Part shown: positions 1 through 64,000 of the stretch, piece after piece
Layout of the letters: every line of letters starts with the position of its first letter
Position numbering within the stretch: the first letter of the stretch is position 1
From: Comamonadaceae bacterium
GTDB lineage: Bacteria > Pseudomonadota > Gammaproteobacteria > Burkholderiales > Burkholderiaceae_C
Direction: 5' to 3'
Assembly: GCA_031430035.1 (NCBI GenBank)
Contig: JANPAS010000083.1
Location: forward strand, 36,769 to 100,768
Length of the DNA stretch: 64,000 nucleotides
Program-made: the position numbers and the translations under genes
Notes under the pieces: generated by a model
Told to the model about the DNA's origin: nothing
The model's input: the letters and a program-made list of their open reading frames with translations, nothing else
Database searches by the model: none

Positions 1-464
1 CGGTCGAAATAGAACTGCGCCATGCCTTCGCCATAGGCTTTGGACAGGCCGTAATAGCTATCGGGGCGGGTTAGGCAATCGGAGTCGATCACGTCGCCTT
101 GTTTGTGAAAGCCGATGGCGTGATTGGAGCTGGCAAAGATAACTCGTTTTGCGCCGTGGATTCTTGCGCCTTCATAGATATGAAAGATGCCGCTGATGTT
201 GGCACCCAGGACGGTTTCAAAAGAGTGCTCGGTGGCTACGCCGCCAAAATGCACGATCGCTTCCACGCCTTTGACCAAGGCGATGGTCTCGGCTTTATTT
301 GCTAGATCGCAAACGATGAGCTCTTCATTTGCAGCGGCAACGCCCATGCTAGAGATGTCTGATAGACGCAAGACTTCCGCGTGCGCGGCTAAACTTTGGC
401 GTAGCACCTTGCCAAGGTTGCCCGCAGCGCCTGTGAGTAAAAGTTTTTGAAATGGTTTCATCAT
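1..464 (-). CDS. NAD-dependent epimerase/dehydratase (SDR) family protein, uronate-dehydrogenase-like; the C-terminal part lies beyond the left window edge
   Basis: My reverse-strand translation from the ATG at 464 (second ATG at 461) reads MMKPFQKLLLTGAAGNLGKVLR (GxxGxxG Rossmann) ... FASSNHAIGF ... YYGLSKAYGEGMAQFYFD (YxxxK). It is absent from the ORF track because the frame runs off the window. It is divergent from a GntR regulator. Confidence 0.7.
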   Translation of the reverse strand, partial: MMKPFQKLLLTGAAGNLGKVLRQSLAAHAEVLRLSDISSMGVAAANEELIVCDLANKAETIALVKGVEAIVHFGGVATEHSFETVLGANISGIFHIYEGARIHGAKRVIFASSNHAIGFHKQGDVIDSDCLTRPDSYYGLSKAYGEGMAQFYFD

Positions 465-522
465 TTGGGTTATCCTCTAGTCATCATACAACATAATTAT
501 CTTTTTCTTATCAGTAAAAACC

Positions 523-1257
523 ATGACCAAATCCCGTAGCTTGACCCAAACCTTGGTGGATGCTTTCACGCAGCAAGTGGCGATGAAACAGCTTAAAACG
601 GGTGACAAATTGCCAACTGAAATGAACATCATGCACACTTTTGGTGTGAGCCGAACGGTGGTGCGCGAGGCGCTCTCTAAATTGCAAGCGGCGGGGTTAG
701 TTGAAACGCACCACGGTATAGGTACTTTTGTACTGGAGCCGCGCGCAGATAGTCGATTCCGTGTCAGCGGTGTCCCCATGATTAGCGACGGCGACGTACA
801 GACGGCACTAGAGTTTCGCTTGGGGATTGAGGTTGAGTGCGCTGGTTTGGCGGCGCTACGCCGCACCCCTGATCAGCTAAAGGCGATGCGAGCGGTGCTC
901 GATGAATTTGAGGAAAATGTAGTTGAGAAAAAATCTAAAAAATCGACGCTCAACCAATCAATTGGCAACACAGTCGCGCCTGATTTTCAATTTCATTTAC
1001 TGCTGGCGCATGCGGCTCATAACCGCTATTTTGTTGATCTAATGAGTCACCTAGGCACTAGCATTATTCCGCGCACTAGGCTGGATGTTGCTAAAAAAGT
1101 CAGTCACCAAGTCCCTGAGTACTTGAGCCGTGTGAATCAGGAGCATGAAACAATTTATCAGGCAGTTGTACGACAAGATGCGGAGTCTGCCCGAGCGGCA
1201 GCGCGGTTGCATTTGACGAATAGCCGCGAACGAATGCGATTGGTACAGGGAGATTGA
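523..1257 (+). CDS. GntR-family transcriptional regulator (FadR/FCD subfamily)
   Basis: N-terminal winged HTH: KLPTEMNIMHTFGVSRTVVREALSKLQAAGLVETHHGIGTFV. The C-terminal part is a helical FCD-like domain. It is divergent from the SDR gene at 1-464. Confidence 0.85.
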   Translation: MTKSRSLTQTLVDAFTQQVAMKQLKTGDKLPTEMNIMHTFGVSRTVVREALSKLQAAGLVETHHGIGTFVLEPRADSRFRVSGVPMISDGDVQTALEFRLGIEVECAGLAALRRTPDQLKAMRAVLDEFEENVVEKKSKKSTLNQSIGNTVAPDFQFHLLLAHAAHNRYFVDLMSHLGTSIIPRTRLDVAKKVSHQVPEYLSRVNQEHETIYQAVVRQDAESARAAARLHLTNSRERMRLVQGD

Positions 1258-1294
1258 GTGATAAATCGATGAGACGAGTCGTTAAACTCAGGGA

Positions 1295-2437
1295 ATGAAC
1301 ACACAAGCGCTTTCGTATTTCAAACGCAGCCCATTTGATTGGCTTTTTGCAGCTCTGGTTTTAGGTGGTGCCGTTTTTGCGCTTTCCCGCTATTACGGCT
1401 TCATGGATTACTACGAAGTCGGTATTTTGATTGGCGTTGTCCCTGCATTGGTGGCAATGGCGTGGTTTTGGCGACCCTTGCGAGTGTTGACGGTTGCAGT
1501 CGCTGCCTTATCACTCAGCTCCATTTGGATATATGCGGGGCAGTTACCGCGTGCCAATACAGCCTTCATGTTGAAATACTTTTTAGCCAGTCAAACCGCC
1601 ATCATGTGGATGAGCGTGTTGTTTTTCTTGAGTACGTTGTTTTACTGGCTCGGGCTGCTGGTGAGGTCGCAAGCGACTGCCTTTGCCAATATCGCCTCCA
1701 AGATGGCTTGGGTAGCTGCGATGGCTGGGCTGGTGGGCATGATGGTTCGTTGGTACGAAAGCTACCTCATTGGCGCAGACATTGGGCATATTCCTGTCTC
1801 TAACCTCTACGAAGTGTTTGTGCTGTTTTGCTGGTTGACGACGCTGTTCTACTTGTACTACGAAGAAATTTATAAAACGAAGACGCTGGGTGCTTTTGTG
1901 ATGCTCATCGTCAGTGCCGCTGTTGGCTTCCTGTTGTGGTACACCTTTTCTCGTGATGCGGCAGACATTCAACCGCTCGTGCCAGCGCTGAAGAGCTGGT
2001 GGATGAAGGTTCATGTGCCCGCTAACTTTATTGGCTACGGTACGTTTGCGCTATCTGCCATGGTGGCGGTGGCTTATTTGCTTAAAAAGCGCTTTCCTAA
2101 CTCCTATGTGATAGCGACGTTGCCAACGCTTGAAGTGATGGATGACCTGATGTACAAGGCCATTGCGGTGGGTTTTGCGTTTTTTACCATCGCCACTGTG
2201 CTGGGCGCATTTTGGGCGGCTGAGGCTTGGGGCGGCTACTGGAGCTGGGACCCTAAAGAGACTTGGGCGTTGATCGTTTGGTTGAACTACGCCGCGTGGC
2301 TGCACATGCGGTTAGTCAAGGGACTGCGTGGTTCATTTGCCGCTTGGTGGGCGCTGGTTGGACTCTTGGTGACCACGTTTGCGTTTTTGGGTGTGAATAT
2401 GTTTTTGAGTGGATTGCACTCCTACGGTACGCTTTAA
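1295..2437 (+). CDS. ccsA: Cytochrome c biogenesis protein, CcsA/ResC family
   Basis: Polytopic membrane protein with the Trp-rich haem-handling motif WGGYWSWDPKETWALIVWL near the C-terminus. Confidence 0.8.
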   Translation: MNTQALSYFKRSPFDWLFAALVLGGAVFALSRYYGFMDYYEVGILIGVVPALVAMAWFWRPLRVLTVAVAALSLSSIWIYAGQLPRANTAFMLKYFLASQTAIMWMSVLFFLSTLFYWLGLLVRSQATAFANIASKMAWVAAMAGLVGMMVRWYESYLIGADIGHIPVSNLYEVFVLFCWLTTLFYLYYEEIYKTKTLGAFVMLIVSAAVGFLLWYTFSRDAADIQPLVPALKSWWMKVHVPANFIGYGTFALSAMVAVAYLLKKRFPNSYVIATLPTLEVMDDLMYKAIAVGFAFFTIATVLGAFWAAEAWGGYWSWDPKETWALIVWLNYAAWLHMRLVKGLRGSFAAWWALVGLLVTTFAFLGVNMFLSGLHSYGTL

Positions 2438-2455
2438 CCACTCACCCCCTCCCGT

Positions 2456-2500
2456 CCCCCTCCCTCCTGATAGGAGCGAGGGGGAAGCTTTATTTTGTTT
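2456..2500 (+). terminator. Rho-independent terminator downstream of ccsA, embedded in a REP-like C-rich element
   Basis: Stem CCCCCTCCCTCC (2456-2467), loop tgata, stem GGAGCGAGGGGG (2473-2484), with one mismatch. It is followed by aagcTTTATTTTGTTTTC. Confidence 0.6.
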
Positions 2501-2532
2501 TCTCTTATTTCGAATGACCTACAGACTCGACT

Positions 2533-3630
2533 ATGAATGACGTATTTTTGAAAGCTTGTTTGGGTGAGGCAACGCCTTACACCCCCGTTTGGTTGATGCG
2601 TCAGGCGGGGCGCTATTTGCCTGAATATCGTGCGACCCGTGCGACTGCGGGCAGCTTTATGGGGCTGGCGACCAATCCTGCATATGCAACCGAAGTGACG
2701 ATGCAGCCACTGGATCGCTATCCGCTGGACGCGGCGATTTTGTTTTCAGACATTCTCACGGTGCCTGATGCAATGGGGCTTGGGCTGACGTTTGCTGAGG
2801 GCGAAGGCCCGCGGTTTGCGCAGGTGGTGCGCGATGAGGCCGCGGTTGCCAAGCTGGCTGTGCCTGACATGGAAAAGCTGCGCTACGTGTTTGATGCTGT
2901 GCGCTCAATCCGTAACTCGCTCGCGCTGCGTATGAACAAGGGCGTGCCGCTGATTGGTTTTTCGGGTAGTCCGTGGACACTGGCTTGCTACATGGTGGAG
3001 GGCAAAGGCTCGGATGACTATCGCCATGTCAAATCTTTGATGTATGCGCGTCCAGATTTAATGCACCGCATCCTAGGCGTCAATGCCGACAGCGTTGCGG
3101 CGTACTTGAACGCGCAGATTGACGCTGGTGCGCAAGCCGTGATGGTGTTTGACTCGTGGGGTGGTGTGCTGGCAGATGGCGCGTTCCAGACGTTTAGCTT
3201 GGCCTATACGAAGCGGGTACTGGCTGGGCTTAAACGTACGGATGCGGACGGCAACATCGTGCCGCGCCTCGTGTTTACTAAGGGCGGGGGGCTGTGGCTG
3301 GACGAGATGAAGGATTTGGACTGCGACGTGCTGGGTCTCGATTGGACGATGAATCTGGGCAAAGCGAGAGCGATCTTGGAATCAGGTGCTCCCGCGAATA
3401 AGTCATTGCAAGGCAATATCGACCCGAATATTTTGTTTGCGCCGCCAGCCGCCATTCAAACGGAAGTCAAACGCGTGCTAGATAGTTTTGGCAAGCCGCA
3501 CGCGGACGCTTCCAAGCGCGGTACGGGGCACGTCTTTAACCTCGGTCATGGCATTAGCCAGTTCACGCCGCCAGAGCATGTGAGTGCCCTGGTGGAAGCG
3601 GTGCATTCGCATTCAAAAGCGATGCGCTGA
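2533..3630 (+). CDS. hemE: Uroporphyrinogen decarboxylase
   Basis: N-terminal signature [16 protein letters not shown], then [15 protein letters not shown]. The 365-aa length is typical. Confidence 0.95.
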
Positions 3631-3692
3631 GGGCTTCGACAGGCTCAGCCCGAACGGATTGGACTTCGTTCACCCTGAGCTTGTCGAAGGGC
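3631..3692. repeat. REP-like imperfect inverted repeat between convergent hemE and cca
   Basis: Arms CTTCGACAGGCTCAG (3634-3648) and CTGAGCTTGTCGAAG (3675-3689) are reverse complements with one mismatch. The last ~13 codons of the cca ORF run into the element. Confidence 0.5.
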
Positions 3693-4736
3693 GATAGCGG
3701 CTATCCGCGCTTTTGCAATCCTCTCACCAACTTTTGCCCCAGAGAGACCATCCTGCAAGGCTTGCAGGGCAATAGGCTCGGAAGCCACAGCCAGTATGGC
3801 TTGCAGGGCAAGTTTTAGAGGTTTTGTAGGGGTTTCAGGTTGTAGACATTCAAACGACTCTAGGGCTAAAGCAAAGCGATCGGGCTGGCGAATCGCATCG
3901 CTCCGCTCTAAACATTCATATGTCTGCTCTTCGTTCAAATTGACTTTGTAGCTATTTAAAAGTTGGGTGACCACTTTTGTTAATTGCGTGCAATCGCTTG
4001 GTGCTTTGAGCGATGGGGCGGGCAATTGCAGCGTGGCAAAACGCACAGCAAGCGAATAGCTTTGCGAGGCAGCACTATCAAGGGCTTTCATCGCGGTTTG
4101 GTTATTTGCGAGACTTGGCAAAATCTTTTGTAGCAAACCGCAATCTTGCAAAACCTCAAATAGCCGAGACGGTTTTTCCTCCATCAGCCCCTTGGCAATC
4201 TCTTGCCAAACGCGCTCAGCCACCAAACTATCCGCTTCGCCATTGGCGACCATGCCGCGCATCAAAATCATGGTTTCGGGTGCAATGGAGAAATCAGAAA
4301 ATCGCGCTGCAAACCTTGCCACGCGCAAGATGCGCACAGGGTCTTCGCGAAAGGCGAGGGTGACATGGCGTAGCATTTTTTGCTGGATGTCACGTTGCCC
4401 GTGATAGGGGTCAATGAGCGTGCCATCCGCGTCTTGTGCCATCGCGTTCACGGTTAAATCACGGCGGCTTAGGTCTTGCTCCAGCGTCACGTCTTCGTCG
4501 GCATAAAACGCAAAGCCATGGTAGCCCTTGGCAGTCTTTCGCTCGGTGCGTGCGAGGGCGTATTCTTCATGTGTTTTGGGTTCTAAAAAGACAGGGAAAT
4601 CCTTGCCAATCGGCTGGTAGCCCATATCCAGCATGGCTTGTGGGCTTGCCCCCACAACCACCCAGTCGCGGTCTTTGACTTCTAAACCTAGTAGCGCATC
4701 TCGGATTGCGCCGCCAACGAGGTAGGTTTTCATCAA
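3645..4736 (-). CDS. cca: tRNA nucleotidyltransferase (CCA-adding enzyme), short form without a recognisable HD domain
   Basis: N-terminus [28 protein letters not shown] ... [10 protein letters not shown] ... [15 protein letters not shown] matches the class II CCA-adding head domain. There is no histidine anywhere in the C-terminal ~170 residues. Confidence 0.85.
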
Positions 4737-4747
4737 CGTTTTTGCTT

Positions 4748-5452
4748 TTAGCGAGTCAACCGATACGGCTCTTCAAAATCACGGAACTCGTCTTCCACGC
4801 GTGCATCAGCTATCCAGGCGGCTACGCCTGGCATAACGCAGAGGCGATCCATGTATGCAGCAACCGCGGGGCTTGCGGGAAGACCGTAGGTTTTAAAGCG
4901 CATGACAACAGGCGCGAAGTAAGCGTCTGCGATAGAGAATGCGCCAAAGAGCATACCATCTGAGTGTGTATGCGCATAGGCTGCGAGAAGTCCGCCCAGC
5001 AAGGCCTCCATACGTGCCACATCGGCCACCACGGCAGGCTTGTCGCGCATCACGATTTGCCCGATGTGCGGCAAGCTGGCTTCGATGTTCATCATGCAAT
5101 GGCTGCGTAATGCACTAAAGCCTGAATGCATTTCAGCGCAGGCCATGCGTGCTTTCGCACGAGCGATTTTGTCTTGTGGCCAGAGATTCTTTTCGGGGAA
5201 GCTCTCAGCCAAATACTCGGCAATCGCTAGCGTATCGGTCACCACCAAATCGCCGTCAGCATTCGAATCGACAAGCACGGGCACTTGTCCGCGAGGGCTG
5301 ACTTTGAGCATGGTTTGCTTGAAGTTGGAAGTTGGCGCAAACGAATCGAATAACACCTTTACCTCTTCAAAGGGAATACCAGCTTGCTTCAGCAGCACCC
5401 ATGGGCGCATCGACCACGATGAGTAGTTTTTGTTGCCGATGTAGAGCTTCAC
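4748..5452 (-). CDS. Glutathione S-transferase family protein
   Basis: The thioredoxin-like N-terminus [31 protein letters not shown] and the helical C-terminal domain resemble YfcF-type GSTs. Confidence 0.75.
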
Positions 5453-6213
5453 TTCAAACCCAGCACATCAAACATATCAAACAGGCCCGTTTTTTGCACC
5501 GCCAAGTAGCGAACGGCGCGTAGGGCGCCTAATGCATAGCCTTCGCGGTTCGACGATTTGTGGGTAATTTCAATGCGTTCGCCCGTGCCTGCAAACATGA
5601 CGGTGTGATCGCCCACGATATCGCCGCCGCGAATGGCAGAAAAACCAATCGCTTGCGGATCGCGAGCGCCCGTGATACCTTCTCTTGCAAATACGGCGTG
5701 ACCTTTAAGATCGCGCCCTAAAGCGTCCGCAATGACTTCACCCATTTTGAGTGCCGTGCCTGATGGCGCATCTACTTTGTGGCGGTGGTGGGTCTCAATA
5801 ATTTCGATGTCATAGCCTGTACTCATGGCTTTGGCGGCCATCTCTAACAGCTTGAGCGTGACGTTGACACCGACGCTCATATTGGGGGCCAACATGATGG
5901 CGATGTTTTTGCTGGCGGCTGCAATTTCAGCTTTCTCTGCATCGCTAAAACCAGTCGTGCCAATCACCATTTTGACGTTCAACTCTTGACACACTTTGAT
6001 GTGCGCCATCGTGCCTTCGGGGCGCGTGAAGTCGATCAGGTAGTCGGCATTTTGCAGCTCGGCATGGATGTCGATGCCAATATCGAGCTGCCCTGCCAGT
6101 TCGCAATCATCGGAGGCATTAATCGCATCAATCAGCATCTTGCCCATGCGGCCTGAGCTGCCCGCGACAGCAATTTTTAGCTTCTCGGCGATATTCAGTT
6201 TTTGTATTGTCAT
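5449..6213 (-). CDS. dapB: 4-hydroxy-tetrahydrodipicolinate reductase
   Basis: [16 protein letters not shown] (NAD(P) binding), [18 protein letters not shown] and [12 protein letters not shown] are DapB signatures. Confidence 0.9.
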
Positions 6214-6220
6214 GGCGCAA

Positions 6221-6784
6221 TCAGTTGGGTTCTAAGGGTGGATATGTTTTGCTGCCAACAGCAGCAGGCTCAATGGTTGTCGCCGAGGTTTTTGCTTTTG
6301 AGTTTTCCCGATTGGCAAAATCGGTGAGTTCTTTGTCGCTAGCAGTAAGCGGCGGTATCTTGCCAATTTTCCGGCCTGATGTGAGGGTTTGTACAAATTC
6401 AGTTTCGCTTGGCATCGTGTCGCCTTCCCAGCGTGCTAGCTGTTCGCCATTGAAGTGCACGGTGAGGCGCAGCGCTTTTGAGACAATGCCGTCTCGTTCG
6501 ATGGTGAAGACATAGTCCCAGCGATTGGCATGAAAAACGTCGTTTAGTAACGGCGTCCCCAAAATGTTACGTACTTGGGCGCGCGGCATGCCTGCCCGAA
6601 GTGCAGCGACTTGTTCGCTGGATACGAAGTTGCCTTGAACGACTTCTGCTTTATAGGGTTTGATAGCGTTGGGTATGCTGAGTTTAGGCAGGGTCGGTCG
6701 GTAGCTGCATGCGGCTAGACTAGCAGCGAGGGCAAATGTAAAAACAGCAGCAGGTATTGGATGCATAGAATGAAACAAAATCAC
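6221..6784 (-). CDS. bamE: Outer-membrane protein assembly factor BamE (SmpA/OmlA lipoprotein)
   Basis: Signal peptide with lipobox: [20 protein letters not shown]. The likely real start is the internal Met at 6766. The SmpA-like core is [26 protein letters not shown]. It sits between dapB and fur. Confidence 0.7.
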
Positions 6785-6819
6785 AGAGTCATGAATTAGA
6801 AAAGTAAGAGATACATTCT

Positions 6820-7287
6820 ATGCAAAACCTAAAGAACATTGGTCTAAAAACGACAACACCTCGGCTCAAAGTTTTGGAGCTGTTTCAGACCCAAAGTGCG
6901 AGTCACCAGCGTCATTTAAGCGCTGAAGATGTTTACCGTAGCTTGATGATTGATAACCAAGACATTGGTTTGGCGACTGTTTACCGCGTGCTTGCTCAGT
7001 TTGAGCAAGCAGGTATTTTGAGTCGCAATCACTTTGCAAACAGTGACGTAGGTGGTATAGGCACTGGCGGTGCAGGACGTGCCGTGTATGAACTGGCGGA
7101 TGCGCAACACCATGACCATTTAGTTTGCCTAGATTGCGGCAAGGTCGAAGAATTTTTTGACGCTGATATTGAAGCTAAACAGCATGCGATTGCTAAATCT
7201 AAAGGTTTTGCGTTAGCAGATCACGCACTTAGCTTGTATGCGCACTGTACTAAGAAGAGCTGTCCATCAAGGCGCGTTGCCGCTTAG
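6820..7287 (+). CDS. fur: Ferric uptake regulator
   Basis: [30 protein letters not shown] and [16 protein letters not shown]. It carries a Gly-rich insertion ([12 protein letters not shown]) before the metal-site motif. Confidence 0.9.
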
Positions 7288-8200
7288 AGAACTCATCATA
7301 AGTGTCAATACCACGCATTTGCAAAATCGTATTGCGCACGGCGGCTTCTACCAAAACGGCGATATTGCGCCCCGCCACCACTTGAAGCACTACTTTGCGG
7401 ATCGGTATCCCTAAGACATCGCTGCTCAGGGGTTCTTCGGGCATGCGGTCGTAGTCGCGTTCCATGGTTTCACGACGTACTAAATGCACAATTAAACGCA
7501 GTCGTAGCCGCCTGCGAACCGCCGTTTCTCCAAAGATGGCGCGAATGTCGAGTAAGCCAATGCCGCGCACTTCCAACATGTTTTGTAGTAACTCGGGGCA
7601 ACGACCTTCAATAATGGTTTGATTGATACGAAAAAGATCGACGGCATCGTCGGCTACCAGCCCGTGGCCACGTGAGATCAGTTCTAAGCCCAGTTCACTC
7701 TTGCCAAGCCCCGATTCTCCAGTGATGAGGACACCAAGCCCCAAGATGTCCATAAACACCCCGTGAACGGTGTCTCGATCAGCAAAATGGCGAGACAAAT
7801 AGGCGCGGAGTACGTCGATGACGTAAGCGGCAGAATCGACACAGGTGAATAGCGGAATTTGTGCATCGTTGCACAATTTAAGTAAGCTTTCACTAGGGTC
7901 AATCCCATCACATAAGACAAGCGCCGGAGGCTCTAAATCAACAATACGGGCTAGTCGGCGCTCTGCGTCTTGCGAGGTGGCGCTACCAACATACGCTGCT
8001 TCTCGCTCTCCTAAAATTTGCACGCGATAAGGGTGTATGTAGTTGAGGTAACCCACCAAATCAGCAGCAGAGCGTGCTGCGCGCACAGCCACCTCATCAA
8101 AATGCCTCTCTTTTGCCTGTTGACCCGCGACCCATTCCCACTTCAAGGCTTTTTTATGAAACTGAAATAATTCGTCAGCAGTAATAAAGCTGGGTTTCAT
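7250..8200 (-). CDS. hprK: HPr kinase/phosphorylase
   Basis: Walker A loop [25 protein letters not shown] and [16 protein letters not shown]. The 3' end overlaps the 3' end of fur by 38 nt in convergent orientation. Confidence 0.9.
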
Positions 8201-8652
8201 GGTTGATTGCCAGCGTGAATGGTTGCCATAAATGTTTCCAAGTCAGGGGCTGTTTTAAGAGCGAGTCGTTTGGACTCATCGCCAAGTAACTCAGCAATTT
8301 CAGCTAGCAAATCCAGGTGTTTTTGCGTCGCATTTTCTGGAACCAGCAAAGTAAAGAGGAATTGAACAGGCGCACCATCTGCCGCATCGAAACCAATAGC
8401 TTCTTTGAGTTGCACGGCGGCCAATTGAGGCTCTTTAAGACCTTTTATTCGGCCATGAGGGATCGCTACTCCGTAGCCCAAACCAGTCGAACCAAGACGT
8501 TCCCTTGCAAATAAGCTGTCGGTGACATTGGTACGCGCGACACCTACAGTGCGTTCAAACAAAAAACCAATCTCTTCAAAGAGTCGTTTTTTGCTGGTGA
8601 CCTCGAGCCCAAGCAAAATATGATCAAGTTTGAGTAGCTTTTGTAGCGACAA
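8197..8652 (-). CDS. ptsN: PTS IIA-like nitrogen regulatory protein
   Basis: EIIA(Ntr) motif [18 protein letters not shown]. It has a 4-nt overlap with hprK. Confidence 0.85.
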
Positions 8653-8671
8653 GATAACCAGCTTTTATGGT

Positions 8672-9049
8672 TTAAATTTTGAATGACTCTTTGCTGGCAC
8701 CTGCTGCTATTTTTGTAGCTAGCCAAGTTGGCGCTTTGCCGCGACCCGTCCAAGTTTTTCCAGTCTCGTTATCACGGTATTTTGGCGCTACAGCCGCGCG
8801 TTTATCTGCAGATGCTTTTTTAGTGGCTTTAGCTGGCTTCGCAGACGCTTTAGTTTTTGCCTTGGGCGTGACAGCTCCTTTTTTAGCAGAGCCCCCAACT
8901 GTGATGCCAATATCAGCATAGCCAAGACTATATAAGTTAACCAAACGTTTGACTTCTTTAACAGCTGCAGCCACCGCTTGCTTGCGCATTGTCTCAGCTT
9001 GTTTTTGAAGGTCTAAGATTTGTTGCTGAATTTGTTCAAATGTTTGCAT
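8672..9049 (-). CDS. H-NS-like nucleoid-associated DNA-binding protein
   Basis: Coiled-coil N-terminus, a Lys/Ala-rich linker, and the C-terminal motif YRDNETGKTWTGRGKAPTW. The ATG at 9049 is preceded by GAAGGAG. The ORF-track start at 9064 is a TTG with no Shine-Dalgarno sequence. Confidence 0.75.
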   Translation of the reverse strand: MQTFEQIQQQILDLQKQAETMRKQAVAAAVKEVKRLVNLYSLGYADIGITVGGSAKKGAVTPKAKTKASAKPAKATKKASADKRAAVAPKYRDNETGKTWTGRGKAPTWLATKIAAGASKESFKI

Positions 9050-9098
9050 AAGATACTCCTTCAAGTTAAAGGGCTCATTGAAACTGCCTGTGAATAAA

Positions 9099-11060
9099 TT
9101 ATATCGAGATTGAATCTATTTTAGGCACATTATTTTTATTGGTAATCCAATCAACATTAGATGAATCAGCACTATACCCAGTCACTAGCCGTGCAAGAAT
9201 ACTTTTTATCTCTGTTGAATGGTTATTTTTTAAATTTAATTTAATTTGATTGAGATAAATTTTTAACTCACTCAAAGATAAATGAGCTTCGTTGGCTTGC
9301 ATAATTTTGGCATGCTCACTGGGTTCTGGATGGGTGCCAATGAGTAATTCTTCGTAAAGCTTTTCTCCAGGCCTCAGCCCAGTCACTGCAATTTCAATAT
9401 CGCCATCAGGATGCTCAATATCACGAACTGCCAATCCCGATAACTCAATCATGCGTTTGGCTAAATCGTAAATTTTGACAGGTTCGCCCATATCAAGCAC
9501 AAATACTTCGCCTCCTTTAGCCATAGCCGCTGCCTGTATCACTAAGCGCGCGGCCTCAGGGATGGTCATGAAATAACGTGTTACCTCAGAGTGCGTCAGT
9601 GTGACGGGCCCACCGTCTTTAATCTGCTGTCTAAAGAGCGGCACCACTGAACCTGACGAGTCCAGAACGTTGCCAAAGCGAACCATCGTAAATGTAGTTG
9701 TTAATTGCTTTGCGGCGCGTTGCTCGGCTGCTAGTGCCTGCAACACCAGCTCGGCGACTCGCTTGCTGGCACCCATGACGTTAGTAGGACGTACAGCTTT
9801 ATCTGTGCTAATCAAAACAAAATGCGACACCCCGGCCTTCAACGCAGCCTGTGCCGTATGCAGTGTGCCCAGTACATTGGTCTCAACCCCCTCACACACG
9901 TTGTGCTCAACCATTGGGACATGCTTATAAGCCGCAGCGTGGTAAACAGTGTGAGGTCTCCATGCCTCCAAGATCAAAGCAATTTTCGATTCATCGCGAA
10001 CACTGGCTAGAAGGGGAATGAGCTTAGTTTGTGGGCTTGTACTGCCTTGCGCCTTCAAACGAGCTTCAAGCTCACTATGTATCGCGTAGAGACCATATTC
10101 ACTGTGGTCTAGGAGAAGTAACAGAGTAGGGCTTTGAGCCAAAATCTGACGACTTAATTCACCACCAATACTGCCACCTGCGCCAGTGATTAAAACGACT
10201 TTGCCTGTTATATTTTTAGCAAGCAAAGATGGGTCAGGTGCAACTGGGGTACGCCCCAGTAAATCATCCACATCAAGCTCATGAATATCATTTAGCGAAA
10301 CATCTCCACTGGCTAAATCTGATAAGTTGGGTAACGATCGAACGTGAACAGTTTTTTCGCGTAGGGACTCCAGTATTTCAAATCGACGCGCTTTGCTAAT
10401 GGAGGGCATCGCAAGCAAAACACCATTAACAATATTGCGTGCGATTAACCCATCTAGTTCGGCAGGCTTATAAATGCGCCAATCATTAATTGTTTTCCCT
10501 TGCAAACTAAGATCATCATCTATAAAGCCCACTATGCGATAGCGCCTAGCGTGGTTGAGTGCGTGTGCGATTTGAATACCGGCTGCACCTGCACCATAAA
10601 TCAATAAATGCTCATTGACGTGAGAGGCTTGACTCGGGTTATTTGAATTCAGCCAAAAACGGATGAGCGCGCGGCTAACGGCAATACTCAGTAAATATAA
10701 AAGCGGCTGCAATATACCAATAGAGCGCGGCACGCCATCCCAGCGAGCCCAAACCAGCAAAGCAAAAAAGGCAAAACCATAAATAACAGTGGCCTTAGCA
10801 ATTGCTTGTAGCGCACTCAGTCCAGTGTAGCGAATGACTGCTCTGTATAGCCCTAGTTTTATAAAAATAGGCACGGCTAGCAAAGGCGCCAGTCCAAATG
10901 GCCACCACTGCGCGGCTGTCGGCAAAAAATAAGTTTCCAATCGGAGTGAAAAAGCCATCCACAGAGTCAACCAAGCTGCACCAATATCAAAGCTAACGAC
11001 TAGCGTTTGTTTGATGCCACGTGGCAGTGTACGGAAAAATTGTTTAATGTGAAACTCCAT
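9099..11060 (-). CDS. Membrane-bound nucleotide-sugar 4,6-dehydratase (CapD/WbpM/PglF family polysaccharide biosynthesis protein)
   Basis: Four or five N-terminal TM helices, then two Rossmann regions (LLIYGAGAAGIQIA; VLITGAGGSIGGEL), and AAAYKHVPMVE ... ISTDKAVRPTNVMGASKRVAE. The gene is markedly AT-rich. Confidence 0.85.
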   Translation of the reverse strand: MEFHIKQFFRTLPRGIKQTLVVSFDIGAAWLTLWMAFSLRLETYFLPTAAQWWPFGLAPLLAVPIFIKLGLYRAVIRYTGLSALQAIAKATVIYGFAFFALLVWARWDGVPRSIGILQPLLYLLSIAVSRALIRFWLNSNNPSQASHVNEHLLIYGAGAAGIQIAHALNHARRYRIVGFIDDDLSLQGKTINDWRIYKPAELDGLIARNIVNGVLLAMPSISKARRFEILESLREKTVHVRSLPNLSDLASGDVSLNDIHELDVDDLLGRTPVAPDPSLLAKNITGKVVLITGAGGSIGGELSRQILAQSPTLLLLLDHSEYGLYAIHSELEARLKAQGSTSPQTKLIPLLASVRDESKIALILEAWRPHTVYHAAAYKHVPMVEHNVCEGVETNVLGTLHTAQAALKAGVSHFVLISTDKAVRPTNVMGASKRVAELVLQALAAEQRAAKQLTTTFTMVRFGNVLDSSGSVVPLFRQQIKDGGPVTLTHSEVTRYFMTIPEAARLVIQAAAMAKGGEVFVLDMGEPVKIYDLAKRMIELSGLAVRDIEHPDGDIEIAVTGLRPGEKLYEELLIGTHPEPSEHAKIMQANEAHLSLSELKIYLNQIKLNLKNNHSTEIKSILARLVTGYSADSSNVDWITNKNNVPKIDSISI

Positions 11061-11634
11061 CGCGGCGTAGTACTTTCAAGGCGGTTAACCACAGAATATA
11101 GCAATCAAACGTCAAAGATTGCTTGCGCAAATATTCTGCATCGAGCGCTACCTTATCGGCAATGCTTAGTTCATCACGACCGTTGACTTGTGCCCAGCCC
11201 GTGATGCCAGGCCGCAGCACATGAATATTCGCAGCGGTTCTGGCGGCAATTAAATCATCTTGGTTATAAAGGGAGGGTCTTGGCCCCACGAGGCTCATGT
11301 CACCTTTGAGTACGCTCCAAAGCTGCGGTAATTCATCTAAGCTGGTTTTACGCAAAAAACCTCCAATTGGAGTGAGGTATGTGTTTGCATCTATCAGTAG
11401 ATGAGTTGCAACTGTTGGCGTACCCAATTGCATCGTACGAAATTTTGGCATCTTAAAGATTTGATTACCTATACCAAAGCGATCTGACCAGTAAAGTGCA
11501 GAGCCCGTTGAAGTTATCCGTACCAGTACGCATATGAAAAGAAACAACGGTATCAAAATGGGCAATAGTGCCAAGGCCACAACCGTGTCGAGAATTCGTT
11601 TCCTGATGCCGAGTGAAGAGATATTATTTTGCAT
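11044..11634 (-). CDS. Small undecaprenyl-phosphate sugar phosphotransferase (PglC/WbaP C-terminal-type initiating transferase)
   Basis: One N-terminal membrane helix, then FRTMQ..., [23 protein letters not shown] and [10 protein letters not shown]. The likely start is the ATG at 11634 (MQNNISS). The ORF-track start at 11658 is a TTG. Confidence 0.85.
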
Positions 11635-11821
11635 GAGCGTTGTACAGATGCTTTTCAAACTGATTTAGCACGGCTTCGCGTTCAAAAAATTGTTGGTAGC
11701 AAGTTCGACTATTTTGTCCTATTTGAGCGCGCTCCTCAAGAGATGCTTGAGCTAATTTGATGGCTGCGTTGGACAAGCCTAGAGCATCACCAGCCTCAAT
11801 CACTATGAACTTACCCCAGTT
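11624..11821 (-). pseudogene. 3' remnant of a GT-B (family 4-like) glycosyltransferase gene
   Basis: My translation gives an open frame with no credible start: [63 protein letters not shown]. It resembles only the last ~60 residues of GT4 enzymes. Its stop overlaps the start of the downstream transferase, as in an intact operon. Confidence 0.5.
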
Positions 11822-11829
11822 TCACGGAC

Positions 11830-11853
11830 GGTTCAATATTTCGAAATTGAACC
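11830..11853. repeat. Perfect 8-bp inverted repeat at the left junction of the plus-strand gene array
   Basis: GGTTCAAT-atttcgaa-ATTGAACC. It lies immediately beyond the end of the glycosyltransferase remnant. Confidence 0.5.
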
Positions 11854-11980
11854 AGCTTGAGTGTAACCCGTCGGCCACACGACTTCTAAAGATAGCCATC
11901 TAATCGCTGGCAACCGTTCTCACTTTGACTATTTTCACGCGAGGTAAGGTTTTTGACTCATTACTGCTCTAGAATTGATC

Positions 11981-12005
11981 TGTTCAGAGCAAAAGCTGCT
12001 GAACA
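11981..12005 (+). promoter_or_regulatory. Stable hairpin in the leader of the plus-strand operon
   Basis: TGTTCAGAGC-aaaa-GCTGCTGAACA forms a 10-bp stem with one bulged G. No U-tract follows, so it is not a canonical terminator. Confidence 0.4.
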
Positions 12006-12009
12006 AAAG

Positions 12010-12034
12010 AATGCCATTTTTGGGAACTGGCATT
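12010..12034 (+). promoter_or_regulatory. 7-bp inverted repeat, candidate operator
   Basis: AATGCCA-N11-TGGCATT lies 55 nt upstream of the MarR-family gene. That gene is the only regulator encoded next to it. Confidence 0.3.
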
Positions 12035-12043
12035 GCGGTAGCC
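12034..12043 (+). promoter_or_regulatory. ops-like element (partial match to the RfaH recruitment site)
   Basis: TGCGGTAGCC on the non-template strand matches GCGGTAG of the ops core GGCGGTAGnnTG. The first G and the downstream TG are not conserved. It is 46 nt upstream of the first gene of the 48-kb array, and an RfaH-like gene lies at 60606-61130. Confidence 0.3.
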
Positions 12044-12088
12044 ATCCCGTCAGTTGTGTAAATTCAAAGCCATTAAGACCGCCATTCA

Positions 12089-12469
12089 ATGATCAGCCGC
12101 CGGGCCAAACTTCATGAAGAGACCAACTTCCGCCTGATGAGGATATTGGAAACCAACTCAGACCTGTCTCAGCGTGAGATGGGTAAAGCACTGGGCATCA
12201 GCTTTGGCGGCATCAACTATTGCTTGAACGCCCTGGTAGCCAAGGGCTTGGTGAAGATTGAAAACTTCAGCCAAAACAAAAACAAGTTCGGCTATGTTTA
12301 CCTGCTGACGCCAGGCGGGATTGCGGAAAAGGCTTCGCTGACCAGTAAGTTCTTGAAGCGCAAGATGGATGAATACGAGGCGCTCAAGGTTGAGATTGAG
12401 ACTTTGAAGTCGGAAATAGAAAAAGAAGCTGAAATAAAAATTTCACACCTCAAGCGAGGAGCGCAGTGA
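12089..12469 (+). CDS. MarR-family transcriptional regulator of the EPS-associated type
   Basis: A small (126 aa) winged-helix protein: SQREMGKALGISFGGINYCLNALVAKGLVKIENFSQNKNKFGYVYLLTPGGIAEKASLT, followed by a C-terminal coiled coil. This architecture matches the MarR regulators found at the head of EPS loci. Confidence 0.8.
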   Translation: MISRRAKLHEETNFRLMRILETNSDLSQREMGKALGISFGGINYCLNALVAKGLVKIENFSQNKNKFGYVYLLTPGGIAEKASLTSKFLKRKMDEYEALKVEIETLKSEIEKEAEIKISHLKRGAQ

Positions 12470-13473
12470 ATATTCTATTGACGGGCGGCACCGGCTATAT
12501 TGCCAGCCATACTGCAGTCATACTCACAAATGCAGGGCACAAAGTCGTCCTCTATGACAATTTAGTCAATAGCAATACTTCTGTGGTCAGTAAATTAGAA
12601 AAAATTACCGGAGTGAGGTTGCCTTTTGTCGAGGGTGATATCCGTGATACAGACCTTCTTGCTTCAACCTTGAAGACTTATGGCGTTGCAGCTGTCATTC
12701 ATTTTGCAGGCCTCAAATCGGTTGGAGAATCTGTCCCCAACCCGCTTGAGTACTACGACAACAACGTGGGTGGCACTATCAGCCTGCTGAAGGCCATGAC
12801 TGAGGCTAGCATCAAAAGACTTGTCTTCAGCAGCAGCGCCACCGTCTACGGTGACCCGCAGTACCTTCCAATAGACGAGGCTCACCCCAGAAGCGCGACC
12901 AACCCCTACGGGCGCACAAAACTCCACATTGAAAACATACTCGAAGACTTGGCCGCATCTGACGCTGGCTGGCATATTACCTGTTTGCGATACTTTAATC
13001 CCGTTGGCGCGCACAAGAGCGGTTTGATTGGTGAAGACCCTAACGGCGTGCCAAACAACCTGATGCCCTTCTTGGCCCGTGTGGCGGCAGGCAAGCTTCC
13101 TTGCCTCAATATCTTTGGTGGTGACTACGACACGCCTGACGGCACCGGCGTTCGTGACTACATTCACGTTATGGATTTGGCGGAGGGGCACTTGGCAGCA
13201 GTTAATCTGGTGAGTGTTGAGGGTGCGCCCTTCGACGCCTTTAATCTAGGCACTGGCCGTGGCCAAAGTGTTCTTGAGATGATCAAAGCATTCGAGCAGG
13301 CCTGCGGCCTCTCAATACAGAGTCAGATTATTCCTAGGCGTGCTGGTGATATATCCGCTTGCTATGCAAAAGCCGATAAGGCGGCGACGTCACTTGGATG
13401 GGTTGCCTCACGGCCGCTAGATGATATGTGCCACAGCACATGGATGTTTCAAATGAACAAGGCGCTTGAATGA
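12466..13473 (+). CDS. galE: UDP-glucose 4-epimerase
   Basis: NILLTGGTGYIASHT, SSSATVYGDP, YGRTKLHIE (YxxxK), RYFNPVGAH and DGTGVRDYIHVMDLA. Confidence 0.9.
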   Translation: MNILLTGGTGYIASHTAVILTNAGHKVVLYDNLVNSNTSVVSKLEKITGVRLPFVEGDIRDTDLLASTLKTYGVAAVIHFAGLKSVGESVPNPLEYYDNNVGGTISLLKAMTEASIKRLVFSSSATVYGDPQYLPIDEAHPRSATNPYGRTKLHIENILEDLAASDAGWHITCLRYFNPVGAHKSGLIGEDPNGVPNNLMPFLARVAAGKLPCLNIFGGDYDTPDGTGVRDYIHVMDLAEGHLAAVNLVSVEGAPFDAFNLGTGRGQSVLEMIKAFEQACGLSIQSQIIPRRAGDISACYAKADKAATSLGWVASRPLDDMCHSTWMFQMNKALE

Positions 13474-14861
13474 TCACCCCCGTCGTCCTCTGCGGTGGCT
13501 CCGGCACGCGGCTGTGGCCGCTCAGCCGCAAGAGCTTCCCTAAGCAGTTCGTGCCGCTCATCGGCAACAAAAGTCTGTTGCAGCTCACGCTAGAGCGGTT
13601 TTCCCTCTTCAGTAAAAACGTTATCTGTGTCGCCTCGGACGAACATCGCTTCTTAGTGGTTGAAGCCATGCAGGCTTCCAAGGTTCAGGGCTCGGTTTTG
13701 TTGGAGCCCGTGGCACGCAACACCGCCGCCGCCATGGCCATTGCCGCATTGGCTGCAAAACTTGAAGACCTGTTGCTGTTCTGCCCGTCAGACCACCACA
13801 TTCCTGACGCCGACGCCTTTGCCCAAGTGGTCAAGCAAGGCGTAAATGCTGCGAAGGAGGGCGCCATCGTCACCTTCGGCATCTCACCCACCTTTCCCAG
13901 CACCGCCTACGGCTACATCCGTCAAGGCAGCGCCCGGCCAGACGGCGCCTTCAACGTCGAAGGCTTTACAGAAAAGCCAGCCCAAGAAAAAGCAGAAGCC
14001 TTGCTGCTCTCAGGCAATGCGCTCTGGAATGCCGGCATCTTTTTGTGCTCTGCCCAAACCCTGCTCAGCGCTTTAGAGCAGCACGCGCTTGACATTTTGC
14101 AAGCCTGCCAGCAGGCCATGGAGTCAGCCGTTCAAGACGGCTGCTTTGTGCGCCCGCAAGCGCAGGCATTTGAAGCCTGCCGCTCAGAAAGCATCGACTA
14201 CGCCGTCATGGAGCACCACACCAACGTGGTGGTACTCCCTTTTACCAGCGCCTGGAGCGACGTCGGCAGCTGGAACGCCGTGGCAGACCTGACCCAAGCC
14301 GACGCCGACGGTAACCGTCTCCACGGCCATAGCATTGCGCTGCACTCAAACAACACCTTTGTGCACGCACCGCATCGCCCGGTAGTGGTCTTGGGCACGC
14401 AAGACTTATTGATCATTGACACCCCTGACGCTTTGTTGGTTGCGGCCAGTAGCCATGTGGAGCAGGTCAAGCAGGTGGTGGCTAAGTTGGACGCAGGCAA
14501 TATCTCGCAATCAGTCCAGCATCGCAAAGTCGCCCGCCCTTGGGGCGCTTACGACAGCGTGGACGTTGGCGAGCGGCACCAAGTCAAGCGCATAACAGTG
14601 CGTCCAGGTGCCAAGCTCAGCCTGCAAATGCACCACCACCGCGCCGAGCACTGGATCGTGGTCAAAGGCACCGCGCTGGTCACGCGGGGTGAAGAAGAAA
14701 TTTTACTCACAGAAAACCAGAGCACCTACATTCCCTTGGGCGTCAAACACCGACTGGAAAACCCCGGTAAGACCGACTTAGAGCTGATTGAGGTGCAGTC
14801 GGGGAGTTACTTGGGTGAAGACGACATTGTGCGTTTTGAAGATACGTACGGGAGGGGTTGA
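13470..14861 (+). CDS. manC: Mannose-1-phosphate guanylyltransferase / mannose-6-phosphate isomerase (bifunctional, type II PMI)
   Basis: N-terminus [24 protein letters not shown]-terminal cupin: RPWGAYDSV ... [17 protein letters not shown] ... [14 protein letters not shown]. Confidence 0.9.
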
Positions 14862-14877
14862 AGCCGTGGATAAAGCA

Positions 14878-15852
14878 ATGGGGAAAATTTACGTCGCAGG
14901 CCACCGAGGCATGGTCGGCAGCGCCATCGTGCGCACCCTAGAGCAGCAGGGCCAGACCAACTTCGTCACACGAACCCACGCCGAGCTAGACCTCACCAAC
15001 CAAGTCGCCGTGCAAGCTTTCTTTGAAAAAGAAAAACCAACACAGGTTTACCTTGCCGCCGCCAAAGTCGGTGGCATTCACGCAAACAACACCTACCCGG
15101 CCGAGTTCATCTACCAAAACCTGATGGTTCAGGCCAATGTCATTGACGCGGCTTTTAGGAGCGGCGTTCAAAAGCTCTTGTTCCTCGGCTCCAGCTGTAT
15201 TTACCCCAAACTCGCCCCGCAGCCCATGGCGGAAGACGTCTTACTCACAGGTCTGCTTGAACCTACTAACGAGTCCTACGCCATCGCCAAAATTGCGGGC
15301 ATCAAGCTCTGTGAAAGCTACAACCGCCAATACGGCGCCACCCACGGCGTGGATTACCGAAGTGTCATGCCAACGAACCTCTATGGCCCTGGCGACTCTT
15401 ATCATCCTGAAAATTCACACGTGATACCAGCCCTGATCCGCCGCTTCCACGAAGCCAAAACGGCACGGGCGGCGGCGGTCGCGATCTGGGGCACCGGAAC
15501 GCCAAGAAGGGAATTTCTGCATGTTGACGACATGGCGGGGGCCTGCGTGCACACCATGAACCTCGACCATGCCATCCATGCCGCCAACACCAGTCCGATG
15601 CAAAGCCACCTGAATGTCGGATCCGGTGTCGATGTCACCATTAGCGAACTCGCGGTAACGGTTGCGCGCGTCGTCGGCTACGAAGGGCGGATCGATTTCG
15701 ACACCAGCAAACCAGACGGCGCACCGCGCAAGCTGATGGACAGCACCCGTCTCAATAATGTCGGCTGGCATCCCACGATCGCGCTCGAACCGGGCCTGAT
15801 CGACGCCTACCGCGACTTCCTGCAAACTTCACAACGAGATATTATCCAATGA
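14878..15852 (+). CDS. fcl: GDP-L-fucose synthase (GDP-4-keto-6-deoxy-D-mannose 3,5-epimerase/4-reductase)
   Basis: [41 protein letters not shown] and [24 protein letters not shown]. The start was moved to the ATG at 14878. The ORF-track extension (14788) lies inside manC. Confidence 0.9.
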
Positions 15853-16946
15853 GCCAGAATCCGCAAAAAATAGCACTGATCACTGGCGTAACCGGACAGG
15901 ATGGAGCCTATCTTGCTGAACTCTTGCTCGGTAAGGGTTATATTGTTCATGGCATCAAGCGCCGGACCTCGCTGATCAACACCGACCGGATTGACCATCT
16001 GTACCAGGATCCGCACGAGCAGCATGTGCGTTTCTTCCTGCATCACGGTGACATGACTGATTCATCCAGCCTGATACGCATCATTCAGCAAACCCAGCCG
16101 GACGAAATTTACAACCTCGCAGCGCAGTCGCATGTGGCCGTCAGCTTTGAAGAGCCCGAGTACACCGCGAACTCGGATGCACTGGGCGTTTTGCGCGTGC
16201 TCGAAGCAATTCGCATCCTTGGCCTAGAGAAAAAAACACGCTTCTACCAAGCATCGACCAGTGAACTGTATGGGCTGGTGCAGGAAACGCCACAAAAAGA
16301 GACCACGCCGTTCTATCCGCGCAGCCCGTATGCGGTCGCCAAGCTTTACGGCTACTGGATCGTCGTGAATTACCGTGAAGCCTATGGCATGTATGCTTGC
16401 AACGGCATCCTCTTTAACCATGAAAGCCCAATTCGCGGCGAGACATTCGTGACCCGCAAGATCACCCGTGCGCTGGCCCGGATCAAGCTTGGACTGCAGG
16501 ACCGCCTGTACCTGGGCAACCTGGACGCCAAGCGCGACTGGGGGCACGCCAAGGATTATGTGGAAATGCAGTGGCTGATGCTGCAGCAAGAGCAGCCTGA
16601 AGACTTCGTCATTGCCACCGGCGTGCAATACAGCGTGCGCGACTTCATCAATGCGGCAGCCGAAGAAATCGGCATCAAGATCCGATGGGAAGGTTCCGGC
16701 ATCGACGAAATCGGCATCGACGTAAACGGGAAGACCATCATCTCGATCAACCCAAAATACTTCCGCCCGACCGAAGTCGAGTCCTTGCTGGGCGATGCGA
16801 GCAAGGCCAAGCAGAAACTCGGCTGGACGCCGAAAATCAGCTTCAATGAATTGGTCAGTGAAATGGTGCGGGAAGACCTGAAATCGGCGGAGCGCGACGA
16901 ACTCATCAAGCACCATGGCTACAAAACGATGGACTATAACGAATAG
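15849..16946 (+). CDS. gmd: GDP-mannose 4,6-dehydratase
   Basis: [76 protein letters not shown]. Confidence 0.95.
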
Positions 16947-16960
16947 TCCGCGCACACTAA

Positions 16961-18736
16961 ATGCTCATTTTACTTAAGCGCCTATGGGGTCACATCGCCC
17001 CGACCAGACGAATACAACTGGGAATTCTCTTTTGTCTGATGTTGGTCGCCTCGTTTGCAGAGCTATTCAGTATTGGCATGGTGCTGCCGTTTTTGGCAGT
17101 GCTGACCTCTCCAGAAATCATATACGATCATCGGCTTGTCAAACCCATAATTAAGTTATTTGACATTAAAAACCAGAGTGAGTTGTTGTTGCCGATCTCT
17201 TTATTGTTCGTATTGGCTGTCGTGTTCGCGGCCAGCGTTCGATTGCTACTGGTCTATATGCAAGCACGTATTAACTTGGTAATCGTAAATGAATTGGCTA
17301 CCAGTGCCTATCATAGAACGCTCAATCAACCTTATGCCGTACATATATCGCGGAATAGCAGTGAAGTTATTTCCGGTATTTCAAGCAAGGTAAGCGGCGG
17401 TATAGGCGGCTTGTTGGGAGCAGGCCTGACGCTCTTGAGTTCGCAATTATTGCTTGCTGCGATTGTCGTGACTTTGTTCATAGTTGACCCCGTTCTTGCC
17501 TTGTCGTCTTTTGTTGGCTTTGGTTCGCTTTATGCCCTTGTGATGGTAACGACAAAAAAACAGTTGGCAAGGGATAGCGAGTGCCTCAGCCAGGCTTCGA
17601 CAGAGGTCATAAAAGTACTTCAGGAAGGACTCGGGGGAATCCGCGACGTTTTGCTCGATGGGAATCAGTCAATATACACCGCTGCCTATCGGGAAGCGGA
17701 TATCAAGCTGAAAAATTCTCAGGCAAACATCCAAATTCTCAGCGTAGGCCCCCGGTACATTATTGAGGCGATAGGAATAGTTGTAATAGCGGTGATCGCA
17801 TATTCATTATCTACTCGCCCAGGAGGGCTAATAGCCGTGATCCCTCTCATGGGTACATTGGCACTTGGTGCGCAAAGGACGCTCCCCTTGTTGCAACAGT
17901 CATACTCTAGTTGGGCACTGGTACAAGGTAGCCGGGAATCACTGCGCGATGCTCTTGCGTTTCTTGATCAACCGATTCAACAGAACAACTTGGCGACTGA
18001 CTACGCGGCATCGATCCGGTTCGAACATGAGTTTCGCCTGAACAGTGTTTGTTTTCAATATAAAGCAACAGCCGCGAGCGTGCTGAAAAATTTTAGCCTT
18101 TCGATTCCAAAAGGAGCGAAAGTCGGATTTATTGGTGAAACCGGAAGCGGCAAAAGTACACTGATTGATATCATCATGGGCCTCTTGCTTCCGACCGACG
18201 GATATCTGATGGTTGACGGACAAAGAATCAATGCAGGCAATCACCAGGCATGGCAAAAGCATATCGCTCACGTGCCGCAAAACATCTTTCTATCTGACGC
18301 GAGCATTGCAGAAAATGTCGCGATTGGCATTTCGCGAGACAAAATCGACATGCCTCGCGTTCGGCTTGCGGCGCAGCGGTCTCGTATCTCCGATACGATC
18401 GAATCATGGCCCATGCAATATGACACTGCCGTTGGTGAGCGAGGCGTAAAACTTTCTGGTGGGCAGCGTCAGCGGATTGGTATCGCACGCGCACTTTACA
18501 AACAAGCCGATGTCGTCATCTTCGATGAGGCGACGAGCGCACTCGACAACGAAACCGAGGAAGCGGTCATGCAGGCGATCGATGGACTTGGGGGCGATTT
18601 AACAATCCTGATTGTTGCCCATCGTCTGACCACACTGAGGAACTGCTCACAGATCGTTGAGTTGCAAAACGGTGAGTTGAAGCGGGTCGGAAGTTATGCC
18701 GACATTGTTGGGAAAATCGGTCATTTGGGCGCTTAA
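16961..18736 (+). CDS. Fused TMD-NBD ABC exporter (MsbA/PglK-like)
   Basis: Six predicted N-terminal TM helices, then Walker A GETGSGKST, the signature LSGGQRQR and Walker B VVIFDEATSALD. The gene is visibly AT-richer than both neighbours. Confidence 0.85.
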   Translation: MLILLKRLWGHIAPTRRIQLGILFCLMLVASFAELFSIGMVLPFLAVLTSPEIIYDHRLVKPIIKLFDIKNQSELLLPISLLFVLAVVFAASVRLLLVYMQARINLVIVNELATSAYHRTLNQPYAVHISRNSSEVISGISSKVSGGIGGLLGAGLTLLSSQLLLAAIVVTLFIVDPVLALSSFVGFGSLYALVMVTTKKQLARDSECLSQASTEVIKVLQEGLGGIRDVLLDGNQSIYTAAYREADIKLKNSQANIQILSVGPRYIIEAIGIVVIAVIAYSLSTRPGGLIAVIPLMGTLALGAQRTLPLLQQSYSSWALVQGSRESLRDALAFLDQPIQQNNLATDYAASIRFEHEFRLNSVCFQYKATAASVLKNFSLSIPKGAKVGFIGETGSGKSTLIDIIMGLLLPTDGYLMVDGQRINAGNHQAWQKHIAHVPQNIFLSDASIAENVAIGISRDKIDMPRVRLAAQRSRISDTIESWPMQYDTAVGERGVKLSGGQRQRIGIARALYKQADVVIFDEATSALDNETEEAVMQAIDGLGGDLTILIVAHRLTTLRNCSQIVELQNGELKRVGSYADIVGKIGHLGA

Positions 18737-18819
18737 CTTGGCAAGCGTGCTACAGACGAAGGATTGCGAAATATGCAGATCGCTACGCTGCGCGAAGTAT
18801 TGTCGCTCTTCGCCGATTC

Positions 18820-19554
18820 ATGGATATTGGAGATTGTGAATTGAAGTTACTCATTTTGGCGGGCGGATTTGGCTCCCGCCTGCAGTCTGTGCTCCCCGAC
18901 ACGCCCAAGGCATTGGCACCGATCGGCGATGTACCCTTCCTTGCGCTCCAGCTTGAAAACTGGGTTGCCCAAGGAGTCCGCTCATTCATTTTTCTTTTGC
19001 ACCATCAGGCTGACCAGATCACCAACTTCCTGAGCAGTGCCAAGAGCGGTCTGCTTAAAGAGTGCGAGGTTCAAAGCCTGATTGAACCGACGCCGATGGA
19101 CACTGGGGGCGCGGTGGCTCATGCAGTTCGCGAACTCAATCTCAACGAGGATTTTCTCGTCACCAATGCCGATACCTGGTTAGGTTCAGGCATCCAGGAA
19201 CTGATCGCTTCGGCGGCGCCGGCGATAGCGGTCATCAGACTTGATGACTCCGGCCGCTATGGCAAGGTCCAATTTGACGACCGCCAACGCGTCACGGCGT
19301 TCACGGAAAAAAATGCCCTTGGCGAGCCAGGTTGGATCAATGCCGGGCTTTGCCGCTTGGGCGTCGACCTGTTCCGGACTTGGGATGGCGCCCGGTTTTC
19401 GCTTGAAAGACAAACCTTTCCGGAGTTGGCGCAACGAGGCGAATTAGGAGCCGTCATCATCAAACCAGATTTCATCGATATTGGAATTCCCGAGGACTAT
19501 CAACGATTTTGTCGTTGGATCGAAGGAGGTCGCAAAGGCAAATTATGCAAGTAG
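18820..19554 (+). CDS. Sugar-1-phosphate nucleotidyltransferase, HddC-like (heptose-1-phosphate guanylyltransferase type)
   Basis: LLILAGGFGSRLQSVLPDTPKALAPI (G-G-x-G-x-R-L loop). The short 244-aa single-domain architecture and the neighbouring HddA-like and GmhA-like genes fit this type. The nucleotide specificity cannot be read from the sequence. Confidence 0.6.
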   Translation: MDIGDCELKLLILAGGFGSRLQSVLPDTPKALAPIGDVPFLALQLENWVAQGVRSFIFLLHHQADQITNFLSSAKSGLLKECEVQSLIEPTPMDTGGAVAHAVRELNLNEDFLVTNADTWLGSGIQELIASAAPAIAVIRLDDSGRYGKVQFDDRQRVTAFTEKNALGEPGWINAGLCRLGVDLFRTWDGARFSLERQTFPELAQRGELGAVIIKPDFIDIGIPEDYQRFCRWIEGGRKGKLCK

Positions 19555-20933
19555 AAAAATTTCTCATCGCAGAAACCGCAACGCTGCGGGAAGCTCTGGC
19601 GCGCATCGAGCTCAACCACCATGGCATCATCATGGCAATGGATACGATCGGGCGGGTCACCGGCCTGGCCACAGATGGCGACATCCGGCGCGAGCTGCTG
19701 AATGGTCGGACGCTGGATGACATGATCTCGTCGTGCATCAACGCCGCGTTCATCTTTGAAGATCCTGCGACCCCTCGTGAAGCTTTGCTCAAGAAGCTCG
19801 ACCAACGCATTCGTGTCATTCCCTTGCTTGACGCCGATCGCCGACTGGTCGGCTTGGTCAGTCGCGACCACTTGCCGGTCCGGGATGAAGAAGCCGTGTT
19901 CGCGCGGGCCCGCGCGCCGGTACGGATCAGCTTTGGCGGCGGCGGCTCCGACCTGACCCACTATTTCTCCGGCCAGGATGGCGCGGTGATCAACACCACC
20001 ATCTCGCTCTACAGCCATGCGACGCTACGCGTGCGGGATGACGAGAAAGTCTCGATCCATTCACTCGATCTTAACGAATCACTGCATGCAGACAGCCTCC
20101 AACAAGCGCTGGCGAAGGAAGATCGTTTTGGCCTGATTAAGGCTCTGCTGCGTATCGTGCAACCGGATTTTGGCTTCGACCTCTACCTGCACTCAGACTT
20201 TCCGATGAATTCTGGCCTCGGCGGTTCCGCCGTCGTATCGGCGACCGTCCTTGGGTGCTTTAACCAGTTCAGGCTTGATCAGTGGGATCCGCATGAGTTG
20301 GCCGAGCTGGCGTTCCAAGCCGAACGACTGTACCTGGGTGTGGCAGGTGGCTGGCAAGATCAATATGCCACTGTTTTTGGCGGATTCAATTTCATCGAAT
20401 TCAGAATGGAGCAGAATATTGTTCACCCGCTTCGGATCCATCCCGACATCCTGCTTGAACTCGAGGAAAGTCTGATCCTCTGCGACACCGGAACCACTCA
20501 CGATTCGGGTAATATCCACGAAGATCAGCGGCGTCAGATGGAAGACCAAGCGATTCGAACGCATGTGAACACGAACGTCGAACTGTCCTACCGGATTCGC
20601 AATCAATTGTTGCGCGGTAAGCTGCACGATTTCGGTCACTCGCTTCACGATGCCTGGCAATTCAAACGGCAGTTCAGCAGCAAAATTTCCAATAATCGCC
20701 TCGACCAGATTTACGAAGAGGCTCGCGCCCATGGCGCACTGGGCGGGAAGTTGCTAGGGGCGGGGGGCGGGGGCTTCTTCCTCTTTTATGTACCACCATT
20801 CAAGAAGCACGAATTGATTCAACATTTGGAAGCATCAAAATTGCAGGTTAGGCCCTTCCGCTTCGAGCAGGATGGCTTGCGCGCATGGACCGTGCGCGAG
20901 CGCAAAAATCATATGGAAATGGAAAGTAAATGA
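19545..20933 (+). CDS. CBS-pair domain fused to a GHMP sugar kinase (HddA-like)
   Basis: N-terminal ~115 aa: ATLREALARIELNHHGIIMAMD..GRVTGLATDGDIRR ... IRVIPLLDADRRLVGLVSRDHL (two CBS repeats). Kinase part: RISFGGGGSDLTHYF, PMNSGLGGSAVVSATV (GHMP motif 2), GWQDQYATVFGGFNFIEF and GGKLLGAGGGGFFLFY. The start is set at the ATG at 19545, which overlaps the upstream stop. Confidence 0.7.
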   Translation: MQVEKFLIAETATLREALARIELNHHGIIMAMDTIGRVTGLATDGDIRRELLNGRTLDDMISSCINAAFIFEDPATPREALLKKLDQRIRVIPLLDADRRLVGLVSRDHLPVRDEEAVFARARAPVRISFGGGGSDLTHYFSGQDGAVINTTISLYSHATLRVRDDEKVSIHSLDLNESLHADSLQQALAKEDRFGLIKALLRIVQPDFGFDLYLHSDFPMNSGLGGSAVVSATVLGCFNQFRLDQWDPHELAELAFQAERLYLGVAGGWQDQYATVFGGFNFIEFRMEQNIVHPLRIHPDILLELEESLILCDTGTTHDSGNIHEDQRRQMEDQAIRTHVNTNVELSYRIRNQLLRGKLHDFGHSLHDAWQFKRQFSSKISNNRLDQIYEEARAHGALGGKLLGAGGGGFFLFYVPPFKKHELIQHLEASKLQVRPFRFEQDGLRAWTVRERKNHMEMESK

Positions 20934-22822
20934 AGATGAGAATCGGGCAATACGAGATCGGGTCTGGCCACACCTATGTCATCGCTGAAATTGGCAACAA
21001 TCACAACGGCAGTTTTGATCGCGCGATCGAGCTGATTGATCTGGCTCTGGACGCTGGCGCCGACTCGGTCAAGTTCCAGATGCGGCATCTGGACCAGATA
21101 TACCGTCAGCGCACCTTGCGCAAGGACGGCGAGGACTTGGGCACCGAATACGTTCTCGATCTGCTGCGAAGGTTCGAACTCACCGTCGACGAGCATCACA
21201 AGCTAGCCGAGTACTGTCGCGCCAAAGATGCGACCTATCTGTGCACGCCTTGGGATGCCGTCAGTGTGGACGTGCTCGAATCGTTCGGAGTCCCTGCTTA
21301 CAAGGTGGCATCGGCTGACCTTACCAACTTGCCCTTGCTCGACCACCTCGCTCAAACAGGGAAGCCCCTGATCCTGTCCACCGGAATGAGTACCCCTCAG
21401 GAAGTGAAAGCCACGGTCGCCTTCCTTGGCAAACGCAACGCACAATTTGCACTGTTACATTGCAACAGTACCTACCCAGCGCCGCTGCACGACATTAATC
21501 TGAAGTGGATTGAGCAATTACGCAAGATCCACCCACTGATTGGATATTCGGGTCACGAGCGCGGCATCAATGTTTCGCTAGCAGCCGTGGCATTGGGTGC
21601 GACCATCATCGAGCGCCATTTCACGCTGGACCGCGGGATGGAAGGTCCGGATCACGCAGCGAGCCTGACCCATTCGGAACTCAAGCGACTGATCGAAGGC
21701 ATCAGGGAAATCGAAGAATCGCTAGGGGATGGACTAACGCGAACCCTGTCCCAGGGCGAAATGATCAACCGCGAAAACTTGGGCAAAAGCCTGGTCGCCG
21801 CGACGGCGCTGGCCAAAGGTACCAGACTCACAGCTGCGCACATCAAGGTTCGCAGCCCCGGTCAAGGACTTTCGCCGCAACGATACGAAGAACTGCTGGG
21901 CAAGACACTGCAGCACGACATGGAGGAAGAAACTTTCTTCTTCCCTTCGGACCTGACCGAAACCCGTGTAGAGCCCCGTCCATATCGGTTTGATCGGCCT
22001 TGGGGAGTGCCAGTGCGCTACCATGACTTCGGAGAATATTCCGCTAGGATCAAACCGGACGTATGGGAATTCCACCTTTCTTACTCAGATATGGATCTTG
22101 ATCTAGCCAACTTCCTGAAGGGCACTTACGAAGCAGGTTTCGTGGTGCATGCACCGGAGCTGTTCTCTGGCAGCCGCCTGATGGACCTAGCAACGCCAGA
22201 TGAAGCCTACCGCGCTGAATCGCTGCGAGAAACCCAGCGCGTGATCGATATCACCAGGAACTTGAAGCGCTTCTTCCCGAACACGAAAAGACCCCAGATC
22301 GTCGCCAACATTGGCGGCTTCACGATGGATGAATTGCTTCCGACGGAGGTGATTCCAAGCTATTACGAACGCTTTGCTCGCAGCTTGGCCGAGTTGGACC
22401 TGGACGGAGTCGAGCTGATTCCGCAAACGATGGCACCGTTTCCCTGGCATTTCGGTGGCCAGCGGTATCAGAACCTGTTCGTCAAGATCGAGGAAATCGT
22501 TCATTGGTGCCAGAAGCTCAATCTGCGCATGTGCTACGACGTATCCCACAGCTCCCTGACCTGTAATCATCTTGGCTACGATTTCTATGAGTTCAGCAGG
22601 CAGATCGCCCCGTTGACAGCACACCTGCACCTCGGCGATGCTAGGGGACTCAATGGCGAAGGCTTACAGGTTGGTGAGGGTGATATCGACTTCGACCGCC
22701 TCGGCGCGATCCTGCGCCAGGGTTGCCCTGACGCTTCATTCATCCCCGAGATTTGGCAGGGCCATAAAAACAGCGGCGAGGGATTCTGGATCGCCATGGA
22801 ACGACTGGAGGGCAAGCTGTAA
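20930..22822 (+). CDS. Fusion protein: NeuB-type (PEP-condensing) ulosonic-acid synthase with SAF domain, plus a xylose-isomerase-like TIM-barrel domain
   Basis: Residues ~1-350: YVIAEIGNNHNGSFDRAIELIDLALDAGADSVKFQ, AYKVASADLTNLPLL, PLILSTGMST, LLHCNSTYPAP, GYSGHERG, IIERHFTLDR..GPDHAASL, then a SAF-like segment (KSLVAATALAKGTRLTAAHIKVRSPGQGLSP). Residues ~370-630: FHLSY..., VVHAPE, IVANIGGF, ELIPQTM, CYDVSH, HLHLGDA, IPEIW, typical of the sugar-phosphate isomerase/epimerase (AP-endonuclease-2) fold. Confidence 0.75.
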   Translation: MKMRIGQYEIGSGHTYVIAEIGNNHNGSFDRAIELIDLALDAGADSVKFQMRHLDQIYRQRTLRKDGEDLGTEYVLDLLRRFELTVDEHHKLAEYCRAKDATYLCTPWDAVSVDVLESFGVPAYKVASADLTNLPLLDHLAQTGKPLILSTGMSTPQEVKATVAFLGKRNAQFALLHCNSTYPAPLHDINLKWIEQLRKIHPLIGYSGHERGINVSLAAVALGATIIERHFTLDRGMEGPDHAASLTHSELKRLIEGIREIEESLGDGLTRTLSQGEMINRENLGKSLVAATALAKGTRLTAAHIKVRSPGQGLSPQRYEELLGKTLQHDMEEETFFFPSDLTETRVEPRPYRFDRPWGVPVRYHDFGEYSARIKPDVWEFHLSYSDMDLDLANFLKGTYEAGFVVHAPELFSGSRLMDLATPDEAYRAESLRETQRVIDITRNLKRFFPNTKRPQIVANIGGFTMDELLPTEVIPSYYERFARSLAELDLDGVELIPQTMAPFPWHFGGQRYQNLFVKIEEIVHWCQKLNLRMCYDVSHSSLTCNHLGYDFYEFSRQIAPLTAHLHLGDARGLNGEGLQVGEGDIDFDRLGAILRQGCPDASFIPEIWQGHKNSGEGFWIAMERLEGKL

Positions 22823-23418
22823 TGTCCCTTCTTTTGACTATCCACGCCGAAGTGGCGGCGTCCATCGCCGTCAAACAGGCGCTGCTGCAGGACGATGCGC
22901 TATTGACGCAGATCGAGGCCCTAGCAAGGCAGTGCGTGGCCGCACTTCGCGCTGGCGGAAAAATTATTTTCGCTGGCAACGGCGGAAGTTTCGCCGATGC
23001 GCAGCACTTGTCCGCCGAATTCGTGTCCCGCTTCAAATTTGACCGCGCGCCGCTAGCGTCACTGACGCTGGGCACCAACAATTCCGCCATCAGCGCAATC
23101 GGCAACGACTATGGCTACGATCAGGTATTTTCACGCGAACTGGAAGCGGTCGCCAAAGCGGGCGATGTGTTCATCGGCATTAGCACCAGCGGCAACAGCC
23201 CGAATATACTTGCTGCCGTCAACAAAGCCGCGGCACTGGGCATCGCCACGACCTGCTTGACTGGCCGTACTGGCGGCAAGCTGCTCGCAATGTGCAATTG
23301 CCTGTGCATGCCGTCCGATGACACTGCGCGCATTCAGGAAGCCCATATCACTGTCGGCCACATTATTTGCGGCTTGGTCGAGCAGATTTATTTTCCAGAA
23401 GGGAAAAGTGCCCTATGA
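22822..23418 (+). CDS. SIS-domain sugar-phosphate isomerase, GmhA-like (sedoheptulose-7-phosphate isomerase type)
   Basis: GGKIIFAGNGGSFADAQHLSAEF, LGTNNSAISAIGNDYGYDQVF, DVFIGISTSGNSPNIL and ARIQEAHITVGHIIC. The 198-aa length is typical of GmhA/DiaA. Confidence 0.75.
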   Translation: MSLLLTIHAEVAASIAVKQALLQDDALLTQIEALARQCVAALRAGGKIIFAGNGGSFADAQHLSAEFVSRFKFDRAPLASLTLGTNNSAISAIGNDYGYDQVFSRELEAVAKAGDVFIGISTSGNSPNILAAVNKAAALGIATTCLTGRTGGKLLAMCNCLCMPSDDTARIQEAHITVGHIICGLVEQIYFPEGKSAL

Positions 23419-24140
23419 GTAGTATTGTCGCCCTGATCCCCGCCCGTGCCGGCTCTAAGGGGGTTCCCCATAAAAATATCAAGCTCCTGGGCGGACGCCC
23501 CCTAATTGAATGGTCGATCAAGGCCTGCCTGAAATCCCAATTGATCGACCGTGTCATTGTTTCCACGGACTCACCTGAATACGCCGAATTGGCGATAGAA
23601 CTGGGGGCAGAGGCGCCTTTCTTGCGCCCCTCGGAAATTTCAGCCGACCGTTCGACTGATTACGATTTCATTGCGCACGCACTGGACTGGCTCGCTGCCA
23701 ACGGTGGCGAACCGCAGCATGTGGTGCACATCCGTCCCACGACACCATACCGCGATCCTGCTCTGATAGACCAAGCAATCAAGGTTTTTCTCAGCGAAGC
23801 TAAGGCCACGGCGCTGCGCTCGGTGCATGAAATGTCCGAGTCCGCTTACAAGACCTTCGAAATCGCACCGGCAGGCCAGCTCATGCGCCTAGGCAGCGAC
23901 AGCACTGCTCTCGACGCTGCCAATAACGCCCGCCAGCAATTTCCCGCCACCTACCAGGCCAACGGCTACGTGGACGTGCTTTCTTCCCGTTTCATCAGAA
24001 CCAATGGCCTGATTCATGGCGACTGGGTTATGCCTTTTATCACCCCCACCGTGATTGAGGTGGACACGATCGACGATTTTGTTCATCTTGAATTCTTGCT
24101 TGATCGCAATCGCGCATTTTTCGACAAATTATTTACCTGA
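23415..24140 (+). CDS. Acylneuraminate-type cytidylyltransferase (CMP-ulosonic acid synthetase family)
   Basis: IVALIPARAGSKGVPHKNIKLLGGRPLIEWSI and VHIRPTTPYR. The start is the ATG at 23415, overlapping the upstream TGA (ATGA). Confidence 0.75.
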   Translation: MSSIVALIPARAGSKGVPHKNIKLLGGRPLIEWSIKACLKSQLIDRVIVSTDSPEYAELAIELGAEAPFLRPSEISADRSTDYDFIAHALDWLAANGGEPQHVVHIRPTTPYRDPALIDQAIKVFLSEAKATALRSVHEMSESAYKTFEIAPAGQLMRLGSDSTALDAANNARQQFPATYQANGYVDVLSSRFIRTNGLIHGDWVMPFITPTVIEVDTIDDFVHLEFLLDRNRAFFDKLFT

Positions 24141-24148
24141 GGTTATTT

Positions 24149-25537
24149 ATGGCTGGACATGAATTTTCCCGGAGCCCACAGAAGGTTCCGTTTGTAAGCA
24201 CCGAACATCGCACTATCAAGACAGCGATTCCTGCTCCCGGCACCGAGCAGATACTCGCCACTCTGGATTGCTACGAATCGCGTTCCATGCATGGCCAGTT
24301 CCCGCTGATCTGGGACCGTGCGGTGGATTCCAGCGTGTTCGATATCGCCGGCAATCGCTGGATCGATTTCACGTCGACGATTTTTGTCGCCAATGTGGGC
24401 CACTCCAACCCCAGGGTAACGGCCGCCATGCAGGCGATGATGGATGCCCCGATCTACAGTTGCTATGCCTACCCAAACATTAAACGCGCCGAATACCTGA
24501 AGAAGCTGATCGAATTCGCCGGCCCTCCGTTCGAAAAGGCTTTCCTGCTGTCAGCCGGAACCGAAGCCACCGAGGCCGCGCTGAAACTGATACGCATGCA
24601 TGGCCAGAAAATCGGCAAGCGCCGCGGCGGCATCGTCTGCATTGAGGGCAACTGGCATGGCCGCACCATGGGTGCGCAAATGATGAGCAGCAACCTGACC
24701 CAGCGCGAATGGATCGGCTTCCAAGATCAGGATATCCATCACATTCCGTTCCCGTATGCTTGGGCCTTGAACGGGACTAGTCCGGAAGCCTTCCTCGAAG
24801 CGGGCCTGGCGCGTCTAGCCGCATCGGGAATCGACATCGAAAAGGATGTGTCGGGCTTCATGCTGGAAACCTTCCAGGGCTGGGGCGCTGTGTTCTATCC
24901 GAAGGAGTTTGTCCAGGCCATCGAAAAAGTGTGCCGTAAACACAATATCTTGCTCGCCTTTGATGAAATGCAGGCGGGATTCGGCCGCACGGGCCGCCGC
25001 TTCGGGTTTGAGCATTACGAAGTCACACCGGACCTGATCGCTTGCGGCAAAGGCATGGGCGGCGGTGTTTCCCTCTCCGGCGTGCTTGGCCGTGCAGAAG
25101 TCATGGATTTGCCGGATATCGGCAACATGAGCAGTACCCACTCCGCCAATCCGCTGGTCTGCGCTGCGGGCCTGGCGGTAATCGAGGAACTGGAACAGCG
25201 CGACCTCGTCAGCGAGGCGGCTCGCAAGGGAGAGATGCTGTTCGATGCCTTGACCGCGCTGCAGCAGCGTTTCCCTGACCGCATTTCCGCATTGCTTGGC
25301 AAGGGCTTGATTGCTGCCGTACTGTTCCGTTCCCCTGTCACTGGCGCCGCCGATGGAGCCTTTACCAGCCGGGTCGCCGAGCGCTGCATGCAAAAGGGCT
25401 TGCTGGTGGTGCATACTGGGCGAGAGTCGATCAAGATCGGCCCGCCACTGACCATCGCCGATCAAGCCTTGATGGAAGGTGTCGACGTACTGGGCGAGGC
25501 GATCACTGAAATCAGTGCGGAAGTGAACGCAGAATGA
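24149..25537 (+). CDS. Class III (omega-type) PLP-dependent aminotransferase
   Basis: LLSAGTEATEAALKL, GNWHGRTMGA, LAFDEMQAGFGRTGRRFGFEHYEVTPDLIACGKGMGGG (Schiff-base Lys) and STHSANPL. Confidence 0.8.
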   Translation: MAGHEFSRSPQKVPFVSTEHRTIKTAIPAPGTEQILATLDCYESRSMHGQFPLIWDRAVDSSVFDIAGNRWIDFTSTIFVANVGHSNPRVTAAMQAMMDAPIYSCYAYPNIKRAEYLKKLIEFAGPPFEKAFLLSAGTEATEAALKLIRMHGQKIGKRRGGIVCIEGNWHGRTMGAQMMSSNLTQREWIGFQDQDIHHIPFPYAWALNGTSPEAFLEAGLARLAASGIDIEKDVSGFMLETFQGWGAVFYPKEFVQAIEKVCRKHNILLAFDEMQAGFGRTGRRFGFEHYEVTPDLIACGKGMGGGVSLSGVLGRAEVMDLPDIGNMSSTHSANPLVCAAGLAVIEELEQRDLVSEAARKGEMLFDALTALQQRFPDRISALLGKGLIAAVLFRSPVTGAADGAFTSRVAERCMQKGLLVVHTGRESIKIGPPLTIADQALMEGVDVLGEAITEISAEVNAE

Positions 25538-25971
25538 TTAGCGCGATCCGGCATACCGGCCTGGTGGTAGCCGACCTTGAACGGGCGCTGCACTTTTGGT
25601 GCGATGCGCTCGGCTTCAAGGTGGTCAGGCAGATGGAAGAGTCGGGACCCCATATCGACGCCATGATGGGCCTGCACGATGTCCGTGTGACCACCGCCAA
25701 ACTGGCGGCGCCCGACGGCAACCTGATCGAGCTATTGCAGTTTCACTCCCATCCCGACCGGCCGCAGTGGGACGGCGCACCGTATTCGACCGGGTTCACC
25801 CATATCGCCCTGACGGTAGAAGACCTTGACGCACTGGTCGGCAAACTTGCGCCCCTAGGAGTCACTTTCCCGGCACCGCCGCAATATTCACCTGACGGTG
25901 GCGTCAAGGTGATTTATGCTAGAGGCCCCGAGGGGGTCCTCCTCGAACTCGTCGAAATATTGACCAAATGA
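25534..25971 (+). CDS. VOC (glyoxalase/bleomycin-resistance/dioxygenase) family protein
   Basis: IRHTGLVVADLERALHFWCDALGFKV ... FTHIALTVEDLDALVGKL ... GPEGVLLELVE: paired beta-alpha-beta-beta-beta modules. Confidence 0.7.
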   Translation: MISAIRHTGLVVADLERALHFWCDALGFKVVRQMEESGPHIDAMMGLHDVRVTTAKLAAPDGNLIELLQFHSHPDRPQWDGAPYSTGFTHIALTVEDLDALVGKLAPLGVTFPAPPQYSPDGGVKVIYARGPEGVLLELVEILTK

Positions 25972-26948
25972 ACCAGACAACTCACCAGAAACCCCAACAG
26001 AGTACGACAGCCTGTCCTCTCTGCGCATCGGAAAAGAGCGAAATCCTTGTCCAACAGCTGCGACGTGGCTATGGCATGGCGCGCTATTGCCCTGCCTGTG
26101 ATCATGGCTACTTGGTCCAGGAACAGGCCGTGGACGCCAAGGAGTATTACGGCGAACTGTATCGTCAAGAGTATTCCCATAATGCCGAGGCGGCAGCGAC
26201 CCATGCCCGGGAAATATTCCGGGTTTACAAGAACTATCAGCAGGATCGCTTGCATCATATTCTACCCCTCTTGACTGCCAGTTCGCGGCTGTTAGAAGTT
26301 GGTGCCTCCGCAGGACAATTCCTGAGTCATATCAAGCACAAGGTTGGGGAGGTAAATGCCATCGAGCTCGACAAAGCCTGCTGCGCCTTCCTGGGCAGCG
26401 ATCTCGGCATCGATGCGGATGTGGAATTCCTGGAAAACTCGCGCTTTGCCGACCAAACCTACGACGTGGTCTGTGCTTTTCAGGTGATAGAGCATGTCGA
26501 GCAGCCTGTGGCGTTCCTCAAAACCCTCCAGCGGGTCACGAAGAAGGGCGGGACAATCTTCATCGAGGCTCCCAATCTGCGCGATCCCCTGCTATCGGTG
26601 TGGGACGTGCCGACATATCGTAAATTTTTTTATCACAGCGCCCATCTCCATTACTTTACGGAGGCCTCCTTGACCAAGGTGGCACGAGATGCCGGTTTTC
26701 GCGCCGATCAGATAGAAATCAGTTTTACTCAGGACTACAACGTCCTGAATCATCTTCACTGGATCATGAACGATGGCCCCCAATCCGATTGCCATGTGGG
26801 CCTGAGTGAAATAAACCTGCGCGGCCCCAATCAAGAAATCGCGACTTGGTTAACCGAAGAAATGAGAGACGTGAATTGCCGCTACATTGCCAAGCTGGTG
26901 GCGGCGAAATGCACCTCCAACATGCTGATGAAATTGCACTATGAATAA
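25968..26948 (+). CDS. Class I SAM-dependent methyltransferase with N-terminal Cys4 zinc-ribbon
   Basis: CPLC...CPAC, then motif I LLEVGASAGQF, and YDVVCAFQVIEHVEQP / GGTIFIEAPN. Confidence 0.7.
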   Translation: MNQTTHQKPQQSTTACPLCASEKSEILVQQLRRGYGMARYCPACDHGYLVQEQAVDAKEYYGELYRQEYSHNAEAAATHAREIFRVYKNYQQDRLHHILPLLTASSRLLEVGASAGQFLSHIKHKVGEVNAIELDKACCAFLGSDLGIDADVEFLENSRFADQTYDVVCAFQVIEHVEQPVAFLKTLQRVTKKGGTIFIEAPNLRDPLLSVWDVPTYRKFFYHSAHLHYFTEASLTKVARDAGFRADQIEISFTQDYNVLNHLHWIMNDGPQSDCHVGLSEINLRGPNQEIATWLTEEMRDVNCRYIAKLVAAKCTSNMLMKLHYE

Positions 26949-27774
26949 CAAAATCGGTTTCATGCAAGGACGCCTCTCCCCCTTGGTGGACGGGAAAATA
27001 CAGGCCTTCCCCTGGGATACTTGGCAGCAGGAGTTTCCCGCGGCTCAGAGTTTGGGGCTGGGCCTGATGGAATGGACCTTGGATCAGGATCGGCTCTATC
27101 AGAATCCCCTGCTGACGCCCCAAGGCCAGCAGGAGATTCGCCGCCTGTGTCAGGCACATAGGCTGACCATTCCTTCGCTGACTGGGGACTGCTTCATGCA
27201 GGCCCCGTTCTGGAAAGCTGAACATCCTGTAAAGGCAGGCCTCGAGGCGAATTTCATCGCCATAGCCCGCGCCTGCGCTGCGGTCGGTATTGAAATGATC
27301 GTCGTGCCACTGGTTGACAACGGCAAGCTTGAAAATGATCAACAGGAGGATGCGCTGGTCGCCTTCATGCTGGATCAGGCAGACCTGTTTCAGAAGCTCC
27401 GCCTGCGCATCATTTTCGAAAGCGATTTCGTCCCGGATAATCTCGCACGCTTCATCGACCGCCTGCCAGCCGAAACCTTTGGTGTTAACTACGACATCGG
27501 TAACAGTGCGGCATTGGGATTCAATCCCGAGGCAGAATTCGCGGCATATGCTCCCCGTATCATGAATGTGCATATCAAAGACAGGATCCGTGGCGGAACC
27601 ACAGTCGCTCTGGGCAGTGGCAATGCCGACTTCCCGGCGGTCTTTAGTCTGCTACGAGACGCTGCCTACGGCGGTTACTTCATCATGCAAACTGCCCGTG
27701 CTGAAAATGGCGACCATGCCGGTGCCCTGAGTCGGTACATCGGTCAAATCGAGACTTGGACGAAAGGGCTCTGA
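26941..27774 (+). CDS. Sugar-phosphate isomerase/epimerase (xylose-isomerase-like TIM barrel)
   Basis: IGFMQGRLSP, LMEWTLD, IVVPLVDN, IIFESDF, VNYDIGNS, VHIKDR and YFIMQTAR: spaced barrel-strand motifs of this family. Confidence 0.65.
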   Translation: MNNKIGFMQGRLSPLVDGKIQAFPWDTWQQEFPAAQSLGLGLMEWTLDQDRLYQNPLLTPQGQQEIRRLCQAHRLTIPSLTGDCFMQAPFWKAEHPVKAGLEANFIAIARACAAVGIEMIVVPLVDNGKLENDQQEDALVAFMLDQADLFQKLRLRIIFESDFVPDNLARFIDRLPAETFGVNYDIGNSAALGFNPEAEFAAYAPRIMNVHIKDRIRGGTTVALGSGNADFPAVFSLLRDAAYGGYFIMQTARAENGDHAGALSRYIGQIETWTKGL

Positions 27775-27775
27775 T

Positions 27776-28537
27776 ATGCAACTTCAGTTGCAAGGGAAAT
27801 CTGTTCTGGTCACTGGCTCATCCAAGGGGATCGGCCGAGCCATCGCCGAGGCGTTTCTGGCTGAGGGTGCCGAAGTCGCATTCAATGGACGCAATGCCGA
27901 GGACCTTAAGCGTGTCATCGCAGACCAGATCGAGGGCAAAGCTATAGCCGTCGATGGCGATGTAAGCAAACCGCACGGTGCTCGTGAAGTAGTCAACGGT
28001 GTGCTCTCGGCATTTGGGAAGCTTGACGTACTGGTTTGCAATGTCGGCAGCGGTCGGTCAGTGCCTCCGGGCCTAGAGACTCATCAGGAGTGGTTGAAGA
28101 TTTTTGAGCAAAATCTGTGGAGCGCAACTAATATGGTCGAAGCCGCAAAGCATGCACTCATCAAAACCAAAGGTACGATAGTTTGTATTTCTTCTATTTG
28201 CGGTCAAGAGGTCATACTGGGGGCGCCCGTCACCTACTCATCTGCAAAAGCGGCCCTCAACGCGTATGTTCGCGGCATTGCTCGGCCGCTGGGGCAAGAC
28301 GGCGTGAGAATCAATGCCATCGCCCCCGGCAATGTCCTGTTCGAGAACTCTGTCTGGCAAAGAAAGATCAACGAGGATGCCGCTGCTGTCAAGCAGATGC
28401 TGGCGCGCGATGTGGCCCTGTCAAAGCTTGGTACGCCCCAGGATGTCGCCAATCTTGCGCTATGGCTGGCGTCTCCTGCGGCATCGTTTTGCACCGGCAG
28501 CATATTTGTCACGGACGGCGGGCAAGTCCGAAGTTAA
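27776..28537 (+). CDS. Classical SDR oxidoreductase (FabG-like)
   Basis: KSVLVTGSSKGIGRAIA (TGxxxGxG), NVGS, YSSAKAALNAY (YxxxK) and PGNV. Confidence 0.8.
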   Translation: MQLQLQGKSVLVTGSSKGIGRAIAEAFLAEGAEVAFNGRNAEDLKRVIADQIEGKAIAVDGDVSKPHGAREVVNGVLSAFGKLDVLVCNVGSGRSVPPGLETHQEWLKIFEQNLWSATNMVEAAKHALIKTKGTIVCISSICGQEVILGAPVTYSSAKAALNAYVRGIARPLGQDGVRINAIAPGNVLFENSVWQRKINEDAAAVKQMLARDVALSKLGTPQDVANLALWLASPAASFCTGSIFVTDGGQVRS

Positions 28538-28556
28538 GAAACAGATAAGGTGAAAG

Positions 28557-29390
28557 ATGGCTTTTGAGAAATTCGATCTGACCGGCAAGACCGCCCTAAT
28601 TACCGGCGCGGCCGGCTTGCTGGGCATGGAGCACGCGGCGGCGCTGTTAGAGAGCGGCGCGACGGTGGTGCTGACTGACATGAGCGCCACAGCGCTTGAC
28701 GCTGCAGCGCAACGCTTGAGTGAACGCCATGACCGCGCGCGGATCCTGACCACGGTGATGGATGTGACCGATCCAGCGGCCATAGGTGCTGTAGCGAAAA
28801 TGCTGTCCGGACGAGGTTTGCGCGTGGACATTCTGGTCAACAACGCAGCCATCGACCCCAAGGTTAAGGGCGATCATGGAGTTGTGGAGACGTCGCGCCT
28901 TGAACACTTCCCCTTGGATCAATGGAATCTGCAGGTGGCCGTCGGTCTGACCGGTGCATTCCTGTGCAGCCAAGTCTTTGGCAGCGCGATGTCCCAAGAC
29001 GGAAAAGGGGGGGTCATCCTGAACATCGCTTCTGATCTCTCGGTCTTCGCCCCCGACCAGCGGCTCTACCGCAAGGAGAGCTTGCCCGATGAGCTGCAAC
29101 CCGTGAAGCCGGTGACCTATTCGGTGATTAAGGCCGGACTGATCGGATTGACCCGTTATCTGGCCACCTACTGGGCTGACAAGGGCGTGCGATGCAACGC
29201 TCTCTCACCCGGTGGTGTCTACAACGGCCAGGGAGACGAATTCGTCCAGCGGTTGACCTCGCTGATTCCGCTTGGGCGGATGGCCGACAAGGAGGAGTAT
29301 CGGGCTGCGGTGCAGTTTCTCTGCTCGGATGCGTCTGCGTACATGAATGGCCAGAACATAGTCATGGATGGCGGTCGCAGTGTCCTGTAA
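28557..29390 (+). CDS. SDR oxidoreductase
   Basis: KTALITGAAGLLGMEHA, NNAA, YSVIKAGLIGLTRY (YxxxK) and PGGV. Confidence 0.8.
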   Translation: MAFEKFDLTGKTALITGAAGLLGMEHAAALLESGATVVLTDMSATALDAAAQRLSERHDRARILTTVMDVTDPAAIGAVAKMLSGRGLRVDILVNNAAIDPKVKGDHGVVETSRLEHFPLDQWNLQVAVGLTGAFLCSQVFGSAMSQDGKGGVILNIASDLSVFAPDQRLYRKESLPDELQPVKPVTYSVIKAGLIGLTRYLATYWADKGVRCNALSPGGVYNGQGDEFVQRLTSLIPLGRMADKEEYRAAVQFLCSDASAYMNGQNIVMDGGRSVL

Positions 29391-29441
29391 AGAAATGATG
29401 TGGACTGGCCCTGCTCCTAGACGCAAGGCCAGACCCGCACT

Positions 29442-30392
29442 ATGAGCCTTCTTTACGGCATAGGCAGCGTACTGATGCTGCATCGGGTACGTCCTGATTC
29501 CATGGATGACTTCTGCCCGAACCGCGATATGGCCGTCAGCCCGGAATTCCTCGAACGTTTGATTGGCGACGCGCAGCAGCGCGGCCATACCTTTGTCAGT
29601 CTTGATCGGATCTGTGATGCATTACAACGAGGTACAGTGAGCAAGCTCTTGGCACTAACGTTCGACGACGGCTACAGGGACAATCTCACTGTCGCCTACC
29701 CTATCCTCAAACGGCTGGGCATCCCTTTCACGATCTACGTCACCACGTCGTTTCCTGATGGCGAAGCGATCCTCTGGTGGTATGCCATCGAACAGATGCT
29801 GCAGCAAAATGAGCAGATCGCGCTGGCGGATGACAGCGTGCTGCCCTGCCGCACGAGCCAAGAAAAGCTGGATGCCTTTGTCTCTTTGCGGCAGTCGATC
29901 ATGGCGCTGCCCCGTGACGGGCTCGGCGACAGGGTCAATGCGATATTCGAGCGGGTGAATTTCGACTGGCGGCAAATGTGTGCGGAGGAGGCCTTGAGCT
30001 GGGACGATCTTCGCGAACTGGCACGGGATCCCCTGGTGACCATCGGCGCGCATACCGTGAGTCACCCGGTCCTGTCCGCGCTGTCCCCGGAACAGGTCTG
30101 CGCCGAAATGCGCGATAGCCGGGAGCGCATCGAGGCCCACATTGGCGCCCCTGTCACGCACTTTTGTTACCCCTTCGGCAGCCGTAACGAAGTTGGCACC
30201 CGTGAATTTGAACTGGCGCAAGAGCTTGGTTTTAAGACAGCCACCACGACCCGCTGGGGCAATATTTTCCCGAAACACCGCAAGCACCTGCACGGGCTGC
30301 CGCGGGTTGCGCTGACCAATGCCTTTGATTGGAACGATTTTCGTCGCCAGTCGCTCAGGCGTTTCGCGCGCGGACGCGTGGTTACCGTATGA
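29442..30392 (+). CDS. Polysaccharide deacetylase (CE4 / NodB homology domain)
   Basis: LTFDDGYRDN (Asp-Asp motif), GAHTVSHPVLS (His-x-x-x-His-type metal motif) and FCYPFG. Confidence 0.75.
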   Translation: MSLLYGIGSVLMLHRVRPDSMDDFCPNRDMAVSPEFLERLIGDAQQRGHTFVSLDRICDALQRGTVSKLLALTFDDGYRDNLTVAYPILKRLGIPFTIYVTTSFPDGEAILWWYAIEQMLQQNEQIALADDSVLPCRTSQEKLDAFVSLRQSIMALPRDGLGDRVNAIFERVNFDWRQMCAEEALSWDDLRELARDPLVTIGAHTVSHPVLSALSPEQVCAEMRDSRERIEAHIGAPVTHFCYPFGSRNEVGTREFELAQELGFKTATTTRWGNIFPKHRKHLHGLPRVALTNAFDWNDFRRQSLRRFARGRVVTV

Positions 30393-31651
30393 AAATTGCA
30401 ATGCTCAACACCTTCGACAGCGGCGGTGGCGCAGCCCGCTCTGCCTATCGCTTGCACCAAGGACTCTTGCAAAAAGGGGTGGCGTCACGCTTCGTGACCC
30501 AATACAACCAGCAGCGCAACCCCGATATCGTTTGTGGCACCACGCGGTTTCAGAAGCTGGTGGCGTTGCTGCGCCCGTTGGCCGACATGATTCCGATGAA
30601 GATGTACCGGCACCGGGACATGCGGCTGCCGTTTTCCACGGCCTACGTGCCCGTAGCGCGACGGGTTAAGGATGTTGTAGCGCAAGCTGATGTGCTGCAC
30701 TTGCACTGGGTCGTCCACGGCTTCATCAATATCCAGTTCCTGCGCCAGGCGCATCGACCTATCGTCTGGACCATGCATGACTCCTGGACTTTCACCGGCG
30801 GCTGCCATCTGCCGGCGGATTGCCGCCGTTACCAGCAGACCTGTGGCAGTTGCCCGCAATTGGCCTCCGCGCGCGAGGCCGACCTGACGCGCCTGAATTG
30901 GCATTGCAAGCAGCGCGCGTGGAAAGACTTGGACATCATCTTCGTCACGCCGAGCAACTGGATGGCAGAGTGCGCCCGCAGCAGCAGCCTGCTTGCCGGT
31001 CGCCGCGTCGAAGTCATTCCAAACGGCATCGATACCGATGTCTTCAAGCCGGCGGACCGCGCGGTATGTCGGCGCATGATGAACCTGCCTACCGATAGGC
31101 ACCTGATCCTGTTCGGGGCGATGGGCGCCATCACGGACGAAAACAAGGGCTTTGCCCTGCTGCGCCAGGCACTGGCCGCATTGCCGCGCCAGGTAGCCGG
31201 CAAGGACTGCATGCTGGTGGTATTTGGCGCGCAACGGCTCGACCTGCCGGACTTGGATATCGAAGTGCGTTTCATTGGCACCTTGACTGACGATATCGCA
31301 CTGTCGGTGCTGTATTGCGCAGCCGATGTGATGGTGGTTCCGTCCATGCAGGAAAACTTGCCCAACACGATCATGGAGCCGATGGCTTGCGGTACGGCCG
31401 TAGTGGCATTTCGCACCGGTGGCATTCCCGATCTGGTCGAGCATCGCCAGACCGGCTATCTGGCTGAGCCTTTTGATACGGCAGACCTGGCGCGGGGGAT
31501 TACGTGGACATTGGAGCAGTCGGCACTGGATTCCAGTCTAGGGAAAAGTGCGCGAGAAAAAGTCGAGCGGGAGTTTGCCATCGACGTGGTATCGGCTCGT
31601 TACATGAAGCTGTATGCAGAATTGACTGGAGGCGCAGATGGTCGCAAGTAG
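30389..31651 (+). CDS. GT-B glycosyltransferase, family 4-like
   Basis: MKIAMLNTFDSGGGAARSAYRL ... VVPSMQENLPNTIMEPMACGTAVVAFRTGGIPDLV (E-x7-E). The start is the ATG at 30389, overlapping the upstream TGA. Confidence 0.8.
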   Translation: MKIAMLNTFDSGGGAARSAYRLHQGLLQKGVASRFVTQYNQQRNPDIVCGTTRFQKLVALLRPLADMIPMKMYRHRDMRLPFSTAYVPVARRVKDVVAQADVLHLHWVVHGFINIQFLRQAHRPIVWTMHDSWTFTGGCHLPADCRRYQQTCGSCPQLASAREADLTRLNWHCKQRAWKDLDIIFVTPSNWMAECARSSSLLAGRRVEVIPNGIDTDVFKPADRAVCRRMMNLPTDRHLILFGAMGAITDENKGFALLRQALAALPRQVAGKDCMLVVFGAQRLDLPDLDIEVRFIGTLTDDIALSVLYCAADVMVVPSMQENLPNTIMEPMACGTAVVAFRTGGIPDLVEHRQTGYLAEPFDTADLARGITWTLEQSALDSSLGKSAREKVEREFAIDVVSARYMKLYAELTGGADGRK

Positions 31652-32348
31652 AGCTCGTGCATTCGTCAGGCGCATCCTAACTAGGCAATTGACCAGCAGG
31701 CTGGAATTCGAGGATGCCATTGCAGTGACCCCGATCTCCGATGTGTTCGGTCTAGATCGGGGAACGCCGCTGGACAGGGTTTTCATCAATCGCTTTCTTC
31801 AGCAAAACAGGGAAATTATCCGCGGCGACTGCCTTGAAGTGGAGGAGCCTGCCTACACACGAAAATTCGGCCAGCCCGGCCATGTCGCCCATGCGCTCAA
31901 GTTCACGGCCACCCCAGGCGGGGCAGGACAGAATGATGTCGTGGCTGATCTGACCCAGCCGCAGTCAGTGCCGGAAGCGAAATTCGACACATTTATCTGC
32001 ACCCAGACCCTGAATTTCATCTTCGATCTCGACCCAGTAATCGCCTCTATCCACAAGCTGCTGAAGCCCGGTGGGCACGCGCTGATTACGGTAGCGGGCA
32101 TCTCCCAGATTTCCCGCTATGATTACGAGCGCTGGGGGGATTTCTGGCGCTTTACCGATCAGTCGTTGCAAAAGCTGCTGGTTCGGCAGTTTTCCAAGGA
32201 AAACTGCATGCTCACCACGTATGGGAATGTTGCCACCAGTTGTTTATTCCTTCAGGGCGTGTCCTTTGAAGACATTTCTGACAAAAAAATACTCGATTTA
32301 AACGATCAAAATTATCAGATGATCGTTTGTGCTGTTGTCAAAAAATAA
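31638..32348 (+). CDS. SAM-dependent methyltransferase (putative)
   Basis: CLEVEEPAY..., FDTFICTQTLNFIFD and LKPGGHALITVAG resemble motifs I, II and post-II of class I methyltransferases. The substrate is unknown. Confidence 0.55.
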   Translation: MVASRARAFVRRILTRQLTSRLEFEDAIAVTPISDVFGLDRGTPLDRVFINRFLQQNREIIRGDCLEVEEPAYTRKFGQPGHVAHALKFTATPGGAGQNDVVADLTQPQSVPEAKFDTFICTQTLNFIFDLDPVIASIHKLLKPGGHALITVAGISQISRYDYERWGDFWRFTDQSLQKLLVRQFSKENCMLTTYGNVATSCLFLQGVSFEDISDKKILDLNDQNYQMIVCAVVKK

Positions 32349-32358
32349 TATTTATTTA

Positions 32359-33309
32359 ATGAAAATTTCCATTTACGACACGACTATTTGTGATGACAAC
32401 CTTGGCAACCAGATCATCATGGATGCCATAAACCCTGTCATCGATAAAATTTTCCGTGATGCCTTCATCATTAAACTCCAATACCTCGAGAAATTCGGCG
32501 ATATGTCCCATCGTCATATTCGCGAGTCGAAATATACATTCTTCGGCGGCACAAATGCCTTAAGTTCAACGATGAATCGGTATTCTCAAATGGGTTTCAA
32601 CTTGGCCGATACAACCCGTATTAATAACGTGGTGCTCGTTGGGGTTGGTTGGTGGCAGTATCAGAAAAAACCAAACTTTTATACTCGTTACCTGCTAAAA
32701 CGAATTCTCCATCCTGATGCTATTCACTCAGTCCGTGATGAATATACGAAAGATTACCTGCAAAACATTGGGATTAAGAACGTTGTCAATACATCTTGCC
32801 CGACTGTTTGGAATCTCAACAAGAAACATTGCGAAAATATCCCCGCTCACAAGAGCCGTAAAGCCGTGTGCAGCCTAACTGATTATCACCAAGACCCAGT
32901 TTCTGATGCTGCCTTTTTGAGGCTGGTGATCGAAAGATATGAAAAATGCTTTCTATGGTTGCAAGGTGCGGGAGATCGCGAATACTTCGACTCCCTTGAC
33001 CTTCCTGCTGGCGCAATCGAGCTGATACCCCCAAAATTGAGCGCCTATGATCAATTGTTGATGTCGGAAGAAGTCGATTACATCGGGACTCGCCTTCACG
33101 CCGGCGTTCGCGCCCTCCAGCATCGCAGGCGTGCGCTTATTCTTGGTATCGATAACCGTGCACTGGAGATCGGTAAAAACATTGGTTTAAATGTCTGTGA
33201 CCGCAAGGACATTGGTGCAGTTTCTCGTTTCTGCAAGGGGGGTGAAGCCACCCTGCTGAGAATCCCGGAAGAAGAAATCCAGCGCTGGCAGCAGCAATTC
33301 GTCGAATAA
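32359..33309 (+). CDS. Polysaccharide pyruvyl transferase family protein
   Basis: N-terminus ISIYDTTICDDNLGNQIIMDAI and C-terminus DYIGTRLHAGVRALQHRRRALILGIDNRALEI match the conserved ends of the WcaK/CsaB-type family. The start was moved to the ATG at 32359. The gene is markedly AT-rich. Confidence 0.6.
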   Translation: MKISIYDTTICDDNLGNQIIMDAINPVIDKIFRDAFIIKLQYLEKFGDMSHRHIRESKYTFFGGTNALSSTMNRYSQMGFNLADTTRINNVVLVGVGWWQYQKKPNFYTRYLLKRILHPDAIHSVRDEYTKDYLQNIGIKNVVNTSCPTVWNLNKKHCENIPAHKSRKAVCSLTDYHQDPVSDAAFLRLVIERYEKCFLWLQGAGDREYFDSLDLPAGAIELIPPKLSAYDQLLMSEEVDYIGTRLHAGVRALQHRRRALILGIDNRALEIGKNIGLNVCDRKDIGAVSRFCKGGEATLLRIPEEEIQRWQQQFVE

Positions 33310-34461
33310 ATGCGCCCATCATTGCCGAGCAATTTCCCTGAGGGTACGATATTCATAATCGATGGCCTCATGGCCGCATTTACCGTGGCTTTGATGTGCG
33401 CCGGTCGTTCAATCCGGTGCATATACGAGTGCAAGGAAATCCAATGGCGCAATGTTGACTTCGTCGCGCTGTATGATCTTTTGCTGGCAGATGTCGATAT
33501 TCGGGAAAAACGAATTGAGCAGGTGCCCCATCCATATTTTCTCGAAGGCAGAAACCTGCTCGACACCATACGAAAACAACAGGTGTTCATTCGTGGTATC
33601 CGCGAACGGATAGCCCTTGATCCGAGCGAAACCTATTGCGGCTGTACGACCTCGTCAATTCTCCTGGGTAACAAGGATATAGTGCCTCATATCCTGATGG
33701 ATGAGGGGATGGACTCGCTCATGGCGAGACATCGCCTCTATAGTTTGGGACGCGCCAAGTGGAAAGATAGATTACGGGAAACCTTGGCAGGTTGGCTGGT
33801 GCCATTTCGATTTCATCGTGACACCCCCCAAATCACCATGGCTCGCGATGAGCACAGAGCAATCGTCCTTCGCAAAGATTACCGGGGTTTTCGGTCTCAT
33901 CGCTTTGACCTGCTGACTGCTCCCCTGCTTGAGCATCTTGGGCATTCGAGCTTAAATGTATTGACCCTGGTGAAAGGGCCGCAGCATATGTCTGCGACCC
34001 CTCTGTCTGACAAGCAGGATGTTTACTTTAGATACGTGGAGTTCAACCTTCTGGCCATCAAGCGATTCATCGCTCTGCATCCTGCGTACGCCGACGCATG
34101 CTTTTACCTGAAGACCCACCCGAGCTTGGGCGTTGATTCACCCCTAGTGAATTCTTTGATTGCCACCCTCGCCAAGAATTCGATTTGTGCCAGAAATATT
34201 TGGGAGGGTTTGTCTTTTGAAGAGCTTCCCTCCATTCCTGCAGAGGCTTATCTGTCGACTGGGGGATTCAAGGCACTCCTGTCTCTGGACGCGTCGAGTA
34301 CTCTTTGGCATGTCGGCCACGATCCATCTCTGGAGTGCTATATGCCCCTTGATGACATCATCAGCTTGTCCCGTATCGACGGGTCTTCTGCGTTACTCCC
34401 TTTGCTGGCAGGGCAACGGGAACTTAACCGGATCAATGGCAATAACGTGAGATTTTATTAA
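33310..34461 (+). CDS. Hypothetical protein; possible GT-B ulosonic-acid (sialyl/polysialyl-type) transferase
   Basis: I recognise no strong family match. It contains the two short motifs reported for bacterial sialyltransferase families: D/E-D/E-G (HILMDEGMDSL, residues 131-133) and HP (YLKTHPSLG, residues 270-271). An N-terminal strand reads TIFIIDGL. Confidence 0.35.
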   Translation: MRPSLPSNFPEGTIFIIDGLMAAFTVALMCAGRSIRCIYECKEIQWRNVDFVALYDLLLADVDIREKRIEQVPHPYFLEGRNLLDTIRKQQVFIRGIRERIALDPSETYCGCTTSSILLGNKDIVPHILMDEGMDSLMARHRLYSLGRAKWKDRLRETLAGWLVPFRFHRDTPQITMARDEHRAIVLRKDYRGFRSHRFDLLTAPLLEHLGHSSLNVLTLVKGPQHMSATPLSDKQDVYFRYVEFNLLAIKRFIALHPAYADACFYLKTHPSLGVDSPLVNSLIATLAKNSICARNIWEGLSFEELPSIPAEAYLSTGGFKALLSLDASSTLWHVGHDPSLECYMPLDDIISLSRIDGSSALLPLLAGQRELNRINGNNVRFY

Positions 34462-34465
34462 TTTT

Positions 34466-35569
34466 ATGAGTCTGAAAATAGATAAAGTCTGCTTCGTCAT
34501 CGACAGCCCCATGAATGCCATGGTGGCGTCCCTGATCGCGCGAGATGCGTCCTTGGTCGAGGTCATTTATGCTTTTGACCCCCAACGCAAGGACATAGAT
34601 GAATATTTGCAGGTGTCTCGTGCCCTGCTTTCCAACATTAAGCAACGTTCGGAATCGGTGATAGAGTTTGATTCCGTCCGCTTCTGGGGTGGCGAGAAGA
34701 ACGCGCTGCTTCCGGCCGCCCGAAAAGCCTTGGCGCCCCTAATTGAAGACCACGCAGAGGGAACCGTGTATTTCGGAAATTGCCTGACCAATCCGATCGC
34801 CCTGGCTTTGAAGCGCTTTGCCAAGGTCAATCACCTTTACCATGCGCCGGGTGATTTTGTGAGCATGTTGTTTCCACAAGGAAACCCGTTGAAATCAGGT
34901 CTCAAGAATTTGATAAAGCGGATTCTTGGCCTTGAACTCTACAAAATTGAGATCGGAGACTTTCCGGTCTATTCATTGCTGCACTTCGCCTCACAGAAGA
35001 ATTTCCAGCACGTAGATTTTAGGAATTTCTCTTCGGTGGCGGTCGAGACTGTCCTTGCTGAATTGAGCCGAGAACTGGATAGCCCGGGTAAAAATATCAT
35101 GCTCTTGCTGGCGGGGGATGAGCCGGAACCGGGGGACAAGAACCCGTCGAATATCGCCAAATACCTGAAACCCCATTGCCAGGCAGTGGAAATCCTGATG
35201 GATGCTGATGGGCTGGATAGCGCTACGCTGTGGGTCAAGGAGCACAAATCCTACTTTCCCCTGAGTAGCGAGGAACGGTCTCTGTTGGCCGGTGAATTTT
35301 CGAAACTGGGCTGTGCCGTACGCTTTGTCACCGATCATTTGCCCAAGGAGTACCGGTCTCTGCCAGGGGAATGCATTCTCAAGTACGGAAAGGTGGATTA
35401 CGTCGTCGCTGAGCCTTCTGCGTTTTTGTTCAATATCGCGAGCTCATTCGTCACGCCCATCGCAGCCGTAACTCCATTTGCGCCTTATCGGGATGAAGGG
35501 CAACTTGGACGCAATGCCGAATTTATGGCAATCAACCGTCTTCTCGTTCAACCTGCTCGTGTCTATTAA
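34466..35569 (+). CDS. Hypothetical protein; possible divergent paralogue-type partner of the preceding putative transferase
   Basis: Its size and layout resemble 33310-34461: an N-terminal strand KVCFVIDSPMNAMV, a mid-protein LYHAPGDF, and WVKEHKSYFP where the neighbour has THP. The motifs are degenerate. Confidence 0.3.
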   Translation: MSLKIDKVCFVIDSPMNAMVASLIARDASLVEVIYAFDPQRKDIDEYLQVSRALLSNIKQRSESVIEFDSVRFWGGEKNALLPAARKALAPLIEDHAEGTVYFGNCLTNPIALALKRFAKVNHLYHAPGDFVSMLFPQGNPLKSGLKNLIKRILGLELYKIEIGDFPVYSLLHFASQKNFQHVDFRNFSSVAVETVLAELSRELDSPGKNIMLLLAGDEPEPGDKNPSNIAKYLKPHCQAVEILMDADGLDSATLWVKEHKSYFPLSSEERSLLAGEFSKLGCAVRFVTDHLPKEYRSLPGECILKYGKVDYVVAEPSAFLFNIASSFVTPIAAVTPFAPYRDEGQLGRNAEFMAINRLLVQPARVY

Positions 35570-35570
35570 T

Positions 35571-36767
35571 ATGTCTAAAAAAATCAGTCAATCGTTGGAG
35601 CGCTGGTTCCTGTCAAGAATCGCAGCCCGTCATGTTGGGGCTCTCGCAGCCGATCCCTTAGTGAAGTTGACAGTTATCGTTCCAAGTTATTGCAGACAGC
35701 CTTTCCTGCTAAGGCAGATCGTCTACTGGATGCACTCTCCAGTGAAAGTCATCATTCTGGATGGTTCGCCGGAGTCGCTGTCTTCACAACTGATTAAATC
35801 GGTGGAGACCCTCACGAACGTAACCTACCTGCATAATCCGGTCGGCTTTGTGGAGCGAGTGGCCGCGGCTGCGAGCATGATCGGTACTCCCTATGCGGTA
35901 TTGTTGGGTGATGATGAGTTCCACCTCCATAGCGGATTGCGAAACGCTGTTCAGCACTTGCAGGAAAATCCGAATGATGGCGGATGTATCGGACAGTCGC
36001 TCAAGTTTTTTATTTCGGAAAAAAATTCACAGACCGCCTATGGCTCAGGCTACTCTCATTTCAAATACGAGGTGCGGGCGGAAAATCTCCTTGAGCGTTT
36101 TAGGCATGCAATGGAGCACTACAATGCCGCGACTTGCTATGCCGTCTTGCGAACCGATGTCTGGAAGGATTCCTGGGCCTCCCTGCTGAAAACTTCCTGC
36201 AAGGATGTTTGCGAAGTTCAGCAAGCGCTGGCGACGTATAGTGCCGGGAAGTTTTCTACCGTAGCTCAGATATATTGGCTGCGCTCTTGCGAAAATGTAT
36301 CGGTCACTGACCTCAATCACTTCAAAACGCTTTCCTTTCCAGCCTGGTGGACATCTGCGGCTTATGCCGACGAACGCCAGAAAATCGTAGCTGCGATCGC
36401 TGCCGTTATCCAGAAATATGCAGGCCTTCCAAGAGCGGAGGCCGAGTCTACGGCCCGCAACGGGCTAGAGGTGTTCAATCGTTTCCACCAACGCAGCTAT
36501 CCTGCTCCAAGCTTGTTCAACCGGGCGAGAATGAAGGGCGTTCTGGTGGTCATTTTGAGGTCCGTCATGCCTGCAGGCTTCTACAGTGCGCTTAAAAACT
36601 GGGTCATGCCCAACGTGAAATTGGATCCGACCCAGTTTGCGGATATAGGCGGGAGGGAAGCCCTCTCCCAAGAAAAGTACGAAGATCTGTTCAAGTTTGA
36701 GGCTGAGACGGACAGGGAATTGCAGGGTGTCGAGTCCTTGATATTCGATTTTTACAAACACTATTGA
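35571..36767 (+). CDS. GT-A fold (family 2-like) glycosyltransferase, putative
   Basis: LTVIVPSYCRQPFLLRQIVYW, VIILDGS and AVLLGDDEF (DxD-like). The start was moved to the ATG at 35571, 1 nt after the upstream TAA. Confidence 0.45.
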   Translation: MSKKISQSLERWFLSRIAARHVGALAADPLVKLTVIVPSYCRQPFLLRQIVYWMHSPVKVIILDGSPESLSSQLIKSVETLTNVTYLHNPVGFVERVAAAASMIGTPYAVLLGDDEFHLHSGLRNAVQHLQENPNDGGCIGQSLKFFISEKNSQTAYGSGYSHFKYEVRAENLLERFRHAMEHYNAATCYAVLRTDVWKDSWASLLKTSCKDVCEVQQALATYSAGKFSTVAQIYWLRSCENVSVTDLNHFKTLSFPAWWTSAAYADERQKIVAAIAAVIQKYAGLPRAEAESTARNGLEVFNRFHQRSYPAPSLFNRARMKGVLVVILRSVMPAGFYSALKNWVMPNVKLDPTQFADIGGREALSQEKYEDLFKFEAETDRELQGVESLIFDFYKHY

Positions 36768-36785
36768 CCCGTGTGGATATAAACC

Positions 36786-37748
36786 ATGATGTCCGCTGAA
36801 TACAAAACTGTACTAATTTCAGGCGCTGGGGAGCTCGGGTCGCGCTATCTGCAAAGCATGGTTTCCTGTGTCATCCCCTTAACAGTGTACCTGCACAGCG
36901 ACAATTTGCGATCCCTCGAACTTTGCCAGCAGCGCTGGGCGGATGTCGGTGGGGATACGTCACCTCATCGTCTGGTGATGTGTGAGAGCTTGGACTTCAT
37001 ACCCGATCGGTTTGATCTCGTGATTGTTTCATCAACAGCCAAGAGCAGGCCATTGCTGGTCGATTCGATTGCGAAGCGGGCGCAGGTCAGCTATTGGCTC
37101 ATTGAAAAGATTTTAGCCCAGAGCGTTCCGGACATCGAGCAAATGCTGGCGAATGTGAGTACAGGGGCTCGAAGCTGGGTTAACTACTATATGCAGGCGG
37201 ATGCTTGGTATGCAGACATAAAAAACCATCTGCTACCCGGGACTCCGAAGCATATGAAGGTTGGTGGCGGCGATTGGGGGTTGGCTTGCAACTCGCTGCA
37301 CTTCATTCATCTTTACGCTTGGTTTTCGGAATCCCGCTTGGTTTCGCTGAATACCGATGGCCTGTCAGGGGAGGTGCACGAAAGCAAGCGGCTAGGGAAC
37401 TGGGAAATTTACGGTGAGCTGAGCGCCGAATTTGACGATGGCGGCCGGCTGGACCTGCTGGCAGAGTCAGGCCCGGTTGGGTATTCCCTGTCATTGCAGG
37501 ATGGCCCTTACGCATGGCAGATTGACGAGCCCAGCGGCGTCGCGCGACGCTCGGATGGTTTGGAAATCAAAGGCCGAGTTCCTTATCAGAGCGAACGCAA
37601 GCTGGTGGAGGAAATCCTGACCAGCGGGGAGTGTCGTTTGCCGACTTTTGCGGCGGTCGCTGCTACGGATCAGCTTTTTGTCGGCGCGATGCTGAGCCAT
37701 TGGCGACAGCACAAGGATCCGGCAGCGTTGCTGGTGCCCATTACTTGA
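36786..37748 (+). CDS. Rossmann-fold protein, degenerate Gfo/Idh/MocA-like
   Basis: VLISGAGELGSRYLQ (GxGxxG) and WLIEKILAQS, where the family has EKP. The C-terminal half is not recognisable. Confidence 0.4.
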   Translation: MMSAEYKTVLISGAGELGSRYLQSMVSCVIPLTVYLHSDNLRSLELCQQRWADVGGDTSPHRLVMCESLDFIPDRFDLVIVSSTAKSRPLLVDSIAKRAQVSYWLIEKILAQSVPDIEQMLANVSTGARSWVNYYMQADAWYADIKNHLLPGTPKHMKVGGGDWGLACNSLHFIHLYAWFSESRLVSLNTDGLSGEVHESKRLGNWEIYGELSAEFDDGGRLDLLAESGPVGYSLSLQDGPYAWQIDEPSGVARRSDGLEIKGRVPYQSERKLVEEILTSGECRLPTFAAVAATDQLFVGAMLSHWRQHKDPAALLVPIT

Positions 37749-37787
37749 TCCGCTGGGTTTTGGTGAAGTTGATATGGAGGTATATAA

Positions 37788-38732
37788 GTGCGAACATGGC
37801 TGATTGGGGCAGGCCCTATGGGCAGGGATTACTACAAAGTGATGCAGGCTCTCGGAGAACCGGTAAAAGTCATTGGCCGGGGCGAGCAGTCAGCTGCTGA
37901 ATTCGAGGCGGCAACGGGTCAGTCCGTGACTCATGGCAGCTTGGATTTCATTCTTGAGAATGAGGGCGCACCGGAGCGGGCTATCGTTGCGGTCAGCATC
38001 GACAACCTGTCTCAGGTCGCTTCGGCCCTGATTCGTGCTGGAACCAAGCGAATTCTCCTGGAAAAGCCGGGGGCACTAGACCGGGCTCAGCTCGCCGCCC
38101 TGGTAGTGTTGGCAGCAGCTCACGAGGTAACGGTGGTAATCGGCTACAACAGGCGCTTCCATGCTGCGACCCTAGCTGCAGAGGCGATGATCGCCGAAGA
38201 TGGGGGCGCGATCTCATGTCTGTTCGAATTCACCGAATGGGCTCATACCATCACGCCGCTCCGGCTTGCCGCCGCGACAAAGCAGAACTGGATGTATTCC
38301 AATTCGTCTCATGTTTCCGATCTGGCGTTTTATCTGTGCGGCCTCCCCGCCGAACTGACTGCATACCATGGTGGTGGACTTGATTGGCATACCAGTGCCG
38401 CACGTTTCGTCGGGGCCGGTATTACCGAACGGGGCGTGTTCTTTAGCTATCACGCTGATTGGGAAGCACCTGGGCGTTGGGGGGTCGAGGTGATGACGCG
38501 AAAGAGGCGCTTTATTTTCAGGCCCATGGAAAAGCTGCAAATCACGCCCATCGCCTCAACCGCGGTGGACATGGTGGCGCTGGACGATTCCCTCGATCAG
38601 AACTATAAGCCTGGCTTGTTTCTACAAACCCAAGCCTTTTTAGCTGGCGATGACCGGAGATTCTGCAGTCTCGCTCAGCAGGAAAAAAACCTCGCTGTTT
38701 ATGGCAGGATGGCGGGCTACAATGACCGATAA
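37788..38732 (+). CDS. Gfo/Idh/MocA-family oxidoreductase
   Basis: GTG start preceded by GGAGG. WLIGAGPMGRDY, ILLEKPGAL (EKP motif) and VVIGYNRRFH. Confidence 0.6.
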   Translation: MRTWLIGAGPMGRDYYKVMQALGEPVKVIGRGEQSAAEFEAATGQSVTHGSLDFILENEGAPERAIVAVSIDNLSQVASALIRAGTKRILLEKPGALDRAQLAALVVLAAAHEVTVVIGYNRRFHAATLAAEAMIAEDGGAISCLFEFTEWAHTITPLRLAAATKQNWMYSNSSHVSDLAFYLCGLPAELTAYHGGGLDWHTSAARFVGAGITERGVFFSYHADWEAPGRWGVEVMTRKRRFIFRPMEKLQITPIASTAVDMVALDDSLDQNYKPGLFLQTQAFLAGDDRRFCSLAQQEKNLAVYGRMAGYNDR

Positions 38733-38776
38733 GCGTTTGAAAAGTAAACCAATCGACAAAGAGGATCAGCGAGTGC

Positions 38777-39859
38777 ATGGGACAGTTTAAGGATATTTAC
38801 CGAAACCGGCGGGTTCTGGTCACTGGCCATACGGGGTTCAAAGGGAGCTGGCTTTCATTGTGGCTGCAGGAATTGGGGGCTGTCGTAGCTGGCATTTCTC
38901 TGGCTCCTAATACTTCTCCCAATCATTGGAGTTTGCTTGGGCTCGATATTGACGACGACACCTGTCTCGATATTCGCGACCCGATCAAGCTACAAGAGGC
39001 GATAGCCAGGCTGCAACCGGAAATCGTCTTCCATCTTGCCGCGCAGCCTCTGGTGCGGCAGTCCTACCGTGACCCCCTCGAAACCTGGGGCACTAATGTG
39101 ATCGGGACCGCGAATGTACTGGAGGCCTGCCGTCAAACCCAATCGGTTCGCGCCATCGTGCTTGTGACTTCCGACAAGTGCTATGAAAACGAGGAGTGGG
39201 CATGGGGCTATCGGGAGAATGACCGACTGGGTGGTCACGACCCCTACAGTGCATCCAAGGCGGCGGCTGAAGTGGTTGCGGCGAGCTATAGAAATTCATT
39301 TTTTGATTCCCCTGACTCGCCATTGCTGGCTACTGCCCGGGCAGGCAATGTGATCGGTGGTGGCGATTGGTCCGTGGATCGTTTAATCCCCGACTTGGTC
39401 AGGTCGATCAACACCCAGGAGGTTCTAGAGATACGCTCCCCCAATGCCACCCGACCATGGCAGCACGTCCTAGAGTCATTAAGCGGGTATTTATTGCTGG
39501 GCCAGCAGTTGTTGGAAGGAAAGAGGGAGTTTGCCACGGCATGGAACTTCGGCCCCGCAGCGGAAGGCAATCGATCGGTAACCGAAGTACTTTCACGCCT
39601 CAATGGTGAATGGCCCGCCTTGCGCTGGCAACTCTCAGCATCGGTGCATTTGCATGAAGCCCAATTGCTTTACCTCGATAGCACCATGGCCCGCAGTCGA
39701 CTCAACTGGATGCCAGTGTGGGATTTCAACCAGGCATTATCGGCAACCGCAAGATGGTATCAATCCTGGATAGAGCGCACCGAAGTGGTTAGCCGCAAGC
39801 AGTTGTCCGACTATGTCGCGGCCGCCCAAGAGCAGGGTGTGGGCTGGAGTTGCTCGTGA
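38777..39859 (+). CDS. rfbG: CDP-glucose 4,6-dehydratase
   Basis: RRVLVTGHTGFKGSWLSLWLQELGAVV, VTSDKCYEN, YSASKAAAEVV and RAGNVIGGGDW. Confidence 0.85.
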   Translation: MGQFKDIYRNRRVLVTGHTGFKGSWLSLWLQELGAVVAGISLAPNTSPNHWSLLGLDIDDDTCLDIRDPIKLQEAIARLQPEIVFHLAAQPLVRQSYRDPLETWGTNVIGTANVLEACRQTQSVRAIVLVTSDKCYENEEWAWGYRENDRLGGHDPYSASKAAAEVVAASYRNSFFDSPDSPLLATARAGNVIGGGDWSVDRLIPDLVRSINTQEVLEIRSPNATRPWQHVLESLSGYLLLGQQLLEGKREFATAWNFGPAAEGNRSVTEVLSRLNGEWPALRWQLSASVHLHEAQLLYLDSTMARSRLNWMPVWDFNQALSATARWYQSWIERTEVVSRKQLSDYVAAAQEQGVGWSCS

Positions 39860-40407
39860 AAATAGAGACGACTCCCTTGGACGGAGTGCTGGTCGTTGAC
39901 CTTGAGAGGCGCAGCGATCCGCGCGGCATCTTCATGCGGGTATTTTGTGCTAACGAATTGGCGCAAGTGTTGGGTACTCGGCATGTTGTCCAGTCTAATC
40001 ATAGCTCTAATGCCGAGGTTGGCACGGTGCGAGGCATGCATTTTCAGCATCAACCGCATGCGGAAATGAAGCTGATTACCTGCCTCCACGGCTCGGTTTG
40101 GGATGTGACCGTGGATTTGCGCTCTGGCTCGCCGACATTCCTGCAATGGTTCGCTGTAGAATTGAGTAGTGAAACCCCGCGCCTTCTGGTCATACCGGAA
40201 GGGTGTGCCCACGGTTTCCAGGTGCTGCGCCCTCAAAGCGAGCTGCTTTATTTTCACACCGCTCCTTATACCCCTGAGGCTGAAGGGGGCGTGCGTCATG
40301 ATGATCCGGCATTAGGCATTCGGTGGCCCTTGCCGGTCTCGGAGGTCTCGCAACGAGACCGTGCCCATCTGTCGATAGGTTCTAAATTTACAGGAGTTGT
40401 TGTATGA
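39856..40407 (+). CDS. NDP-4-keto-6-deoxyhexose 3,5-epimerase family (RmlC-like cupin)
   Basis: KIETTPLDGVLVVDLERRSDPRGIF, VRGMHFQ, KLITCLHGSVWDVTVDLR and PEGCAHGF. The likely GTG start at 39856 overlaps the rfbG TGA. Confidence 0.75.
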   Translation: MKIETTPLDGVLVVDLERRSDPRGIFMRVFCANELAQVLGTRHVVQSNHSSNAEVGTVRGMHFQHQPHAEMKLITCLHGSVWDVTVDLRSGSPTFLQWFAVELSSETPRLLVIPEGCAHGFQVLRPQSELLYFHTAPYTPEAEGGVRHDDPALGIRWPLPVSEVSQRDRAHLSIGSKFTGVVV

Positions 40408-41627
40408 AATGCAGGCACTGCAGGAAGGCACTCGAGAATGTCTTTCTCGACCTTGGATTCGCTCCACCTTCCAATGCGTATTTGACTGCACAACAGCTTG
40501 ATGCGCCAGAAGTGACCTTGCCTTTGAGGCTGTTCGTTTGTGATAGCTGCTGGCTTGTTCAGACACAGGATTTTTCGCGGCCGGAGGCATTGTTTGATTT
40601 TGACTACGCATACTACTCTTCGACTTCGCAGACTTGGTTAAATCATGCCAAGGAGTTCGTGAAAAACATCACCGAACGATTTAATTTGAATCGCAATAGC
40701 TTCGTAGTGGAAATAGCATCCAACGATGGGTACCTGCTGCGTAATTTTCTGGTTCCGGGCATTCCTTGTCTGGGAATTGAGCCGACCCAGGGCACGGCTG
40801 AAGTAGCCGAGAAACTGGGCATTCCGGTACTGAAAGAGTTTTTTAATAGCGAGCTGGCGCGCAGCCTAGCAGAAAAGAAAAAGGCGGACCTGATCGTCGG
40901 GAACAACGTATTTGCCCACGTCCCCGACATTAATGACTTTACGGTGGGGATGAGGGAACTTTTAAATAAAAATGGCGTTATCACGCTGGAATTTCCCCAC
41001 CTGATGCAACTGATCGAACACATTCAGTTCGACACTGTTTATCACGAGCACTTTTCCTATCTCTCGCTCTACACGGTTGAGCGCATCTTTAAAGCGGCTA
41101 ATTTGCGCATCTGGGATGTAGAGCAATTGCCTACCCACGGCGGCAGCCTGCGTGTCTATGGGTGTCATGCAGATGACACTCGCGCTAGTACGCCTGCAGT
41201 GGCCGACTTGTTGGCTGAAGAAGTTCAGCATGGCCTGCAAACCTTGGCCACTTACCAAGACTTTCAGGTTCGTGCGAATAAAGTCAAGGACGACTTGCTG
41301 AGTTTTTTGCTCGAACAAAAACGTGTAGGTAAAAAAGTCGTTGCATACGGCGCTGCCGCTAAAGGAAACACCTTGCTCAACTACGCAGGTGTCAAACCAG
41401 ACCTTCTGTCTTTTGTCTGCGATGCCGCCCCAGCCAAGCAGGGTAAATACATGCCGGGCAGCCATATCCCCATCCTGCCGCCCAGTGTCCTGACAGCCAG
41501 CGCGCCTGATTATGTGCTTATCCTGCCGTGGAATATTGCGACGGAGGTTGTGCAGCAAAATGTAACGCTTGCGGCGCAAGGAGCGAAATTTATTACTGCT
41601 GTGCCACGGCTTACGATGCTCAATTGA
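40404..41627 (+). CDS. NDP-hexose C-methyltransferase (TylCIII/KijD1 type)
   Basis: N-terminal zinc ribbon CRHCRKAL...CDSCWLVQ, SAM motif VVEIASNDGYLL, HEHFSYLSL, and a C-terminal Rossmann-like domain VVAYGAAAKGNTLLNY. This is the three-domain layout of sugar C-3 methyltransferases. Confidence 0.75.
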   Translation: MKCRHCRKALENVFLDLGFAPPSNAYLTAQQLDAPEVTLPLRLFVCDSCWLVQTQDFSRPEALFDFDYAYYSSTSQTWLNHAKEFVKNITERFNLNRNSFVVEIASNDGYLLRNFLVPGIPCLGIEPTQGTAEVAEKLGIPVLKEFFNSELARSLAEKKKADLIVGNNVFAHVPDINDFTVGMRELLNKNGVITLEFPHLMQLIEHIQFDTVYHEHFSYLSLYTVERIFKAANLRIWDVEQLPTHGGSLRVYGCHADDTRASTPAVADLLAEEVQHGLQTLATYQDFQVRANKVKDDLLSFLLEQKRVGKKVVAYGAAAKGNTLLNYAGVKPDLLSFVCDAAPAKQGKYMPGSHIPILPPSVLTASAPDYVLILPWNIATEVVQQNVTLAAQGAKFITAVPRLTMLN

Positions 41628-41666
41628 CCTTCGACTCAGCTGTACCGACTCTGTATAAATAAGCCT

Positions 41667-42788
41667 ATGAGCAATCGAATTTACTACACGAAACCATCCA
41701 TAACAGAGCTGGAAGTGCGTTACGCCACTGACGCTGCACAAAACGGCTGGGGTGATCGTTGTTACGACTACATCAACCGCTTTGAAGATGCCTTCAAGCA
41801 ACACCTTGGGGTTAAATACGCCATTGCCACTTCCAGTTGCACCGGCGCACTTCACATGGGTTTGGCATCATTGGGTGTCGGCTCGGGTGACGAAGTGATT
41901 CTGGCAGACACTAACTGGATCGCCAGTGCTGCCCCCATCACCTATCTCGGGGCAAGCCCAGTATTCGTCGATATCCTGCCCGACACATGGTGCCTTGATC
42001 CGCAGCGCGTCCGAGAAGCGATCACGCCGAAAACGAAGGCCATTATTGCTGTGCATCTCTATGGGAATCTGTGCGAGATGGATGAATTGATGTCCATCTC
42101 TAAACATTATGGCATTCCGGTAATTGAGGACGCCGCCGAGGCAATAGGCTCGGTGTATCACGGCAAGCATGCGGGATCGATAGGCAGGTTTGGCGCATTC
42201 TCATTCCACGGTACAAAGACCATCACCACTGGTGAAGGCGGAATGTTTGTCACCAACGATGCAGACTTGTACGAGTACGTGCTGACGTTAAGTAATCATG
42301 GCCGTGCCAGGGGGCAAACGAAGCAGTTCTGGCCTGATATGGTGGGCTTTAAGTACAAAATTTCCAATGTGCAGGCGGCGATCGGTTGTGCCCAGATGGA
42401 GCGTGTCGGGGATCTTGTCGCGCGCAAGCGCGAGATTTTTTCCAACTACCGAAGGCTCCTAGAGCGGTTTCCGGACGTCGTGATCAATCCTGAGTTACCG
42501 AATACCGTAAACGGCGCTTGGATGCCTAGTGCTGTCTTTACGTCGGCATCTGGCATTACTCGCGAACGGTTGCAAGCTGCGTTTGCCGCAGAAAGCATCG
42601 ACGCGCGCGTGTTTTTCAACCCCTTGTCTTCTTTGCCGATGTTCGTGGGGCAAAAGCAAAATCGATTTGCTTGGGATATTCCCAGTCGCGCCATTAATCT
42701 GCCGAGTTTCCATGACATGGAGTTTATCGACCAGGAGCGTGTCATCGATGTTATTGCCAAATTGCTGACAGAAGAGCGAACTCGATGA
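41667..42788 (+). CDS. DegT/DnrJ/EryC1-family sugar aminotransferase, perosamine-synthase-like
   Basis: YYTKPSITELE, SSCTGALHMGL, AVHLYGN, FSFHGTKTITTGEGGMFVTND (Lys), FKYKISNVQAAIGCAQMERV and INLPSF. This closely follows my recollection of the GDP-perosamine synthase (Per/RfbE) sequence pattern. Confidence 0.7.
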   Translation: MSNRIYYTKPSITELEVRYATDAAQNGWGDRCYDYINRFEDAFKQHLGVKYAIATSSCTGALHMGLASLGVGSGDEVILADTNWIASAAPITYLGASPVFVDILPDTWCLDPQRVREAITPKTKAIIAVHLYGNLCEMDELMSISKHYGIPVIEDAAEAIGSVYHGKHAGSIGRFGAFSFHGTKTITTGEGGMFVTNDADLYEYVLTLSNHGRARGQTKQFWPDMVGFKYKISNVQAAIGCAQMERVGDLVARKREIFSNYRRLLERFPDVVINPELPNTVNGAWMPSAVFTSASGITRERLQAAFAAESIDARVFFNPLSSLPMFVGQKQNRFAWDIPSRAINLPSFHDMEFIDQERVIDVIAKLLTEERTR

Positions 42789-43525
42789 AAATTTTGCTGA
42801 TGTGTGACGGGCAAGTGGGGGACCGAATTGCCTGCTGGCTCTTGGACAATTATCCTGAAGATGTCGGGGCGATCGTGACCATCAGCGAAAATGCTACGCG
42901 GATTGCCGCCCATGCCAAAAACATACCTACACTTATCTACCAATCGGAAGCGCAGATAGCGGCTGCATTGACTGCATTGCCGAAATGCAATCTCGGTCTG
43001 TTGGCATGGTGGCCAAAGCTTGTTTCGAAAAAAATTATTGCATTGACTGAGTATGGTTTTATCAACACCCACCCGAGCCTACTGCCCCACAATCGTGGTA
43101 AGCATTACAATTTCTGGGTACTGGTGGAGCAAGCCCCGTTTGGCGTTAGTCTGCACTATGTTGATGAAGGCATAGACAGTGGTGACATCGTGGCGCAAAG
43201 TCCACTTGCCTATGGTTGGGAGGATACCGGCGAAACGTTGTACGCGAAGGCTTTACAGGCGACATTCGATCTATTCAAGAAGACCTACCCTCAGTTGCGA
43301 GTGCAGGGCTTGCCGCGATTCAAGCAGGACCTTAGTCAAGGCAGTTTGCATTATGCCAAGGAGATCGATTTGGCAAGCCAAATCGATCTCGACAAATCTT
43401 ACAGAGCGCGTGACTTGATTAACCTGTTGCGCGCCAGAACGTTTCCCGGTCACCCCGCTTGCATCTTCCATGAAGACGAGGTGGCTTATGAAATTAGCAT
43501 AAAAATCAAGAGGAAATCCGTATGA
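42785..43525 (+). CDS. Sugar N-formyltransferase
   Basis: FINTHPSLLPHNRGKHYNFW (the catalytic Asn/His motif of N10-formyl-THF transferases) and VDEGIDSGDIVAQ (catalytic Asp). The small 246-aa size resembles WbkC/WbtJ. Confidence 0.7.
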   Translation: MKILLMCDGQVGDRIACWLLDNYPEDVGAIVTISENATRIAAHAKNIPTLIYQSEAQIAAALTALPKCNLGLLAWWPKLVSKKIIALTEYGFINTHPSLLPHNRGKHYNFWVLVEQAPFGVSLHYVDEGIDSGDIVAQSPLAYGWEDTGETLYAKALQATFDLFKKTYPQLRVQGLPRFKQDLSQGSLHYAKEIDLASQIDLDKSYRARDLINLLRARTFPGHPACIFHEDEVAYEISIKIKRKSV

Positions 43526-44301
43526 CTACCTATGAAAAATTTAAACAAGAGTGCGAGCAGGAAATCGCGGCAATTGGCCGTGATAGCGTTTTTCTGGACG
43601 CTACGCGTGACTGGGTAAACAGAGCCAATGCTCAGAAATATTCATATCATTTTGAATGGCTGGGCCGCCCCATTATTCAATACCCACAAGATATTATTGC
43701 CATGCAGGAGTTGATCTGGCGCGTGAAGCCCGACTTGATTATCGAGACTGGGATCGCACACGGAGGATCGTTGATTCTTAGCGCTTCGATGCTCGCTCAA
43801 CTTGATATGTGTGACGCCATTGAGGCTGGCCAAATGTTCGATCCCCGTAAGTCAAATCGGTTGGTCATCGGCCTAGACATCGATATACGAGCTCATAATA
43901 AGACTGCAATCGAAGGGCACCCGATGGGGTCGCGTATTAAAATGCTCCAAGGTTCCAGTGTGGCTCCCGAAATCGTTGCTGAGGTCAAGAAGCTAGCAGC
44001 AAACTACAAACGAGTGTTGGTTTGCCTTGATTCAAACCATACGCACGAGCATGTGTTGGCTGAACTTGAAGCTTATGCACCACTTACTAGCGTGGGAAGT
44101 TACTGTGCAGTGTTCGATACCATTATTGAAGATATGCCAGCCGAAATGTTTCCCGACCGCCCTTGGGGACCTGGTAACAATCCAAAAACTGCAGTATGGG
44201 AATTCCTCAAAACGCACACTGAGTTTGAAATTGACAAGAGTATCCAGCACAAACTGCTGATTACGGTGGCGCCGGATGGATATCTGAAGCGATGTGGATA
44301 A
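43522..44301 (+). CDS. CmcI (cephalosporin hydroxylase) family methyltransferase
   Basis: WLGRPIIQYPQDIIAMQELIWRVKPDLIIETGIAHGGSL and VCLDSNHTHEHV. The family includes sugar O-methyltransferases. Confidence 0.65.
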   Translation: MTTYEKFKQECEQEIAAIGRDSVFLDATRDWVNRANAQKYSYHFEWLGRPIIQYPQDIIAMQELIWRVKPDLIIETGIAHGGSLILSASMLAQLDMCDAIEAGQMFDPRKSNRLVIGLDIDIRAHNKTAIEGHPMGSRIKMLQGSSVAPEIVAEVKKLAANYKRVLVCLDSNHTHEHVLAELEAYAPLTSVGSYCAVFDTIIEDMPAEMFPDRPWGPGNNPKTAVWEFLKTHTEFEIDKSIQHKLLITVAPDGYLKRCG

Positions 44302-44386
44302 TATTTTCGATGTGGGCTGTTTCTGTATTAGTCGAGGGCTTCGGGATGAATATCGGTGAGTATTTTTCTGCAGTAAAGGACATTCA

Positions 44387-45169
44387 ATGAAGGCAGTAAT
44401 TCTCGCCGGCGGTCTAGGAACAAGGATTTCAGAGGAGTCCAATGTCAGGCCCAAGCCGATGATAGAAATCGGCGGCAAGCCGATCCTGTGGCATATCATG
44501 AAAACATATTCCAGCCACGGAATCAATGACTTCATCGTGTGCTGCGGCTACAAGGGCTATGTCATCAAGGAGTATTTCTCGAACTATTTCCTGCATATGT
44601 CGGACATCACCTTTGACTTGCAGAGCAATCAGGTGCAAGTCCATCAAAAGTTCGCGGAGCCATGGCGTGTCACTTTGGTGGATACCGGGGAGGAAACCAT
44701 GACAGGGGGGCGATTGAAGCGTGTCGCACCCTACTTGGCCGGGGAAGACGCCTTCTGCATGACCTATGGGGATGGCGTAAGTGATGTGGATATCACGGCA
44801 TTGATCGAGTTTCATCGGAGTCATGGTTTGAACGCCACCTTGACTGCGACACATGCCCCAACCCGCTTCGGTGTGCTAGACATATTGTCAGACATGACAG
44901 TGAAATCGTTCAAGGAGAAACCCGAGGACATGCGGGACATGATCAACGGCGGCTTCTTCGTGCTGTCTCCCAAGGTGCTTGACCTGATCGTAGGGGATCA
45001 GACAGTCTGGGAGCGGGAGCCCCTAGAAACTTTGGCTGAGCGGGGGCAATTGAAAGCGTTCAGGCACGATGGGTTTTGGCAGCCCATGGACACCCTACGT
45101 GACAAAAATTTTCTCGAGTCCCTCTGGAACTCGCGTGCGGCGCCCTGGGCTACATGGAAAACCCAATGA
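44387..45169 (+). CDS. rfbF: Glucose-1-phosphate cytidylyltransferase
   Basis: [64 protein letters not shown] and TGGRLKRV. Confidence 0.9.
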
Positions 45170-46491
45170 ATAAATTAAATCGATTGGATGAGATCCGTTT
45201 GCAGATTACGGGTTTGGTGGACGAATACGCAAGCCTCAAGTTCGCTGCGACGGATTTCGTGCCAGGGGTGACGGCTGTCCCTCCCTCCGGGAAAATGATT
45301 GGAGGCGAGGAGCTGCGCTTGATGATGGAGGCCTCGCTGGATGGCTGGCTCACGGCCGGACGTTTTAACGAGGAATTTGAACAGAAGCTGGCGAAGTTCC
45401 TCGGCGTAAAACACCTGATCACGGTCAATTCTGGCTCATCTGCCAACCTAGTGGCCTTTAATACCCTGACCAGCCCCAAGCTCGGCGATCGCGCAATCAA
45501 GCCCGGCGATGAAGTCATCGGCGTCGCGGCCGGTTTCCCGACCACGGTCAACCCTATCCTCCAGTTTGGCGCGGTTCCCGTATTCGTCGATGTCGAACTC
45601 GGCACCTACAATATCGATGCCAGCCAGATCGAAGCCGCCATCAGTCCCAAAACCAAGGCCATTATGTTGGCCCATACGCTGGGTAATCCCTACAACCTCG
45701 ACGTCGTCACCGCGCTGTGCAAGAAGCATGGTCTGTGGCTGATCGAGGATTGCTGTGACGCTTTGGGATCCACGTACAACGGCCGTATGGTGGGCGGATT
45801 CGGCGACATCGGCACCTTGAGCTTTTATCCGGCACATCACATCACGATGGGCGAAGGCGGTGCAGTGTTTACCAACAATGGTGAGCTACGGCAGATCGCC
45901 GAGAGTTTCCGCGATTGGGGCCGGGACTGTTATTGCCCGCCCGGCAAGGACAATACCTGCGGGCGCCGCTTCTGCTGGAAATTGGGGAATCTGCCGGAAG
46001 GCTACGACCACAAGTACACCTACTCGCATCTCGGCTACAACCTAAAAATTACGGACATGCAGGCTGCTTGCGGTGTGGCGCAACTGGCCAAGGCCGATTT
46101 TTTCATCCAGCGCCGGAAGGAAAATTTCAATTACCTGAAGAGTCGCCTCGCTTCCTGCGAGGAATTCATGATCCTTCCCGAGGCGACCGCCGGCTCTGCG
46201 CCGTCCTGGTTCGGCTTCCCCATCACCTTGCGCGAGAATTCTTCGACCAGTCGGGGTGACCTGATCGGTTACTTGGATCAATGCAAGATCGGCACACGCC
46301 TGCTGTTTGCTGGCAACCTGACGCGCCAGCCGTATATGATCGGCCGAAACTTCCGGATCAGCGGTGAATTGACCAATACCGATGTGGTGATGCGCAACAC
46401 CTTCTGGATCGGCGTGCAACCAGCTCTCAGCGAAGAAATGCTTGACTATTCCGCGAGCCGGATCGAAGCCTTTCTGGGCGTCAACTTTTAA
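45166..46491 (+). CDS. rfbH: CDP-6-deoxy-L-threo-D-glycero-4-hexulose 3-dehydrase (E1) family, RfbH/DdhC-like
   Basis: Long colinear similarity to my recollection of Salmonella RfbH: [46 protein letters not shown] (His in place of the PLP Lys), [23 protein letters not shown] (Fe-S Cys cluster) and [22 protein letters not shown]. The start is either the ATG at 45166 (ATGA overlap) or the ATG at 45154. Confidence 0.9.
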
Positions 46492-46500
46492 GACACTTCT

Positions 46501-47325
46501 GTGACTTCAGACCTTTCCCGTTTTGACCCCCGCCGATTGCGACGCACCGTGCTCGAGATGGCCTTTGCCGGATCGACGGTGCATATCGGCTGCGCCTTTT
46601 CCATTGTCGAAATTCTAGCTGTCCTGTATCGCAGCCACCTGCGTTATCCGGGCAACGATCCCGAAGCGACCGGCCGCGATTACCTAGTGCTGAGCAAGGG
46701 ACATGGCGTGATGGCTCAATATGCCTGCATGCGGGAGCTGGAATGGTTGGATGACAACGCGATTCGGAATTATTTTTCAGACGGCAGCCATCTCAAGGGG
46801 TTGTCCGATTCCCGCGTTCCTGGCCTGGAAGTGACTTCTGGCTCCCTCGGGCATGGTTTCTCTGTCGGCGTTGGTCTGGCATTGGCGGCAAAGCGGCTGG
46901 GCACTGATCAAAAAACTTTTGTCGTCGTTGGCGATGGTGAAATGAATGAAGGACCGATCTGGGAAGGTGCCTTGTTTGCGGCCCACCATCAGCTGAAGAA
47001 CTTCATGGTGATCGTGGATGAAAACGGCTTCCAAGCTATGGGCAGGACCCGCGATGTACTCGACCTGAATTCGCTGCAGCGCAAGCTGGAAGCCTTTGGT
47101 TTTGAAGCAGTGTTGGTGGATGGCCATGACCAACGCGCACTTGATGAAGCGATTGCCAGTCTGGGCAAAAGCGAAAAAACCGCGCCCAAGGCAATCATTG
47201 CACGCACGATCAAAGGGAAGGGCGTTGCTTTCATGGAGGACGACAACCGCTGGCATTACACACGGTTGACCGATGACACTTATCGTCAGGCGCTGGCATG
47301 TCTTGACTTGGAGAGCGCCAAATGA
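46501..47325 (+). CDS. Transketolase-like ThDP enzyme, N-terminal (PP-domain) subunit
   Basis: GTG start. HIGCAFSIVEILAVLY, LSKGHG, GSLGHGFSVGVGLA and VVGDGEMNEGPIWE (GDG-x-N ThDP/Mg motif). Confidence 0.8.
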   Translation: MTSDLSRFDPRRLRRTVLEMAFAGSTVHIGCAFSIVEILAVLYRSHLRYPGNDPEATGRDYLVLSKGHGVMAQYACMRELEWLDDNAIRNYFSDGSHLKGLSDSRVPGLEVTSGSLGHGFSVGVGLALAAKRLGTDQKTFVVVGDGEMNEGPIWEGALFAAHHQLKNFMVIVDENGFQAMGRTRDVLDLNSLQRKLEAFGFEAVLVDGHDQRALDEAIASLGKSEKTAPKAIIARTIKGKGVAFMEDDNRWHYTRLTDDTYRQALACLDLESAK

Positions 47326-48236
47326 GGGCTGCCTTTTCCAAAACCTTGGCCGATATCGCGCGTGCCGATCCGCGGGTAGTGCTGCTGACCGGCGACCATG
47401 GTTATGCGCTGTTCGACGAGTTCCGCCAGGTTTGTCCAGACCAGTACATCAATGCTGGCATTGCCGAGCAGAACATGATCGGCGTCGCTGCCGGCATGGT
47501 GCGCGCCGGATTCCGGCCCTATGTCTACGGCCTCGCCGCCTTCGTGCCAATCAGGGTGCTGGAGCAGATCAAGATCGACCTTGCGCATGACCGCCTACCT
47601 GTGGTCCTGATCGGTGATGGCGCCGGCATGGTCTACAGCCACTTGGGAACCAGTCACCAGGCGACAGAAGACATCGCCGTGACCAGAGCGCTGGCCAATC
47701 TGCAGGTCTACTCCCCGGCTGACCGTCACGAGCTGACCCGCTGCCTTGAATTGAGCGCCCATGCCTCGACCACCATCTACCTGCGCATAGGCAAGGCAGA
47801 CCGGGGCGATGTGCACCCCGCGCCAGTCACGGCCAATGCCGGCGACTTGCTGCCTGTGCGGCAGGGCGGCACAGACCTGGTGTTTCTCGCAACGGGCTCC
47901 ATGGTGCGCACCGCGATCGACATCGCCGACCGTTTTTATCCGCAAGCCTCAGTGTGGAGCGCGCCATTCATTAAACCGATCGACGCCGCCCGTGTCATCG
48001 ACATCGCTCGCCAGGCGCAGACCGTCGTCTGCATGGAGGAGCACTCTGTCCATGCAGGCTTCGGCTCCCTGGTCTGCGAGCTGGTGGCCGAGCACGCACC
48101 TACTCGGGTGTTGCGTATCGGCGTCCAGGACCGCTATTCACAGCATTGCGGCAGCTATGACTACCTGTTGCAGGAACATGGGCTGGATGCGCACGCCGTC
48201 ACCGAACGGATCGGGCAATTTATGCAGAAGTCCTGA
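47322..48236 (+). CDS. Transketolase-like ThDP enzyme, C-terminal (Pyr + C-domain) subunit
   Basis: YINAGIAEQNMIGVAAGM, GTSHQATEDIA and VCMEEHSVHAGFGS. It has a 4-nt overlap with the N-terminal subunit gene. Confidence 0.8.
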   Translation: MRAAFSKTLADIARADPRVVLLTGDHGYALFDEFRQVCPDQYINAGIAEQNMIGVAAGMVRAGFRPYVYGLAAFVPIRVLEQIKIDLAHDRLPVVLIGDGAGMVYSHLGTSHQATEDIAVTRALANLQVYSPADRHELTRCLELSAHASTTIYLRIGKADRGDVHPAPVTANAGDLLPVRQGGTDLVFLATGSMVRTAIDIADRFYPQASVWSAPFIKPIDAARVIDIARQAQTVVCMEEHSVHAGFGSLVCELVAEHAPTRVLRIGVQDRYSQHCGSYDYLLQEHGLDAHAVTERIGQFMQKS

Positions 48237-49171
48237 TGAAGCGCATCGCCATCCTTGGCGCGTCGAGCCGCATTGCGGGAGACCTGATCCTGTGGCTGGC
48301 CCAGCAGCCTGACACGGCACTCCATCTGTTCGTGCGCCGGCCACAGCAGATGCTTGACTGGCTGCACCAGAATGACATCGCGGGCCACGCCCAGGTAGGG
48401 CTCTACCCGAATTTTGGCGAGGGTGGCGAGTACTTCGCGGTGATCAATTTCGTCGGCGTTGGCGATCCGGCAAGGGCCTTGTCCATGGGTGCGGAAATCC
48501 TAGATCTGACGCATCGGTTCGACAGCCTCGCGCTGGAGTATGTGAAGCGCCATCCGCACTGTCGTTATTTGTTCACCAGCAGCGGCGCTGCTTATGGCAG
48601 CCGTTTCGAGTCGCCGGTGGACGAGGGCACCCAAGCTGTCTTTGCCATCAATGCGTTGGGAAGCGATGCTTGGTATGGCATAGCCAAGGCCCATGCCGAG
48701 TGCCGGCACCGGGCGCATCCCAAGCTGCCGATCATGGACATTCGCATTTTCAATTACATCAGCCAGACGCAGGACCTGTCGGCGCGCTTTCTGGTCACCG
48801 ATGCCATCCGCGCGATCCGAGACCGGACCGTCTTGCAGACTTCCGCTGAACGGACCGTGCGCGATTACTTGCATACCAGCGATTTTTGCGCCCTGGTCGA
48901 TGCCGTGCTGGCTGCGCCGCCGACCAACGATGTCATCGACTGCTATAGCAAGGCACCGATTGAGAAGACGGAATTGCTGCAAGCCTTGCAGGCCGCATTC
49001 GGGCTGCGCTATACGGTGTCGCCGGAGCAGGCGGACATCAACGCAACCGGACACAAGCCCTGTTACTACTCGGTCAATCGCCGTGCCCGCCACTTTGGCT
49101 ATGCGCCGGCATTCAACTCCCTGGACGGAGTCCTCGACGCCACCGCCGCACTGCTGGACGCCGGTGCTTAA
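48236..49171 (+). CDS. Extended SDR (NAD-dependent epimerase/reductase family)
   Basis: IAILGASSRIAGDL, FTSSGAAYG, YGIAKAHAE (YxxxK) and RIFNY. It directly follows the split transketolase. Confidence 0.6.
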   Translation: MKRIAILGASSRIAGDLILWLAQQPDTALHLFVRRPQQMLDWLHQNDIAGHAQVGLYPNFGEGGEYFAVINFVGVGDPARALSMGAEILDLTHRFDSLALEYVKRHPHCRYLFTSSGAAYGSRFESPVDEGTQAVFAINALGSDAWYGIAKAHAECRHRAHPKLPIMDIRIFNYISQTQDLSARFLVTDAIRAIRDRTVLQTSAERTVRDYLHTSDFCALVDAVLAAPPTNDVIDCYSKAPIEKTELLQALQAAFGLRYTVSPEQADINATGHKPCYYSVNRRARHFGYAPAFNSLDGVLDATAALLDAGA

Positions 49172-49207
49172 GGCCTGCCGCACTCCAACCACATTTCAAG
49201 AAACGTG

Positions 49208-50257
49208 ATGAACCGCCCAAGCGACAATATTTTTATCGACCCCTCTTATCCTGTCTTCAATCAGGACAAGTTATTCGACCTGGGCGATCCTTTGCTCAAT
49301 CGCGATGATCAATTGCTGCCATTCCACCGCTTGCGGGAACATTTGCACGCGCTCGGTAAATCCGTCCATACGGCGGATTACCTGTTGTCGGGCGATGCCG
49401 GTCCAGGCGGAACAAGCGCTTGTGGCTATTACTCCCTGGGCATCCTCGACAATTACCAGCGCATCGCCCGCGAAGGCCAGGCCAGGCTGAAGTCATTCGT
49501 GATCATGGAGCCGCCGGTGGTCGCACCGCACCTGTACCAGGCTTTGCCAGCACTCACGAATGCGTTCGAACGGGTCTATGTTCACAACACCGATGGCGAC
49601 TGCTATTCCCTAGCTGGGGTGCAGCAGGACAAGCTCAGGCGGCTCTATTGGCCGCTGCCCCACGCCGAAGTGCTGGAGCCCTACTGGAGCCAGCGCGACC
49701 GGATGCAGCGTATCGTGGTGATCAACGGCAGCCACAAGCCGCGCTCGTTCGACAAGGAGCTGTACAGCAAGCGCATCGATGCAATGGCGGCGCTGGCGCC
49801 CACGGGTGCAGTTGACCTGTTCGGCCGTGGCTGGGAACGCTGGTGGTCAGGCGAGGCGCGCTGGATGCCCTATTGGCGTAACCGTCGCACGCTGATGTCG
49901 ATCTATCAGGGCGCTTGCGCGTCCAAGTTCGAAGTGCTGCAGCGCTATGCGTTTTGTCTGTGCTTCGAAAATATGGCAATGAATGGCTACATCACGGAAA
50001 AGTTATTCGACTGCCTCTATGCCGGAACCATTCCGCTCTATCTGGGCGCCCCGGACATCCTTCGCTACATCCCGCAGGATGTGTTCATCGACTGCAGGCA
50101 ATATGCTTCCTGGGACGAGATGTGGAATGAGGTCAGGCTGATCCCAGCTTCACGTATCGAAGCGATGTGTGAAGCTGGCCGCCAGTTCCTGGGCAGTGAA
50201 GCCGCCCAACCCTTTTACAATTCGCTATTGCACTTGGGCTGGGGGGCAAATGAATAA
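49208..50257 (+). CDS. Glycosyltransferase family 10-like (alpha-1,3/4-fucosyltransferase type)
   Basis: C-terminal motif YAFCLCFENMAMNGYITEKLFDCLYAGTIPLYLGAPDI corresponds to the FucT motif F.L.FEN....YVTEK. GDP-fucose genes are present in the same operon. Confidence 0.55.
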   Translation: MNRPSDNIFIDPSYPVFNQDKLFDLGDPLLNRDDQLLPFHRLREHLHALGKSVHTADYLLSGDAGPGGTSACGYYSLGILDNYQRIAREGQARLKSFVIMEPPVVAPHLYQALPALTNAFERVYVHNTDGDCYSLAGVQQDKLRRLYWPLPHAEVLEPYWSQRDRMQRIVVINGSHKPRSFDKELYSKRIDAMAALAPTGAVDLFGRGWERWWSGEARWMPYWRNRRTLMSIYQGACASKFEVLQRYAFCLCFENMAMNGYITEKLFDCLYAGTIPLYLGAPDILRYIPQDVFIDCRQYASWDEMWNEVRLIPASRIEAMCEAGRQFLGSEAAQPFYNSLLHLGWGANE

Positions 50258-51305
50258 AGACGCCGCCCCTGTGCCCCTGGTGTCGGCACCGCTGGTGTCG
50301 ATCTGCATTCCTACCTACAATTCTGGGGAAACACTGGCCGAAACGCTGGCATCGATCATCGCGCAAACTTACTTGCGCCTGGAAATACTGGTGGTCGACA
50401 ACGCTTCTGCCGACGATACGTTGGAGGTAGCCCGTCGTTTTGACGATCCACGCATCCGTATCCACGAGAATGCCGACAACATTGGAGCCGAAGGCAATTT
50501 CAATCGTTGCATCCAGCTGGCCAGCGGCGAGTACACCGCGATCTATCATGCTGATGATCTTTATCTGCCGCAGATGGTCGCCGAGCAGGTCGGCTTCTTG
50601 GAGCGCCATACGGAGGTGGGCGGCGTGCTTACTGAGGCGCTGCTGATCGACGGCAGTGGCAGGCAGGCGGGCGCCATCAGCCTTCCCGCTGAATTGCACC
50701 GGAAGAACGACGTGGGCGTCACTTTTCCGGAATTGTTCAGCGCCTTGCTGCGCCACTCGAATTTCCTGATTTGTCCCAGCGCCATGGTTCGCACCACGCT
50801 CTATCAGAACGTCATCAAGGGCTGGCGCGGTGACTTGTTCGGTTCGTCGGCCGACCTCGATATCTGGCTCAGGATCGCCCACCACTCCCAGCTGGGACTG
50901 CTGCCAGCGAAGCTGATGAAGTACAGGATCAGCACTGCCCAATTCTCGTCGAAAGTTCGTTACCAGACCGGACGGGCTGATTTTTTCCGTGTCATGGACC
51001 ACTATCTTTTGCAAGACGATGTGCGTGCAGTCATGACGCCGCGCGACCTTGAGAACTATCAGCGACTGGTCCGCCGCGACACCGTGATGCGCGCCGCCAA
51101 CCTGTTTTTGACCGACCAATTCCCGCAGGTGGCATCGCTGTTAAATGACTTTTTCAGCGTCGACATGCTGTTCGCGGCAATGCGCGATAAAAGGAGCTTC
51201 GTCGTCTTGCTGCTGGGTTCCTATCTGAAAATTGTCAATTTGCCCGGGCTGCGCAGTTGCGGCCAGGCACCACTGCGGCAATTGAAGCATGCGCTTGGGA
51301 AGTAG
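50250..51305 (+). CDS. Glycosyltransferase family 2
   Basis: VSICIPTYNSGETLAETLASIIAQTY, EILVVDNASADDT and YHADDLY (DxD). The start was moved to the ATG at 50250, overlapping the upstream stop. Confidence 0.8.
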   Translation: MNKDAAPVPLVSAPLVSICIPTYNSGETLAETLASIIAQTYLRLEILVVDNASADDTLEVARRFDDPRIRIHENADNIGAEGNFNRCIQLASGEYTAIYHADDLYLPQMVAEQVGFLERHTEVGGVLTEALLIDGSGRQAGAISLPAELHRKNDVGVTFPELFSALLRHSNFLICPSAMVRTTLYQNVIKGWRGDLFGSSADLDIWLRIAHHSQLGLLPAKLMKYRISTAQFSSKVRYQTGRADFFRVMDHYLLQDDVRAVMTPRDLENYQRLVRRDTVMRAANLFLTDQFPQVASLLNDFFSVDMLFAAMRDKRSFVVLLLGSYLKIVNLPGLRSCGQAPLRQLKHALGK

Positions 51306-51348
51306 GACTTGTCTTCCATGCTCTTCATCGATCCGTACCTTGAATAAA

Positions 51349-52404
51349 ATGCACGAAAAACTGTTTATCCATGCTACCAACGTCCACCAGGGTGGCGGAC
51401 GGACATTGCTTGATGCGCTCTTGCAGCTATCGTTCAGGCAAGACACGACAGCGCTGCTGGACGAACGCATGCCAGTACCGAAAGCCATGCCGTCGGGTAC
51501 CCAGCTGATACGGGCGAAAGCATCCCTGTTGGGTCGATTGCGCGCCGAGCGTTTGCTAGCCGCCCAGGCAAAGTCCGGAGATACGGTTATTTGTTTCGGC
51601 AATCTGCCGCCTTTGTTCAGGGTGGCCGGGCGGGTGATTGTATTTGTCCAGAACCGCTACTTGATCGATCAGGTTTCACTGGACCAGTTTCCTTTCAAAT
51701 CCCGGCTGCGGCTAAGCCTTGAGCGCACCTGGTTCAGGATGCGTGCAGCGAGTGTGGACGAGTATGTGGTGCAAACGCCCAGCATGAAGCAGGCCTTGGA
51801 GCACCATCTTGCGAACATCAAAACGAAGCCTAGACTAGACATCAGGATACTTCCCTTCGTCAGTGGCGGTTCCCGACACTCGCGGGCGCGCACGGTTGCT
51901 GTCCATGAGACGCAAAAGCGCCATGACTTCGTGTATGTGGGGTCAGGAGAGCCCCATAAGAACCACCGCAATCTGATCAATGCATGGATACTGCTGGCGC
52001 AGGCAAACTGCTATCCATCACTGGCACTGACTGTCGATGCGGCCGCGTTCCCCGACTTGTGCCAATGGATTGATGAGCAGACCCGCATTCACCGGCTGCA
52101 CATCGAGAACAAGGGTGCCTTGCCCCAATCCGGGGTAACAGACCTTTACAATTGTTCTGCCGCGCTGATTCACCCGTCAACATTGGAGTCTTTCGGTTTG
52201 CCCCTGATCGAGGCGCGAAACGCAGGGCTGGCGGTTCTGGCCGGCGAGCTCGACTATGTCAGGGATATCTTGGATCCTGAAGAGAGCTTTGATCCGCAGT
52301 CTGCCGTCTCGATTGCCAGGGCCGTCAAGCGATTCAGGCGCATGGAAGAGCCTGCACTCAGCATTGTCGATGCAAGGACGTTCATCGATTCGCTGGTGTC
52401 GTAA
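51349..52404 (+). CDS. GT-B glycosyltransferase, family 4-like
   Basis: FVYVGSGEPHKNHRNLI and LIHPSTLESFGLPLIEARNAGLAVLAGELDYVRDI (E-x7-E). The start is set at the internal ATG at 51349. Confidence 0.7.
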   Translation: MHEKLFIHATNVHQGGGRTLLDALLQLSFRQDTTALLDERMPVPKAMPSGTQLIRAKASLLGRLRAERLLAAQAKSGDTVICFGNLPPLFRVAGRVIVFVQNRYLIDQVSLDQFPFKSRLRLSLERTWFRMRAASVDEYVVQTPSMKQALEHHLANIKTKPRLDIRILPFVSGGSRHSRARTVAVHETQKRHDFVYVGSGEPHKNHRNLINAWILLAQANCYPSLALTVDAAAFPDLCQWIDEQTRIHRLHIENKGALPQSGVTDLYNCSAALIHPSTLESFGLPLIEARNAGLAVLAGELDYVRDILDPEESFDPQSAVSIARAVKRFRRMEEPALSIVDARTFIDSLVS

Positions 52405-52436
52405 CAAAAATCCAACTTAACATCAGTTTCATTCAA

Positions 52437-53888
52437 ATGATTAAAGCAGCAATACTGTTGTTCGTTTTCACGATTATCGGCATTGCTTTGCTGGCAGGCT
52501 CGAACTATTCGGGCAGCTTGCAGGTTTACCTGCTGTTCACCCTGGTCGGCAATGCGCTGCTTTTCAACGGCCTGCGCCGCCGTGCCCTTTTCTTCGATAC
52601 CTTTATCGGAATATTTCTGTGGCTAGGATTCTGGCTGAAGTTCTCCGTCCAGACGGCCCTGGGCCAGGTCGCTTTTCTGGAAGCTTTGGCATTCGATCGG
52701 TCGCCCGCCGCTTACGATCACGCCTTGATCGCTTCAAGCTGCGGCCTGGCGGCGCTCCTGATTGCGAGCTTGGTCCGGGAGCGCTTCTTTGTCTATCCGG
52801 AGCAAACGCCTTCGTGCAGCCAGTCCAGTCTTTTCCTTTTTTACCAGCGATACCGCGGTATTTGCATCACGTTGTTCCTAGCGGCCGTGATGCTGGTCGC
52901 TATCAGCAATGTCTGGCTCGGCATCTACCAGCGCGGCGTGGTGGCGCAAACCGTATTGCCTTATGGGCTAAGCGGTGTCTACAAATGGCTTCTTCAATTC
53001 GGACTTGCTTCGATCTCGGCGCTGGTCATCCGCTTCGAGATCGAATTGAACCGCAACATCACCTTGTGGTCAGTCGTGCCGGCACTTATGGAGGCATTTT
53101 TTTCCAATATTTCGCTACTCAGTCGCGGCATGATCCTCAATGCGGCCGGCTTGGGATTTGGCGCGATCCGACAGCTTACGTCGATGAAAATCTGGCCAGG
53201 CTTCCTGCGGATAGCCGCCGTGAGCATCGCCTTCGCGGTGCTTTTTGTGGTTTCCGTGCTGACGGTTAACTATCTGCGCGCTACATCGTATGGACACAGT
53301 CCGGAGATCGTGTCGCGCTTGGTGCAAAACCAAGCGCTGCCAACCGAGCAATACGGCCAAACGACATACGCCCTCCAGCACATGACTGTGCCCTTGTTTA
53401 TCGACCGCTGGGTCGGGATCGAAGCCGTGGTGGCGGTCGCTTCGTCTAGGGATCTTGGCTGGGATTTGTGGCGGGACGCTTGGAGTGAACGCTTCCAGGT
53501 CGGCGTGCTGAGCATCTATGACCAGCGATTCATCGAATCTCCCTACACGGCTAATGCCGACAAGCCCGTTTTCCACTTCATCTCTTTGCCAGGCATTATC
53601 GCTTTCCTCTATTTCCCCGGCTCGTTGGCCTTTCTTTTCGTCGCACTCACGCTGTGTGCATGGCTAGCTGCAGCGGTTGAAATTGCGACCTATCGCTACG
53701 CAGGACAAAACTGGATCCTCTGCTCGCTGATCGGGCAGGTAGTCGCCTATCGTTATGCGCACTTTGGCTATGTGCCGGCTCAGTCCTATTTGCTGTTCGG
53801 AGCGGTGATATTGAACGTTGCGCTGCTGTACACGGTTGATCGAATTTTGCGACGCTGCCTCAGTGTCCCCGCCATCATTGCCAGATAA
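52437..53888 (+). CDS. Polytopic inner-membrane protein, function unknown (possible Wzy-type polymerase)
   Basis: About 10-12 hydrophobic segments. One larger hydrophilic loop (GHSPEIVSRLVQNQALPTEQYG...RDLGWDLWRDAWSERF) fits the layout of O-antigen polymerases. I recognise no diagnostic motif. Confidence 0.35.
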   Translation: MIKAAILLFVFTIIGIALLAGSNYSGSLQVYLLFTLVGNALLFNGLRRRALFFDTFIGIFLWLGFWLKFSVQTALGQVAFLEALAFDRSPAAYDHALIASSCGLAALLIASLVRERFFVYPEQTPSCSQSSLFLFYQRYRGICITLFLAAVMLVAISNVWLGIYQRGVVAQTVLPYGLSGVYKWLLQFGLASISALVIRFEIELNRNITLWSVVPALMEAFFSNISLLSRGMILNAAGLGFGAIRQLTSMKIWPGFLRIAAVSIAFAVLFVVSVLTVNYLRATSYGHSPEIVSRLVQNQALPTEQYGQTTYALQHMTVPLFIDRWVGIEAVVAVASSRDLGWDLWRDAWSERFQVGVLSIYDQRFIESPYTANADKPVFHFISLPGIIAFLYFPGSLAFLFVALTLCAWLAAAVEIATYRYAGQNWILCSLIGQVVAYRYAHFGYVPAQSYLLFGAVILNVALLYTVDRILRRCLSVPAIIAR

Positions 53889-56365
53889 TGGGGACGACAC
53901 TACAGGGCAAGGATAAAGGCGCGGTGCAAGCAAGTGCTTCCCGGCAGGCGCTGTTCTGGTTTCCGTTGGCCACGCTACTGAACGCGTTCTCGATGACCGC
54001 GCTGCTGGTCATCATTGGCATATCAGGGCGCCCCGAGCTTGCTGTGAGCATTGGCCTGGTCCAGGGCGCCACGCTGGCGACCTTTTACGCGTTTTCGGCC
54101 AATGCCCGTAACCTGATACTGGCCGATGGCGATGAAGCGGCGGCTGGCAGGTTGTTCCAGTTGCGGCTGGCTCTGATGCTGCCGCTCGCCGCGATTGCCT
54201 ACCTCCTCAGCGTTACCGCGGGTGGAGTCCCAGACTTTTTGGCACTGGTCTTGATCCTGCGCCGGGCATCCGAGTGGATCGGGGAAATCGGACTTTCCCA
54301 GCACGAGCGCCTGGACCAAGCAAATTTCGCAAAGCGCACGGTATTCTGCGAAGTCATCAGTTTTGTGCTCTGCCTGATCCTTTCGATGGGGTTTGGCGTG
54401 GATTTGGCTTATAGCGCAATTGCCTGGGCGCTCACGCCGATGATCTCCGCAGTGCGGGCGCAACTTTCCTTGCGTACCAGCCGACTTTCCGAAATTTACG
54501 CGTTGTTGCCACACGTCGGTTCGACCGCGATTATCGGCATCTCTGTCTATGCATTTCGTATTTCGATTGTTTTGCTGGTCAGCAAGGTAGTCGCGGGCGA
54601 GTTGTTTACCGCCTTTGCGATTGGCGGAATTATCCCGACCATATTCGGCCAGGCCCTGGCGCCAACCCTGTTGCGGCGTTTCGGTCCGTCGGTCATGCGC
54701 TCATGGTGGCTGGCGGCGTTTCTGTCCACCATGCTGCTGGTCGCTGGCGTCACCATTGTGCTGGCGATTACGCAGCCTGCCTGGCTGCTCCAGCTTGGTC
54801 ATTCTTCGACCTTCTGGATAGCCACAGGACTCTCGATCACCGGCGGCGCAATCATGACGGTTACAACATTATTGCGGGCACGCCTGATCCAAAGTGACCG
54901 GGAGGAGGTCTTCGGCCCCGACCTGCTGTCCAATATCTTGGTCGTGATCTCGATCCCCTTGATCTATTTCGCTATTGGCATGGAATCGTTGGCCGGCCTG
55001 TACCTTTTGAGCGCCATCCTGAACTTGGTTTACCTGTTGGGTGCGACAGGCAGTAGATATATTGGTGAGCCCATTCTTCGCCGCATCCTGTTTGCGTTGG
55101 GATTCCTTCTGATGTGCCCGGCCTTTTTCCTGTTCGACGGAACCCTGTTCCGAAATCCGGACATGTACTACGATACGAGCGACCAATTCCTGCGTTTGCC
55201 TCTACCCATATCGCTTTTGGGACTGTTCGGTGGCATCGCCATCCTTGGCAACTACGTGGCGGCGAAGCGGAGCTTGATCACCATATTTTTTACTATGTTG
55301 CTGCTCGTGGCGAGTGTGTTTGGCCTGGCGGGGGGCAACGCGGCAGATGAAGGCGGCAAGCTGGTGCTGTTGGCGCAGTTTATGTTTCCGATTTTCGGTC
55401 TGGCATTGGGCGAGATGTTCGGGGCAGTTGCACGCGGCCCCATTTTTGAACGTATTGCGCTGTGGCTCTTGCTGCTGATTCTTCCGGCGCAACTGCTTTC
55501 GGGCTGGCTCGCGGGCCAAATGGATGCGACAGCACTGATTTTCTTCTTCAGCATTTACAAGCACCGACTGTACTTTCCGACGATCGTTGCCGCCTTGCTC
55601 ATCATGATCAGCTTCGCACTTTGGGGCCGGTCGGGATGGGCCCGTATCGCCATCGCTTGCCTGATCCCGATTGCACTGGTTCAGCTTGTTGCCTCCGGAT
55701 CTGTCAATGCACTGGCCGCGGCGGTGATTGGCTTGGCGGGCTTCGTGGTCTTCCATTGGCGGGATCGCCGGTATCGCTGGCAGCTAGCCTCTATCCTAGT
55801 CGTCGCGTTGCTATCAGGCGCCGGTTATTCGCTCCTGCGCGATACGCACAATCTAGACAACCAGGGACATGCAAAATCGAGTGCCGAGTCAATCCCGATC
55901 CAGTCCCCGGCACGGCCTGGATCGTCCGACGCGACCTGGTCGATCTCGGGCGCCACGACACGCGCGCGGGCCGGGCAATGGCGCTTCTTCACGGGTGAAA
56001 TAATCGCATCTCCAACGGCCTTCCTGCTCGGTCACCAGATACGGCCAGACCGGAGCCTACATCCCAACGCGCAAAACTATTGGCTCGATGCCATGTACAG
56101 CTTCGGCGCGCTGGCGATCCTGCCCCTCATCACATTGCTGGCCATGACCGCACGCGTAGCATGCAAGCGGCGCCGCGAGCTGTGCTCGGATCCTGTTCTG
56201 TTGGGTACCGCGATGGCAGCCGGCTACCTAGTTTTGGTCGAAAGCATGTTCCATGTCGGCTTGCGGGTGCCGTACCCAGGAATCATCGCTTTCTTTATCC
56301 TTGGACTCCTGATTGCCCGCCTGAAGGGCGAGGTCAGTCCAGCCGAACGGAATGGTGATTCATGA
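53888..56365 (+). CDS. 825-aa polytopic membrane protein; the C-terminal half is O-antigen polymerase/ligase (Wzy_C)-like and the N-terminal half is possibly flippase-like
   Basis: More than 18 hydrophobic segments. The C-terminal region SGSVNALAAAVIGLAGFVVFHWRDRRYRW ... LLGHQIRPDRSLHPNAQNYWLDAMYSFGALAILPLI resembles the Wzy_C/O-antigen ligase core and its terminal H-x-N-x-x-L segment. The resemblance of the N-terminal ~420 aa to MOP-type exporters is weak. Confidence 0.4.
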   Translation: MGTTLQGKDKGAVQASASRQALFWFPLATLLNAFSMTALLVIIGISGRPELAVSIGLVQGATLATFYAFSANARNLILADGDEAAAGRLFQLRLALMLPLAAIAYLLSVTAGGVPDFLALVLILRRASEWIGEIGLSQHERLDQANFAKRTVFCEVISFVLCLILSMGFGVDLAYSAIAWALTPMISAVRAQLSLRTSRLSEIYALLPHVGSTAIIGISVYAFRISIVLLVSKVVAGELFTAFAIGGIIPTIFGQALAPTLLRRFGPSVMRSWWLAAFLSTMLLVAGVTIVLAITQPAWLLQLGHSSTFWIATGLSITGGAIMTVTTLLRARLIQSDREEVFGPDLLSNILVVISIPLIYFAIGMESLAGLYLLSAILNLVYLLGATGSRYIGEPILRRILFALGFLLMCPAFFLFDGTLFRNPDMYYDTSDQFLRLPLPISLLGLFGGIAILGNYVAAKRSLITIFFTMLLLVASVFGLAGGNAADEGGKLVLLAQFMFPIFGLALGEMFGAVARGPIFERIALWLLLLILPAQLLSGWLAGQMDATALIFFFSIYKHRLYFPTIVAALLIMISFALWGRSGWARIAIACLIPIALVQLVASGSVNALAAAVIGLAGFVVFHWRDRRYRWQLASILVVALLSGAGYSLLRDTHNLDNQGHAKSSAESIPIQSPARPGSSDATWSISGATTRARAGQWRFFTGEIIASPTAFLLGHQIRPDRSLHPNAQNYWLDAMYSFGALAILPLITLLAMTARVACKRRRELCSDPVLLGTAMAAGYLVLVESMFHVGLRVPYPGIIAFFILGLLIARLKGEVSPAERNGDS

Positions 56366-57585
56366 AACTGCTTTTGAGCACACAGTATTTCTGGCCTGAA
56401 AGTTTCAGCATCAACGAAGTTGCAAGAACCCTTGTGAAACGAGGTATTGAACTGGTTGTGATGACAGGCAAGCCGAATTATCCTGAAGGGAAGATGTTCC
56501 CCGGTTATGCACCGCTAACCCTGGACCGCGAAGACTACCAAGGGATTCGCATACGCCGCGTGCCGATCATTACACGCGGTATACGAAATCCATTACGCTT
56601 GGCACTGAATTATCTGTCCTTCATCGTTTCAGGCAGCCTGCTCGGACCCTGGGTGCTACGGAACTTTCGTCCCGACGCAATCTTGGTGTACTGTACCTCG
56701 CCTTTGTTGCAGGCGATTCCAGCCCTCTTGATCGGACGAATCAAAAAAGTACCGGTCGCGCTTTACGTGCAGGACCTCTGGCCAGAGAGCCTAGAAGCGA
56801 CCGGCTATGTTCGCAGCCGCTGGATCATTCAAGCTGTTGGCTGGGTGGTGAAGTTGATTTATCGACATGTCGACCTGATCCTGGTTTCATCGCGGCCGTT
56901 TGAAGATTCAATCCGGCGCATGGCACCCGATGCCCGTATTGTCTATTTACCGAACTCTGTCGATGCGGCGCTTTCCGATCCCGATTCGGGACAAAAGCCG
57001 CATGTGCCGGCGCTTGATTCTGGATTCTCTGTTGTTTTTGCCGGGAACATCGGGGCTGCCCAGGCGGTCAATGTCATCGTGGATGCTGCTGCACTGCTCG
57101 CGGCTTACCCTGAGATCAGGCTGGTGGTCCTTGGATCGGGCAGCGAGCTCGGATGGATGCAACAGCAACGTGAACAACGCAGCCTGGACAACCTGCACCT
57201 GCCGGGCCGCTTTTCAGCCGATTCGATGCCCTATCTGCTTTCCCGTGCGTCTGCCTTGCTGGTGACGCTGGCAGACCGGCCCATTTTCTCCATGACGGTA
57301 CCGAACAAGATCCAAGCGTACATGGCGGTCGGCCGCCCTATCATCGCGTGTCTGAACGGCGAGGGCGCGCGACTGGTCACTGAGGCGGGCGCTGGGATCA
57401 CGGTACGGGCCGAGGATGCGCGCGGCCTGGCCGCCGCCGTGCTGCGGCTTTATCGGATGTCTCCCGATCGACGCGGGCAATTGGGCATGCTTGCCCGACA
57501 ATATTATCGACAACATTTTGAGCATGAGAAACTGGTCACCGAAATGGTCAGCCATCTGAAGCAAGCTATTGGGAGCAAAGCATGA
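56362..57585 (+). CDS. GT4 glycosyltransferase, WbuB-like (L-6-deoxy-HexNAc transferase type)
   Basis: MKLLLSTQYFWPESFSINEVARTLVKRGIELVVMTGKPNYPEGKMFPGY is the characteristic WbuB-type N-terminus. It sits next to FnlA/2-epimerase-type genes. Confidence 0.7.
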   Translation: MKLLLSTQYFWPESFSINEVARTLVKRGIELVVMTGKPNYPEGKMFPGYAPLTLDREDYQGIRIRRVPIITRGIRNPLRLALNYLSFIVSGSLLGPWVLRNFRPDAILVYCTSPLLQAIPALLIGRIKKVPVALYVQDLWPESLEATGYVRSRWIIQAVGWVVKLIYRHVDLILVSSRPFEDSIRRMAPDARIVYLPNSVDAALSDPDSGQKPHVPALDSGFSVVFAGNIGAAQAVNVIVDAAALLAAYPEIRLVVLGSGSELGWMQQQREQRSLDNLHLPGRFSADSMPYLLSRASALLVTLADRPIFSMTVPNKIQAYMAVGRPIIACLNGEGARLVTEAGAGITVRAEDARGLAAAVLRLYRMSPDRRGQLGMLARQYYRQHFEHEKLVTEMVSHLKQAIGSKA

Positions 57586-58436
57586 AGATATTGGTACTTG
57601 GTGCGAATGGAATGATTGGCGCGACGATGTTTCGCGTGCTGTCAGAAAATACAAATTGGTCAGTGGCGGGAAGCGTACGGTCCGAAGCGGCACGCCGGTT
57701 CTTGCCGGCCCCGCTCGCCAGCCGGCTGCGCGCTGGCGTCGAACTTGCCAATCCGGATGGCCTGCTCCAATTGTTCAGTCACGTAAAACCGGAGGTGGTG
57801 GTAAATTGCGCAGGCCTGACCAAGCATCTACCCGGCGGTAACGACCCATTGCCCGCCCTGACCATGAATGCGATGCTGCCGCACAGGCTGGCTGAACTGT
57901 GCGGCGTTGCCGGCGCCCGACTGATCCATGTAAGCACAGACTGCGTCTTCTCGGGGAAAACTGGGAATTACCGCGAGACCGACCATGCAGACGCTACCGA
58001 TGTGTATGGAAAAACCAAGCATCTGGGCGAAGTGGCCGGCCCGAATCTGGTCACCCTGCGCACGTCCACCATCGGGCATGAAAACGGGTCGCAATTCGGA
58101 TTGCTGGAATGGTTCCTAGCGCAGAAAGAATGCAAAGGCTATCGCCGTGCGATCTTCTCTGGCTTGCCTACAGTAGAATTTGCCCGGGTAGTGCGCGACT
58201 TAGTGATCCCGAACCCTGCGCTGGCCGGCCTCTATCACGTTGGTGCCAGCCCGATTGACAAGGACAGCCTGCTTCGCCTGATTGCGAAAGAGTACGGCAA
58301 GACGACGACAATCCACCCAGATGACGCGATGGCCATTGACAGGAGCCTGGATGCGGATGTGTTTGCCGCTGCCACAGGCTACCGCGCACCGGATTGGCCG
58401 ACGCTGGTTTCCCAGATGCACACAGATAGAATTTGA
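57582..58436 (+). CDS. RmlD-like SDR 4-reductase
   Basis: MKILVLGANGMIGATM, VVVNCAGLTK, IHVSTDCVFSG and YGKTKHLGE (YxxxK). The 284-aa length resembles the reductases of UDP-L-QuiNAc/L-RhaNAc pathways rather than the ~370-aa FnlB. Confidence 0.6.
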   Translation: MKILVLGANGMIGATMFRVLSENTNWSVAGSVRSEAARRFLPAPLASRLRAGVELANPDGLLQLFSHVKPEVVVNCAGLTKHLPGGNDPLPALTMNAMLPHRLAELCGVAGARLIHVSTDCVFSGKTGNYRETDHADATDVYGKTKHLGEVAGPNLVTLRTSTIGHENGSQFGLLEWFLAQKECKGYRRAIFSGLPTVEFARVVRDLVIPNPALAGLYHVGASPIDKDSLLRLIAKEYGKTTTIHPDDAMAIDRSLDADVFAAATGYRAPDWPTLVSQMHTDRI

Positions 58437-58448
58437 AGAGGTAAAAGA

Positions 58449-59459
58449 ATGTTCGATGACAGCGTATTGATGATTACCGGCGGCACCGGCTCATTCGGCA
58501 ACACGGTCCTGAACCGTTTCCTGAATACCGGTGTACGGGAAATCCGGATTCTGAGCCGGGATGAAAAAAAGCAGGAAGACATGCGGATCGCCCTGAACAA
58601 TCCGAAGCTGCGCTTTTACATCGGCGATGTGCGCGACTATGACAGCGTGTCGCAGGCGATGAAGGGGGTGGATTATGTGTTCCACGCCGCGGCGCTGAAG
58701 CAAGTGCCGTCTTGCGAGTTCTACCCCATGGAAGCCGTGCGTACCAATGTGCTCGGCACCGAGAATGTGCTCAGCGCAGCCACGATGAACGACGTCAAGC
58801 GCGTGGTGGTGCTGAGTACTGACAAGGCCGTGTATCCGATCAATGCGATGGGCATTTCCAAGGCCATGGCAGAGAAGGTAATGGTCGCCAAGGCGCGCAT
58901 GCAGCAAGCCGGCGAGACCGTCTTTTGCGCAACGCGCTACGGCAATGTGATGGCATCACGCGGTTCAGTTATTCCGTTGTTTGTATCGCAGCTAAAGGAA
59001 GGTAAGCCTTTGACAGTAACAGACCCGAATATGACTCGGTTTTTGATGTCCCTAGAGGACTCAGTTGACTTGGTGTTATACGCTTTTGAGCATGGTGCAC
59101 AAGGTGATATCTTTGTACAAAAAGCACCAGCTTCCACAGTCGCAGATTTGGCTCAGGCTGTTAAAGAATTGTTCAATTCGGGTGAGCCCGTGCGTGTGAT
59201 TGGCACACGTCACGGTGAGAAGTTATATGAGTCTTTAATCTCACGAGAAGAAATGGTCAAGGCACAGGACATGGGTGAGTATTACCGCATACCGGCTGAC
59301 AATCGTGACCTGAACTACGCACAATATTTCAGTGAGGGTGAAGAAAAAATATCGACCCAAGAAGATTACACCTCGCACAGCACCACTCGTTTGAATGTTG
59401 AGCAGGTGAAAGAGATCTTGCTGAAATTAGATTACATCAAGGAAGAGCTTAATGTTTAA
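58449..59459 (+). CDS. UDP-N-acetylglucosamine 4,6-dehydratase/5-epimerase (FnlA/CapE/WbvB family)
   Basis: LMITGGTGSFGNTVLNRFL, VFHAAALKQVPSCEF, LSTDKAVYPINAMGISKAMAEK (MxxxK replacing YxxxK, as in CapE/FnlA) and RYGNVMASRGSVIPLF. Confidence 0.85.
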   Translation: MFDDSVLMITGGTGSFGNTVLNRFLNTGVREIRILSRDEKKQEDMRIALNNPKLRFYIGDVRDYDSVSQAMKGVDYVFHAAALKQVPSCEFYPMEAVRTNVLGTENVLSAATMNDVKRVVVLSTDKAVYPINAMGISKAMAEKVMVAKARMQQAGETVFCATRYGNVMASRGSVIPLFVSQLKEGKPLTVTDPNMTRFLMSLEDSVDLVLYAFEHGAQGDIFVQKAPASTVADLAQAVKELFNSGEPVRVIGTRHGEKLYESLISREEMVKAQDMGEYYRIPADNRDLNYAQYFSEGEEKISTQEDYTSHSTTRLNVEQVKEILLKLDYIKEELNV

Positions 59460-60576
59460 AATTATGACCATTGTCGGCACGCGCCCCGAGCTGATCAAAA
59501 TGAGCAGAGTGATTGCTGAATTTGACCAGCACACGCGCCATATTCTGGTGCATACAGGGCAAAATTATGATTACGAGTTGAACGAACTTTTCTTTGACGA
59601 TTTGGGCATTCGTAAACCAAATTATTTTTTAGAAGCGGTAGGTGATAACGCTGCGCAAACCATTGCACGAGTTATCGAAAAGTCTGATGCCGTTATGGAG
59701 AAGGAGCAACCTGATGCCGTCATGCTTTATGGCGACACCAATTCTTGCCTGGCTGTGATTGCGGCAAAGCGTCGCAAAATACCAGTATTCCACATGGAAG
59801 CAGGTAACCGGTGTTTTGACCAGCGAGTGCCCGAGGAGCTTAATCGCAAGGTGCTAGATCACCTGAGTGACATAAATTTGGTTCTTACAGAGCATGCCAG
59901 GCGCTATCTGATAGCCGAGGGTATTCGTCCCGAGACTATTATCAAGACTGGCTCTCACATGCGTGAGGTATTAGACTTTTATATGCCGAAGATTGAAAAG
60001 TCGGACGTAGTTCAGCGTATGGGGCTGGAGTCAAATAAGTTTTTTATTGTCAGTGCGCACCGTGAAGAAAATATTGACAGTCCAGAAAACATGTTGGACA
60101 TGGTCAAGACACTTAATGCATTGGCCGAGGCGTATAACTCTCCGATTATTGTCTCAACGCATCCCCGCACCAAAAAACGGTTGGATTCAATGGAGTTGGG
60201 GCAACTTAACCCACTCATCCAATTTTTGAAACCTTTTGGATTTTGTGATTACATCAAGTTGCAAATGGAATCCTTATGCGTGGTATCTGACAGTGGAACC
60301 ATTTTTGAAGAAGGTTCACTGCTCAACCTGCCGGCCATCACAATTCGAAATGCGCACGAGCGTCCTGAAGGCATGGACGTGGGCACGCTGATCATGAGTG
60401 GCTTAAAGTCGGAGCGTGTGCTTGATGCTGTGCGCGTCATTCTCGCCCAACATGATAAGTCTAAACGGGTGATAGATCGGGTTGAAGACTACGAAGGTGG
60501 GCCCGTATCAAAGCAACTCTTGCGTGTTGTTATGAGTTATGTGGACTACGTGAATCGCACCGTTTGGTCGAAATGA
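59452..60576 (+). CDS. UDP-N-acetylglucosamine 2-epimerase, non-hydrolysing (FnlC/CapG/WbvD type)
   Basis: IMTIVGTRPELIKMSRVI, LYGDTNSCLA, FHMEAGNRCFD..VPEELNR and VVSDSGTIFEE. Confidence 0.9.
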   Translation: MFKIMTIVGTRPELIKMSRVIAEFDQHTRHILVHTGQNYDYELNELFFDDLGIRKPNYFLEAVGDNAAQTIARVIEKSDAVMEKEQPDAVMLYGDTNSCLAVIAAKRRKIPVFHMEAGNRCFDQRVPEELNRKVLDHLSDINLVLTEHARRYLIAEGIRPETIIKTGSHMREVLDFYMPKIEKSDVVQRMGLESNKFFIVSAHREENIDSPENMLDMVKTLNALAEAYNSPIIVSTHPRTKKRLDSMELGQLNPLIQFLKPFGFCDYIKLQMESLCVVSDSGTIFEEGSLLNLPAITIRNAHERPEGMDVGTLIMSGLKSERVLDAVRVILAQHDKSKRVIDRVEDYEGGPVSKQLLRVVMSYVDYVNRTVWSK

Positions 60577-60605
60577 GTAGTTGCAAAAGCTACTTCAGGA
60601 GATTT

Positions 60606-61130
60606 CTAATGTATTTTTTTGAGATGCTCAAGCGCAATCGGCAGGGCGATGGGTTTATTTAGCAATTCAATCAGCACAAAGGCTCTGACTTCGCCGCTAG
60701 GCATTTGGGCTAGACGTTGGTAAATGCCTTCAACACCTGCAAACGCACCTTGCTGAATCGCAACGGAATCGTTGGCATGAAAGATTGCCACAGGCGCTTG
60801 GCGTGACTCGTGGTGTTTGACAAGTTCCGCAATGAGCGCATTGTCGACAACAGCTGGACTAGTACCAAAACTCACCAAGCGTTGCACCCCCGTTGTGGAG
60901 CGAATGGGTGCCCAGCTTTGTTTGTTAAGGCCTGCGTCTGCTGCCGCATGTTCTAGCTGAATAAACACATAGCGCGGGAAAAGCGGTTCAGTGGCGATGC
61001 GAAACTTACCTCGACTGACTTTTTGCACATCCAGCGTCGGTAAGAAGCAGGTATAGCCTTGGCGTTCTAAGTTTTCTACGGCCTGCTGCTCAAGGCGAGG
61101 CTTGGTATGAACCACATGCCAGCGCTTCAT
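60606..61130 (-). CDS. rfaH: RfaH-type (NusG paralogue) transcription antiterminator
   Basis: NGN domain MKRWHVVHTKPRLEQQAVENLERQGYTCFLPT ... EPLFPRYVFIQL. KOW-like C-terminus GVEGIYQRLAQMPSGEVRAFVLIELL. Its start overlaps the rmlC stop (ATGA), so it is the last gene of the rml operon. Confidence 0.75.
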   Translation of the reverse strand: MKRWHVVHTKPRLEQQAVENLERQGYTCFLPTLDVQKVSRGKFRIATEPLFPRYVFIQLEHAAADAGLNKQSWAPIRSTTGVQRLVSFGTSPAVVDNALIAELVKHHESRQAPVAIFHANDSVAIQQGAFAGVEGIYQRLAQMPSGEVRAFVLIELLNKPIALPIALEHLKKIH

Positions 61131-61714
61131 AGAGGGTGTTTAGGCTCAATGACGCGCCCATCAATATCTTCATAGCGAACGATACCCTCTTTATCTTTTG
61201 CGGAGAGCTGCGGCTGCATACCCCCCAACCGTCCCAGCTGCCAATCAACGGCGAGTACGGGGTCATTCCATGCAATGCAGCGTTCGTGTTCAGGGCTATA
61301 AAACTCGGTCGTTTTGTAGAGGAACTCCGCCGTCTCAGATAAAGTGACAAAGCCATGGGCAAAGCCTTCTGGAATCCACAGTTGGCGTTTGTTGTCGGCG
61401 GTGAGAAGTATGCCAAACGATTGCCCTCGGGTAGGCGAGTTTGGCCGGATATCGACACTGACATCCCACACCTCACCTTGCGTCACACGAACTAACTTTC
61501 CTTGCGCATGCGGCGCAGTTTGGTAGTGCAAGCCGCGCAAAACGCCCTTGCTGGATTGGCTGTGGTTGTCTTGCACAAATGAGGCTGCGCTCTGACCTGT
61601 TGCGGCGTTAAAGGCGTTGCTATTAAAGCTCTCAAAGAAAAATCCGCGTTCATCCGCAAAGACTTGGGGTTCAAAAACGAGGAGATCAGGAATCGAGGTT
61701 TGAATCACCTTCAT
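61127..61714 (-). CDS. rmlC: dTDP-4-dehydrorhamnose 3,5-epimerase
   Basis: IPDLLVFEPQVFADERGFFFESF, LRGLHYQ..HAQGKLVRV, GEVWDVSVDIR and IPEGFAHGF. Confidence 0.9.
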   Translation of the reverse strand: MKVIQTSIPDLLVFEPQVFADERGFFFESFNSNAFNAATGQSAASFVQDNHSQSSKGVLRGLHYQTAPHAQGKLVRVTQGEVWDVSVDIRPNSPTRGQSFGILLTADNKRQLWIPEGFAHGFVTLSETAEFLYKTTEFYSPEHERCIAWNDPVLAVDWQLGRLGGMQPQLSAKDKEGIVRYEDIDGRVIEPKHPL

Positions 61715-62601
61715 TAAGCGACTTTCTCTTTGAGCACATGCTGCAAATACTTGCCGTACGCATTTTGAGACAACGGTGCGGCCAGCTTTTCTAGCTGGGC
61801 TGAGTTAATCCAGCCCATTCGCCATGCAATCTCTTCTGGGCAAGCGATTTTGAGTCCTTGTCGTTGTTCTAAAACCGCGATGTATTGGCTTGCGGCCAGC
61901 AAGCTGTCGTGCGTTCCCGTATCCAGCCACGCATAGCCGCGCTGCATGATTTGCACATTGAGCTGATCACGTTTCAAATACGCATCGTTAATAGCCGTGA
62001 TTTCTAACTCGCCACGCGCGGATGGCTTTACGCTCTTGGCGATTTCTACGACTTGGTTGTCGTAGAAATAAAGTCCTGTCACAGCAAAATTGCTTTTAGG
62101 ATGCTCTGGTTTTTCCTCAATGCTATTGGCCTTGCCGTCGGCATCAAATGACACCACACCATAGCGCTCGGGGTCTTGCACATGATAGGCAAACACGGTG
62201 GCGCCGCTGGTTTGACTATCCGCATCGGTCAGCAACTTGGCAAACTCGTGCCCATAAAAAATATTGTCACCTAAAACCAAAGAACAGGGGTCGCTGCCAA
62301 TAAACTTCTCGCCAATGATGAAGGCTTGCGCAAGCCCATCGGGACTAGGCTGCACGGCGTACTCAAGGTTCATGCCCCATGCAGAGCCATCACCCAAGAG
62401 CTGCTGAAAACGCGGCGTGTCTTGCGGCGTACTGATGATGAGCACGTCGCGAATGCCCGCCAGCATCAGGCAAGACAGCGGGTAGTAAATCATTGGCTTG
62501 TCATAGACAGGCAGGAGCTGCTTGCTAATCGCCAAGGTCGCAGGGTGCAGCCGAGTGCCCGAGCCGCCAGCCAAGATGATGCCTTTACGTTTAGTTGTCA
62601 T
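61714..62601 (-). CDS. rmlA: Glucose-1-phosphate thymidylyltransferase
   Basis: [46 protein letters not shown] and [13 protein letters not shown]. Confidence 0.95.
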
Positions 62602-62605
62602 AGAG

Positions 62606-62654
62606 TTATCCCCTCTCCCTTGATGGGAGAGGGCTAGGGTGAGGGTGAAGGTGG
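62606..62654. repeat. REP-like element with a perfect 9-bp hairpin, forming the 3' end of rmlD
   Basis: CCCTCTCCC (62611-62619), loop ttgat, GGGAGAGGG (62625-62633), flanked by CTAGGGTGAGGGTGAAGGTGG. It has the same architecture as the element at 2441-2484, in the opposite orientation. Confidence 0.6.
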
Positions 62655-63505
62655 TTTAAAAGTTGATCAATGCCTTGCTGCCAAGGTGGGGGTGTGATGC
62701 CAAACGTGCGTGTGAGTTTAGAGCAATCGAGCCGTGAATTGCGCGGACGCTGCGCTGGCGTGGGGAATGCCTCGGAGGCCACAGCACGTATGGCCTCTGG
62801 GCTCATCTTCATGGGGAAGCCCATCTCGTGTGCCCTAGCGATGAGGTGGCTGGCGTAGCCGTGCCATGAAACTTCGCCAGCACTGGCAGCGTGGTAGATA
62901 CCAGTGGCGGAGCTGCCAATTACCTGCGCCGTCATATTTGCGAGCCAAGCTGCATCCGTGGGTGAACCGATTTGATCGTCGATGACCGAGAGCGCATCCC
63001 TCTCGCAGGCGAAGCGCAGCATAGTGCTGGCGAAATTGCTGCCCTCTTTTGCATACATCCAGCTGGTGCGAAAAATTAAATACTGACAACCACTGGTCGC
63101 AATAGCCTGCTCACCTGCTAATTTGCTTTTGCCATAAACGTTCAGCGGCGCGGTAGGCGCGTCCTCCGTCCAAGGCGCGCTCCCCGAGCCATTGAATACA
63201 TAGTCAGTGGAGTAGTGAATCAGCCTGCAGCCCATATCCAGTGTGGCCTGCGCCAGTACCGCTGGCGCGGCCGAGTTGATAGCGTGTGCCAACTCTGGCT
63301 CAGATTGAGCTTTGTCGACAGCGGTGTAAGCGGCCGCATTGACGATGACATCGGGCTTGGCGGCAAGCACCAAATCACGCAACTTCAGTGGGTTTAAAAA
63401 ATCTGCGTCAAACCGCCCCCACGCGGTGAGCGCTCCCACTTTGCTAAGACATGGCTGGAGCTCACGCCCCAACTGCCCGTCTTTGCCAAGCAGAAGAATT
63501 TTCAT
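62606..63505 (-). CDS. rmlD: dTDP-4-dehydrorhamnose reductase
   Basis: [31 protein letters not shown]-like segment, [11 protein letters not shown] and YGKSKLAGE. The last ~15 residues ([15 protein letters not shown]) are encoded by the REP-like element. Confidence 0.9.
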
Positions 63506-64000
63506 CGGTTGTCCAAATACCAGCGCACAGTCTTGCGGATGCCTGTTTCAAACGTCTCAGCTGGCTTCCAACCTAGCTCTCGCTCGATCTTGCTGGCATC
63601 AATGGCGTAGCGGCGGTCGTGTCCAGGGCGATCTTTGACGTAGGTGATTTGCTCGGCATACGGCTTGCCGTCCGTGCGCGGGCTCATCTCGTCCAGCACG
63701 CTGCACAGTGTCCGCACCACGTCCAGATTGGGCTGCTCATTCCAGCCGCCTACGTTGTAAACCTCGCCTAAGCGACCTGCTTCCAAGACACGCCGAATCG
63801 CGCTGCAATGGTCGCGCACATAGAGCCAGTCGCGCACTTGCTGGCCGTCGCCATAAATCGGTAGAGGCTTGCCAGTTAAGGCGTTGTGAATGCACAGCGG
63901 AATCAGCTTTTCGGGGAAGTGCAGCGGACCGTAATTGTTGCTGCAATTGGTGGTGAGCACGGGAAGACCGTAGGTGTGGTGGTAGGCGCGGACTAAGTGA
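63502..64000 (-). CDS. rmlB: dTDP-glucose 4,6-dehydratase (N-terminal part beyond the right window edge)
   Basis: [43 protein letters not shown] and [16 protein letters not shown]. The frame stays open to position 64000. Confidence 0.9.

What the first reader, a model, noticed from the sequence alone, without database searches (positions are those of the whole stretch)
33310..35569. Two adjacent unannotatable proteins carrying sialyltransferase-type short motifs
ORFs 33310-34461 (383 aa) and 34466-35569 (367 aa) match no family I can name.

The first ORF contains D-E-G at residues 131-133 (HILMDEGMDSL) and H-P at residues 270-271 (YLKTHPSLG). Those are the two short motifs (D/E-D/E-G and HP) shared by bacterial sialyltransferase and polysialyltransferase families. 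It also has an N-terminal hydrophobic strand (TIFIIDGL) like that in GT-B enzymes.

The second ORF has the same overall layout but degenerate motifs (LYHAPGDF, EHKSYF).

The locus encodes a CMP-activating enzyme but no recognisable CMP-sugar-dependent transferase. These two proteins are therefore the best candidates for novel ulosonic-acid transferases, possibly working as an active/inactive pair.
Basis: partly seen in the sequence, partly recalled or inferred. Interest (0 to 1): 0.65.

Follow-up and report, generated by a model that had tools for sequence, protein, structure and literature searches.

The report
Two unannotated sialyltransferase-like sugar transferases
Two neighbouring genes with no database annotation encode distant paralogues with the two-domain fold and cytidine-nucleotide-binding residues of bacterial sialyltransferases, so both probably attach a CMP-activated acidic sugar to a surface polysaccharide and represent a rare, so far undescribed enzyme family.

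Summary
ORFs 33310-34461 (383 aa) and 34466-35569 (367 aa) exist, carry the stated motifs, and hit no Pfam, NCBIfam or PDB sequence.

- The two proteins are distant paralogues (hhalign E 9e-11).
- Confident AlphaFold2 models (pLDDT 86 and 90) are both GT-B. For both, the best PDB match is the GT38 polysialyltransferase 5wcn (E 2.5e-10 and 8.3e-10), followed by GT80 and GT52 sialyltransferases.
- ORF1 reproduces the GT38 active-site pattern in order and spacing: D131-E132-G133, K268-x-H270-P271, P-A-E312 and S329-S-T.
- In a 61-member superfamily alignment H270 and E312 are invariant and K268 is nearly so.
- Five of six remote relatives lie within 10 kb of a CMP-sugar synthetase gene, and three of them also near NeuB.

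The "active/inactive pair" idea is not supported. ORF2 keeps the Lys, His, Glu and Ser that contact CMP. It also has the superfamily-typical His (H126) where ORF1 has E132.

The two short motifs alone are weak evidence: about 2.6% of shuffles give them, and a deacetylase in the same window also has them.

Verdict: a rare, unannotated sialyltransferase-like family, probably inverting CMP-ulosonic-acid transferases. Donor, acceptor and linkage are unknown.

The parts
33310..34461 (+). ORF1, 383 aa: predicted GT-B, sialyltransferase-like transferase of the D-E-G subtype
   Evidence: ORF. No Pfam or NCBIfam hit. AF2 pLDDT 85.7, pTM 0.87, two Rossmann-like domains. Foldseek top hit 5wcn_A (GT38), E 2.5e-10, followed by GT80 structures.
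33700..33708 (+). ORF1 D131-E132-G133: putative catalytic-base loop, equivalent to E152-E153-G154 of MhPST
   Evidence: Invariant in 23 family members. Lies between strand 127-130 and helix 134-144. In MhPST the motif lies between beta5 and alpha5a and E153 is the base. In the superfamily, position 132 is His in 51 of 61 members and Glu in 9; G133 is present in 56 of 61.
34111..34122 (+). ORF1 K268-T-H270-P271: the (K/R)xHP motif, predicted to contact the cytosine base and the phosphate
   Evidence: In the superfamily K268 is present in 60 of 61 members, H270 in 61 of 61 and P271 in 42 of 61. hhalign pairs these residues with K289, H291 and P292 of GT38. Roles of K289 and H291 are from PMC5517516. 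The (K/R)XHP motif is described in PMC12887879.
34237..34245 (+). ORF1 P310-A311-E312: predicted ribose-binding Glu, equivalent to P-A-E323 of MhPST
   Evidence: E312 is invariant in 61 of 61 members and P310 is present in 58 of 61. Aligned to FPAE323. E323 binds ribose O2' and O3'.
34294..34302 (+). ORF1 S329-S330-T331: predicted phosphate-binding S-S/T motif, equivalent to S339-T340 of MhPST
   Evidence: Position 329 is Ser or Thr in 60 of 61 members. Aligned within one residue of S339/T340.
34466..35569 (+). ORF2, 367 aa: distant paralogue of ORF1, predicted GT-B sialyltransferase-like transferase of the His-loop subtype
   Evidence: hhalign of A1 against A2 gives probability 97%, E 9e-11, over 329 columns. 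AF2 pLDDT 89.6, pTM 0.89. Foldseek top hits are 5wcn_A (8.3e-10) and 5wc6_A, then 2c83 (GT80) and 2yk5 (GT52).
34841..34855 (+). ORF2 H126-A-P128-G-D130: variant catalytic loop
   Evidence: H126, P128 and D130 are invariant in 28 family members. H126 aligns with E132 of ORF1 and with the His of the superfamily consensus D-H-G-x-G-D/E-Y. D130 aligns with the D/E of that consensus.
35237..35248 (+). ORF2 K258-E-H260-K261: a KxH motif without the proline
   Evidence: K258 and H260 are invariant. Several other superfamily members also have H-K or H-R at this position.
35363..35371 (+). ORF2 P300-G-E302: predicted ribose-binding Glu
   Evidence: Invariant in the family and aligned with E312 of ORF1.
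35417..35419 (+). ORF2 S318: predicted phosphate-binding Ser
   Evidence: Invariant in the family and aligned with S329 of ORF1.
23367..24140 (+). CMP-sugar synthetase (CTP_transf_3): presumed maker of the donor
   Evidence: Pfam PF02348, E 1.2e-22. The same family lies near 5 of 6 remote relatives.
20930..22822 (+). NeuB + SAF + xylose-isomerase-like TIM-barrel fusion: ulosonic acid synthase
   Evidence: Pfam PF03102, E 7.6e-85, plus PF01261.
24149..33309 (+). Block that travels with the pair: aminotransferase III, glyoxalase, methyltransferase, AP_endonuc_2, two SDRs, deacetylase, GT4, methyltransferase, pyruvyl transferase
   Evidence: Pfam assignments. Synteny is kept in L002-L005 and in part in L001.

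Best explanation
ORF1 and ORF2 are two distantly related paralogues (about 21% identity). They belong to a rare, unannotated family of soluble GT-B glycosyltransferases in the same structural class as the bacterial sialyltransferases of GT38, GT52 and GT80.

**Proposed mechanism (inferred)**
- Each binds a CMP-activated 2-ulosonic acid in its C-terminal Rossmann domain.
- Lys of K-x-H contacts the cytosine.
- Glu of P-x-E binds the ribose hydroxyls.
- His of K-x-H, together with the Ser (S329 in ORF1, S318 in ORF2), stabilises the phosphate leaving group.
- The sugar is transferred with inversion to an acceptor hydroxyl. That hydroxyl is activated by a general base on the loop after the fifth strand of the N-domain. 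The base would be E132 in ORF1 and H126 (perhaps with D130) in ORF2.

**Donor (inferred)**
- The most likely donor is the product of the NeuB fusion and CMP-sugar synthetase pathway encoded 9-12 kb upstream.
- Both enzymes are probably active. They would then add two residues, or make two linkages, in one O-antigen-like polysaccharide.

**Shown:** the ORFs, their paralogy, the predicted fold, the structural neighbours, residue conservation, and the genomic association with CMP-sugar synthetase genes.

**Inferred:** CMP binding, the inverting mechanism, the identity of donor and acceptor, and activity of both copies.
For: **Paralogy.** hhalign probability 97%, E 9e-11. ORF1-like proteins at about 38% identity bridge the two families by BLAST.

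**Fold.** The AF2 models have pLDDT 85.7 and 89.6 and pTM 0.87 and 0.89.

**Structural neighbours.** Foldseek against PDB gives 5wcn (GT38) as the top hit for both, at E 2.5e-10 and 8.3e-10 with TM 0.56-0.61. Next come GT80 (4r83, 2ex0, 2c83) and GT52 (2yk5).

**Residue correspondence with MhPST (PMC5517516).**
- E152-E153-G corresponds to D131-E132-G.
- K289-x-H291-P292 corresponds to K268-x-H270-P271.
- P-A-E323 corresponds to P310-A-E312.
- S339-T340 corresponds to S329-S330.
- The spacing from base to His is the same, 138 residues.

**Profile alignment.** hhalign of the C-domains, superfamily against GT38, gives E 1.5e-5 and probability 80%, and pairs exactly these residues.

**Conservation in the 61-member superfamily.** H270 and E312 are in 61 of 61, K268 in 60 of 61, P310 in 58 of 61, Ser/Thr329 in 60 of 61 and G133 in 56 of 61. 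The loop consensus D-H-G-x-G-D/E-Y resembles GT38's E-E-G-T-G-T-Y.

**Gene context.**
- Only these two ORFs in the window match the family.
- The window has a CMP-sugar synthetase and NeuB but no other candidate CMP-sugar transferase.
- A CTP_transf_3 gene lies within 10 kb of 5 of 6 remote family members. NeuB lies within 10 kb of 3 of 6. These sit in otherwise different clusters.
- L008 even shares the SIS, SDR, AP_endonuc_2, SDR and CMP-synthetase module.
Against: - There is no experimental evidence and no ligand-bound model.
- I could not superpose coordinates, so residue equivalences rest on profile alignment, spacing and predicted secondary structure.
- Sequence similarity to GT38 is marginal. 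The full-length hhalign has probability 29% and E 6e-4. The N-domain alone is not significant, at E 0.03.
- No Pfam sialyltransferase model matches, even at E<=10.
- One remote relative (L012) shows no CMP-synthetase gene in 17 kb.
- In L001 (Rhodobacterales) none is visible within 10 kb upstream.
- There is one CMP-sugar synthetase for two transferases, which needs explaining.
- ORF2 lacks the Pro of HP and the second Ser/Thr.
- DEG and HP motifs misled others in B. subtilis SpsB.
Confidence: 0.72

Rival explanations
1. Active/inactive pair. ORF1 is the catalyst. ORF2 is a catalytically dead paralogue that acts as a scaffold, chaperone or acceptor-binding partner.
For: ORF2 lacks a D/E-D/E-G triplet at the aligned position, lacks the Pro of HP and lacks the second Ser/Thr. 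The two genes are adjacent in every locus where the gene next to ORF2 could be seen (L001-L006). Only one CMP-sugar synthetase is encoded.
Against: ORF2 keeps all four residues that correspond to the CDP-contacting side chains of MhPST: K258, H260, E302 and S318. Its loop residues H126 and D130 match the majority consensus of the 61-member superfamily, where His is in 51 of 61 members, whereas ORF1's Glu is the minority state. These residues are invariant across 28 ORF2-family members down to 51% identity. That is the pattern expected of an active site under selection. Proline after the His is missing in 19 of 61 superfamily members.
Confidence: 0.1
2. Retaining ulosonic-acid transferases of the beta-Kdo / alpha-Pse type. 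These resemble GT99 WbbB, GT107 KpsC/KpsS, GT118 KpsS1 and GT140 KrkA, and work through a covalent Asp adduct rather than by inversion.
For: Those families also carry the (K/R)xHP motif and a sialyltransferase-like GT-B core, and they occur in ABC-transporter-dependent polysaccharide loci (PMC12887879; PMC5517516). This locus has a fused ABC transporter.
Against: No GT99, GT107 or GT140 structure appears among the Foldseek hits listed for either protein. The best matches are the inverting GT38, GT80 and GT52 enzymes. The N-domain is a complete Rossmann domain, and its acidic or His loop sits at the position of the GT38/GT80 general base. Pfam Capsule_synth is not matched.
Confidence: 0.1
3. 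Transferases that use a CDP-activated donor. The donor could be the CDP-linked branched or dideoxy sugar made by genes 44387-49171, or a CDP-polyol as in TagF-like enzymes. It would not be a CMP-ulosonate.
For: In L001, L002 and L006 the pair is directly followed by an NTP_transferase, dehydratase, E1-like DegT and split-transketolase set. MhPST itself was crystallised with CDP. Weak Foldseek hits include TagF-like enzymes, 8a0m at 5.7e-4 and 8va1 at 0.02.
Against: In L003, L004 and L005 that CDP-sugar set does not follow the pair. Remote relatives associate with CTP_transf_3, the family of CMP-NulO and CMP-Kdo synthetases, in 5 of 6 loci. Sialyltransferase hits are 6 or more orders of magnitude better than TagF-like hits. 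Pfam Glyphos_transf is matched by only one of 61 members, at E 0.04.
Confidence: 0.07
4. Not glycosyltransferases at all. They would be GT-B-fold nucleotide-sugar 2-epimerases or hydrolases of the NeuC/PseG type, supplying the free sugar that NeuB needs.
For: The NeuB module lacks an adjacent NeuC- or PseG-type enzyme. Foldseek lists 2-epimerases, 8sy0 and 8sxw at about 1.5e-5 for ORF2, and NeuC (5xvs, 5zlr) at about 1e-3 for ORF1.
Against: The epimerase hits are 4 or more orders of magnitude weaker than the polysialyltransferase hits. Pfam Epimerase_2 is not matched, although a true Epimerase_2 gene exists at 59452-60576. The conserved K-x-H, P-x-E and S pattern is the CMP-binding signature of sialyltransferases. 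In L011 and L013 a relative coexists with a genuine NeuC homologue.
Confidence: 0.04

Closest known systems
GT38 bacterial polysialyltransferases (M. haemolytica SiaD/MhPST, PDB 5wcn/5wc6; E. coli K1 NeuS; N. meningitidis B SiaD)
   Same: They are the best structural match for both proteins, with the same two-Rossmann GT-B architecture. The order and spacing of the catalytic-base loop, K-x-H-P, P-A-E and S-S/T are the same. The superfamily loop D-H-G-x-G-D/E-Y resembles GT38's E-E-G-T-G-T-Y.
   Different: No HMM-level sequence similarity was found against Pfam or PDB. The ~20-residue N-terminal segment of MhPST that was deleted in the crystallised Delta20 construct has no counterpart here. The GT38 enzymes are strongly basic (pI 9.6-9.7). 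ORF1 has pI 7.7 and ORF2 6.1, and the ORF2 family median is 6.3. This argues against a long polyanionic acceptor groove. Most family members use His rather than Glu at the base position. The gene context is an O-antigen-like heteropolysaccharide locus rather than a group 2 capsule locus.
GT80 (P. multocida PmST1, Photobacterium sialyltransferases) and GT52 (Neisseria Lst/NST) monosialyltransferases
   Same: They are the second tier of Foldseek hits, at E 7e-7 to 3e-5. They share the D/E-D/E-G and HP motifs and the inverting mechanism, with an Asp or Glu base and a His that stabilises CMP (PMC2169525; PMC5517516). They are probably single-addition enzymes, as inferred here.
   Different: No sequence similarity was detected. 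GT80 has about 50 more residues between the two motifs, whereas ORF1's spacing equals that of GT38.
Retaining ulosonic-acid transferases GT99 (WbbB), GT107 (KpsC/KpsS), GT118 (KpsS1, Pse) and GT140 (KrkA)
   Same: They have a sialyltransferase-like GT-B core and the (K/R)xHP motif, use CMP-ulosonate donors, and were recognised as new CAZy families on structural rather than sequence grounds (PMC12887879).
   Different: They are described as highly modified GT-B folds that use a covalent Asp nucleophile. They are not among the Foldseek hits listed here.
Maf/FlmG flagellin nonulosonic-acid transferases and the TagB-like NulO transferases proposed in Tannerella
   Same: They are candidate transferases for Pse or Leg type sugars, encoded next to NulO biosynthesis genes.
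   Different: Their folds and families differ, and their acceptors are proteins. No flagellar genes occur in this window.

Membership tests
GT-B fold glycosyltransferases | Two Rossmann-like beta/alpha/beta domains with an interdomain cleft | tested here: met
   The AF2 models have pLDDT 85.7 and 89.6 and pTM 0.87 and 0.89, with alternating strand and helix pattern in two halves. At E<=1e-3 the Foldseek hits are GT-B-fold enzymes, apart from one low-probability Cad1 hit for ORF2.
Sialyltransferase-like GT-B class (GT38/GT52/GT80) | HP, or (K/R)xHP, motif after a C-domain strand, with the His contacting the CMP phosphate | tested here: met
   ORF1 has K268-T-H270-P271 after strand 264-268, invariant in its family. 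ORF2 has K258-E-H260-K261, so Lys and His are kept but Pro is lost. In the superfamily His is in 61 of 61, Lys in 60 of 61 and Pro in 42 of 61. Contact with CMP itself was not testable.
Sialyltransferase-like GT-B class (GT38/GT52/GT80) | D/E-D/E-G motif in the N-domain loop, carrying the general base | tested here: inconclusive
   ORF1 meets it: D131-E132-G133, invariant, between strand 127-130 and helix 134-144. ORF2 does not: it has Y125-H126-A127 at the aligned columns. The superfamily majority is D-H-G. His could serve as the base, but this is an inference.
Sialyltransferase-like GT-B class (GT38/GT52/GT80) | Glu binding the ribose 2'/3'-OH, and Ser-Ser/Thr binding the phosphate | tested here: met
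   E312 in ORF1 and E302 in ORF2 are invariant in 61 of 61 members. S329 in ORF1 and S318 in ORF2 are Ser or Thr in 60 of 61. The second position is Ser or Thr in 40 of 61, and is S330 in ORF1 and A319 in ORF2. They align to E323 and S339/T340 of MhPST.
GT38 (CAZy) / Pfam alpha-2,8-polysialyltransferase | Significant sequence similarity to family members | tested here: not met
   No Pfam hit at E<=1 for the two proteins, at E<=10 for 36 relatives, or at E<=1 for 61 relatives. No PDB sequence hit to 5wcn with single sequences or profiles. Profile-profile comparison is marginal only: full length E 6e-4 and probability 29%; C-domain E 1.5e-5 and probability 80%; N-domain E 0.03.
GT38 (CAZy) / Pfam alpha-2,8-polysialyltransferase | Polymerase with an extended basic acceptor groove | tested here: inconclusive
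   Only bulk charge could be tested. GT38 proteins have pI 9.6-9.7. ORF1 has 7.7 and ORF2 6.1, with family medians of 8.3 and 6.3. Surface electrostatics could not be computed.
GT52, GT80, and Pfam 05855 (H. ducreyi Lst-like sialyltransferases) | Significant sequence similarity to family members | tested here: not met
   No Pfam hit. Similarity is structural only.
Retaining Kdo/Pse transferases (GT99/107/118/140) | Structural or sequence similarity to family members (modified GT-B fold with a catalytic Asp nucleophile) | tested here: not met
   They do not appear among the Foldseek hits listed for either protein. Pfam Capsule_synth is not matched. The nucleophile itself is not testable in silico.
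CMP-ulosonic-acid-dependent transferase (functional class) | Uses a CMP-activated 2-ulosonic acid as donor | not testable with these tools
   Indirect support only: the CMP-binding residue pattern, and CTP_transf_3 within 10 kb in the window and in 5 of 6 remote relatives' loci.

The most novel reading that the evidence does not exclude
The pair founds a new CAZy-level glycosyltransferase family whose typical catalytic base is a histidine (loop D-H-G-x-G-D/E-Y). The family would be dedicated to installing non-canonical ulosonic acids. In this window the sugar would be an aminated and methylated acid made by an unusual pathway: a NeuB-TIM-barrel fusion with SIS, aminotransferase and SDR enzymes. 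The two paralogues would add it in two different linkages within one O-antigen. The family would then supply missing transferases for bacterial sialic-acid-like sugars in heteropolysaccharides.
Probability: 0.35. Interest if true: 0.7.

Novelty: new variant of a known kind. Interest (0 to 1): 0.58.

Why it matters
Transferases for bacterial sialic-acid-like sugars (legionaminic and pseudaminic acids, Kdo variants and rarer acids) are poorly known compared with the biosynthetic enzymes. Authors in the field say so explicitly (PMC5420450 abstract; PMC7439481).

New CAZy families for such enzymes (GT99, GT107, GT118, GT140) have each needed structural work to recognise them.

This is a compact family with no Pfam, NCBIfam or source annotation. 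It numbers about 93 clusters at 50% identity among 1.84 billion representatives. It has a clear sialyltransferase-like active-site signature, and five of six remote members examined lie within 10 kb of a CMP-sugar synthetase gene.

If confirmed:
- it would allow 'hypothetical' genes in O-antigen and capsule loci to be annotated;
- it would supply enzymes for chemoenzymatic synthesis of rare nonulosonosides;
- it would offer a natural Glu/His variation at the general-base position for mechanistic study.

Tried and rejected
**Direct family assignment.**
- Pfam and NCBIfam scans of both proteins gave nothing.
- Pfam scans of 36 and 61 relatives also gave nothing. The only real hit was the GT4 half of a fusion protein (P0122).

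**PDB sequence searches.** Single sequences and three profiles (A1, A2, A3, A5) gave only chance hits.

**A third word-indexed homologue search** with the merged profile added no new members.

**Species genomes.** The search for ORF1 relatives among 185,579 species genomes found none. The search for ORF2 found two. This shows rarity but gave little for co-occurrence statistics.

**N-domain alignment.** hhalign of the N-terminal domain alone against GT38 was not significant (E 0.03, probability 1.6%), although it does put D-H-G-T-G-D-Y over E-E-G-T-G-T-Y. I do not count it as evidence of homology.

**Coordinates.** I could not obtain model or PDB coordinates in the sandbox, so no residue-level superposition was done.

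**Literature.** Searches for a described family of this kind, or for the Laribacter glycan, found nothing specific.

**Readings considered and rejected:**
- a membrane anchor at ORF1 residues 14-32. The segment is hydrophobic (KD 2.07) but is modelled confidently as beta1-alpha1 of the Rossmann fold;
- a third paralogue in the window. None was found.

Full report
**1. The observation**

Both ORFs are real and lie at the stated coordinates. ORF1 is 33310-34461 (383 aa) and ORF2 is 34466-35569 (367 aa), both on the + strand. They are tightly packed in a long + strand operon. ORF1's ATG directly follows the stop of the upstream pyruvyl-transferase gene, and ORF2's ATG is 4 nt after ORF1's stop.

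The quoted peptides are correct:
- ORF1 has D131-E132-G133 in HILMDEGMDSL and H270-P271 in YLKTHPSLG.
- ORF2 has LYHAPGDF at 124-131 and EHKSYF at 259-264.

Neither protein matches any Pfam or NCBIfam model at E<=1. Neither has a meaningful PDB sequence match. ORF1 has no hit at E<=10, and ORF2's only hit is an unrelated plant protein at E 0.78.

The window encodes a CMP-sugar synthetase (CTP_transf_3, 23367-24140) and a NeuB fusion (20930-22822). Its recognisable glycosyltransferases are GT4, GT2, GT10 and Bac_transf types only.

The bare motif observation is weak:
- An ordered [DE][DE]G...HP pair with 100-200 aa spacing arises in 2.6% of shuffles of ORF1.
- It is also present in the neighbouring polysaccharide deacetylase.
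- ORF1 has three HP dipeptides.
- The literature holds a cautionary case. B. subtilis SpsB carries DEG and HP yet is not needed for legionaminic acid transfer (PMC7439481).

**2. What the proteins are**

*Homologues.* ORF1 has 23 homologous 90% clusters and ORF2 has 56, among 5.8 billion clusters. Every one that carries a source name is called 'hypothetical protein', and none has a Pfam domain.

*Conservation within each family.*
- In ORF1's family D131, E132, G133, K268, H270, P271, P310, A311, E312 and S330 are invariant, and S329 is nearly so (90% or more).
- In ORF2's family H123, Y125, H126, P128, D130, F131, K258, E259, H260, S262, P300, E302 and S318 are invariant.

*Paralogy.* The two families are homologous over nearly their full length (hhalign probability 97%, E 9e-11, 329 columns). 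ORF1-like proteins of about 38% identity from other loci bridge them by plain BLAST. They are therefore old paralogues, about 21% identical.

*Superfamily.* An exhaustive profile search of 1.84 billion representatives found only 93 clusters at E<=1e-3. This is a small superfamily. No member scanned has a relevant Pfam hit, and the 20 remote members looked up are unnamed or 'hypothetical'.

**3. Fold**

AlphaFold2 used merged alignments of 30 and 36 sequences. It gave confident models: ORF1 with pLDDT 85.7 and pTM 0.87, and ORF2 with pLDDT 89.6 and pTM 0.89. Each has two alternating strand/helix domains, which is the GT-B architecture.

Foldseek against the PDB gave these results:
- For both proteins the top hit is the GT38 polysialyltransferase of Mannheimia haemolytica (5wcn). 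ORF1 scores E 2.5e-10 and TM 0.56. ORF2 scores E 8.3e-10 and TM 0.61.
- GT80 sialyltransferases follow (4r83, 2ex0, 4r9v, 2c83), then GT52 NST (2yk5).
- Only then come generic GT-B enzymes, namely plant UGTs, VldE and 2-epimerases, at 10^3 to 10^6-fold worse E-values.

The refutation criterion 'the predicted fold is not GT-B' is therefore not met.

**4. Residue-level comparison with GT38**

Lizak et al. (PMC5517516) assign these roles in MhPST:
- E153, of E152-E153-G on the beta5/alpha5a loop, is the general base.
- K289 reads the cytosine.
- H291 of the HP motif contacts the phosphate.
- E323 binds the ribose hydroxyls.
- S339 and T340 bind the phosphate.

I rebuilt the MhPST sequence from their Supplementary Fig. 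S4. I corrected it against the PDB chain. The published numbering was reproduced.

| Role | MhPST | ORF1 | ORF2 |
|---|---|---|---|
| Base loop | E152-E153-G | D131-E132-G133 | Y125-H126-A127 (D130 follows) |
| Cytosine / phosphate | K289-x-H291-P292 | K268-x-H270-P271 | K258-x-H260-K261 |
| Ribose | P-A-E323 | P310-A311-E312 | P300-G-E302 |
| Phosphate | S339-T340 | S329-S330-T331 | S318 |

ORF1 has the same elements in the same order:
- D131-E132-G133 lies between strand 127-130, the fifth strand of the N-domain, and helix 134-144.
- K268-x-H270-P271 follows strand 264-268.
- The distance from base to His is 138 residues in both ORF1 and MhPST.

Profile-profile alignment of the 61-member superfamily against three GT38 sequences pairs K268/K289, H270/H291, P271/P292, P-A-E312/P-A-E323 and S-S/S-T:
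- Full length: E 6e-4 and probability 29%.
- C-terminal domains alone: E 1.5e-5 and probability 80%.
- N-terminal domain: not significant (E 0.03). It does place the superfamily consensus D-H-G-x-G-D/E-Y over GT38's E-E-G-T-G-T-Y.

Across 61 diverse superfamily members:

| Position (ORF1 numbering) | Conservation |
|---|---|
| H270 | 61 of 61 |
| E312 | 61 of 61 |
| K268 | 60 of 61 |
| P310 | 58 of 61 |
| Ser/Thr329 | 60 of 61 |
| G133 | 56 of 61 |
| Residue 132 | His in 51, Glu in 9 |
| P271 | 42 of 61 |

The K-x-H-P element is the (K/R)XHP motif described as common to sialyltransferases and retaining Kdo transferases (PMC12887879).

**5. Is ORF2 a dead copy?**

The evidence says no.
- ORF2 retains K258, H260, E302 and S318. 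These are the counterparts of all four MhPST side chains that contact CDP.
- At the base position it has H126, which is the majority state of the superfamily. It also has D130 at the D/E position of the consensus loop.
- Loss of the proline after His occurs in about a third of superfamily members.
- ORF2's family is larger than ORF1's, and its motif residues are invariant down to 51% identity.

ORF1, with Glu at the base position, is the GT38-like minority variant. I therefore read the pair as two active enzymes with different catalytic loops, and presumably different acceptors or linkages.

**6. Genomic evidence for a CMP-sugar donor**

*The pair and its block.* An ORF1-type gene sits immediately upstream of the ORF2-type gene in all six other loci where that position could be seen: Rhodobacterales LSUCC0387, Laribacter hongkongensis, three metagenomic contigs and a Lacisediminimonas MAG. 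In the five of those loci with upstream sequence the pair follows a conserved deacetylase and GT4 (with a methyltransferase gene in between). In four of them it also follows the aminotransferase-glyoxalase-methyltransferase-AP_endonuc_2-SDR-SDR block that continues the NeuB / CMP-synthetase module of the window.

*Remote relatives.* Members at 17-23% identity from unrelated clusters give an independent test.

| Locus | CTP_transf_3 within 10 kb | NeuB within 10 kb | Notes |
|---|---|---|---|
| L008/L009 | yes | yes | also SIS, two SDRs and AP_endonuc_2 homologous to the window's |
| L011 | yes | yes | with NeuC, PglD-like and PtmE-like genes; a legionaminic-type set |
| L013 | yes | yes | with NeuC |
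| L014 | yes | no | |
| L015 | yes | no | |
| L012 | no | no | IS-riddled 17-kb contig |

So 5 of 6 have a CMP-sugar synthetase gene within 10 kb, and 3 of 6 have NeuB.

*CDP-sugar alternative.* The pair is followed by the CDP-sugar gene set in some loci (L001, L002, L006) but not in others (L003-L005). This weakens a CDP-sugar donor hypothesis.

*Other copies.* Only ORF1 and ORF2 in the window match the superfamily HMM.

**7. Setting**

The window is a chromosomal stretch of a betaproteobacterium-like genome. Genes at 45-54 kb are 88-97% identical in protein sequence to a Lacisediminimonas MAG.

A polysaccharide locus of about 52 kb runs from a PglF-like gene and Bac_transf at 9.1-11.7 kb on the minus strand. 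It then runs through a MarR-like gene at 12.1 kb and a fused ABC exporter at 17.0 kb. It ends at rmlBDAC and a NusG/RfaH-like gene at 60.6-64 kb.

Both proteins lack convincing transmembrane segments. They are near-neutral in charge, unlike the strongly basic GT38 polymerases. This mildly favours single additions over synthesis of a polyanionic homopolymer.

**8. Mechanism proposed**

- Shown: the ORFs, paralogy, predicted GT-B fold, sialyltransferase structural neighbours, conservation of the CMP-site pattern, and association with CMP-sugar synthetases.
- Inferred: each enzyme binds a CMP-beta-ulosonate in the C-domain and transfers it with inversion. His270 (His260 in ORF2) and the Ser (S329 in ORF1, S318 in ORF2) stabilise CMP. 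E132 (ORF1) or H126/D130 (ORF2) deprotonates the acceptor hydroxyl.
- Inferred: the donor is the product of the upstream NeuB fusion / CMP-synthetase pathway.
- Inferred: two enzymes exist because two residues or two linkages are made, or because one of them uses another CMP-sugar such as CMP-Kdo.

Confidence is about 0.72 for 'CMP-ulosonate GT-B transferases'. It is lower for every specific detail.

**9. Comparison with known families, and novelty**

These proteins work like GT38, GT52 and GT80 sialyltransferases, and structurally they sit nearest GT38. They fail the sequence-similarity criterion that defines membership of any of those families. I therefore do not file them as GT38.

They also do not resemble the modified folds of the retaining Kdo/Pse transferases (GT99, GT107, GT118, GT140).

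I could not query CAZy. A recently created family might already include them, but no Pfam model, NCBIfam model, PDB sequence or retrieved paper does.

I rate this as a new variant, at family level, of a known kind of enzyme. It is moderately interesting to glycobiologists because cognate transferases for bacterial nonulosonic and related acids are scarce.

Noticed in passing
window 33310-35569 compared with L006 180-2425; window 45154-53888 compared with L006 4306-12425: A Lacisediminimonas MAG shares 88-97% protein identity with the window downstream of the pair (E1-like, split transketolase, epimerase, GT10, GT2, GT4, unk483). At the pair itself identity is only 65% for ORF2 and 37% for the ORF1-like gene. 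The locus is mosaic, and the pair lies in a swapped, serotype-like variable segment.
   Followed up: partly
window 32329-33309; L001 7421-8815; L004 7470-8831: The ORF1 subtype covaries with its upstream gene. The 383-aa type follows a polysaccharide pyruvyl transferase (window, L002, L003, L005). The 392-398-aa type (about 38% identical, still D-E-G) follows an unannotated 453-464-aa protein (L001, L004). This suggests the upstream enzyme modifies the residue or the acceptor that ORF1 handles.
   Followed up: partly
window 18820-29390; L008 13200-19404: There is a non-canonical ulosonic acid pathway. It comprises NeuB fused to a xylose-isomerase-like TIM barrel (630 aa), a CBS-GHMP kinase, an NTP_transferase, a GmhA-like SIS protein, a CMP-synthetase, a class III aminotransferase, a glyoxalase, a methyltransferase, a second TIM barrel and two SDRs. 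No NeuC- or PseB-type enzyme is adjacent. A related module (SIS-phosphatase, SDR, TIM barrel, SDR, CMP-synthetase, aminotransferase, NeuB) sits beside the remote relative P0103. The sugar made is unknown.
   Followed up: partly
window 44387-49171: An NTP_transferase, a 445-aa E1-like DegT, split transketolase N and C subunits and a reductase sit together. This looks like a CDP-linked dideoxy or two-carbon-branched sugar pathway of the yersiniose type. The assignment is from my own knowledge and was not tested. The set is conserved in L001, L002 and L006.
   Followed up: no
window 52437-56365: Two large ORFs (483 and 825 aa) have no Pfam hit and lie in the most T-rich stretch of the coding strand in the window (AT skew -0.19 to -0.27). 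Homologues are present in L004 and L006. They may be integral membrane proteins such as a polymerase, ligase or GT-C enzyme.
   Followed up: no
window 36786-37748: A 320-aa protein has no Pfam or NCBIfam hit but carries an N-terminal GAGELG dinucleotide-binding-like motif. It is conserved close downstream of the pair in L003 (32% identity) and L005 (44%), and a distant relative (26%) lies among GFO_IDH genes in L011.
   Followed up: no
window 29442-30392: The polysaccharide deacetylase also contains a [DE][DE]G...HP pair at 133-aa spacing. This is a concrete false positive for the two-motif rule.
   Followed up: yes
window 35478-36767: The mechanical ORF for the GT2-like TIGR04440 protein starts at TTG 35478 and overlaps ORF2 by 92 nt. 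The gene call on the source contig starts at 35514 (417 aa), so the true start is probably later.
   Followed up: partly
L003 12342-18002: One metagenomic locus carries, just downstream of the pair, a second canonical NeuB, SDR, CMP-synthetase and NeuC set plus a B12-radical SAM enzyme. That cluster may therefore make two different CMP-ulosonic acids, which would fit having two transferases.
   Followed up: no

Follow-up and report, generated by a model that had tools for sequence, protein, structure and literature searches.

Which sugars are made by a tightly packed string of sugar-nucleotide genes in a bacterial surface-glycan locus, and what does a split transketolase contribute to them? 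The window, a 64,000-nt stretch of a Comamonadaceae bacterium contig, carries this string at 38777-49171 on the + strand, the strand of every gene below unless stated otherwise. Successive gene junctions measure -10, -4, 39, -4, -4, 85, -16, 9, -4 and -1 nt, each an overlap or a gap of at most 85 nt. Profile matches located all eight items listed in an initial annotation, at the same coordinates and on the + strand. That list was incomplete, as an aminotransferase gene (41667-42788) and an N-formyltransferase gene (42785-43525) also lie inside the block, and these two genes change how it is read. Given the E-values, chance matches are no concern for the gene identities reported here. On balance, and with modest confidence, we favour two CDP-sugar pathways that diverge from one intermediate: pathway A, leading to a yersiniose-type sugar through the transketolase pair, and pathway B, leading to a formamido-C-methyl hexose. 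The glucose-1-phosphate cytidylyltransferase RfbF/DdhA (44387-45169; TIGR02623, 452 bits, cut-off 300) would supply CDP-glucose, and the CDP-glucose 4,6-dehydratase RfbG/DdhB (38777-39859; TIGR02622, 485 bits, cut-off 278) would convert it to CDP-4-keto-6-deoxy-D-glucose, the predicted branch point.

Comparative genomics divides the block into two predicted pathways that have RfbF and RfbG in common, where the initial annotation had proposed a single CDP-hexose module. The RmlC-like, C-methyltransferase and CmcI-type genes, together with the aminotransferase and formyltransferase genes, form a separate set: in Polaromonas locus L087 the order is rfbF-rfbG-RmlC-like-C-methyltransferase-aminotransferase-formyltransferase-CmcI, and neither this locus nor L088, which also combines the set with rfbF and rfbG, contains rfbH or a transketolase. 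The set is likewise absent from all 84 loci with the rfbH-transketolase cassette, which were collected through transketolase searches. The C-methyl group, once suggested as a second kind of branch, is for these reasons predicted not on the 3,6-dideoxyhexose but on a second sugar of the 4-formamido type. Sequence identities follow the same division. The rfbG of the window is 46-52% identical to that of every cassette locus and 65-68% identical to the rfbG genes beside C-methyltransferase genes in L086 and L088, suggesting that it belongs to the pathway B block lineage yet supplies both pathways. The nearest relative, L005, is 89-97% identical from rfbH to GT1, with identity of 68% at rfbF and 47% at rfbG, a drop that indicates a recombinant junction. 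The left part of the inserted block holds a GT2-like gene (35478-36767; PF00535), an ORF without assigned role (36786-37748) and a GFO/IDH/MocA oxidoreductase gene (37788-38732; PF01408); the latter two also lie upstream of rfbG in L086 and are absent from L005 and a related Laribacter locus. A single linear pathway, in which the C-methyltransferase and the other tailoring enzymes take the 3,6-dideoxy sugar formed through E1 as their substrate and both kinds of branch end up on one sugar, would suit the co-directional, tightly packed run of genes from rfbG to the short-chain dehydrogenase/reductase (SDR) gene and the recurrence of this architecture in L086. We nevertheless hold it to be highly improbable, given the tailoring sets of L087 and L088, the absence of these genes from the cassette loci and the junction seen against L005; it would also set a 4-aminotransferase and a C4-branching enzyme in competition for one carbonyl.

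Pathway B would begin with the RmlC-like NDP-4-keto-6-deoxyhexose epimerase (39850-40407; PF00908, E = 5e-59), which scores 151.4 against TIGR01221, slightly below the cut-off of 155.75, and whose gene always lies 5′ of the C-methyltransferase gene in L086, L087 and L088. A second, canonical rmlC is present at 61127-61714 on the - strand. The best solved relatives of the predicted three-domain NDP-sugar C3-methyltransferase (40404-41627; PF08421, PF13489 and PF08484) are the 3-C-methyltransferases 4RV9 (E = 1e-80), 5T64 and TcaB9 (3NDI). Those of the DegT-family sugar 4-aminotransferase (PF01041, E = 2e-119) include perosamine synthetases (E = 8e-74); this enzyme contains the catalytic Lys within SFHGTK (SFHGTKTITTGEGG) and is 71% identical to its L087 orthologue. 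The sugar N-formyltransferase (PF00551 and PF18216) matches the 4-amino-sugar formyltransferases 4NV1, 6V33 and VioF and carries the motif 'NTHPSLLPHNRG', and a methyltransferase of the CmcI/rhamnosyl-O-methyltransferase family (43522-44301; PF04989, E = 9e-98) closes the module in both L086 and L087, a conserved position. In the proposed sequence, the 4-keto sugar would be epimerized, methylated at C3 by the TylC3/MtmC-type enzyme, aminated at C4 by the DegT enzyme and N-formylated, with an O-methyl group coming from the CmcI-type enzyme. Pathway B thus described probably makes a 4-formamido-3-C-methyl-6-deoxyhexose, with a predicted product of CDP-4-formamido-4,6-dideoxy-3-C-methyl-(O-methyl)hexose that would resemble N-formylkansosamine. 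The same enzyme types are known from kansosamine and CDP-vinelose synthesis and from MtmC/TylC3/KijD1/TcaB9, WbtJ and VioF; CDP activation is shared with vinelose, whereas MtmC/TylC3/KijD1/TcaB9, WbtJ and VioF act on dTDP or GDP sugars.

Pathway A is distinguished by a two-subunit transketolase-like ThDP enzyme, formed by the N-terminal (PP) subunit tktN (46501-47325; PF00456) and the Pyr plus C-terminal subunit tktC (47322-48236; PF02779 and PF02780). Relatives of the N subunit occur in 348 species genomes (pattern scan) from several phyla, and rfbF-rfbG-rfbH-tktN-tktC is contiguous and constant in order wherever the flank exists (84 loci), in taxa that include Beta-, Gamma- and Alphaproteobacteria, Chlorobiaceae, Cyanobium, Planctomycetota and Cytophagales. 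Downstream of the pair, 64 of 71 loci carry an extended SDR gene. Directly upstream, 19 loci carry a gene for the E3 reductase (Fer2, FAD_binding_6 and NAD_binding_1 domains) and read ddhD-A-B-C followed by the transketolase pair and SDR, mirroring ddhDABC-yerE-yerF. Because E3 and the pair occur together in these loci, the role of the pair is not that of E3 and falls downstream of E1/E3. An E3 (AscD/DdhD) gene was not found across the whole 64-kb window, as the initial annotation had stated, or within reach in about 60 related loci. Of the earlier reading, the single module is not supported, while the proposal that a transketolase-type ThDP enzyme and an SDR act after E1 in the roles of YerE and YerF gains support from synteny, the E3-bearing loci and the active site described below. 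The cassette rfbF-rfbG-rfbH-tktN-tktC-SDR is widespread, and the probable task of its altered transketolase is to put a two-carbon branch on a dideoxy sugar, which to our knowledge has so far been seen solely with an unrelated enzyme. Candidate transferases for the cassette product are the GT10-family and GT2-family glycosyltransferases encoded next to the SDR gene (49205-51305; PF00852 and PF00535), which travel with the cassette: tblastn placed GT10 in 8 cassette loci and GT2 in 7, including L005, L006, L019, L022, L024 and L086, a few kilobases from the SDR gene in L019 and L022, and Pfam calls place a GT10-GT2 pair immediately 3′ of it in Laribacter locus L090.

E1 and an SDR are encoded on either side of the pair. 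RfbH/DdhC (45154-46491; NF011936, 734 bits) shares about 70% identity with Yersinia E1 (structures 3BCX/3BB8, E = 4e-200). It retains the equivalents of His220 and Cys193/251/253/261 (Yersinia numbering), as do all 75 loci examined, and is a predicted PMP- and [2Fe-2S]-dependent CDP-4-keto-6-deoxyglucose 3-dehydrase. The atypical extended SDR (48236-49171; PF01370, E = 2e-11) is the predicted ketoreductase of the new branch. A search for a close solved relative found none; all 50 homologues compared share Ser115/116, Tyr147 and Lys151, and the best fold match of its AF2 model (pLDDT 85) is 8V4H, a CDP-glucitol-forming, CDP-substrate NADP ketoreductase (TM 0.84).

The nearest structures to tktN and tktC are those of a split transketolase, 6YAK (E = 1e-48) and 6YAJ (E = 2e-44), and PF00676/E1_dh is merely a weak secondary match. 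We compared the active sites of 82 family members in E. coli TktA numbering. The GDG...N ThDP motif, His26 and His66 in the N subunit and Glu411 and His473 in the C subunit are kept in 82 of 82, so catalysis is predicted to be intact. Substrate-contacting positions are rebuilt just as uniformly: His100 is Leu (Leu101 in the window tktN) in all 82 relatives, as invariant as His461Gly, Asp469Leu and Arg520Lys in the C subunit, and Arg358 is kept. The canonical split transketolase 6YAK/6YAJ, used as a control, retains GHPD, THAG, GEDG and LGR; Azospirillum and Streptomyces split transketolases (42% identity) retain His100 and Arg520, and a Streptomyces split transketolase adjoining a DegT gene retains His100. 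In transketolase, His100 holds the ThDP-bound unit by its 1-hydroxyl, and Asp469 the acceptor by its 2-hydroxyl. The remodelled site is compatible with a donor that carries no hydroxyl and an acceptor that is a 3-deoxy ketone, and Asp469Leu fits the proposed acceptor, which would have CH2 at that position. The equivalent of His100Leu was engineered into a Geobacillus transketolase (H102L/(L118I)/H474S), where H102L allows use of pyruvate and aliphatic 2-oxoacids (PMC11997939). The second pyruvate-use change of that enzyme, H474S, is absent from the natural family, whose His473 is kept, and this counts against a pyruvate donor; Asp469, His461 and Arg520 at the acceptor site are changed here in addition.

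With the donor, acceptor, step order and stereochemistry that we infer, E1 would remove the 3-hydroxyl to give CDP-4-keto-3,6-dideoxy-D-glucose, drawing electrons from a reductase presumably encoded elsewhere because the window has no E3 gene. The transketolase-like pair would load a two-carbon unit lacking the usual 1-hydroxyl, an acetyl equivalent for which pyruvate is the simplest source and a 1-deoxyketose a possible one, and join it to the C4 ketone. The resulting tertiary alcohol, with its 4-C-acetyl group, would be the substrate of the adjacent SDR, which would reduce the side-chain carbonyl to a 1-hydroxyethyl group and yield a yersiniose-type 3,6-dideoxy-4-C-(1-hydroxyethyl)hexose. 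A ThDP-dependent branching step and then reduction with NAD(P)H form an established scheme (PMC9306805); ketone acceptance by the transketolase family is a proposal even in the Streptomyces cases (PMC12247030), which weighs against this explanation. So does the variety of the SDRs, which fall into at least four subfamilies of only 24-30% mutual identity and could be plain 4-ketoreductases.

In classical ketol transfer, hydroxypyruvate or a ketose phosphate would instead donate a hydroxyacetyl (glycolaldehyde) unit to the C4 ketone, and the reduced branch would be 4-C-(1,2-dihydroxyethyl), as in proposals for miharamycin and amipurimycin. The invariant replacement of His100, the 1-hydroxyl ligand, makes this hydroxyacetyl option of the initial annotation less likely, the phosphate-site residues His461 and Arg520 are both changed, and the DegT-linked Streptomyces enzyme retains His100. 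Despite family membership, intact ThDP machinery, the kept Arg358 and the hydroxyacetyl branching proposed for Streptomyces split transketolases (PMC12247030), we therefore rate ketol transfer as unlikely. Very unlikely, in our judgement, is a role without any branch, in which the ThDP enamine of the pair reduces the E1 iron-sulfur cluster in E3-less cassettes; the SDR would then act as an ordinary 4-ketoreductase, and the product would be a 3,6-dideoxyhexose without a branch, like paratose, abequose or ascarylose. Transketolase intermediates do reduce ferricyanide, an E3 within reach is missing from the window and from about 60 related loci, and the SDR occupies the abe/prt place of classical clusters and varies in type like those reductases; moreover, the window-type SDR is found in 26 loci without E3 and 1 with it, a correlation that counts against the acetyl-branching explanation. 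However, E3 and the pair coexist in 19 loci, E1 homologues without a dedicated E3, such as SpnQ, use general reductases, and the changes in donor and acceptor recognition residues would be left unexplained. That the pair belong to ordinary metabolism, as pentose-phosphate or DXS-like genes in an incidental location, is exceedingly improbable: Pfam and NCBIfam label them transketolase and a DXS model gives the C subunit an equal score, but all scores lie under every NCBIfam transketolase or DXS cut-off, the canonical substrate residues are lost in all members and the gene order with rfbH is strictly conserved across phyla.

The proposed acetyl-type branching with subsequent reduction has a close counterpart in yersiniose A synthesis in Yersinia pseudotuberculosis O:6 (DdhA-D, YerE, YerF). 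The comparison with yersiniose, ascarylose, paratose and tyvelose pathways that the initial annotation had suggested finds the precursor genes in common and, against yersiniose, a ThDP enzyme from another family. The yersiniose A pathway shares ddhA, ddhB and ddhC, and ddhD in 19 related loci, and follows the same logic, in which ddhC is followed at once by a ThDP enzyme and then by an NAD(P)H reductase; YerE uses an acetyl-equivalent donor, as is predicted here (PMC12247030, PMC9306805). By contrast, YerE is a single-chain decarboxylase-family flavoprotein, and its pathway includes E3 (DdhD). Abequose, paratose, tyvelose and ascarylose pathways have orthologous RfbF, RfbG and RfbH/E1 and an SDR that follows likewise, whereas here a ThDP pair sits between E1 and SDR and the window has no E3. 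According to Krug et al. 2024, as cited in PMC12247030, miharamycin, amipurimycin and 13 further Streptomyces gene clusters also place a split transketolase beside sugar-tailoring genes, and these enzymes are proposed to use a keto sugar acceptor and transfer a hydroxylated unit. They belong to secondary metabolism, and the DegT-linked one lacks His100Leu, whereas the rfbH-linked family described here carries it and lies in surface-glycan loci of Gram-negatives and cyanobacteria. AviB1/AviB2, aldgarose and KbDH-alpha/beta enzymes are heteromeric ThDP enzymes too, and add a C2 acetyl branch from pyruvate to an NDP-keto sugar, after which a ketoreduction step is common (PMC12247030, PMC4753412); these are of the alpha-keto acid dehydrogenase E1 type, another ThDP superfamily, and serve actinomycete antibiotic pathways on dTDP rather than CDP sugars. 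We infer from gene order and residue patterns that the transketolase pair and SDR are a YerE/YerF analogue, acting on CDP-4-keto-3,6-dideoxyglucose at C4 to give a yersiniose-like sugar; if so, YerE/YerF chemistry would be carried out by an unrelated ThDP family.

HMM scans resolve positions 38777–49171 into eleven co-directional plus-strand genes whose junctions overlap or span at most 85 nt. The series runs from the 4,6-dehydratase gene rfbG (38777–39859; TIGR02622, 485 bits, over the cut-off) through an RmlC-like epimerase (39850–40407; PF00908), a three-domain C-methyltransferase (40404–41627; PF08421, PF13489 and PF08484), a DegT aminotransferase (41667–42788; PF01041, E = 2e-119), a sugar N-formyltransferase (42785–43525; PF00551 and PF18216) and a CmcI-type methyltransferase (43522–44301; PF04989) to the cytidylyltransferase gene rfbF (44387–45169; TIGR02623, 452 bits, over the cut-off), RfbH/E1 (45154–46491; NF011936, 734 bits), the transketolase N subunit tktN (46501–47325; PF00456), the transketolase Pyr+C subunit tktC (47322–48236; PF02779 and PF02780) and an extended SDR (48236–49171; PF01370). 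The PF00908 match of the RmlC-like epimerase is clear, its score is 151.4 bits against the 155.75 cut-off of the rmlC equivalog, and a separate canonical rmlC also lies within the window. Every gene named in the initial annotation is present, and the scans add the aminotransferase and formyltransferase that it had omitted. Its proposal that the transketolase and SDR could act as an analogue of YerE/YerF, the ThDP enzyme and reductase of yersiniose A, is retained; the C-methyl genes that it had placed in the same CDP-hexose module belong to a separate pathway.

Genes of this second pathway recur in loci of their own. In a Polaromonas locus (L087), rfbF, rfbG and genes for an RmlC-like epimerase, C-methyltransferase, aminotransferase, formyltransferase and CmcI-type methyltransferase are followed by a Wzx-type gene, and rfbH and the transketolase are absent; a Magnetococcus locus (L088) has rfbF, rfbG, the RmlC-like gene and the C-methyltransferase gene, with an SDR gene a few genes on in place of the aminotransferase and formyltransferase. 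The C-methyltransferase has widespread homologues at about 70% identity. The protein has the Zn-binding N-terminal, SAM and C-terminal domains of the NDP-sugar C3-methyltransferases (TylC3/MtmC/KijD1/TcaB9), together with close similarity to solved members (E = 1e-80 to 4RV9), and the formyltransferase combines a Formyl_trans_N core with the C-terminal dimerization domain of sugar formyltransferases (PDB matches 4NV1, 6V33 and 4YFV). The nearest structures for the pathway as a whole are 3-C-methyltransferases, perosamine synthetases among other sugar aminotransferases, and 4-amino-sugar formyltransferases. These assignments predict as product a CDP-4-formamido-4,6-dideoxy-3-C-methyl-(O-methyl)hexose, which we take to have the kansosamine skeleton and, presumably, to be activated with CDP as in vinelose. 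A metagenome contig (L086, JGI metagenome 3300073878, 3959–7872) has the window's architecture with the aminotransferase and formyltransferase swapped for a 288-aa SDR and a further methyltransferase, for which a vinelose-like 6-deoxy-3-C-methyl-O-methylhexose would be predicted; tailoring genes thus appear to be exchanged as a unit within a constant frame. A GFO/IDH/MocA gene (37788–38732) was weighed for either pathway and left unassigned; outside the window it was seen only in this contig, and it is absent from the Polaromonas locus and the cassette loci.

Comparison with the nearest relative, a Lacisediminimonas MAG (L005), points to how the two pathways came together. From rfbH through the downstream glycosyltransferases the two loci are 89–97% identical, and the MAG's rfbF and rfbG, both directly before rfbH, are 68% and 47% identical to those of the window. 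A cassette without the C-methyl pathway is also present in Laribacter hongkongensis (L090, GCA_015024395.1), a culturable human pathogen, in which the gene-family order around the cassette is that of the window (~30329–60576) and an IS element lies behind the GT1 gene. The identity break and the Laribacter locus together mark 35478–45169 as a recombinant block, which would have replaced the rfbF–rfbG of the cassette with a second pathway bringing its own rfbG and rfbF.

The remaining genes form a cassette that is conserved across phyla. Homologues of tktN are abundant (67–95% identity), and a pattern scan covering one genome for each species turned up relatives in 348 of 185,579 species genomes; the best 80 loci fall in Beta-, Gamma- and Alphaproteobacteria, Chlorobiaceae, Cyanobium/Synechococcus, Planctomycetota and Cytophagales. 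Among 84 loci recovered by transketolase searches, the order rfbF–rfbG–rfbH–tktN–tktC is kept in every locus with enough flank, an extended SDR gene follows the transketolase pair in 64 of 71, and C-methyltransferase, formyltransferase and CmcI genes are found in none. The SDRs behind tktC belong to at least four subfamilies with a mutual identity of only 24–30%, and the five genes upstream are constant. In two Cyanobium MAGs (L077 and L079, ~8400–9750) RfbH is only 43–45% identical to that of the window and still carries His220 and Cys193/251/253/261; the transketolase subunits there are 60–68% identical. There was no DNA match among 5,426 E. coli genomes, the plasmids searched yielded only generic split transketolases at no more than 42% identity, and full-text literature searches turned up no paper on an rfbH-linked transketolase. 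A fusion of the E1 and transketolase genes was considered and rejected: long stop-free stretches in three loci (L040, L046 and L058) are in frame with tktN and not with rfbH, and are taken as a high-GC effect, with frames read from coordinates and L065 and L074 left out.

The first enzymes of the cassette are those of a CDP-3,6-dideoxyhexose (ddh/asc) pathway, namely a cytidylyltransferase, a 4,6-dehydratase and an E1 with its active-site His and four Cys. E1 matches the Yersinia pseudotuberculosis E1 structures (E = 4e-200), and its His228 and Cys201/259/261/269 correspond to Yersinia His220 and Cys193/251/253/261, so that the Lys-replacing His and the four [2Fe-2S] Cys are all present. Residues of the transketolase were analysed by aligning 82 family members to E. 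coli TktA (MG1655). The ThDP-binding GDG...N motif (Asp155/Asn185), the cofactor-activating Glu411, His26, His66 and His473 are retained in all 82, and four substitutions, His100Leu, Asp469Leu, His461Gly and Arg520Lys, are equally invariant. In transketolases His100 recognizes the donor 1-hydroxyl, Asp469 hydrogen-bonds the acceptor 2-hydroxyl, and His461 and Arg520 bind the substrate phosphate. Canonical residues are kept in the split transketolase of Carboxydothermus hydrogenoformans, the nearest solved protein, and His100 and Arg520 are present in two split transketolases at 42% identity, one on Azospirillum plasmid pAB510f and one from Streptomyces with the pair behind a DegT gene. The window's pair scores under all NCBIfam transketolase cut-offs and, since its substrate residues are changed, lies outside canonical transketolase (EC 2.2.1.1). 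Judged by these residues, the active site is intact and apparently re-specified. Because the E1 product has a CH2 beside its ketone and carries CDP in place of a simple phosphate, the substitutions would suit a C2 donor that is not hydroxylated and, as acceptor, a 3-deoxy-4-keto nucleotide sugar. Downstream of the Azospirillum sp. B510 plasmid enzyme (L091, 6001–10564), which keeps His100 and Asp469, lie genes for an SDR, an aldo/keto reductase, a TylF-like O-methyltransferase and a glycosyltransferase, and upstream of it genes for a kinase and a NUDIX hydrolase; together they may form another transketolase-based sugar-tailoring module.

The SDR gene and the tktC stop codon share 1 nt. Sequence searches of the PDB returned nothing better than E = 1e-4, and the Ser/Tyr/Lys triad is conserved across the family. 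A model made with AlphaFold from 50 homologues (pLDDT 85) gave as its best fold match 8V4H (TM 0.84, 16% identity), the Campylobacter NADP-dependent reductase that makes CDP-glucitol, a ketoreductase with a CDP substrate. The modelled fold is compatible with, and not proof of, reduction of a carbonyl in the side chain of a CDP-sugar, the reaction carried out by YerF (PMC9306805).

These features place the cassette beside known branching systems and outside their families. To our knowledge, YerE-like enzymes are the only known builders of branched 3,6-dideoxy sugars in bacterial surface glycans. These enzymes are established catalysts of ThDP-dependent branching on CDP-4-keto-3,6-dideoxyglucose, and E1-dehydrogenase-type pairs perform that role in actinomycete antibiotics (PMC12247030). 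A Pfam search of the window's main co-directional gene chain found no TPP_enzyme_N/M/C domain of a YerE-type decarboxylase-family enzyme, and no long ThDP ORF other than TktN turned up in a crude motif scan of the window and related loci. Loci with an E3 (AscD/DdhD) reductase are arranged like the Yersinia yersiniose cluster, except that the transketolase pair stands in the place of yerE, and an NAD(P)H-reductase-type gene adjoins the ThDP enzyme, a likeness to YerF in gene position. We classify the cassette as a putative functional counterpart of YerE/YerF that stands outside the YerE family because its transketolase pair belongs to a different superfamily. With modest confidence, we read the locus as probably encoding a transketolase-type YerE analogue and a reductase that would make a yersiniose-like sugar, beside a separate C-methyl formamido-sugar pathway. 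The main rival is hydroxyacetyl transfer by the same pair, which we regard as unlikely. As in clusters of the miharamycin/amipurimycin type, a two-gene transketolase sits here among NDP-sugar tailoring genes, and a 2025 review lists transketolase-type branching only as a proposal, for enzymes as yet uncharacterized, in which split transketolases would transfer hydroxyacetyl groups in Streptomyces nucleoside antibiotics (PMC12247030). The only Streptomyces split transketolase compared, a plasmid-borne DegT–TK–TK example at 42% identity, keeps the His100 that is Leu throughout the cassette family.

Electron supply to E1 raises a further alternative. Motif scans and tblastn found no E3-type reductase (Fer2, FAD and NAD domains) anywhere in the 64-kb window. 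Nineteen cassette loci (L012, L035, L042, L043, L058, L063, L065–L067, L069–L071, L073–L076, L078, L080 and L081; motif scan, tblastn and Pfam) have a reductase gene with Fer2, FAD_binding_6 and NAD_binding_1 domains directly upstream of rfbF, at a position about 1 kb before it, giving the order ddhD–ddhA–ddhB–ddhC–tktN–tktC–SDR. Its presence is strongly tied to SDR subtype: E3 is absent from 26 cassettes with the window-type SDR and present in 1, and with other SDR types it is present in 17 and absent from 9. In an E3-less cassette, such as that of the window, the ThDP-bound enamine could conceivably supply two electrons to the [2Fe-2S] cluster of E1, coupled to or replacing C–C bond formation, with the atypical SDR setting the final stereochemistry, which would be a new way to drive PMP/Fe-S deoxygenation from a 2-oxoacid. 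We consider this highly improbable. A role for the transketolase pair as an E3 substitute is largely rejected because the 19 loci carry both. The correlation may simply reflect two cassette lineages, one of them using a housekeeping reductase, as SpnQ does.

The window as a whole is a single large glycan locus that also contains glycosyltransferases, a pyruvyl transferase, genes for GDP-mannose-derived sugars, a NeuB-type module, FnlABC-like genes and rmlCAD(B). Between 18820 and 25537 lie genes for an NTP-transferase, a CBS-GHMP kinase, a 630-aa protein that joins NeuB to a xylose-isomerase-like TIM barrel, a SIS-domain protein, a CMP-type cytidylyltransferase and a class-III aminotransferase, which together look like a nonulosonic/ulosonic-acid-type pathway with an unusual NeuB fusion. 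Two large ORFs of 483 and 825 aa without a Pfam match occupy 52437–56365, where the window is richest in T (AT skew -0.19 to -0.27), are 84% and 79% conserved in the Lacisediminimonas MAG and may encode membrane proteins, for example a polymerase, ligase or GT-C type enzyme. On the minus strand at 60606–63960, a string of an rmlB fragment, rmlD, rmlA and rmlC is convergent with the main glycan operon and has a NusG-family paralogue (174 aa) at its downstream end. A GT10 fucosyltransferase-like gene (49205–50257) adjoins the SDR. Given the window's GDP-mannose pathway genes (ManC, Gmd and an epimerase/reductase, 12466–16946), it could use a GDP-6-deoxyhexose and not the cassette product; that it recurs beside the cassette elsewhere points to a possible link between the two.

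Two rare-sugar branches in this mosaic locus share one CDP-glucose entry point, which matters for sequence-based glycan prediction, and the cassette itself is a tightly conserved, phylum-spanning coupling of E1 to a remodelled transketolase. If a transketolase-type YerE analogue does build the branch, it would be the first member of the transketolase family found in nature that is shown to combine a ketone acceptor with a non-hydroxylated donor, and could serve directly as a biocatalyst for chiral tertiary alcohols. It would also account for a 'transketolase' that stands unannotated in hundreds of O-antigen and glycan loci, that of Laribacter hongkongensis among them, and would predict that yersiniose-type sugars are far more widespread than thought.

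Follow-up and report, generated by a model that had tools for sequence, protein, structure and literature searches.

Two transketolase-family subunits and the SDR encoded directly behind them probably catalyze the final two steps of a CDP-sugar pathway. They would stand in for YerE/YerF as a non-orthologous replacement, draw on pyruvate as the donor and yield a yersiniose-like product.

Organization of the locus

The relevant genes of the window, i.e. the whole stretch of 64,000 nucleotides that was analyzed, are compiled in Table 1. An earlier, sequence-only reading of this DNA had described two short transketolase subunits and an SDR on three consecutive open reading frames, placed between rfbH and a fucosyltransferase-like gene. 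Positions and lengths of the three frames agree with the sequence, and both neighbors were recognized by their family models. The gene overlaps of 4 nt and 1 nt reported there correspond to ATGA (47322-47325) between subunits A and B and to TGATG (48234-48238) between subunit B and the SDR. Via the ATGA, subunit B is translationally coupled to subunit A.

Table 1. Genes of the cassette and associated genes in the window
Gene or product	Position	Strand	Basis
rfbG/ddhB, CDP-glucose 4,6-dehydratase	38777..39859	+	TIGR02622 485 bits, cut-off 278
rfbF/ddhA, glucose-1-phosphate cytidylyltransferase	44387..45169	+	TIGR02623 452 bits, cut-off 300
rfbH/ddhC (E1), PMP/[2Fe-2S] CDP-4-keto-6-deoxyglucose 3-dehydrase	45154..46491	+	NF011936 734 bits, above cut-off
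Transketolase-family subunit A (PP domain, ThDP/Mg)	46501..47325	+	274 aa, GTG start; Pfam Transketolase_N 117.8 bits
Transketolase-family subunit B (Pyr + TK_C)	47322..48236	+	304 aa; Pfam Transket_pyr 92.6, Transketolase_C 70.6 bits
YerF-type extended SDR, predicted NAD(P)H-dependent side-chain reductase	48236..49171	+	311 aa; Pfam Epimerase/SDR 44 bits
GT10 fucosyltransferase-like glycosyltransferase	49205..50257	+	Pfam Glyco_transf_10 53 bits
GT2 and GT1 glycosyltransferases	50169..52404	+	Pfam GT2 97 bits, GT1 45 bits

In RfbH, the PLP lysine is replaced by His228, which is the His-for-Lys change of E1, and the invariant cysteines C201, C259, C261 and C269 form the pattern C-X57-C-X-C-X7-C. 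Its predicted product is CDP-4-keto-3,6-dideoxy-D-glucose, the predicted acceptor of the transketolase pair. The rfbF gene is colinear with its counterparts in related loci (65-74% identity). The rfbG gene is located 5 kb upstream, with a module of five genes between it and the other cassette genes, and shares just 46-52% identity with the rfbG copies lying within the cassettes of relatives. For the genes at 39850-44301 (RmlC-like, C-methyltransferase, aminotransferase, formyltransferase and CmcI-type methyltransferase), membership in the same pathway was considered and found unsupported, as none of them accompanies the transketolase in any of 80 loci. A second CDP-sugar module is interleaved here and, with rfbG non-adjacent, cross-talk between the modules is conceivable. 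An E3 reductase gene (ddhD/ascD), as clustered in the YerE/YerF pathway, was not found within the window; the nearest candidate elsewhere in the genome is a Fer2-FAD-NAD protein on contig C181 (35% identity).

Downstream of the SDR, the glycosyltransferase genes are conserved in the two nearest relatives, L009 and L023. Both possess a GT10 homologue (64-67% identity) directly downstream of the SDR, followed by the same GT2 gene, and the order is kept for GT2 and GT1 (56-59% and 54% identity, respectively). In another locus (L001), a GT10 gene abuts rfbF. By association only, the GT10-like protein is a candidate for transferring the branched sugar.

Linkage and distribution of the cassette

The order rfbF-rfbG-rfbH-TKN-TKC, where the last two genes encode the transketolase subunits, is colinear in 59 of the 64 genome loci whose upstream flank measures 4 kb or more (~92%). 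Its carriers comprise Beta-, Gamma- and Alphaproteobacteria, Planctomycetota, Chlorobiaceae, Cytophagales and cyanobacteria. TKC adjoins TKN in 77 of 80 related loci, and an E3 reductase gene is situated upstream of rfbF in 20 of them. With dozens of genomes sharing this gene order, the arrangement is far beyond chance. Among 301 evenly sampled genomes from the family of the window, the clade was detected in nine (~3% of species), all of which carry rfbH at most 1.1 kb upstream of the transketolase genes; as rfbH is present in 39 of the 301 genomes, the hypergeometric probability of this co-occurrence is about 4e-9. The co-occurrence with rfbH, whose analysis the earlier reading had suggested, is found in the family as well as across phyla. 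Altogether, more than 5,900 homologues were retrieved. Conservation amounts to 62-96% identity. In about half of the clade loci, an SDR of another kind (~350 aa) replaces the YerF-type one.

It follows that rfbF-rfbG-rfbH, both transketolase genes and the SDR, often supplemented by E3, belong together as one unit in evolution and function, in place of the self-contained three-gene unit that had been proposed. The RfbFGH enzymes are predicted to make CDP-4-keto-3,6-dideoxyglucose and to be the substrate source of the cassette. Since rfbG lies outside the trio, 5 kb upstream, the transketolase pair relies on neighboring genes for its acceptor.

Family membership and active site of the transketolase pair

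The two chains are built like a split-gene transketolase, with Transketolase_N on one chain and Transket_pyr plus Transketolase_C on the second. Subunit A scored 118 bits on Transketolase_N compared to 39 on E1_dh, and its closest PDB entry is the split transketolase 6yak (169 bits). The ThDP motif GDGEMNEG noticed previously is present in this subunit; GDGEMNEG...DENG and IAEQ (the equivalent of Glu411) are invariant in the clade. Subunit A sequences of the clade also retained His26, His66, His261, the Asp of GDG and Asn, while subunit B retained Glu411, His473 and Arg358 (E. coli transketolase numbering).

The residues typical of a bona fide transketolase (EC 2.2.1.1) are largely replaced. 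At the position of E. coli His100, subunit A has Leu101, and Leu occurs in 200 of 201 clade sequences. In subunit B, His461 is changed to Gly and Asp469 to Leu (Leu108 of the window protein) in all 77 sequences and Arg520 to Lys in 76 of 77. Ser385 is Ala in 70 of 77 and Ser in the other seven; Arg358 is the sole retained ligand. The equivalog models point in the same direction, since NF004559, the best-scoring of them, gave 242 and 137 bits (cut-off 488) and TIGR00232 126 bits (cut-off 682). Assignment to dxs disagrees with the two-chain structure and with TIGR00204, which yielded 36 and 137 bits (cut-off 466). In transketolase, His100 binds the ketol hydroxyl of the donor (PMC7661550, PMC10787763). 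The exchange H100L lets the E. coli and Geobacillus enzymes accept pyruvate, and DXS has Phe there (PMC10787763, PMC7661550). The changes of Asp469, His461 and Arg520 remove ligands for the alpha-OH and the phosphate of the acceptor. Such a loss of pocket ligands would fit a 3-deoxy, non-phosphorylated ketone as acceptor. A second rfbH-linked clade of split transketolases (clade B, with L090 as an example) has kept His100; in the tree, the two clades meet in a polytomy.

A housekeeping enzyme of the pentose phosphate pathway was ruled out. Elsewhere, the genome harbors a canonical tkt beside gap on contig C13 (917 bits, above cut-off), a second full-length transketolase, another split transketolase and a dxs-like match on contig C10, and the phosphate site of the pair in the window is lost. 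The previous statement that this is not a central-metabolism tkt was therefore correct.

The reductase and the slot of YerE

The SDR provides the link to the yersiniose pathway. It is 48% identical, over the full length, to the SDR following a YerE-like gene in locus L094, in which E3-rfbF-rfbG-rfbH precede a 569-aa AHAS-like (YerE-type) enzyme and a 311-aa SDR. To SDRs after YerE-like genes in 38 metagenome loci, the identity is 54-59%. In a further locus (L095), whose layout is erwiniose-like, the same SDR family has an AHAS-like enzyme and an aldolase of the DmpG type as neighbors. Upstream flank is available for 52 metagenome loci; directly before the SDR, 38 of these carry a YerE-like gene and nine a split transketolase, i.e. 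a ThDP enzyme adjoins the SDR in 47 of 52. Within the SDR tree, the partner type switches at least two times, and the flanks of both types of loci are alike, the slot between rfbH and the SDR being filled by either enzyme. By its genomic position, the split transketolase looks like a non-orthologous displacement of YerE.

The residues Ser115/116-Tyr147-Lys151 of the SDR are invariant. No NCBIfam model matched the protein, and a PDB sequence search yielded only uninformative matches with E ~1e-4, to dTDP-glucose dehydratases. Assignment as a ring reductase of the CDP-abequose/paratose type was rejected because of the missing NCBIfam match and the adjacent ThDP enzyme in 47 of 52 loci. Synteny, rather than the Yersinia sequence itself, suggests orthology to Yersinia YerF, whose own reaction has likewise been deduced in the literature (PMC4753412). 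As in the YerE/YerF pathway, ddhA, ddhB and ddhC cluster with a YerF-type reductase directly after a ThDP enzyme. On the other hand, the cassette encodes no protein with TPP_enzyme_N/M/C domains, as would be typical of the AHAS/decarboxylase family of YerE, but a transketolase-family pair instead. The cassette is thus predicted to work like the YerE/YerF pathway, yet with a ThDP enzyme that is no member of the YerE family. Since the SDR is of the YerF type and the transketolase occupies the slot of YerE, the role of the pair is more predictable than the sequence-only reading had held.

Proposed pathway and alternatives

According to the proposed pathway, RfbF would form CDP-glucose and RfbG would convert it to CDP-4-keto-6-deoxyglucose. 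RfbH (E1), receiving electrons from a ferredoxin-reductase-type protein encoded elsewhere, would strip the 3-OH to give CDP-4-keto-3,6-dideoxy-D-glucose. The transketolase-like ThDP enzyme, supposedly an A2B2 assembly, would decarboxylate pyruvate, and the hydroxyethyl-ThDP carbanion would attack the C-4 ketone, leading to a tertiary alcohol that bears a 4-C-acetyl branch. The YerF-type SDR would then convert the acetyl branch to 1-hydroxyethyl by reducing its carbonyl. The resulting CDP-yersiniose-like sugar might be placed in a surface polysaccharide by neighboring glycosyltransferases (possibly the GT10-like one). Gene identities, conserved linkage, the common SDR family and the active-site exchanges are observations, whereas acceptor, donor, site of reduction and product are predictions. 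Pyruvate as donor is suggested mainly by one residue, and a non-hydroxylated 2-oxo acid of greater length would be just as compatible.

It is conceivable, though unlikely, that on the same pathway and acceptor the enzyme moves a hydroxylated C2 ketol from hydroxypyruvate or a ketose phosphate, so that a 4-C-hydroxyacetyl and then a 1,2-dihydroxyethyl branch would arise. Ketol transfer is the canonical chemistry of the family, the donor-contacting His473 and His66 are retained, and transfer of a hydroxylated C2 unit has been proposed for the Streptomyces split transketolases of miharamycin and amipurimycin (PMC12247030). However, the ligand of the donor hydroxyl, His100, has given way to Leu in all but one of 201 sequences, the phosphate-binding residues are gone, and the SDR is common to YerE-type clusters that use pyruvate or other 2-oxo acids. 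Moreover, preservation of His100 in the second rfbH-linked clade suggests that it is that clade which uses hydroxylated donors, and not the clade of the window (clade A). Rather improbable is a longer donor such as 2-oxobutyrate or a 4-hydroxy-2-oxo acid, resulting in an erwiniose- or caryophyllose-like branch. YerE-like enzymes such as ErwE take longer donors (PMC12247030) and the SDR family accompanies the aldolase-containing, erwiniose-like cluster L095, but neither the cassette of the window nor the 80 related loci examined for cassette genes contain an aldolase or dehydrogenase making such donors, and most relatives of the SDR belong to plain rfbFGH-YerE-SDR clusters devoid of an aldolase.

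Very improbable is an SDR acting as an ordinary C-4 ketoreductase of the ring, leading to an unbranched 3,6-dideoxyhexose, with the transketolase pair being unrelated (a metabolic transketolase, an enzyme for substituent supply or a relic). CDP-abequose and CDP-paratose synthases are also SDRs of ~300 aa, and the Pfam scores of the SDR in the window are weak at best. This explanation contrasts with the adjacency of transketolase and rfbH in nine of nine family genomes and ~92% of loci across phyla, as well as with the regular pairing of the SDR with a ThDP enzyme, YerE-like or transketolase (47/52). Also at odds with it are the intact ThDP and catalytic residues at 62-96% identity, canonical tkt and dxs in the genome, and the lost phosphate site. 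Addition of pyruvate-derived acetyl to the C-4 ketone, followed by reduction of the side chain, is the preferred reading.

Novelty and significance

Literature searches yielded no description of the split transketolase/rfbH cassette. The earlier remark that the biochemical role of such transketolases has not been established is in line with a review from 2025, which treats branching of keto-sugars by transketolases as a proposal from a few Streptomyces clusters and lists neither a characterized ketone-accepting transketolase nor a structure (PMC12247030). ThDP-dependent C-branching of CDP-4-keto-3,6-dideoxyglucose is demonstrated for YerE-type enzymes only. A more far-reaching view, which we put forward tentatively, is that clade A comprises widespread natural carboligases of transketolase fold, for which pyruvate serves as the donor and a CDP-dideoxyhexose's C-4 ketone as the acceptor. 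They might be an independent solution to the YerE reaction whose cassette has spread horizontally through at least six phyla, while the second rfbH-linked clade with His100 might produce a hydroxyacetyl- or dihydroxyethyl-branched dideoxy sugar. To our knowledge, bacterial glycans containing a sugar of this kind are unreported.

If this view of clade A is true, its members would be the first of the transketolases for which formation of a tertiary alcohol is shown. His100Leu and Asp469Leu have already been made by evolution at the same positions that protein engineers changed to alter transketolase specificity. The cassette is abundant, phylogenetically broad and present in cultured non-pathogens. 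Among its cultured carriers are Paucimonas lemoignei DSM 7445, Caballeronia sordidicola LMG 22029, Ideonella azotifigens JCM 15503 and Pseudanabaena biceps PCC 7429. Confirmation of the function would allow the 'transketolase' genes of glycan loci, which number in the thousands, to be annotated correctly. It would also lead one to expect yersiniose-like sugars from freshwater Burkholderiales, methanotrophs and cyanobacteria, and provide biocatalysis with a new scaffold for making chiral tertiary alcohols.

Comparison with known systems

A hydrophobic residue at position 100 combined with a non-acidic one at 469 is shared with the E. coli transketolase H100L/D469T ('6M'), Geobacillus transketolase H100L and DXS. 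Substitutions at these positions make pyruvate the donor and shift acceptor use to non-hydroxylated carbonyls (PMC10787763, PMC7661550). The engineered enzymes are, however, laboratory variants acting on aldehydes, and DXS is single-chained and uses glyceraldehyde-3-P. The closest solved structure is the split transketolase of Carboxydothermus hydrogenoformans (PDB 6YAK/6YAJ; 169 and 155 bits), which shares the linker-free A2B2 architecture of two chains. It is a genuine transketolase possessing His100, His461, Asp469 and Arg520 (PMC7661550), whereas all four residues are replaced in the enzyme of the window.

The pairs AviB1/AviB2 and Pau11/Pau12, pyruvate-dehydrogenase-E1-like alpha/beta proteins, attach the acetyl branch of the avilamycin and paulomycin sugars (PMC4753412). 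What they have in common with the predicted activity of the window pair is a two-subunit ThDP enzyme that transfers acetyl from pyruvate to C-4 of an NDP-keto-sugar, followed by ketoreduction, but they belong to another ThDP superfamily (E1/alpha-KADH2) and act on dTDP-type sugars in antibiotics. The split transketolases of miharamycin and amipurimycin and of 13 Streptomyces BGCs likewise reside in sugar-modifying clusters and are proposed to attack a keto-sugar (PMC12247030). They are part of actinomycete secondary metabolism and thought to move a hydroxylated unit, in contrast to the clade of the window, which occurs in surface-glycan loci of Gram-negative bacteria and cyanobacteria, is linked to rfbH and has Leu at position 100.

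The yersiniose A pathway of Yersinia pseudotuberculosis O:6 (DdhA-D, YerE, YerF) involves the same upstream genes rfbF/ddhA, rfbG/ddhB and rfbH/ddhC, so that the predicted acceptor is the same. The E3 gene ddhD belongs to that pathway but is missing in the window. YerE-like enzymes include ErwE, JanthE and MMAR_2332; for ErwE, dihydro-2H-pyran-3(4H)-one has served as a surrogate ketone. A non-pathogen with ddhABCD-yerE-yerF is Pseudomonas simiae WCS417. In both systems, the reductase directly follows the ThDP enzyme, and the reductase of the window is homologous (48-59% identity) to those encoded after YerE-like genes. What separates them is the ThDP enzyme itself, a two-chain member of the transketolase family (PP / Pyr+TK_C) in the window and a single-chain flavoprotein of the AHAS/decarboxylase family in the case of YerE.

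The transketolase genes and their locus

The three ORFs were found as described in the sequence-only reading, and the same is true of the 4-nt overlap of TKN and TKC, which reads ATGA, the 1-nt overlap of TKC and the SDR gene, which reads TGATG, and the GDGEMNEG motif in TKN, the first protein of the trio. Profile scores also agreed with the neighbors it had named, rfbH and a fucosyltransferase-like gene, as RfbH is encoded upstream and a GT10-like protein downstream. A single co-oriented glycan locus spans approximately 35.5 kb to 60.6 kb of the window.

Positions and profile matches of genes at the split transketolase locus (window coordinates)
Feature	Position	Description	Profile match
RfbG, CDP-glucose 4,6-dehydratase	38777-39859	farther upstream	TIGR02622, 485 bits
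Five-gene module	39850-44301	RmlC-like 3,5-epimerase, C-methyltransferase, DegT aminotransferase, N-formyltransferase, CmcI-type methyltransferase	Methyltransf_13/14 (C-methyltransferase)
RfbF		upstream of TKN	TIGR02623, 452 bits
RfbH		upstream of TKN	NF011936, 734 bits
TKN, transketolase-family N subunit	46501-47325	274 aa, GTG start	Pfam Transketolase_N, 117.8 bits
TKC, transketolase-family C subunit	47322-48236	304 aa	Pfam Transket_pyr, 92.6 bits; Transketolase_C, 70.6 bits
Extended SDR	48236-49171	311 aa	Pfam NAD-dependent epimerase/dehydratase family, 44 bits
GT10-like protein, GT2, GT1	49205-52404	downstream of SDR	

That the pair is not a central-metabolism tkt was borne out. The genome (2.68 Mb, 228 contigs) encodes elsewhere a canonical transketolase (917 bits, above the curated cut-off), followed by gap, and TKN and TKC score far below all transketolase/DXS equivalog cut-offs. 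Further transketolase-type genes of this genome are a second full-length transketolase, a dxs-like gene and another split transketolase (contig C207, 2934-6771; loci L006 and L007). The latter (35% identity) has Met at the position of His100 and Tyr at 469 (E. coli numbering, used throughout for transketolase residues) and adjoins a short-chain SDR and the second full-length transketolase. Relatives of this type are common in the bacterial family (some 45 of 301 genomes), without rfbH linkage. A second rfbF-rfbG-rfbH set (contig C47, 38330-41489; L089, 7330-10489), whose RfbH is 76% identical, has no transketolase; the two ORFs behind it (250 and 282 aa) matched nothing in Pfam.

Conservation and spread of the cassette

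More than 5,900 TKN homologues were detected, the best 120 of which are 72-100% identical. The order RfbF-RfbG-RfbH-TKN-TKC-SDR was read directly in Rhodoferax fermentans, Methylobacter and Achromobacter. In species-representative genomes, a scan located 80 loci (62-78% identity) distributed over Beta-, Gamma- and Alphaproteobacteria, Planctomycetota, Chlorobiaceae, Cytophagales and cyanobacteria, and their gene neighbors were identified by tblastn with the window's proteins. TKC adjoins TKN in 77 of the 80. Among the 64 loci whose upstream flank extends for 4 kb or more, 59 have rfbF, rfbG and rfbH directly upstream of the transketolase, including one (L068) in which rfbH abuts TKN. Three Cyanobium loci (L056, L057, L066) possess rfbF and rfbG but a 44-45%-identical DegT-family gene instead of rfbH, one flanked locus has rfbF without rfbG and rfbH, and no rfbF, rfbG or rfbH was found within 9.8 kb upstream of the pair of Microcystis aeruginosa NIES-4325, which is followed by a GT2 gene. 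Microcystis loci among the carriers are L082, L084 and L087.

In an even sample of the window's family (n=301), transketolase matches were bimodal, nine genomes showing 59-100% identity and about 50 carrying other split transketolases at 43% or less. Although rfbH occurs in only 39 of these genomes, it is located at most 1.1 kb upstream of the transketolase in all nine carriers of the clade (hypergeometric chance approximately 4e-9 by our own arithmetic on this sample). The self-contained three-gene unit proposed in the sequence-only reading did not hold; the real unit consists of six genes, rfbF, rfbG, rfbH, TKN, TKC and SDR. The original observation was confirmed and its interpretation supported in part: the non-housekeeping nature of the pair stands and the three-gene unit does not.

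Only 2 of 400 genomes in a class-wide sample carry the clade. In a TK-N tree it is monophyletic (100/100) with a long stem, and the branching order inside it is at odds with taxonomy, a Rhodobacterales being sister to the window's sequence, and Chlorobiaceae, Cytophagales and Planctomycetota being nested among Burkholderiales. This conflict indicates a horizontal spread of the cassette. The GT10-GT2-GT1 block of the window is 54-67% identical to that of the two nearest cassettes (L009, 12683-; L023, 11387-), the GT10-GT2(-GT1) block being shared with one Rhodobacterales and one Methylobacter genome. Hence, a larger block including the glycosyltransferases seems to move together, and the GT10-like protein is a candidate transferase of the predicted branched sugar, though GDP-fucose synthesis is also encoded in the locus. 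In Methylobacter (L002) and Achromobacter (L004), GtrA and a GtrB-like GT2 follow the cassette, and in L002 a YfhO-family protein precedes it. These neighbors suggest that the sugar is moved via undecaprenyl phosphate to decorate a periplasmic-side glycan.

The window lacks the cassette-type rfbG. The sole rfbG of its locus, 46-52% identical to cassette-type copies, heads the separate five-gene module lying between it and rfbF, none of whose genes accompanies the transketolase in any of the 80 related loci. The probable product of the module is another CDP-linked sugar (C-methyl, N-formylamino), derived from the same 4-keto-6-deoxy intermediate. RfbF and RfbG probably serve both CDP-sugar branches.

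Predicted acceptor and donor, and proposed pathway

RfbH carries His228 in place of the PLP lysine, which the neighboring aminotransferase retains, and four invariant cysteines (C201, C259, C261, C269) with the spacing C-X57-C-X-C-X7-C, which we take to be the E1 [2Fe-2S] motif. Judged by these residues, RfbH is a genuine E1. Its ddhD-type reductase, E3, was not found within the window; 20 of the 80 loci encode it ahead of rfbF, and a 35%-identical Fer2-FAD-NAD reductase is encoded on contig C181 of the window's genome. 3-Dehydrases can use general reductases, for which SpnQ is a precedent. The expected product of RfbH, CDP-4-keto-3,6-dideoxy-D-glucose, is the acceptor of YerE, the ThDP enzyme of the yersiniose pathway (PMC12247030).

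The pair was aligned with the canonical transketolase of its genome and the Carboxydothermus split transketolase, its closest PDB entry (169 and 155 bits). The clade retains both Mg-site residues (the Asp of GDG and the Asn), together with His26, His66, His261, Glu411, His473 and Arg358. His100 is replaced by Leu in 200 of 201 sequences, His461 by Gly and Asp469 by Leu in all 77, Arg520 by Lys in 76 of 77 and Ser385 by Ala in 70 of 77. In transketolases, H66, H100, G114 and H473 are donor ligands; position 100 is always Phe in DXS, and H100L raised the pyruvate activity of the Geobacillus enzyme to a third of that of DXS (PMC7661550). Wild-type E. coli transketolase does not use pyruvate, which H100L together with D469T enables, and the residues that line the entrance, S385, H461, R520 and R358, also bind the anionic group (PMC10787763). 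Read against these published roles, the substitutions of the clade point to a non-hydroxylated 2-oxo acid, most simply pyruvate, as donor and to a non-phosphorylated acceptor without alpha-hydroxyl, which matches a 3-deoxy-4-keto sugar.

In the proposed pathway, glucose-1-P would be converted by RfbF to CDP-glucose, by RfbG to CDP-4-keto-6-deoxyglucose and by RfbH, its reductase being provided in trans, to CDP-4-keto-3,6-dideoxyglucose. The transketolase-like A2B2 enzyme would decarboxylate pyruvate on ThDP and attack C-4, giving a 4-C-acetyl tertiary alcohol, whose side-chain ketone a reductase of the YerF type (the yersiniose-pathway SDR) would reduce to 4-C-(1-hydroxyethyl). The resulting yersiniose-like sugar would then be transferred to the glycan. 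The route as a whole is somewhat favored, while the narrower claim that the RfbH product is turned into a C-branched 3,6-dideoxyhexose by transketolase and SDR is quite likely; for pyruvate specifically as donor the balance is only slightly positive. In the SDR, Ser-Tyr-Lys is invariant, and an Arg-Arg pair that follows the second strand may point to NADPH as cofactor.

A second rfbH-linked clade (L090-L093, L140 and L189, from other genomes and metagenomes) is 41-43% identical to the window's; its order in L090-L093 is rfbF-rfbG-rfbH-SDR-TKN-TKC, and the SDR often stands ahead of the transketolase in the clade. It shares Gly461, Leu469 and Lys520 but has kept His100, which predicts the same acceptor with a hydroxylated donor. 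This clade may add a hydroxylated C2 unit, yielding a different branched sugar. Within the window's clade, the sub-lineage with E3 upstream of rfbF (L015, L027, L032, L045, L047, L049, L052-L055, L058, L063, L070-L072, L081 and others) has after the transketolase, where readable, not the YerF-type SDR but an extended SDR of about 350 aa ("ITGGTGFIGR"), which may mean another stereochemistry or another reduction site.

Comparison with YerE systems

A 2025 review of ThDP enzymes forming tertiary alcohols lists LPS sugars only via YerE-like enzymes, and transketolases only as uncharacterized proposals (miharamycin/amipurimycin and 13 Streptomyces split transketolases; PMC12247030), in line with the earlier statement that the role of such split transketolases is not established. 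A transketolase coupled to rfbH/ddhC was not found described in the full-text literature, most subscription journals being outside the search. The cassette is widespread and uncharacterized, and the proposed mechanism is specific and testable.

Among the 301 family genomes, the SDR had five matches, three after the transketolase and two near rfbH in genomes without it. One locus (L094) encodes E3 (Fer2-FAD-NAD), RfbF, RfbG, RfbH, a 569-aa TPP_enzyme_N/M/C protein, a 311-aa SDR 48% identical to the window's over its full length, and GT2. Since the 569-aa protein is acetolactate-synthase-like yet below cut-off, it is classed as YerE-type. At L095, the same SDR family stands beside an AHAS-like enzyme and a DmpG/HMGL aldolase, resembling the erwiniose cluster. 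When metagenomes were searched with an alignment of the SDR, 80 loci were obtained, 52 with upstream flank; of these, 38 showed rfbF-rfbG-rfbH-YerE-like-SDR, the SDR was preceded by a transketolase of the window's clade in seven and by a second type of split transketolase in two, and five were unresolved. With several SDRs partnered by YerE-like enzymes the window's SDR shares 57-59% identity, more than with many transketolase-partnered ones, and in the SDR tree the partner type switches at least two times. With the same flanks, the same slot of about 1.7 kb is thus filled in some loci by an enzyme of the YerE type and in others by a split transketolase, which looks like non-orthologous displacement within a layout that in L094 is the ddhDABC-yerE-yerF arrangement known from Yersinia and Pseudomonas WCS417 (PMC4509608; PMC9306805).
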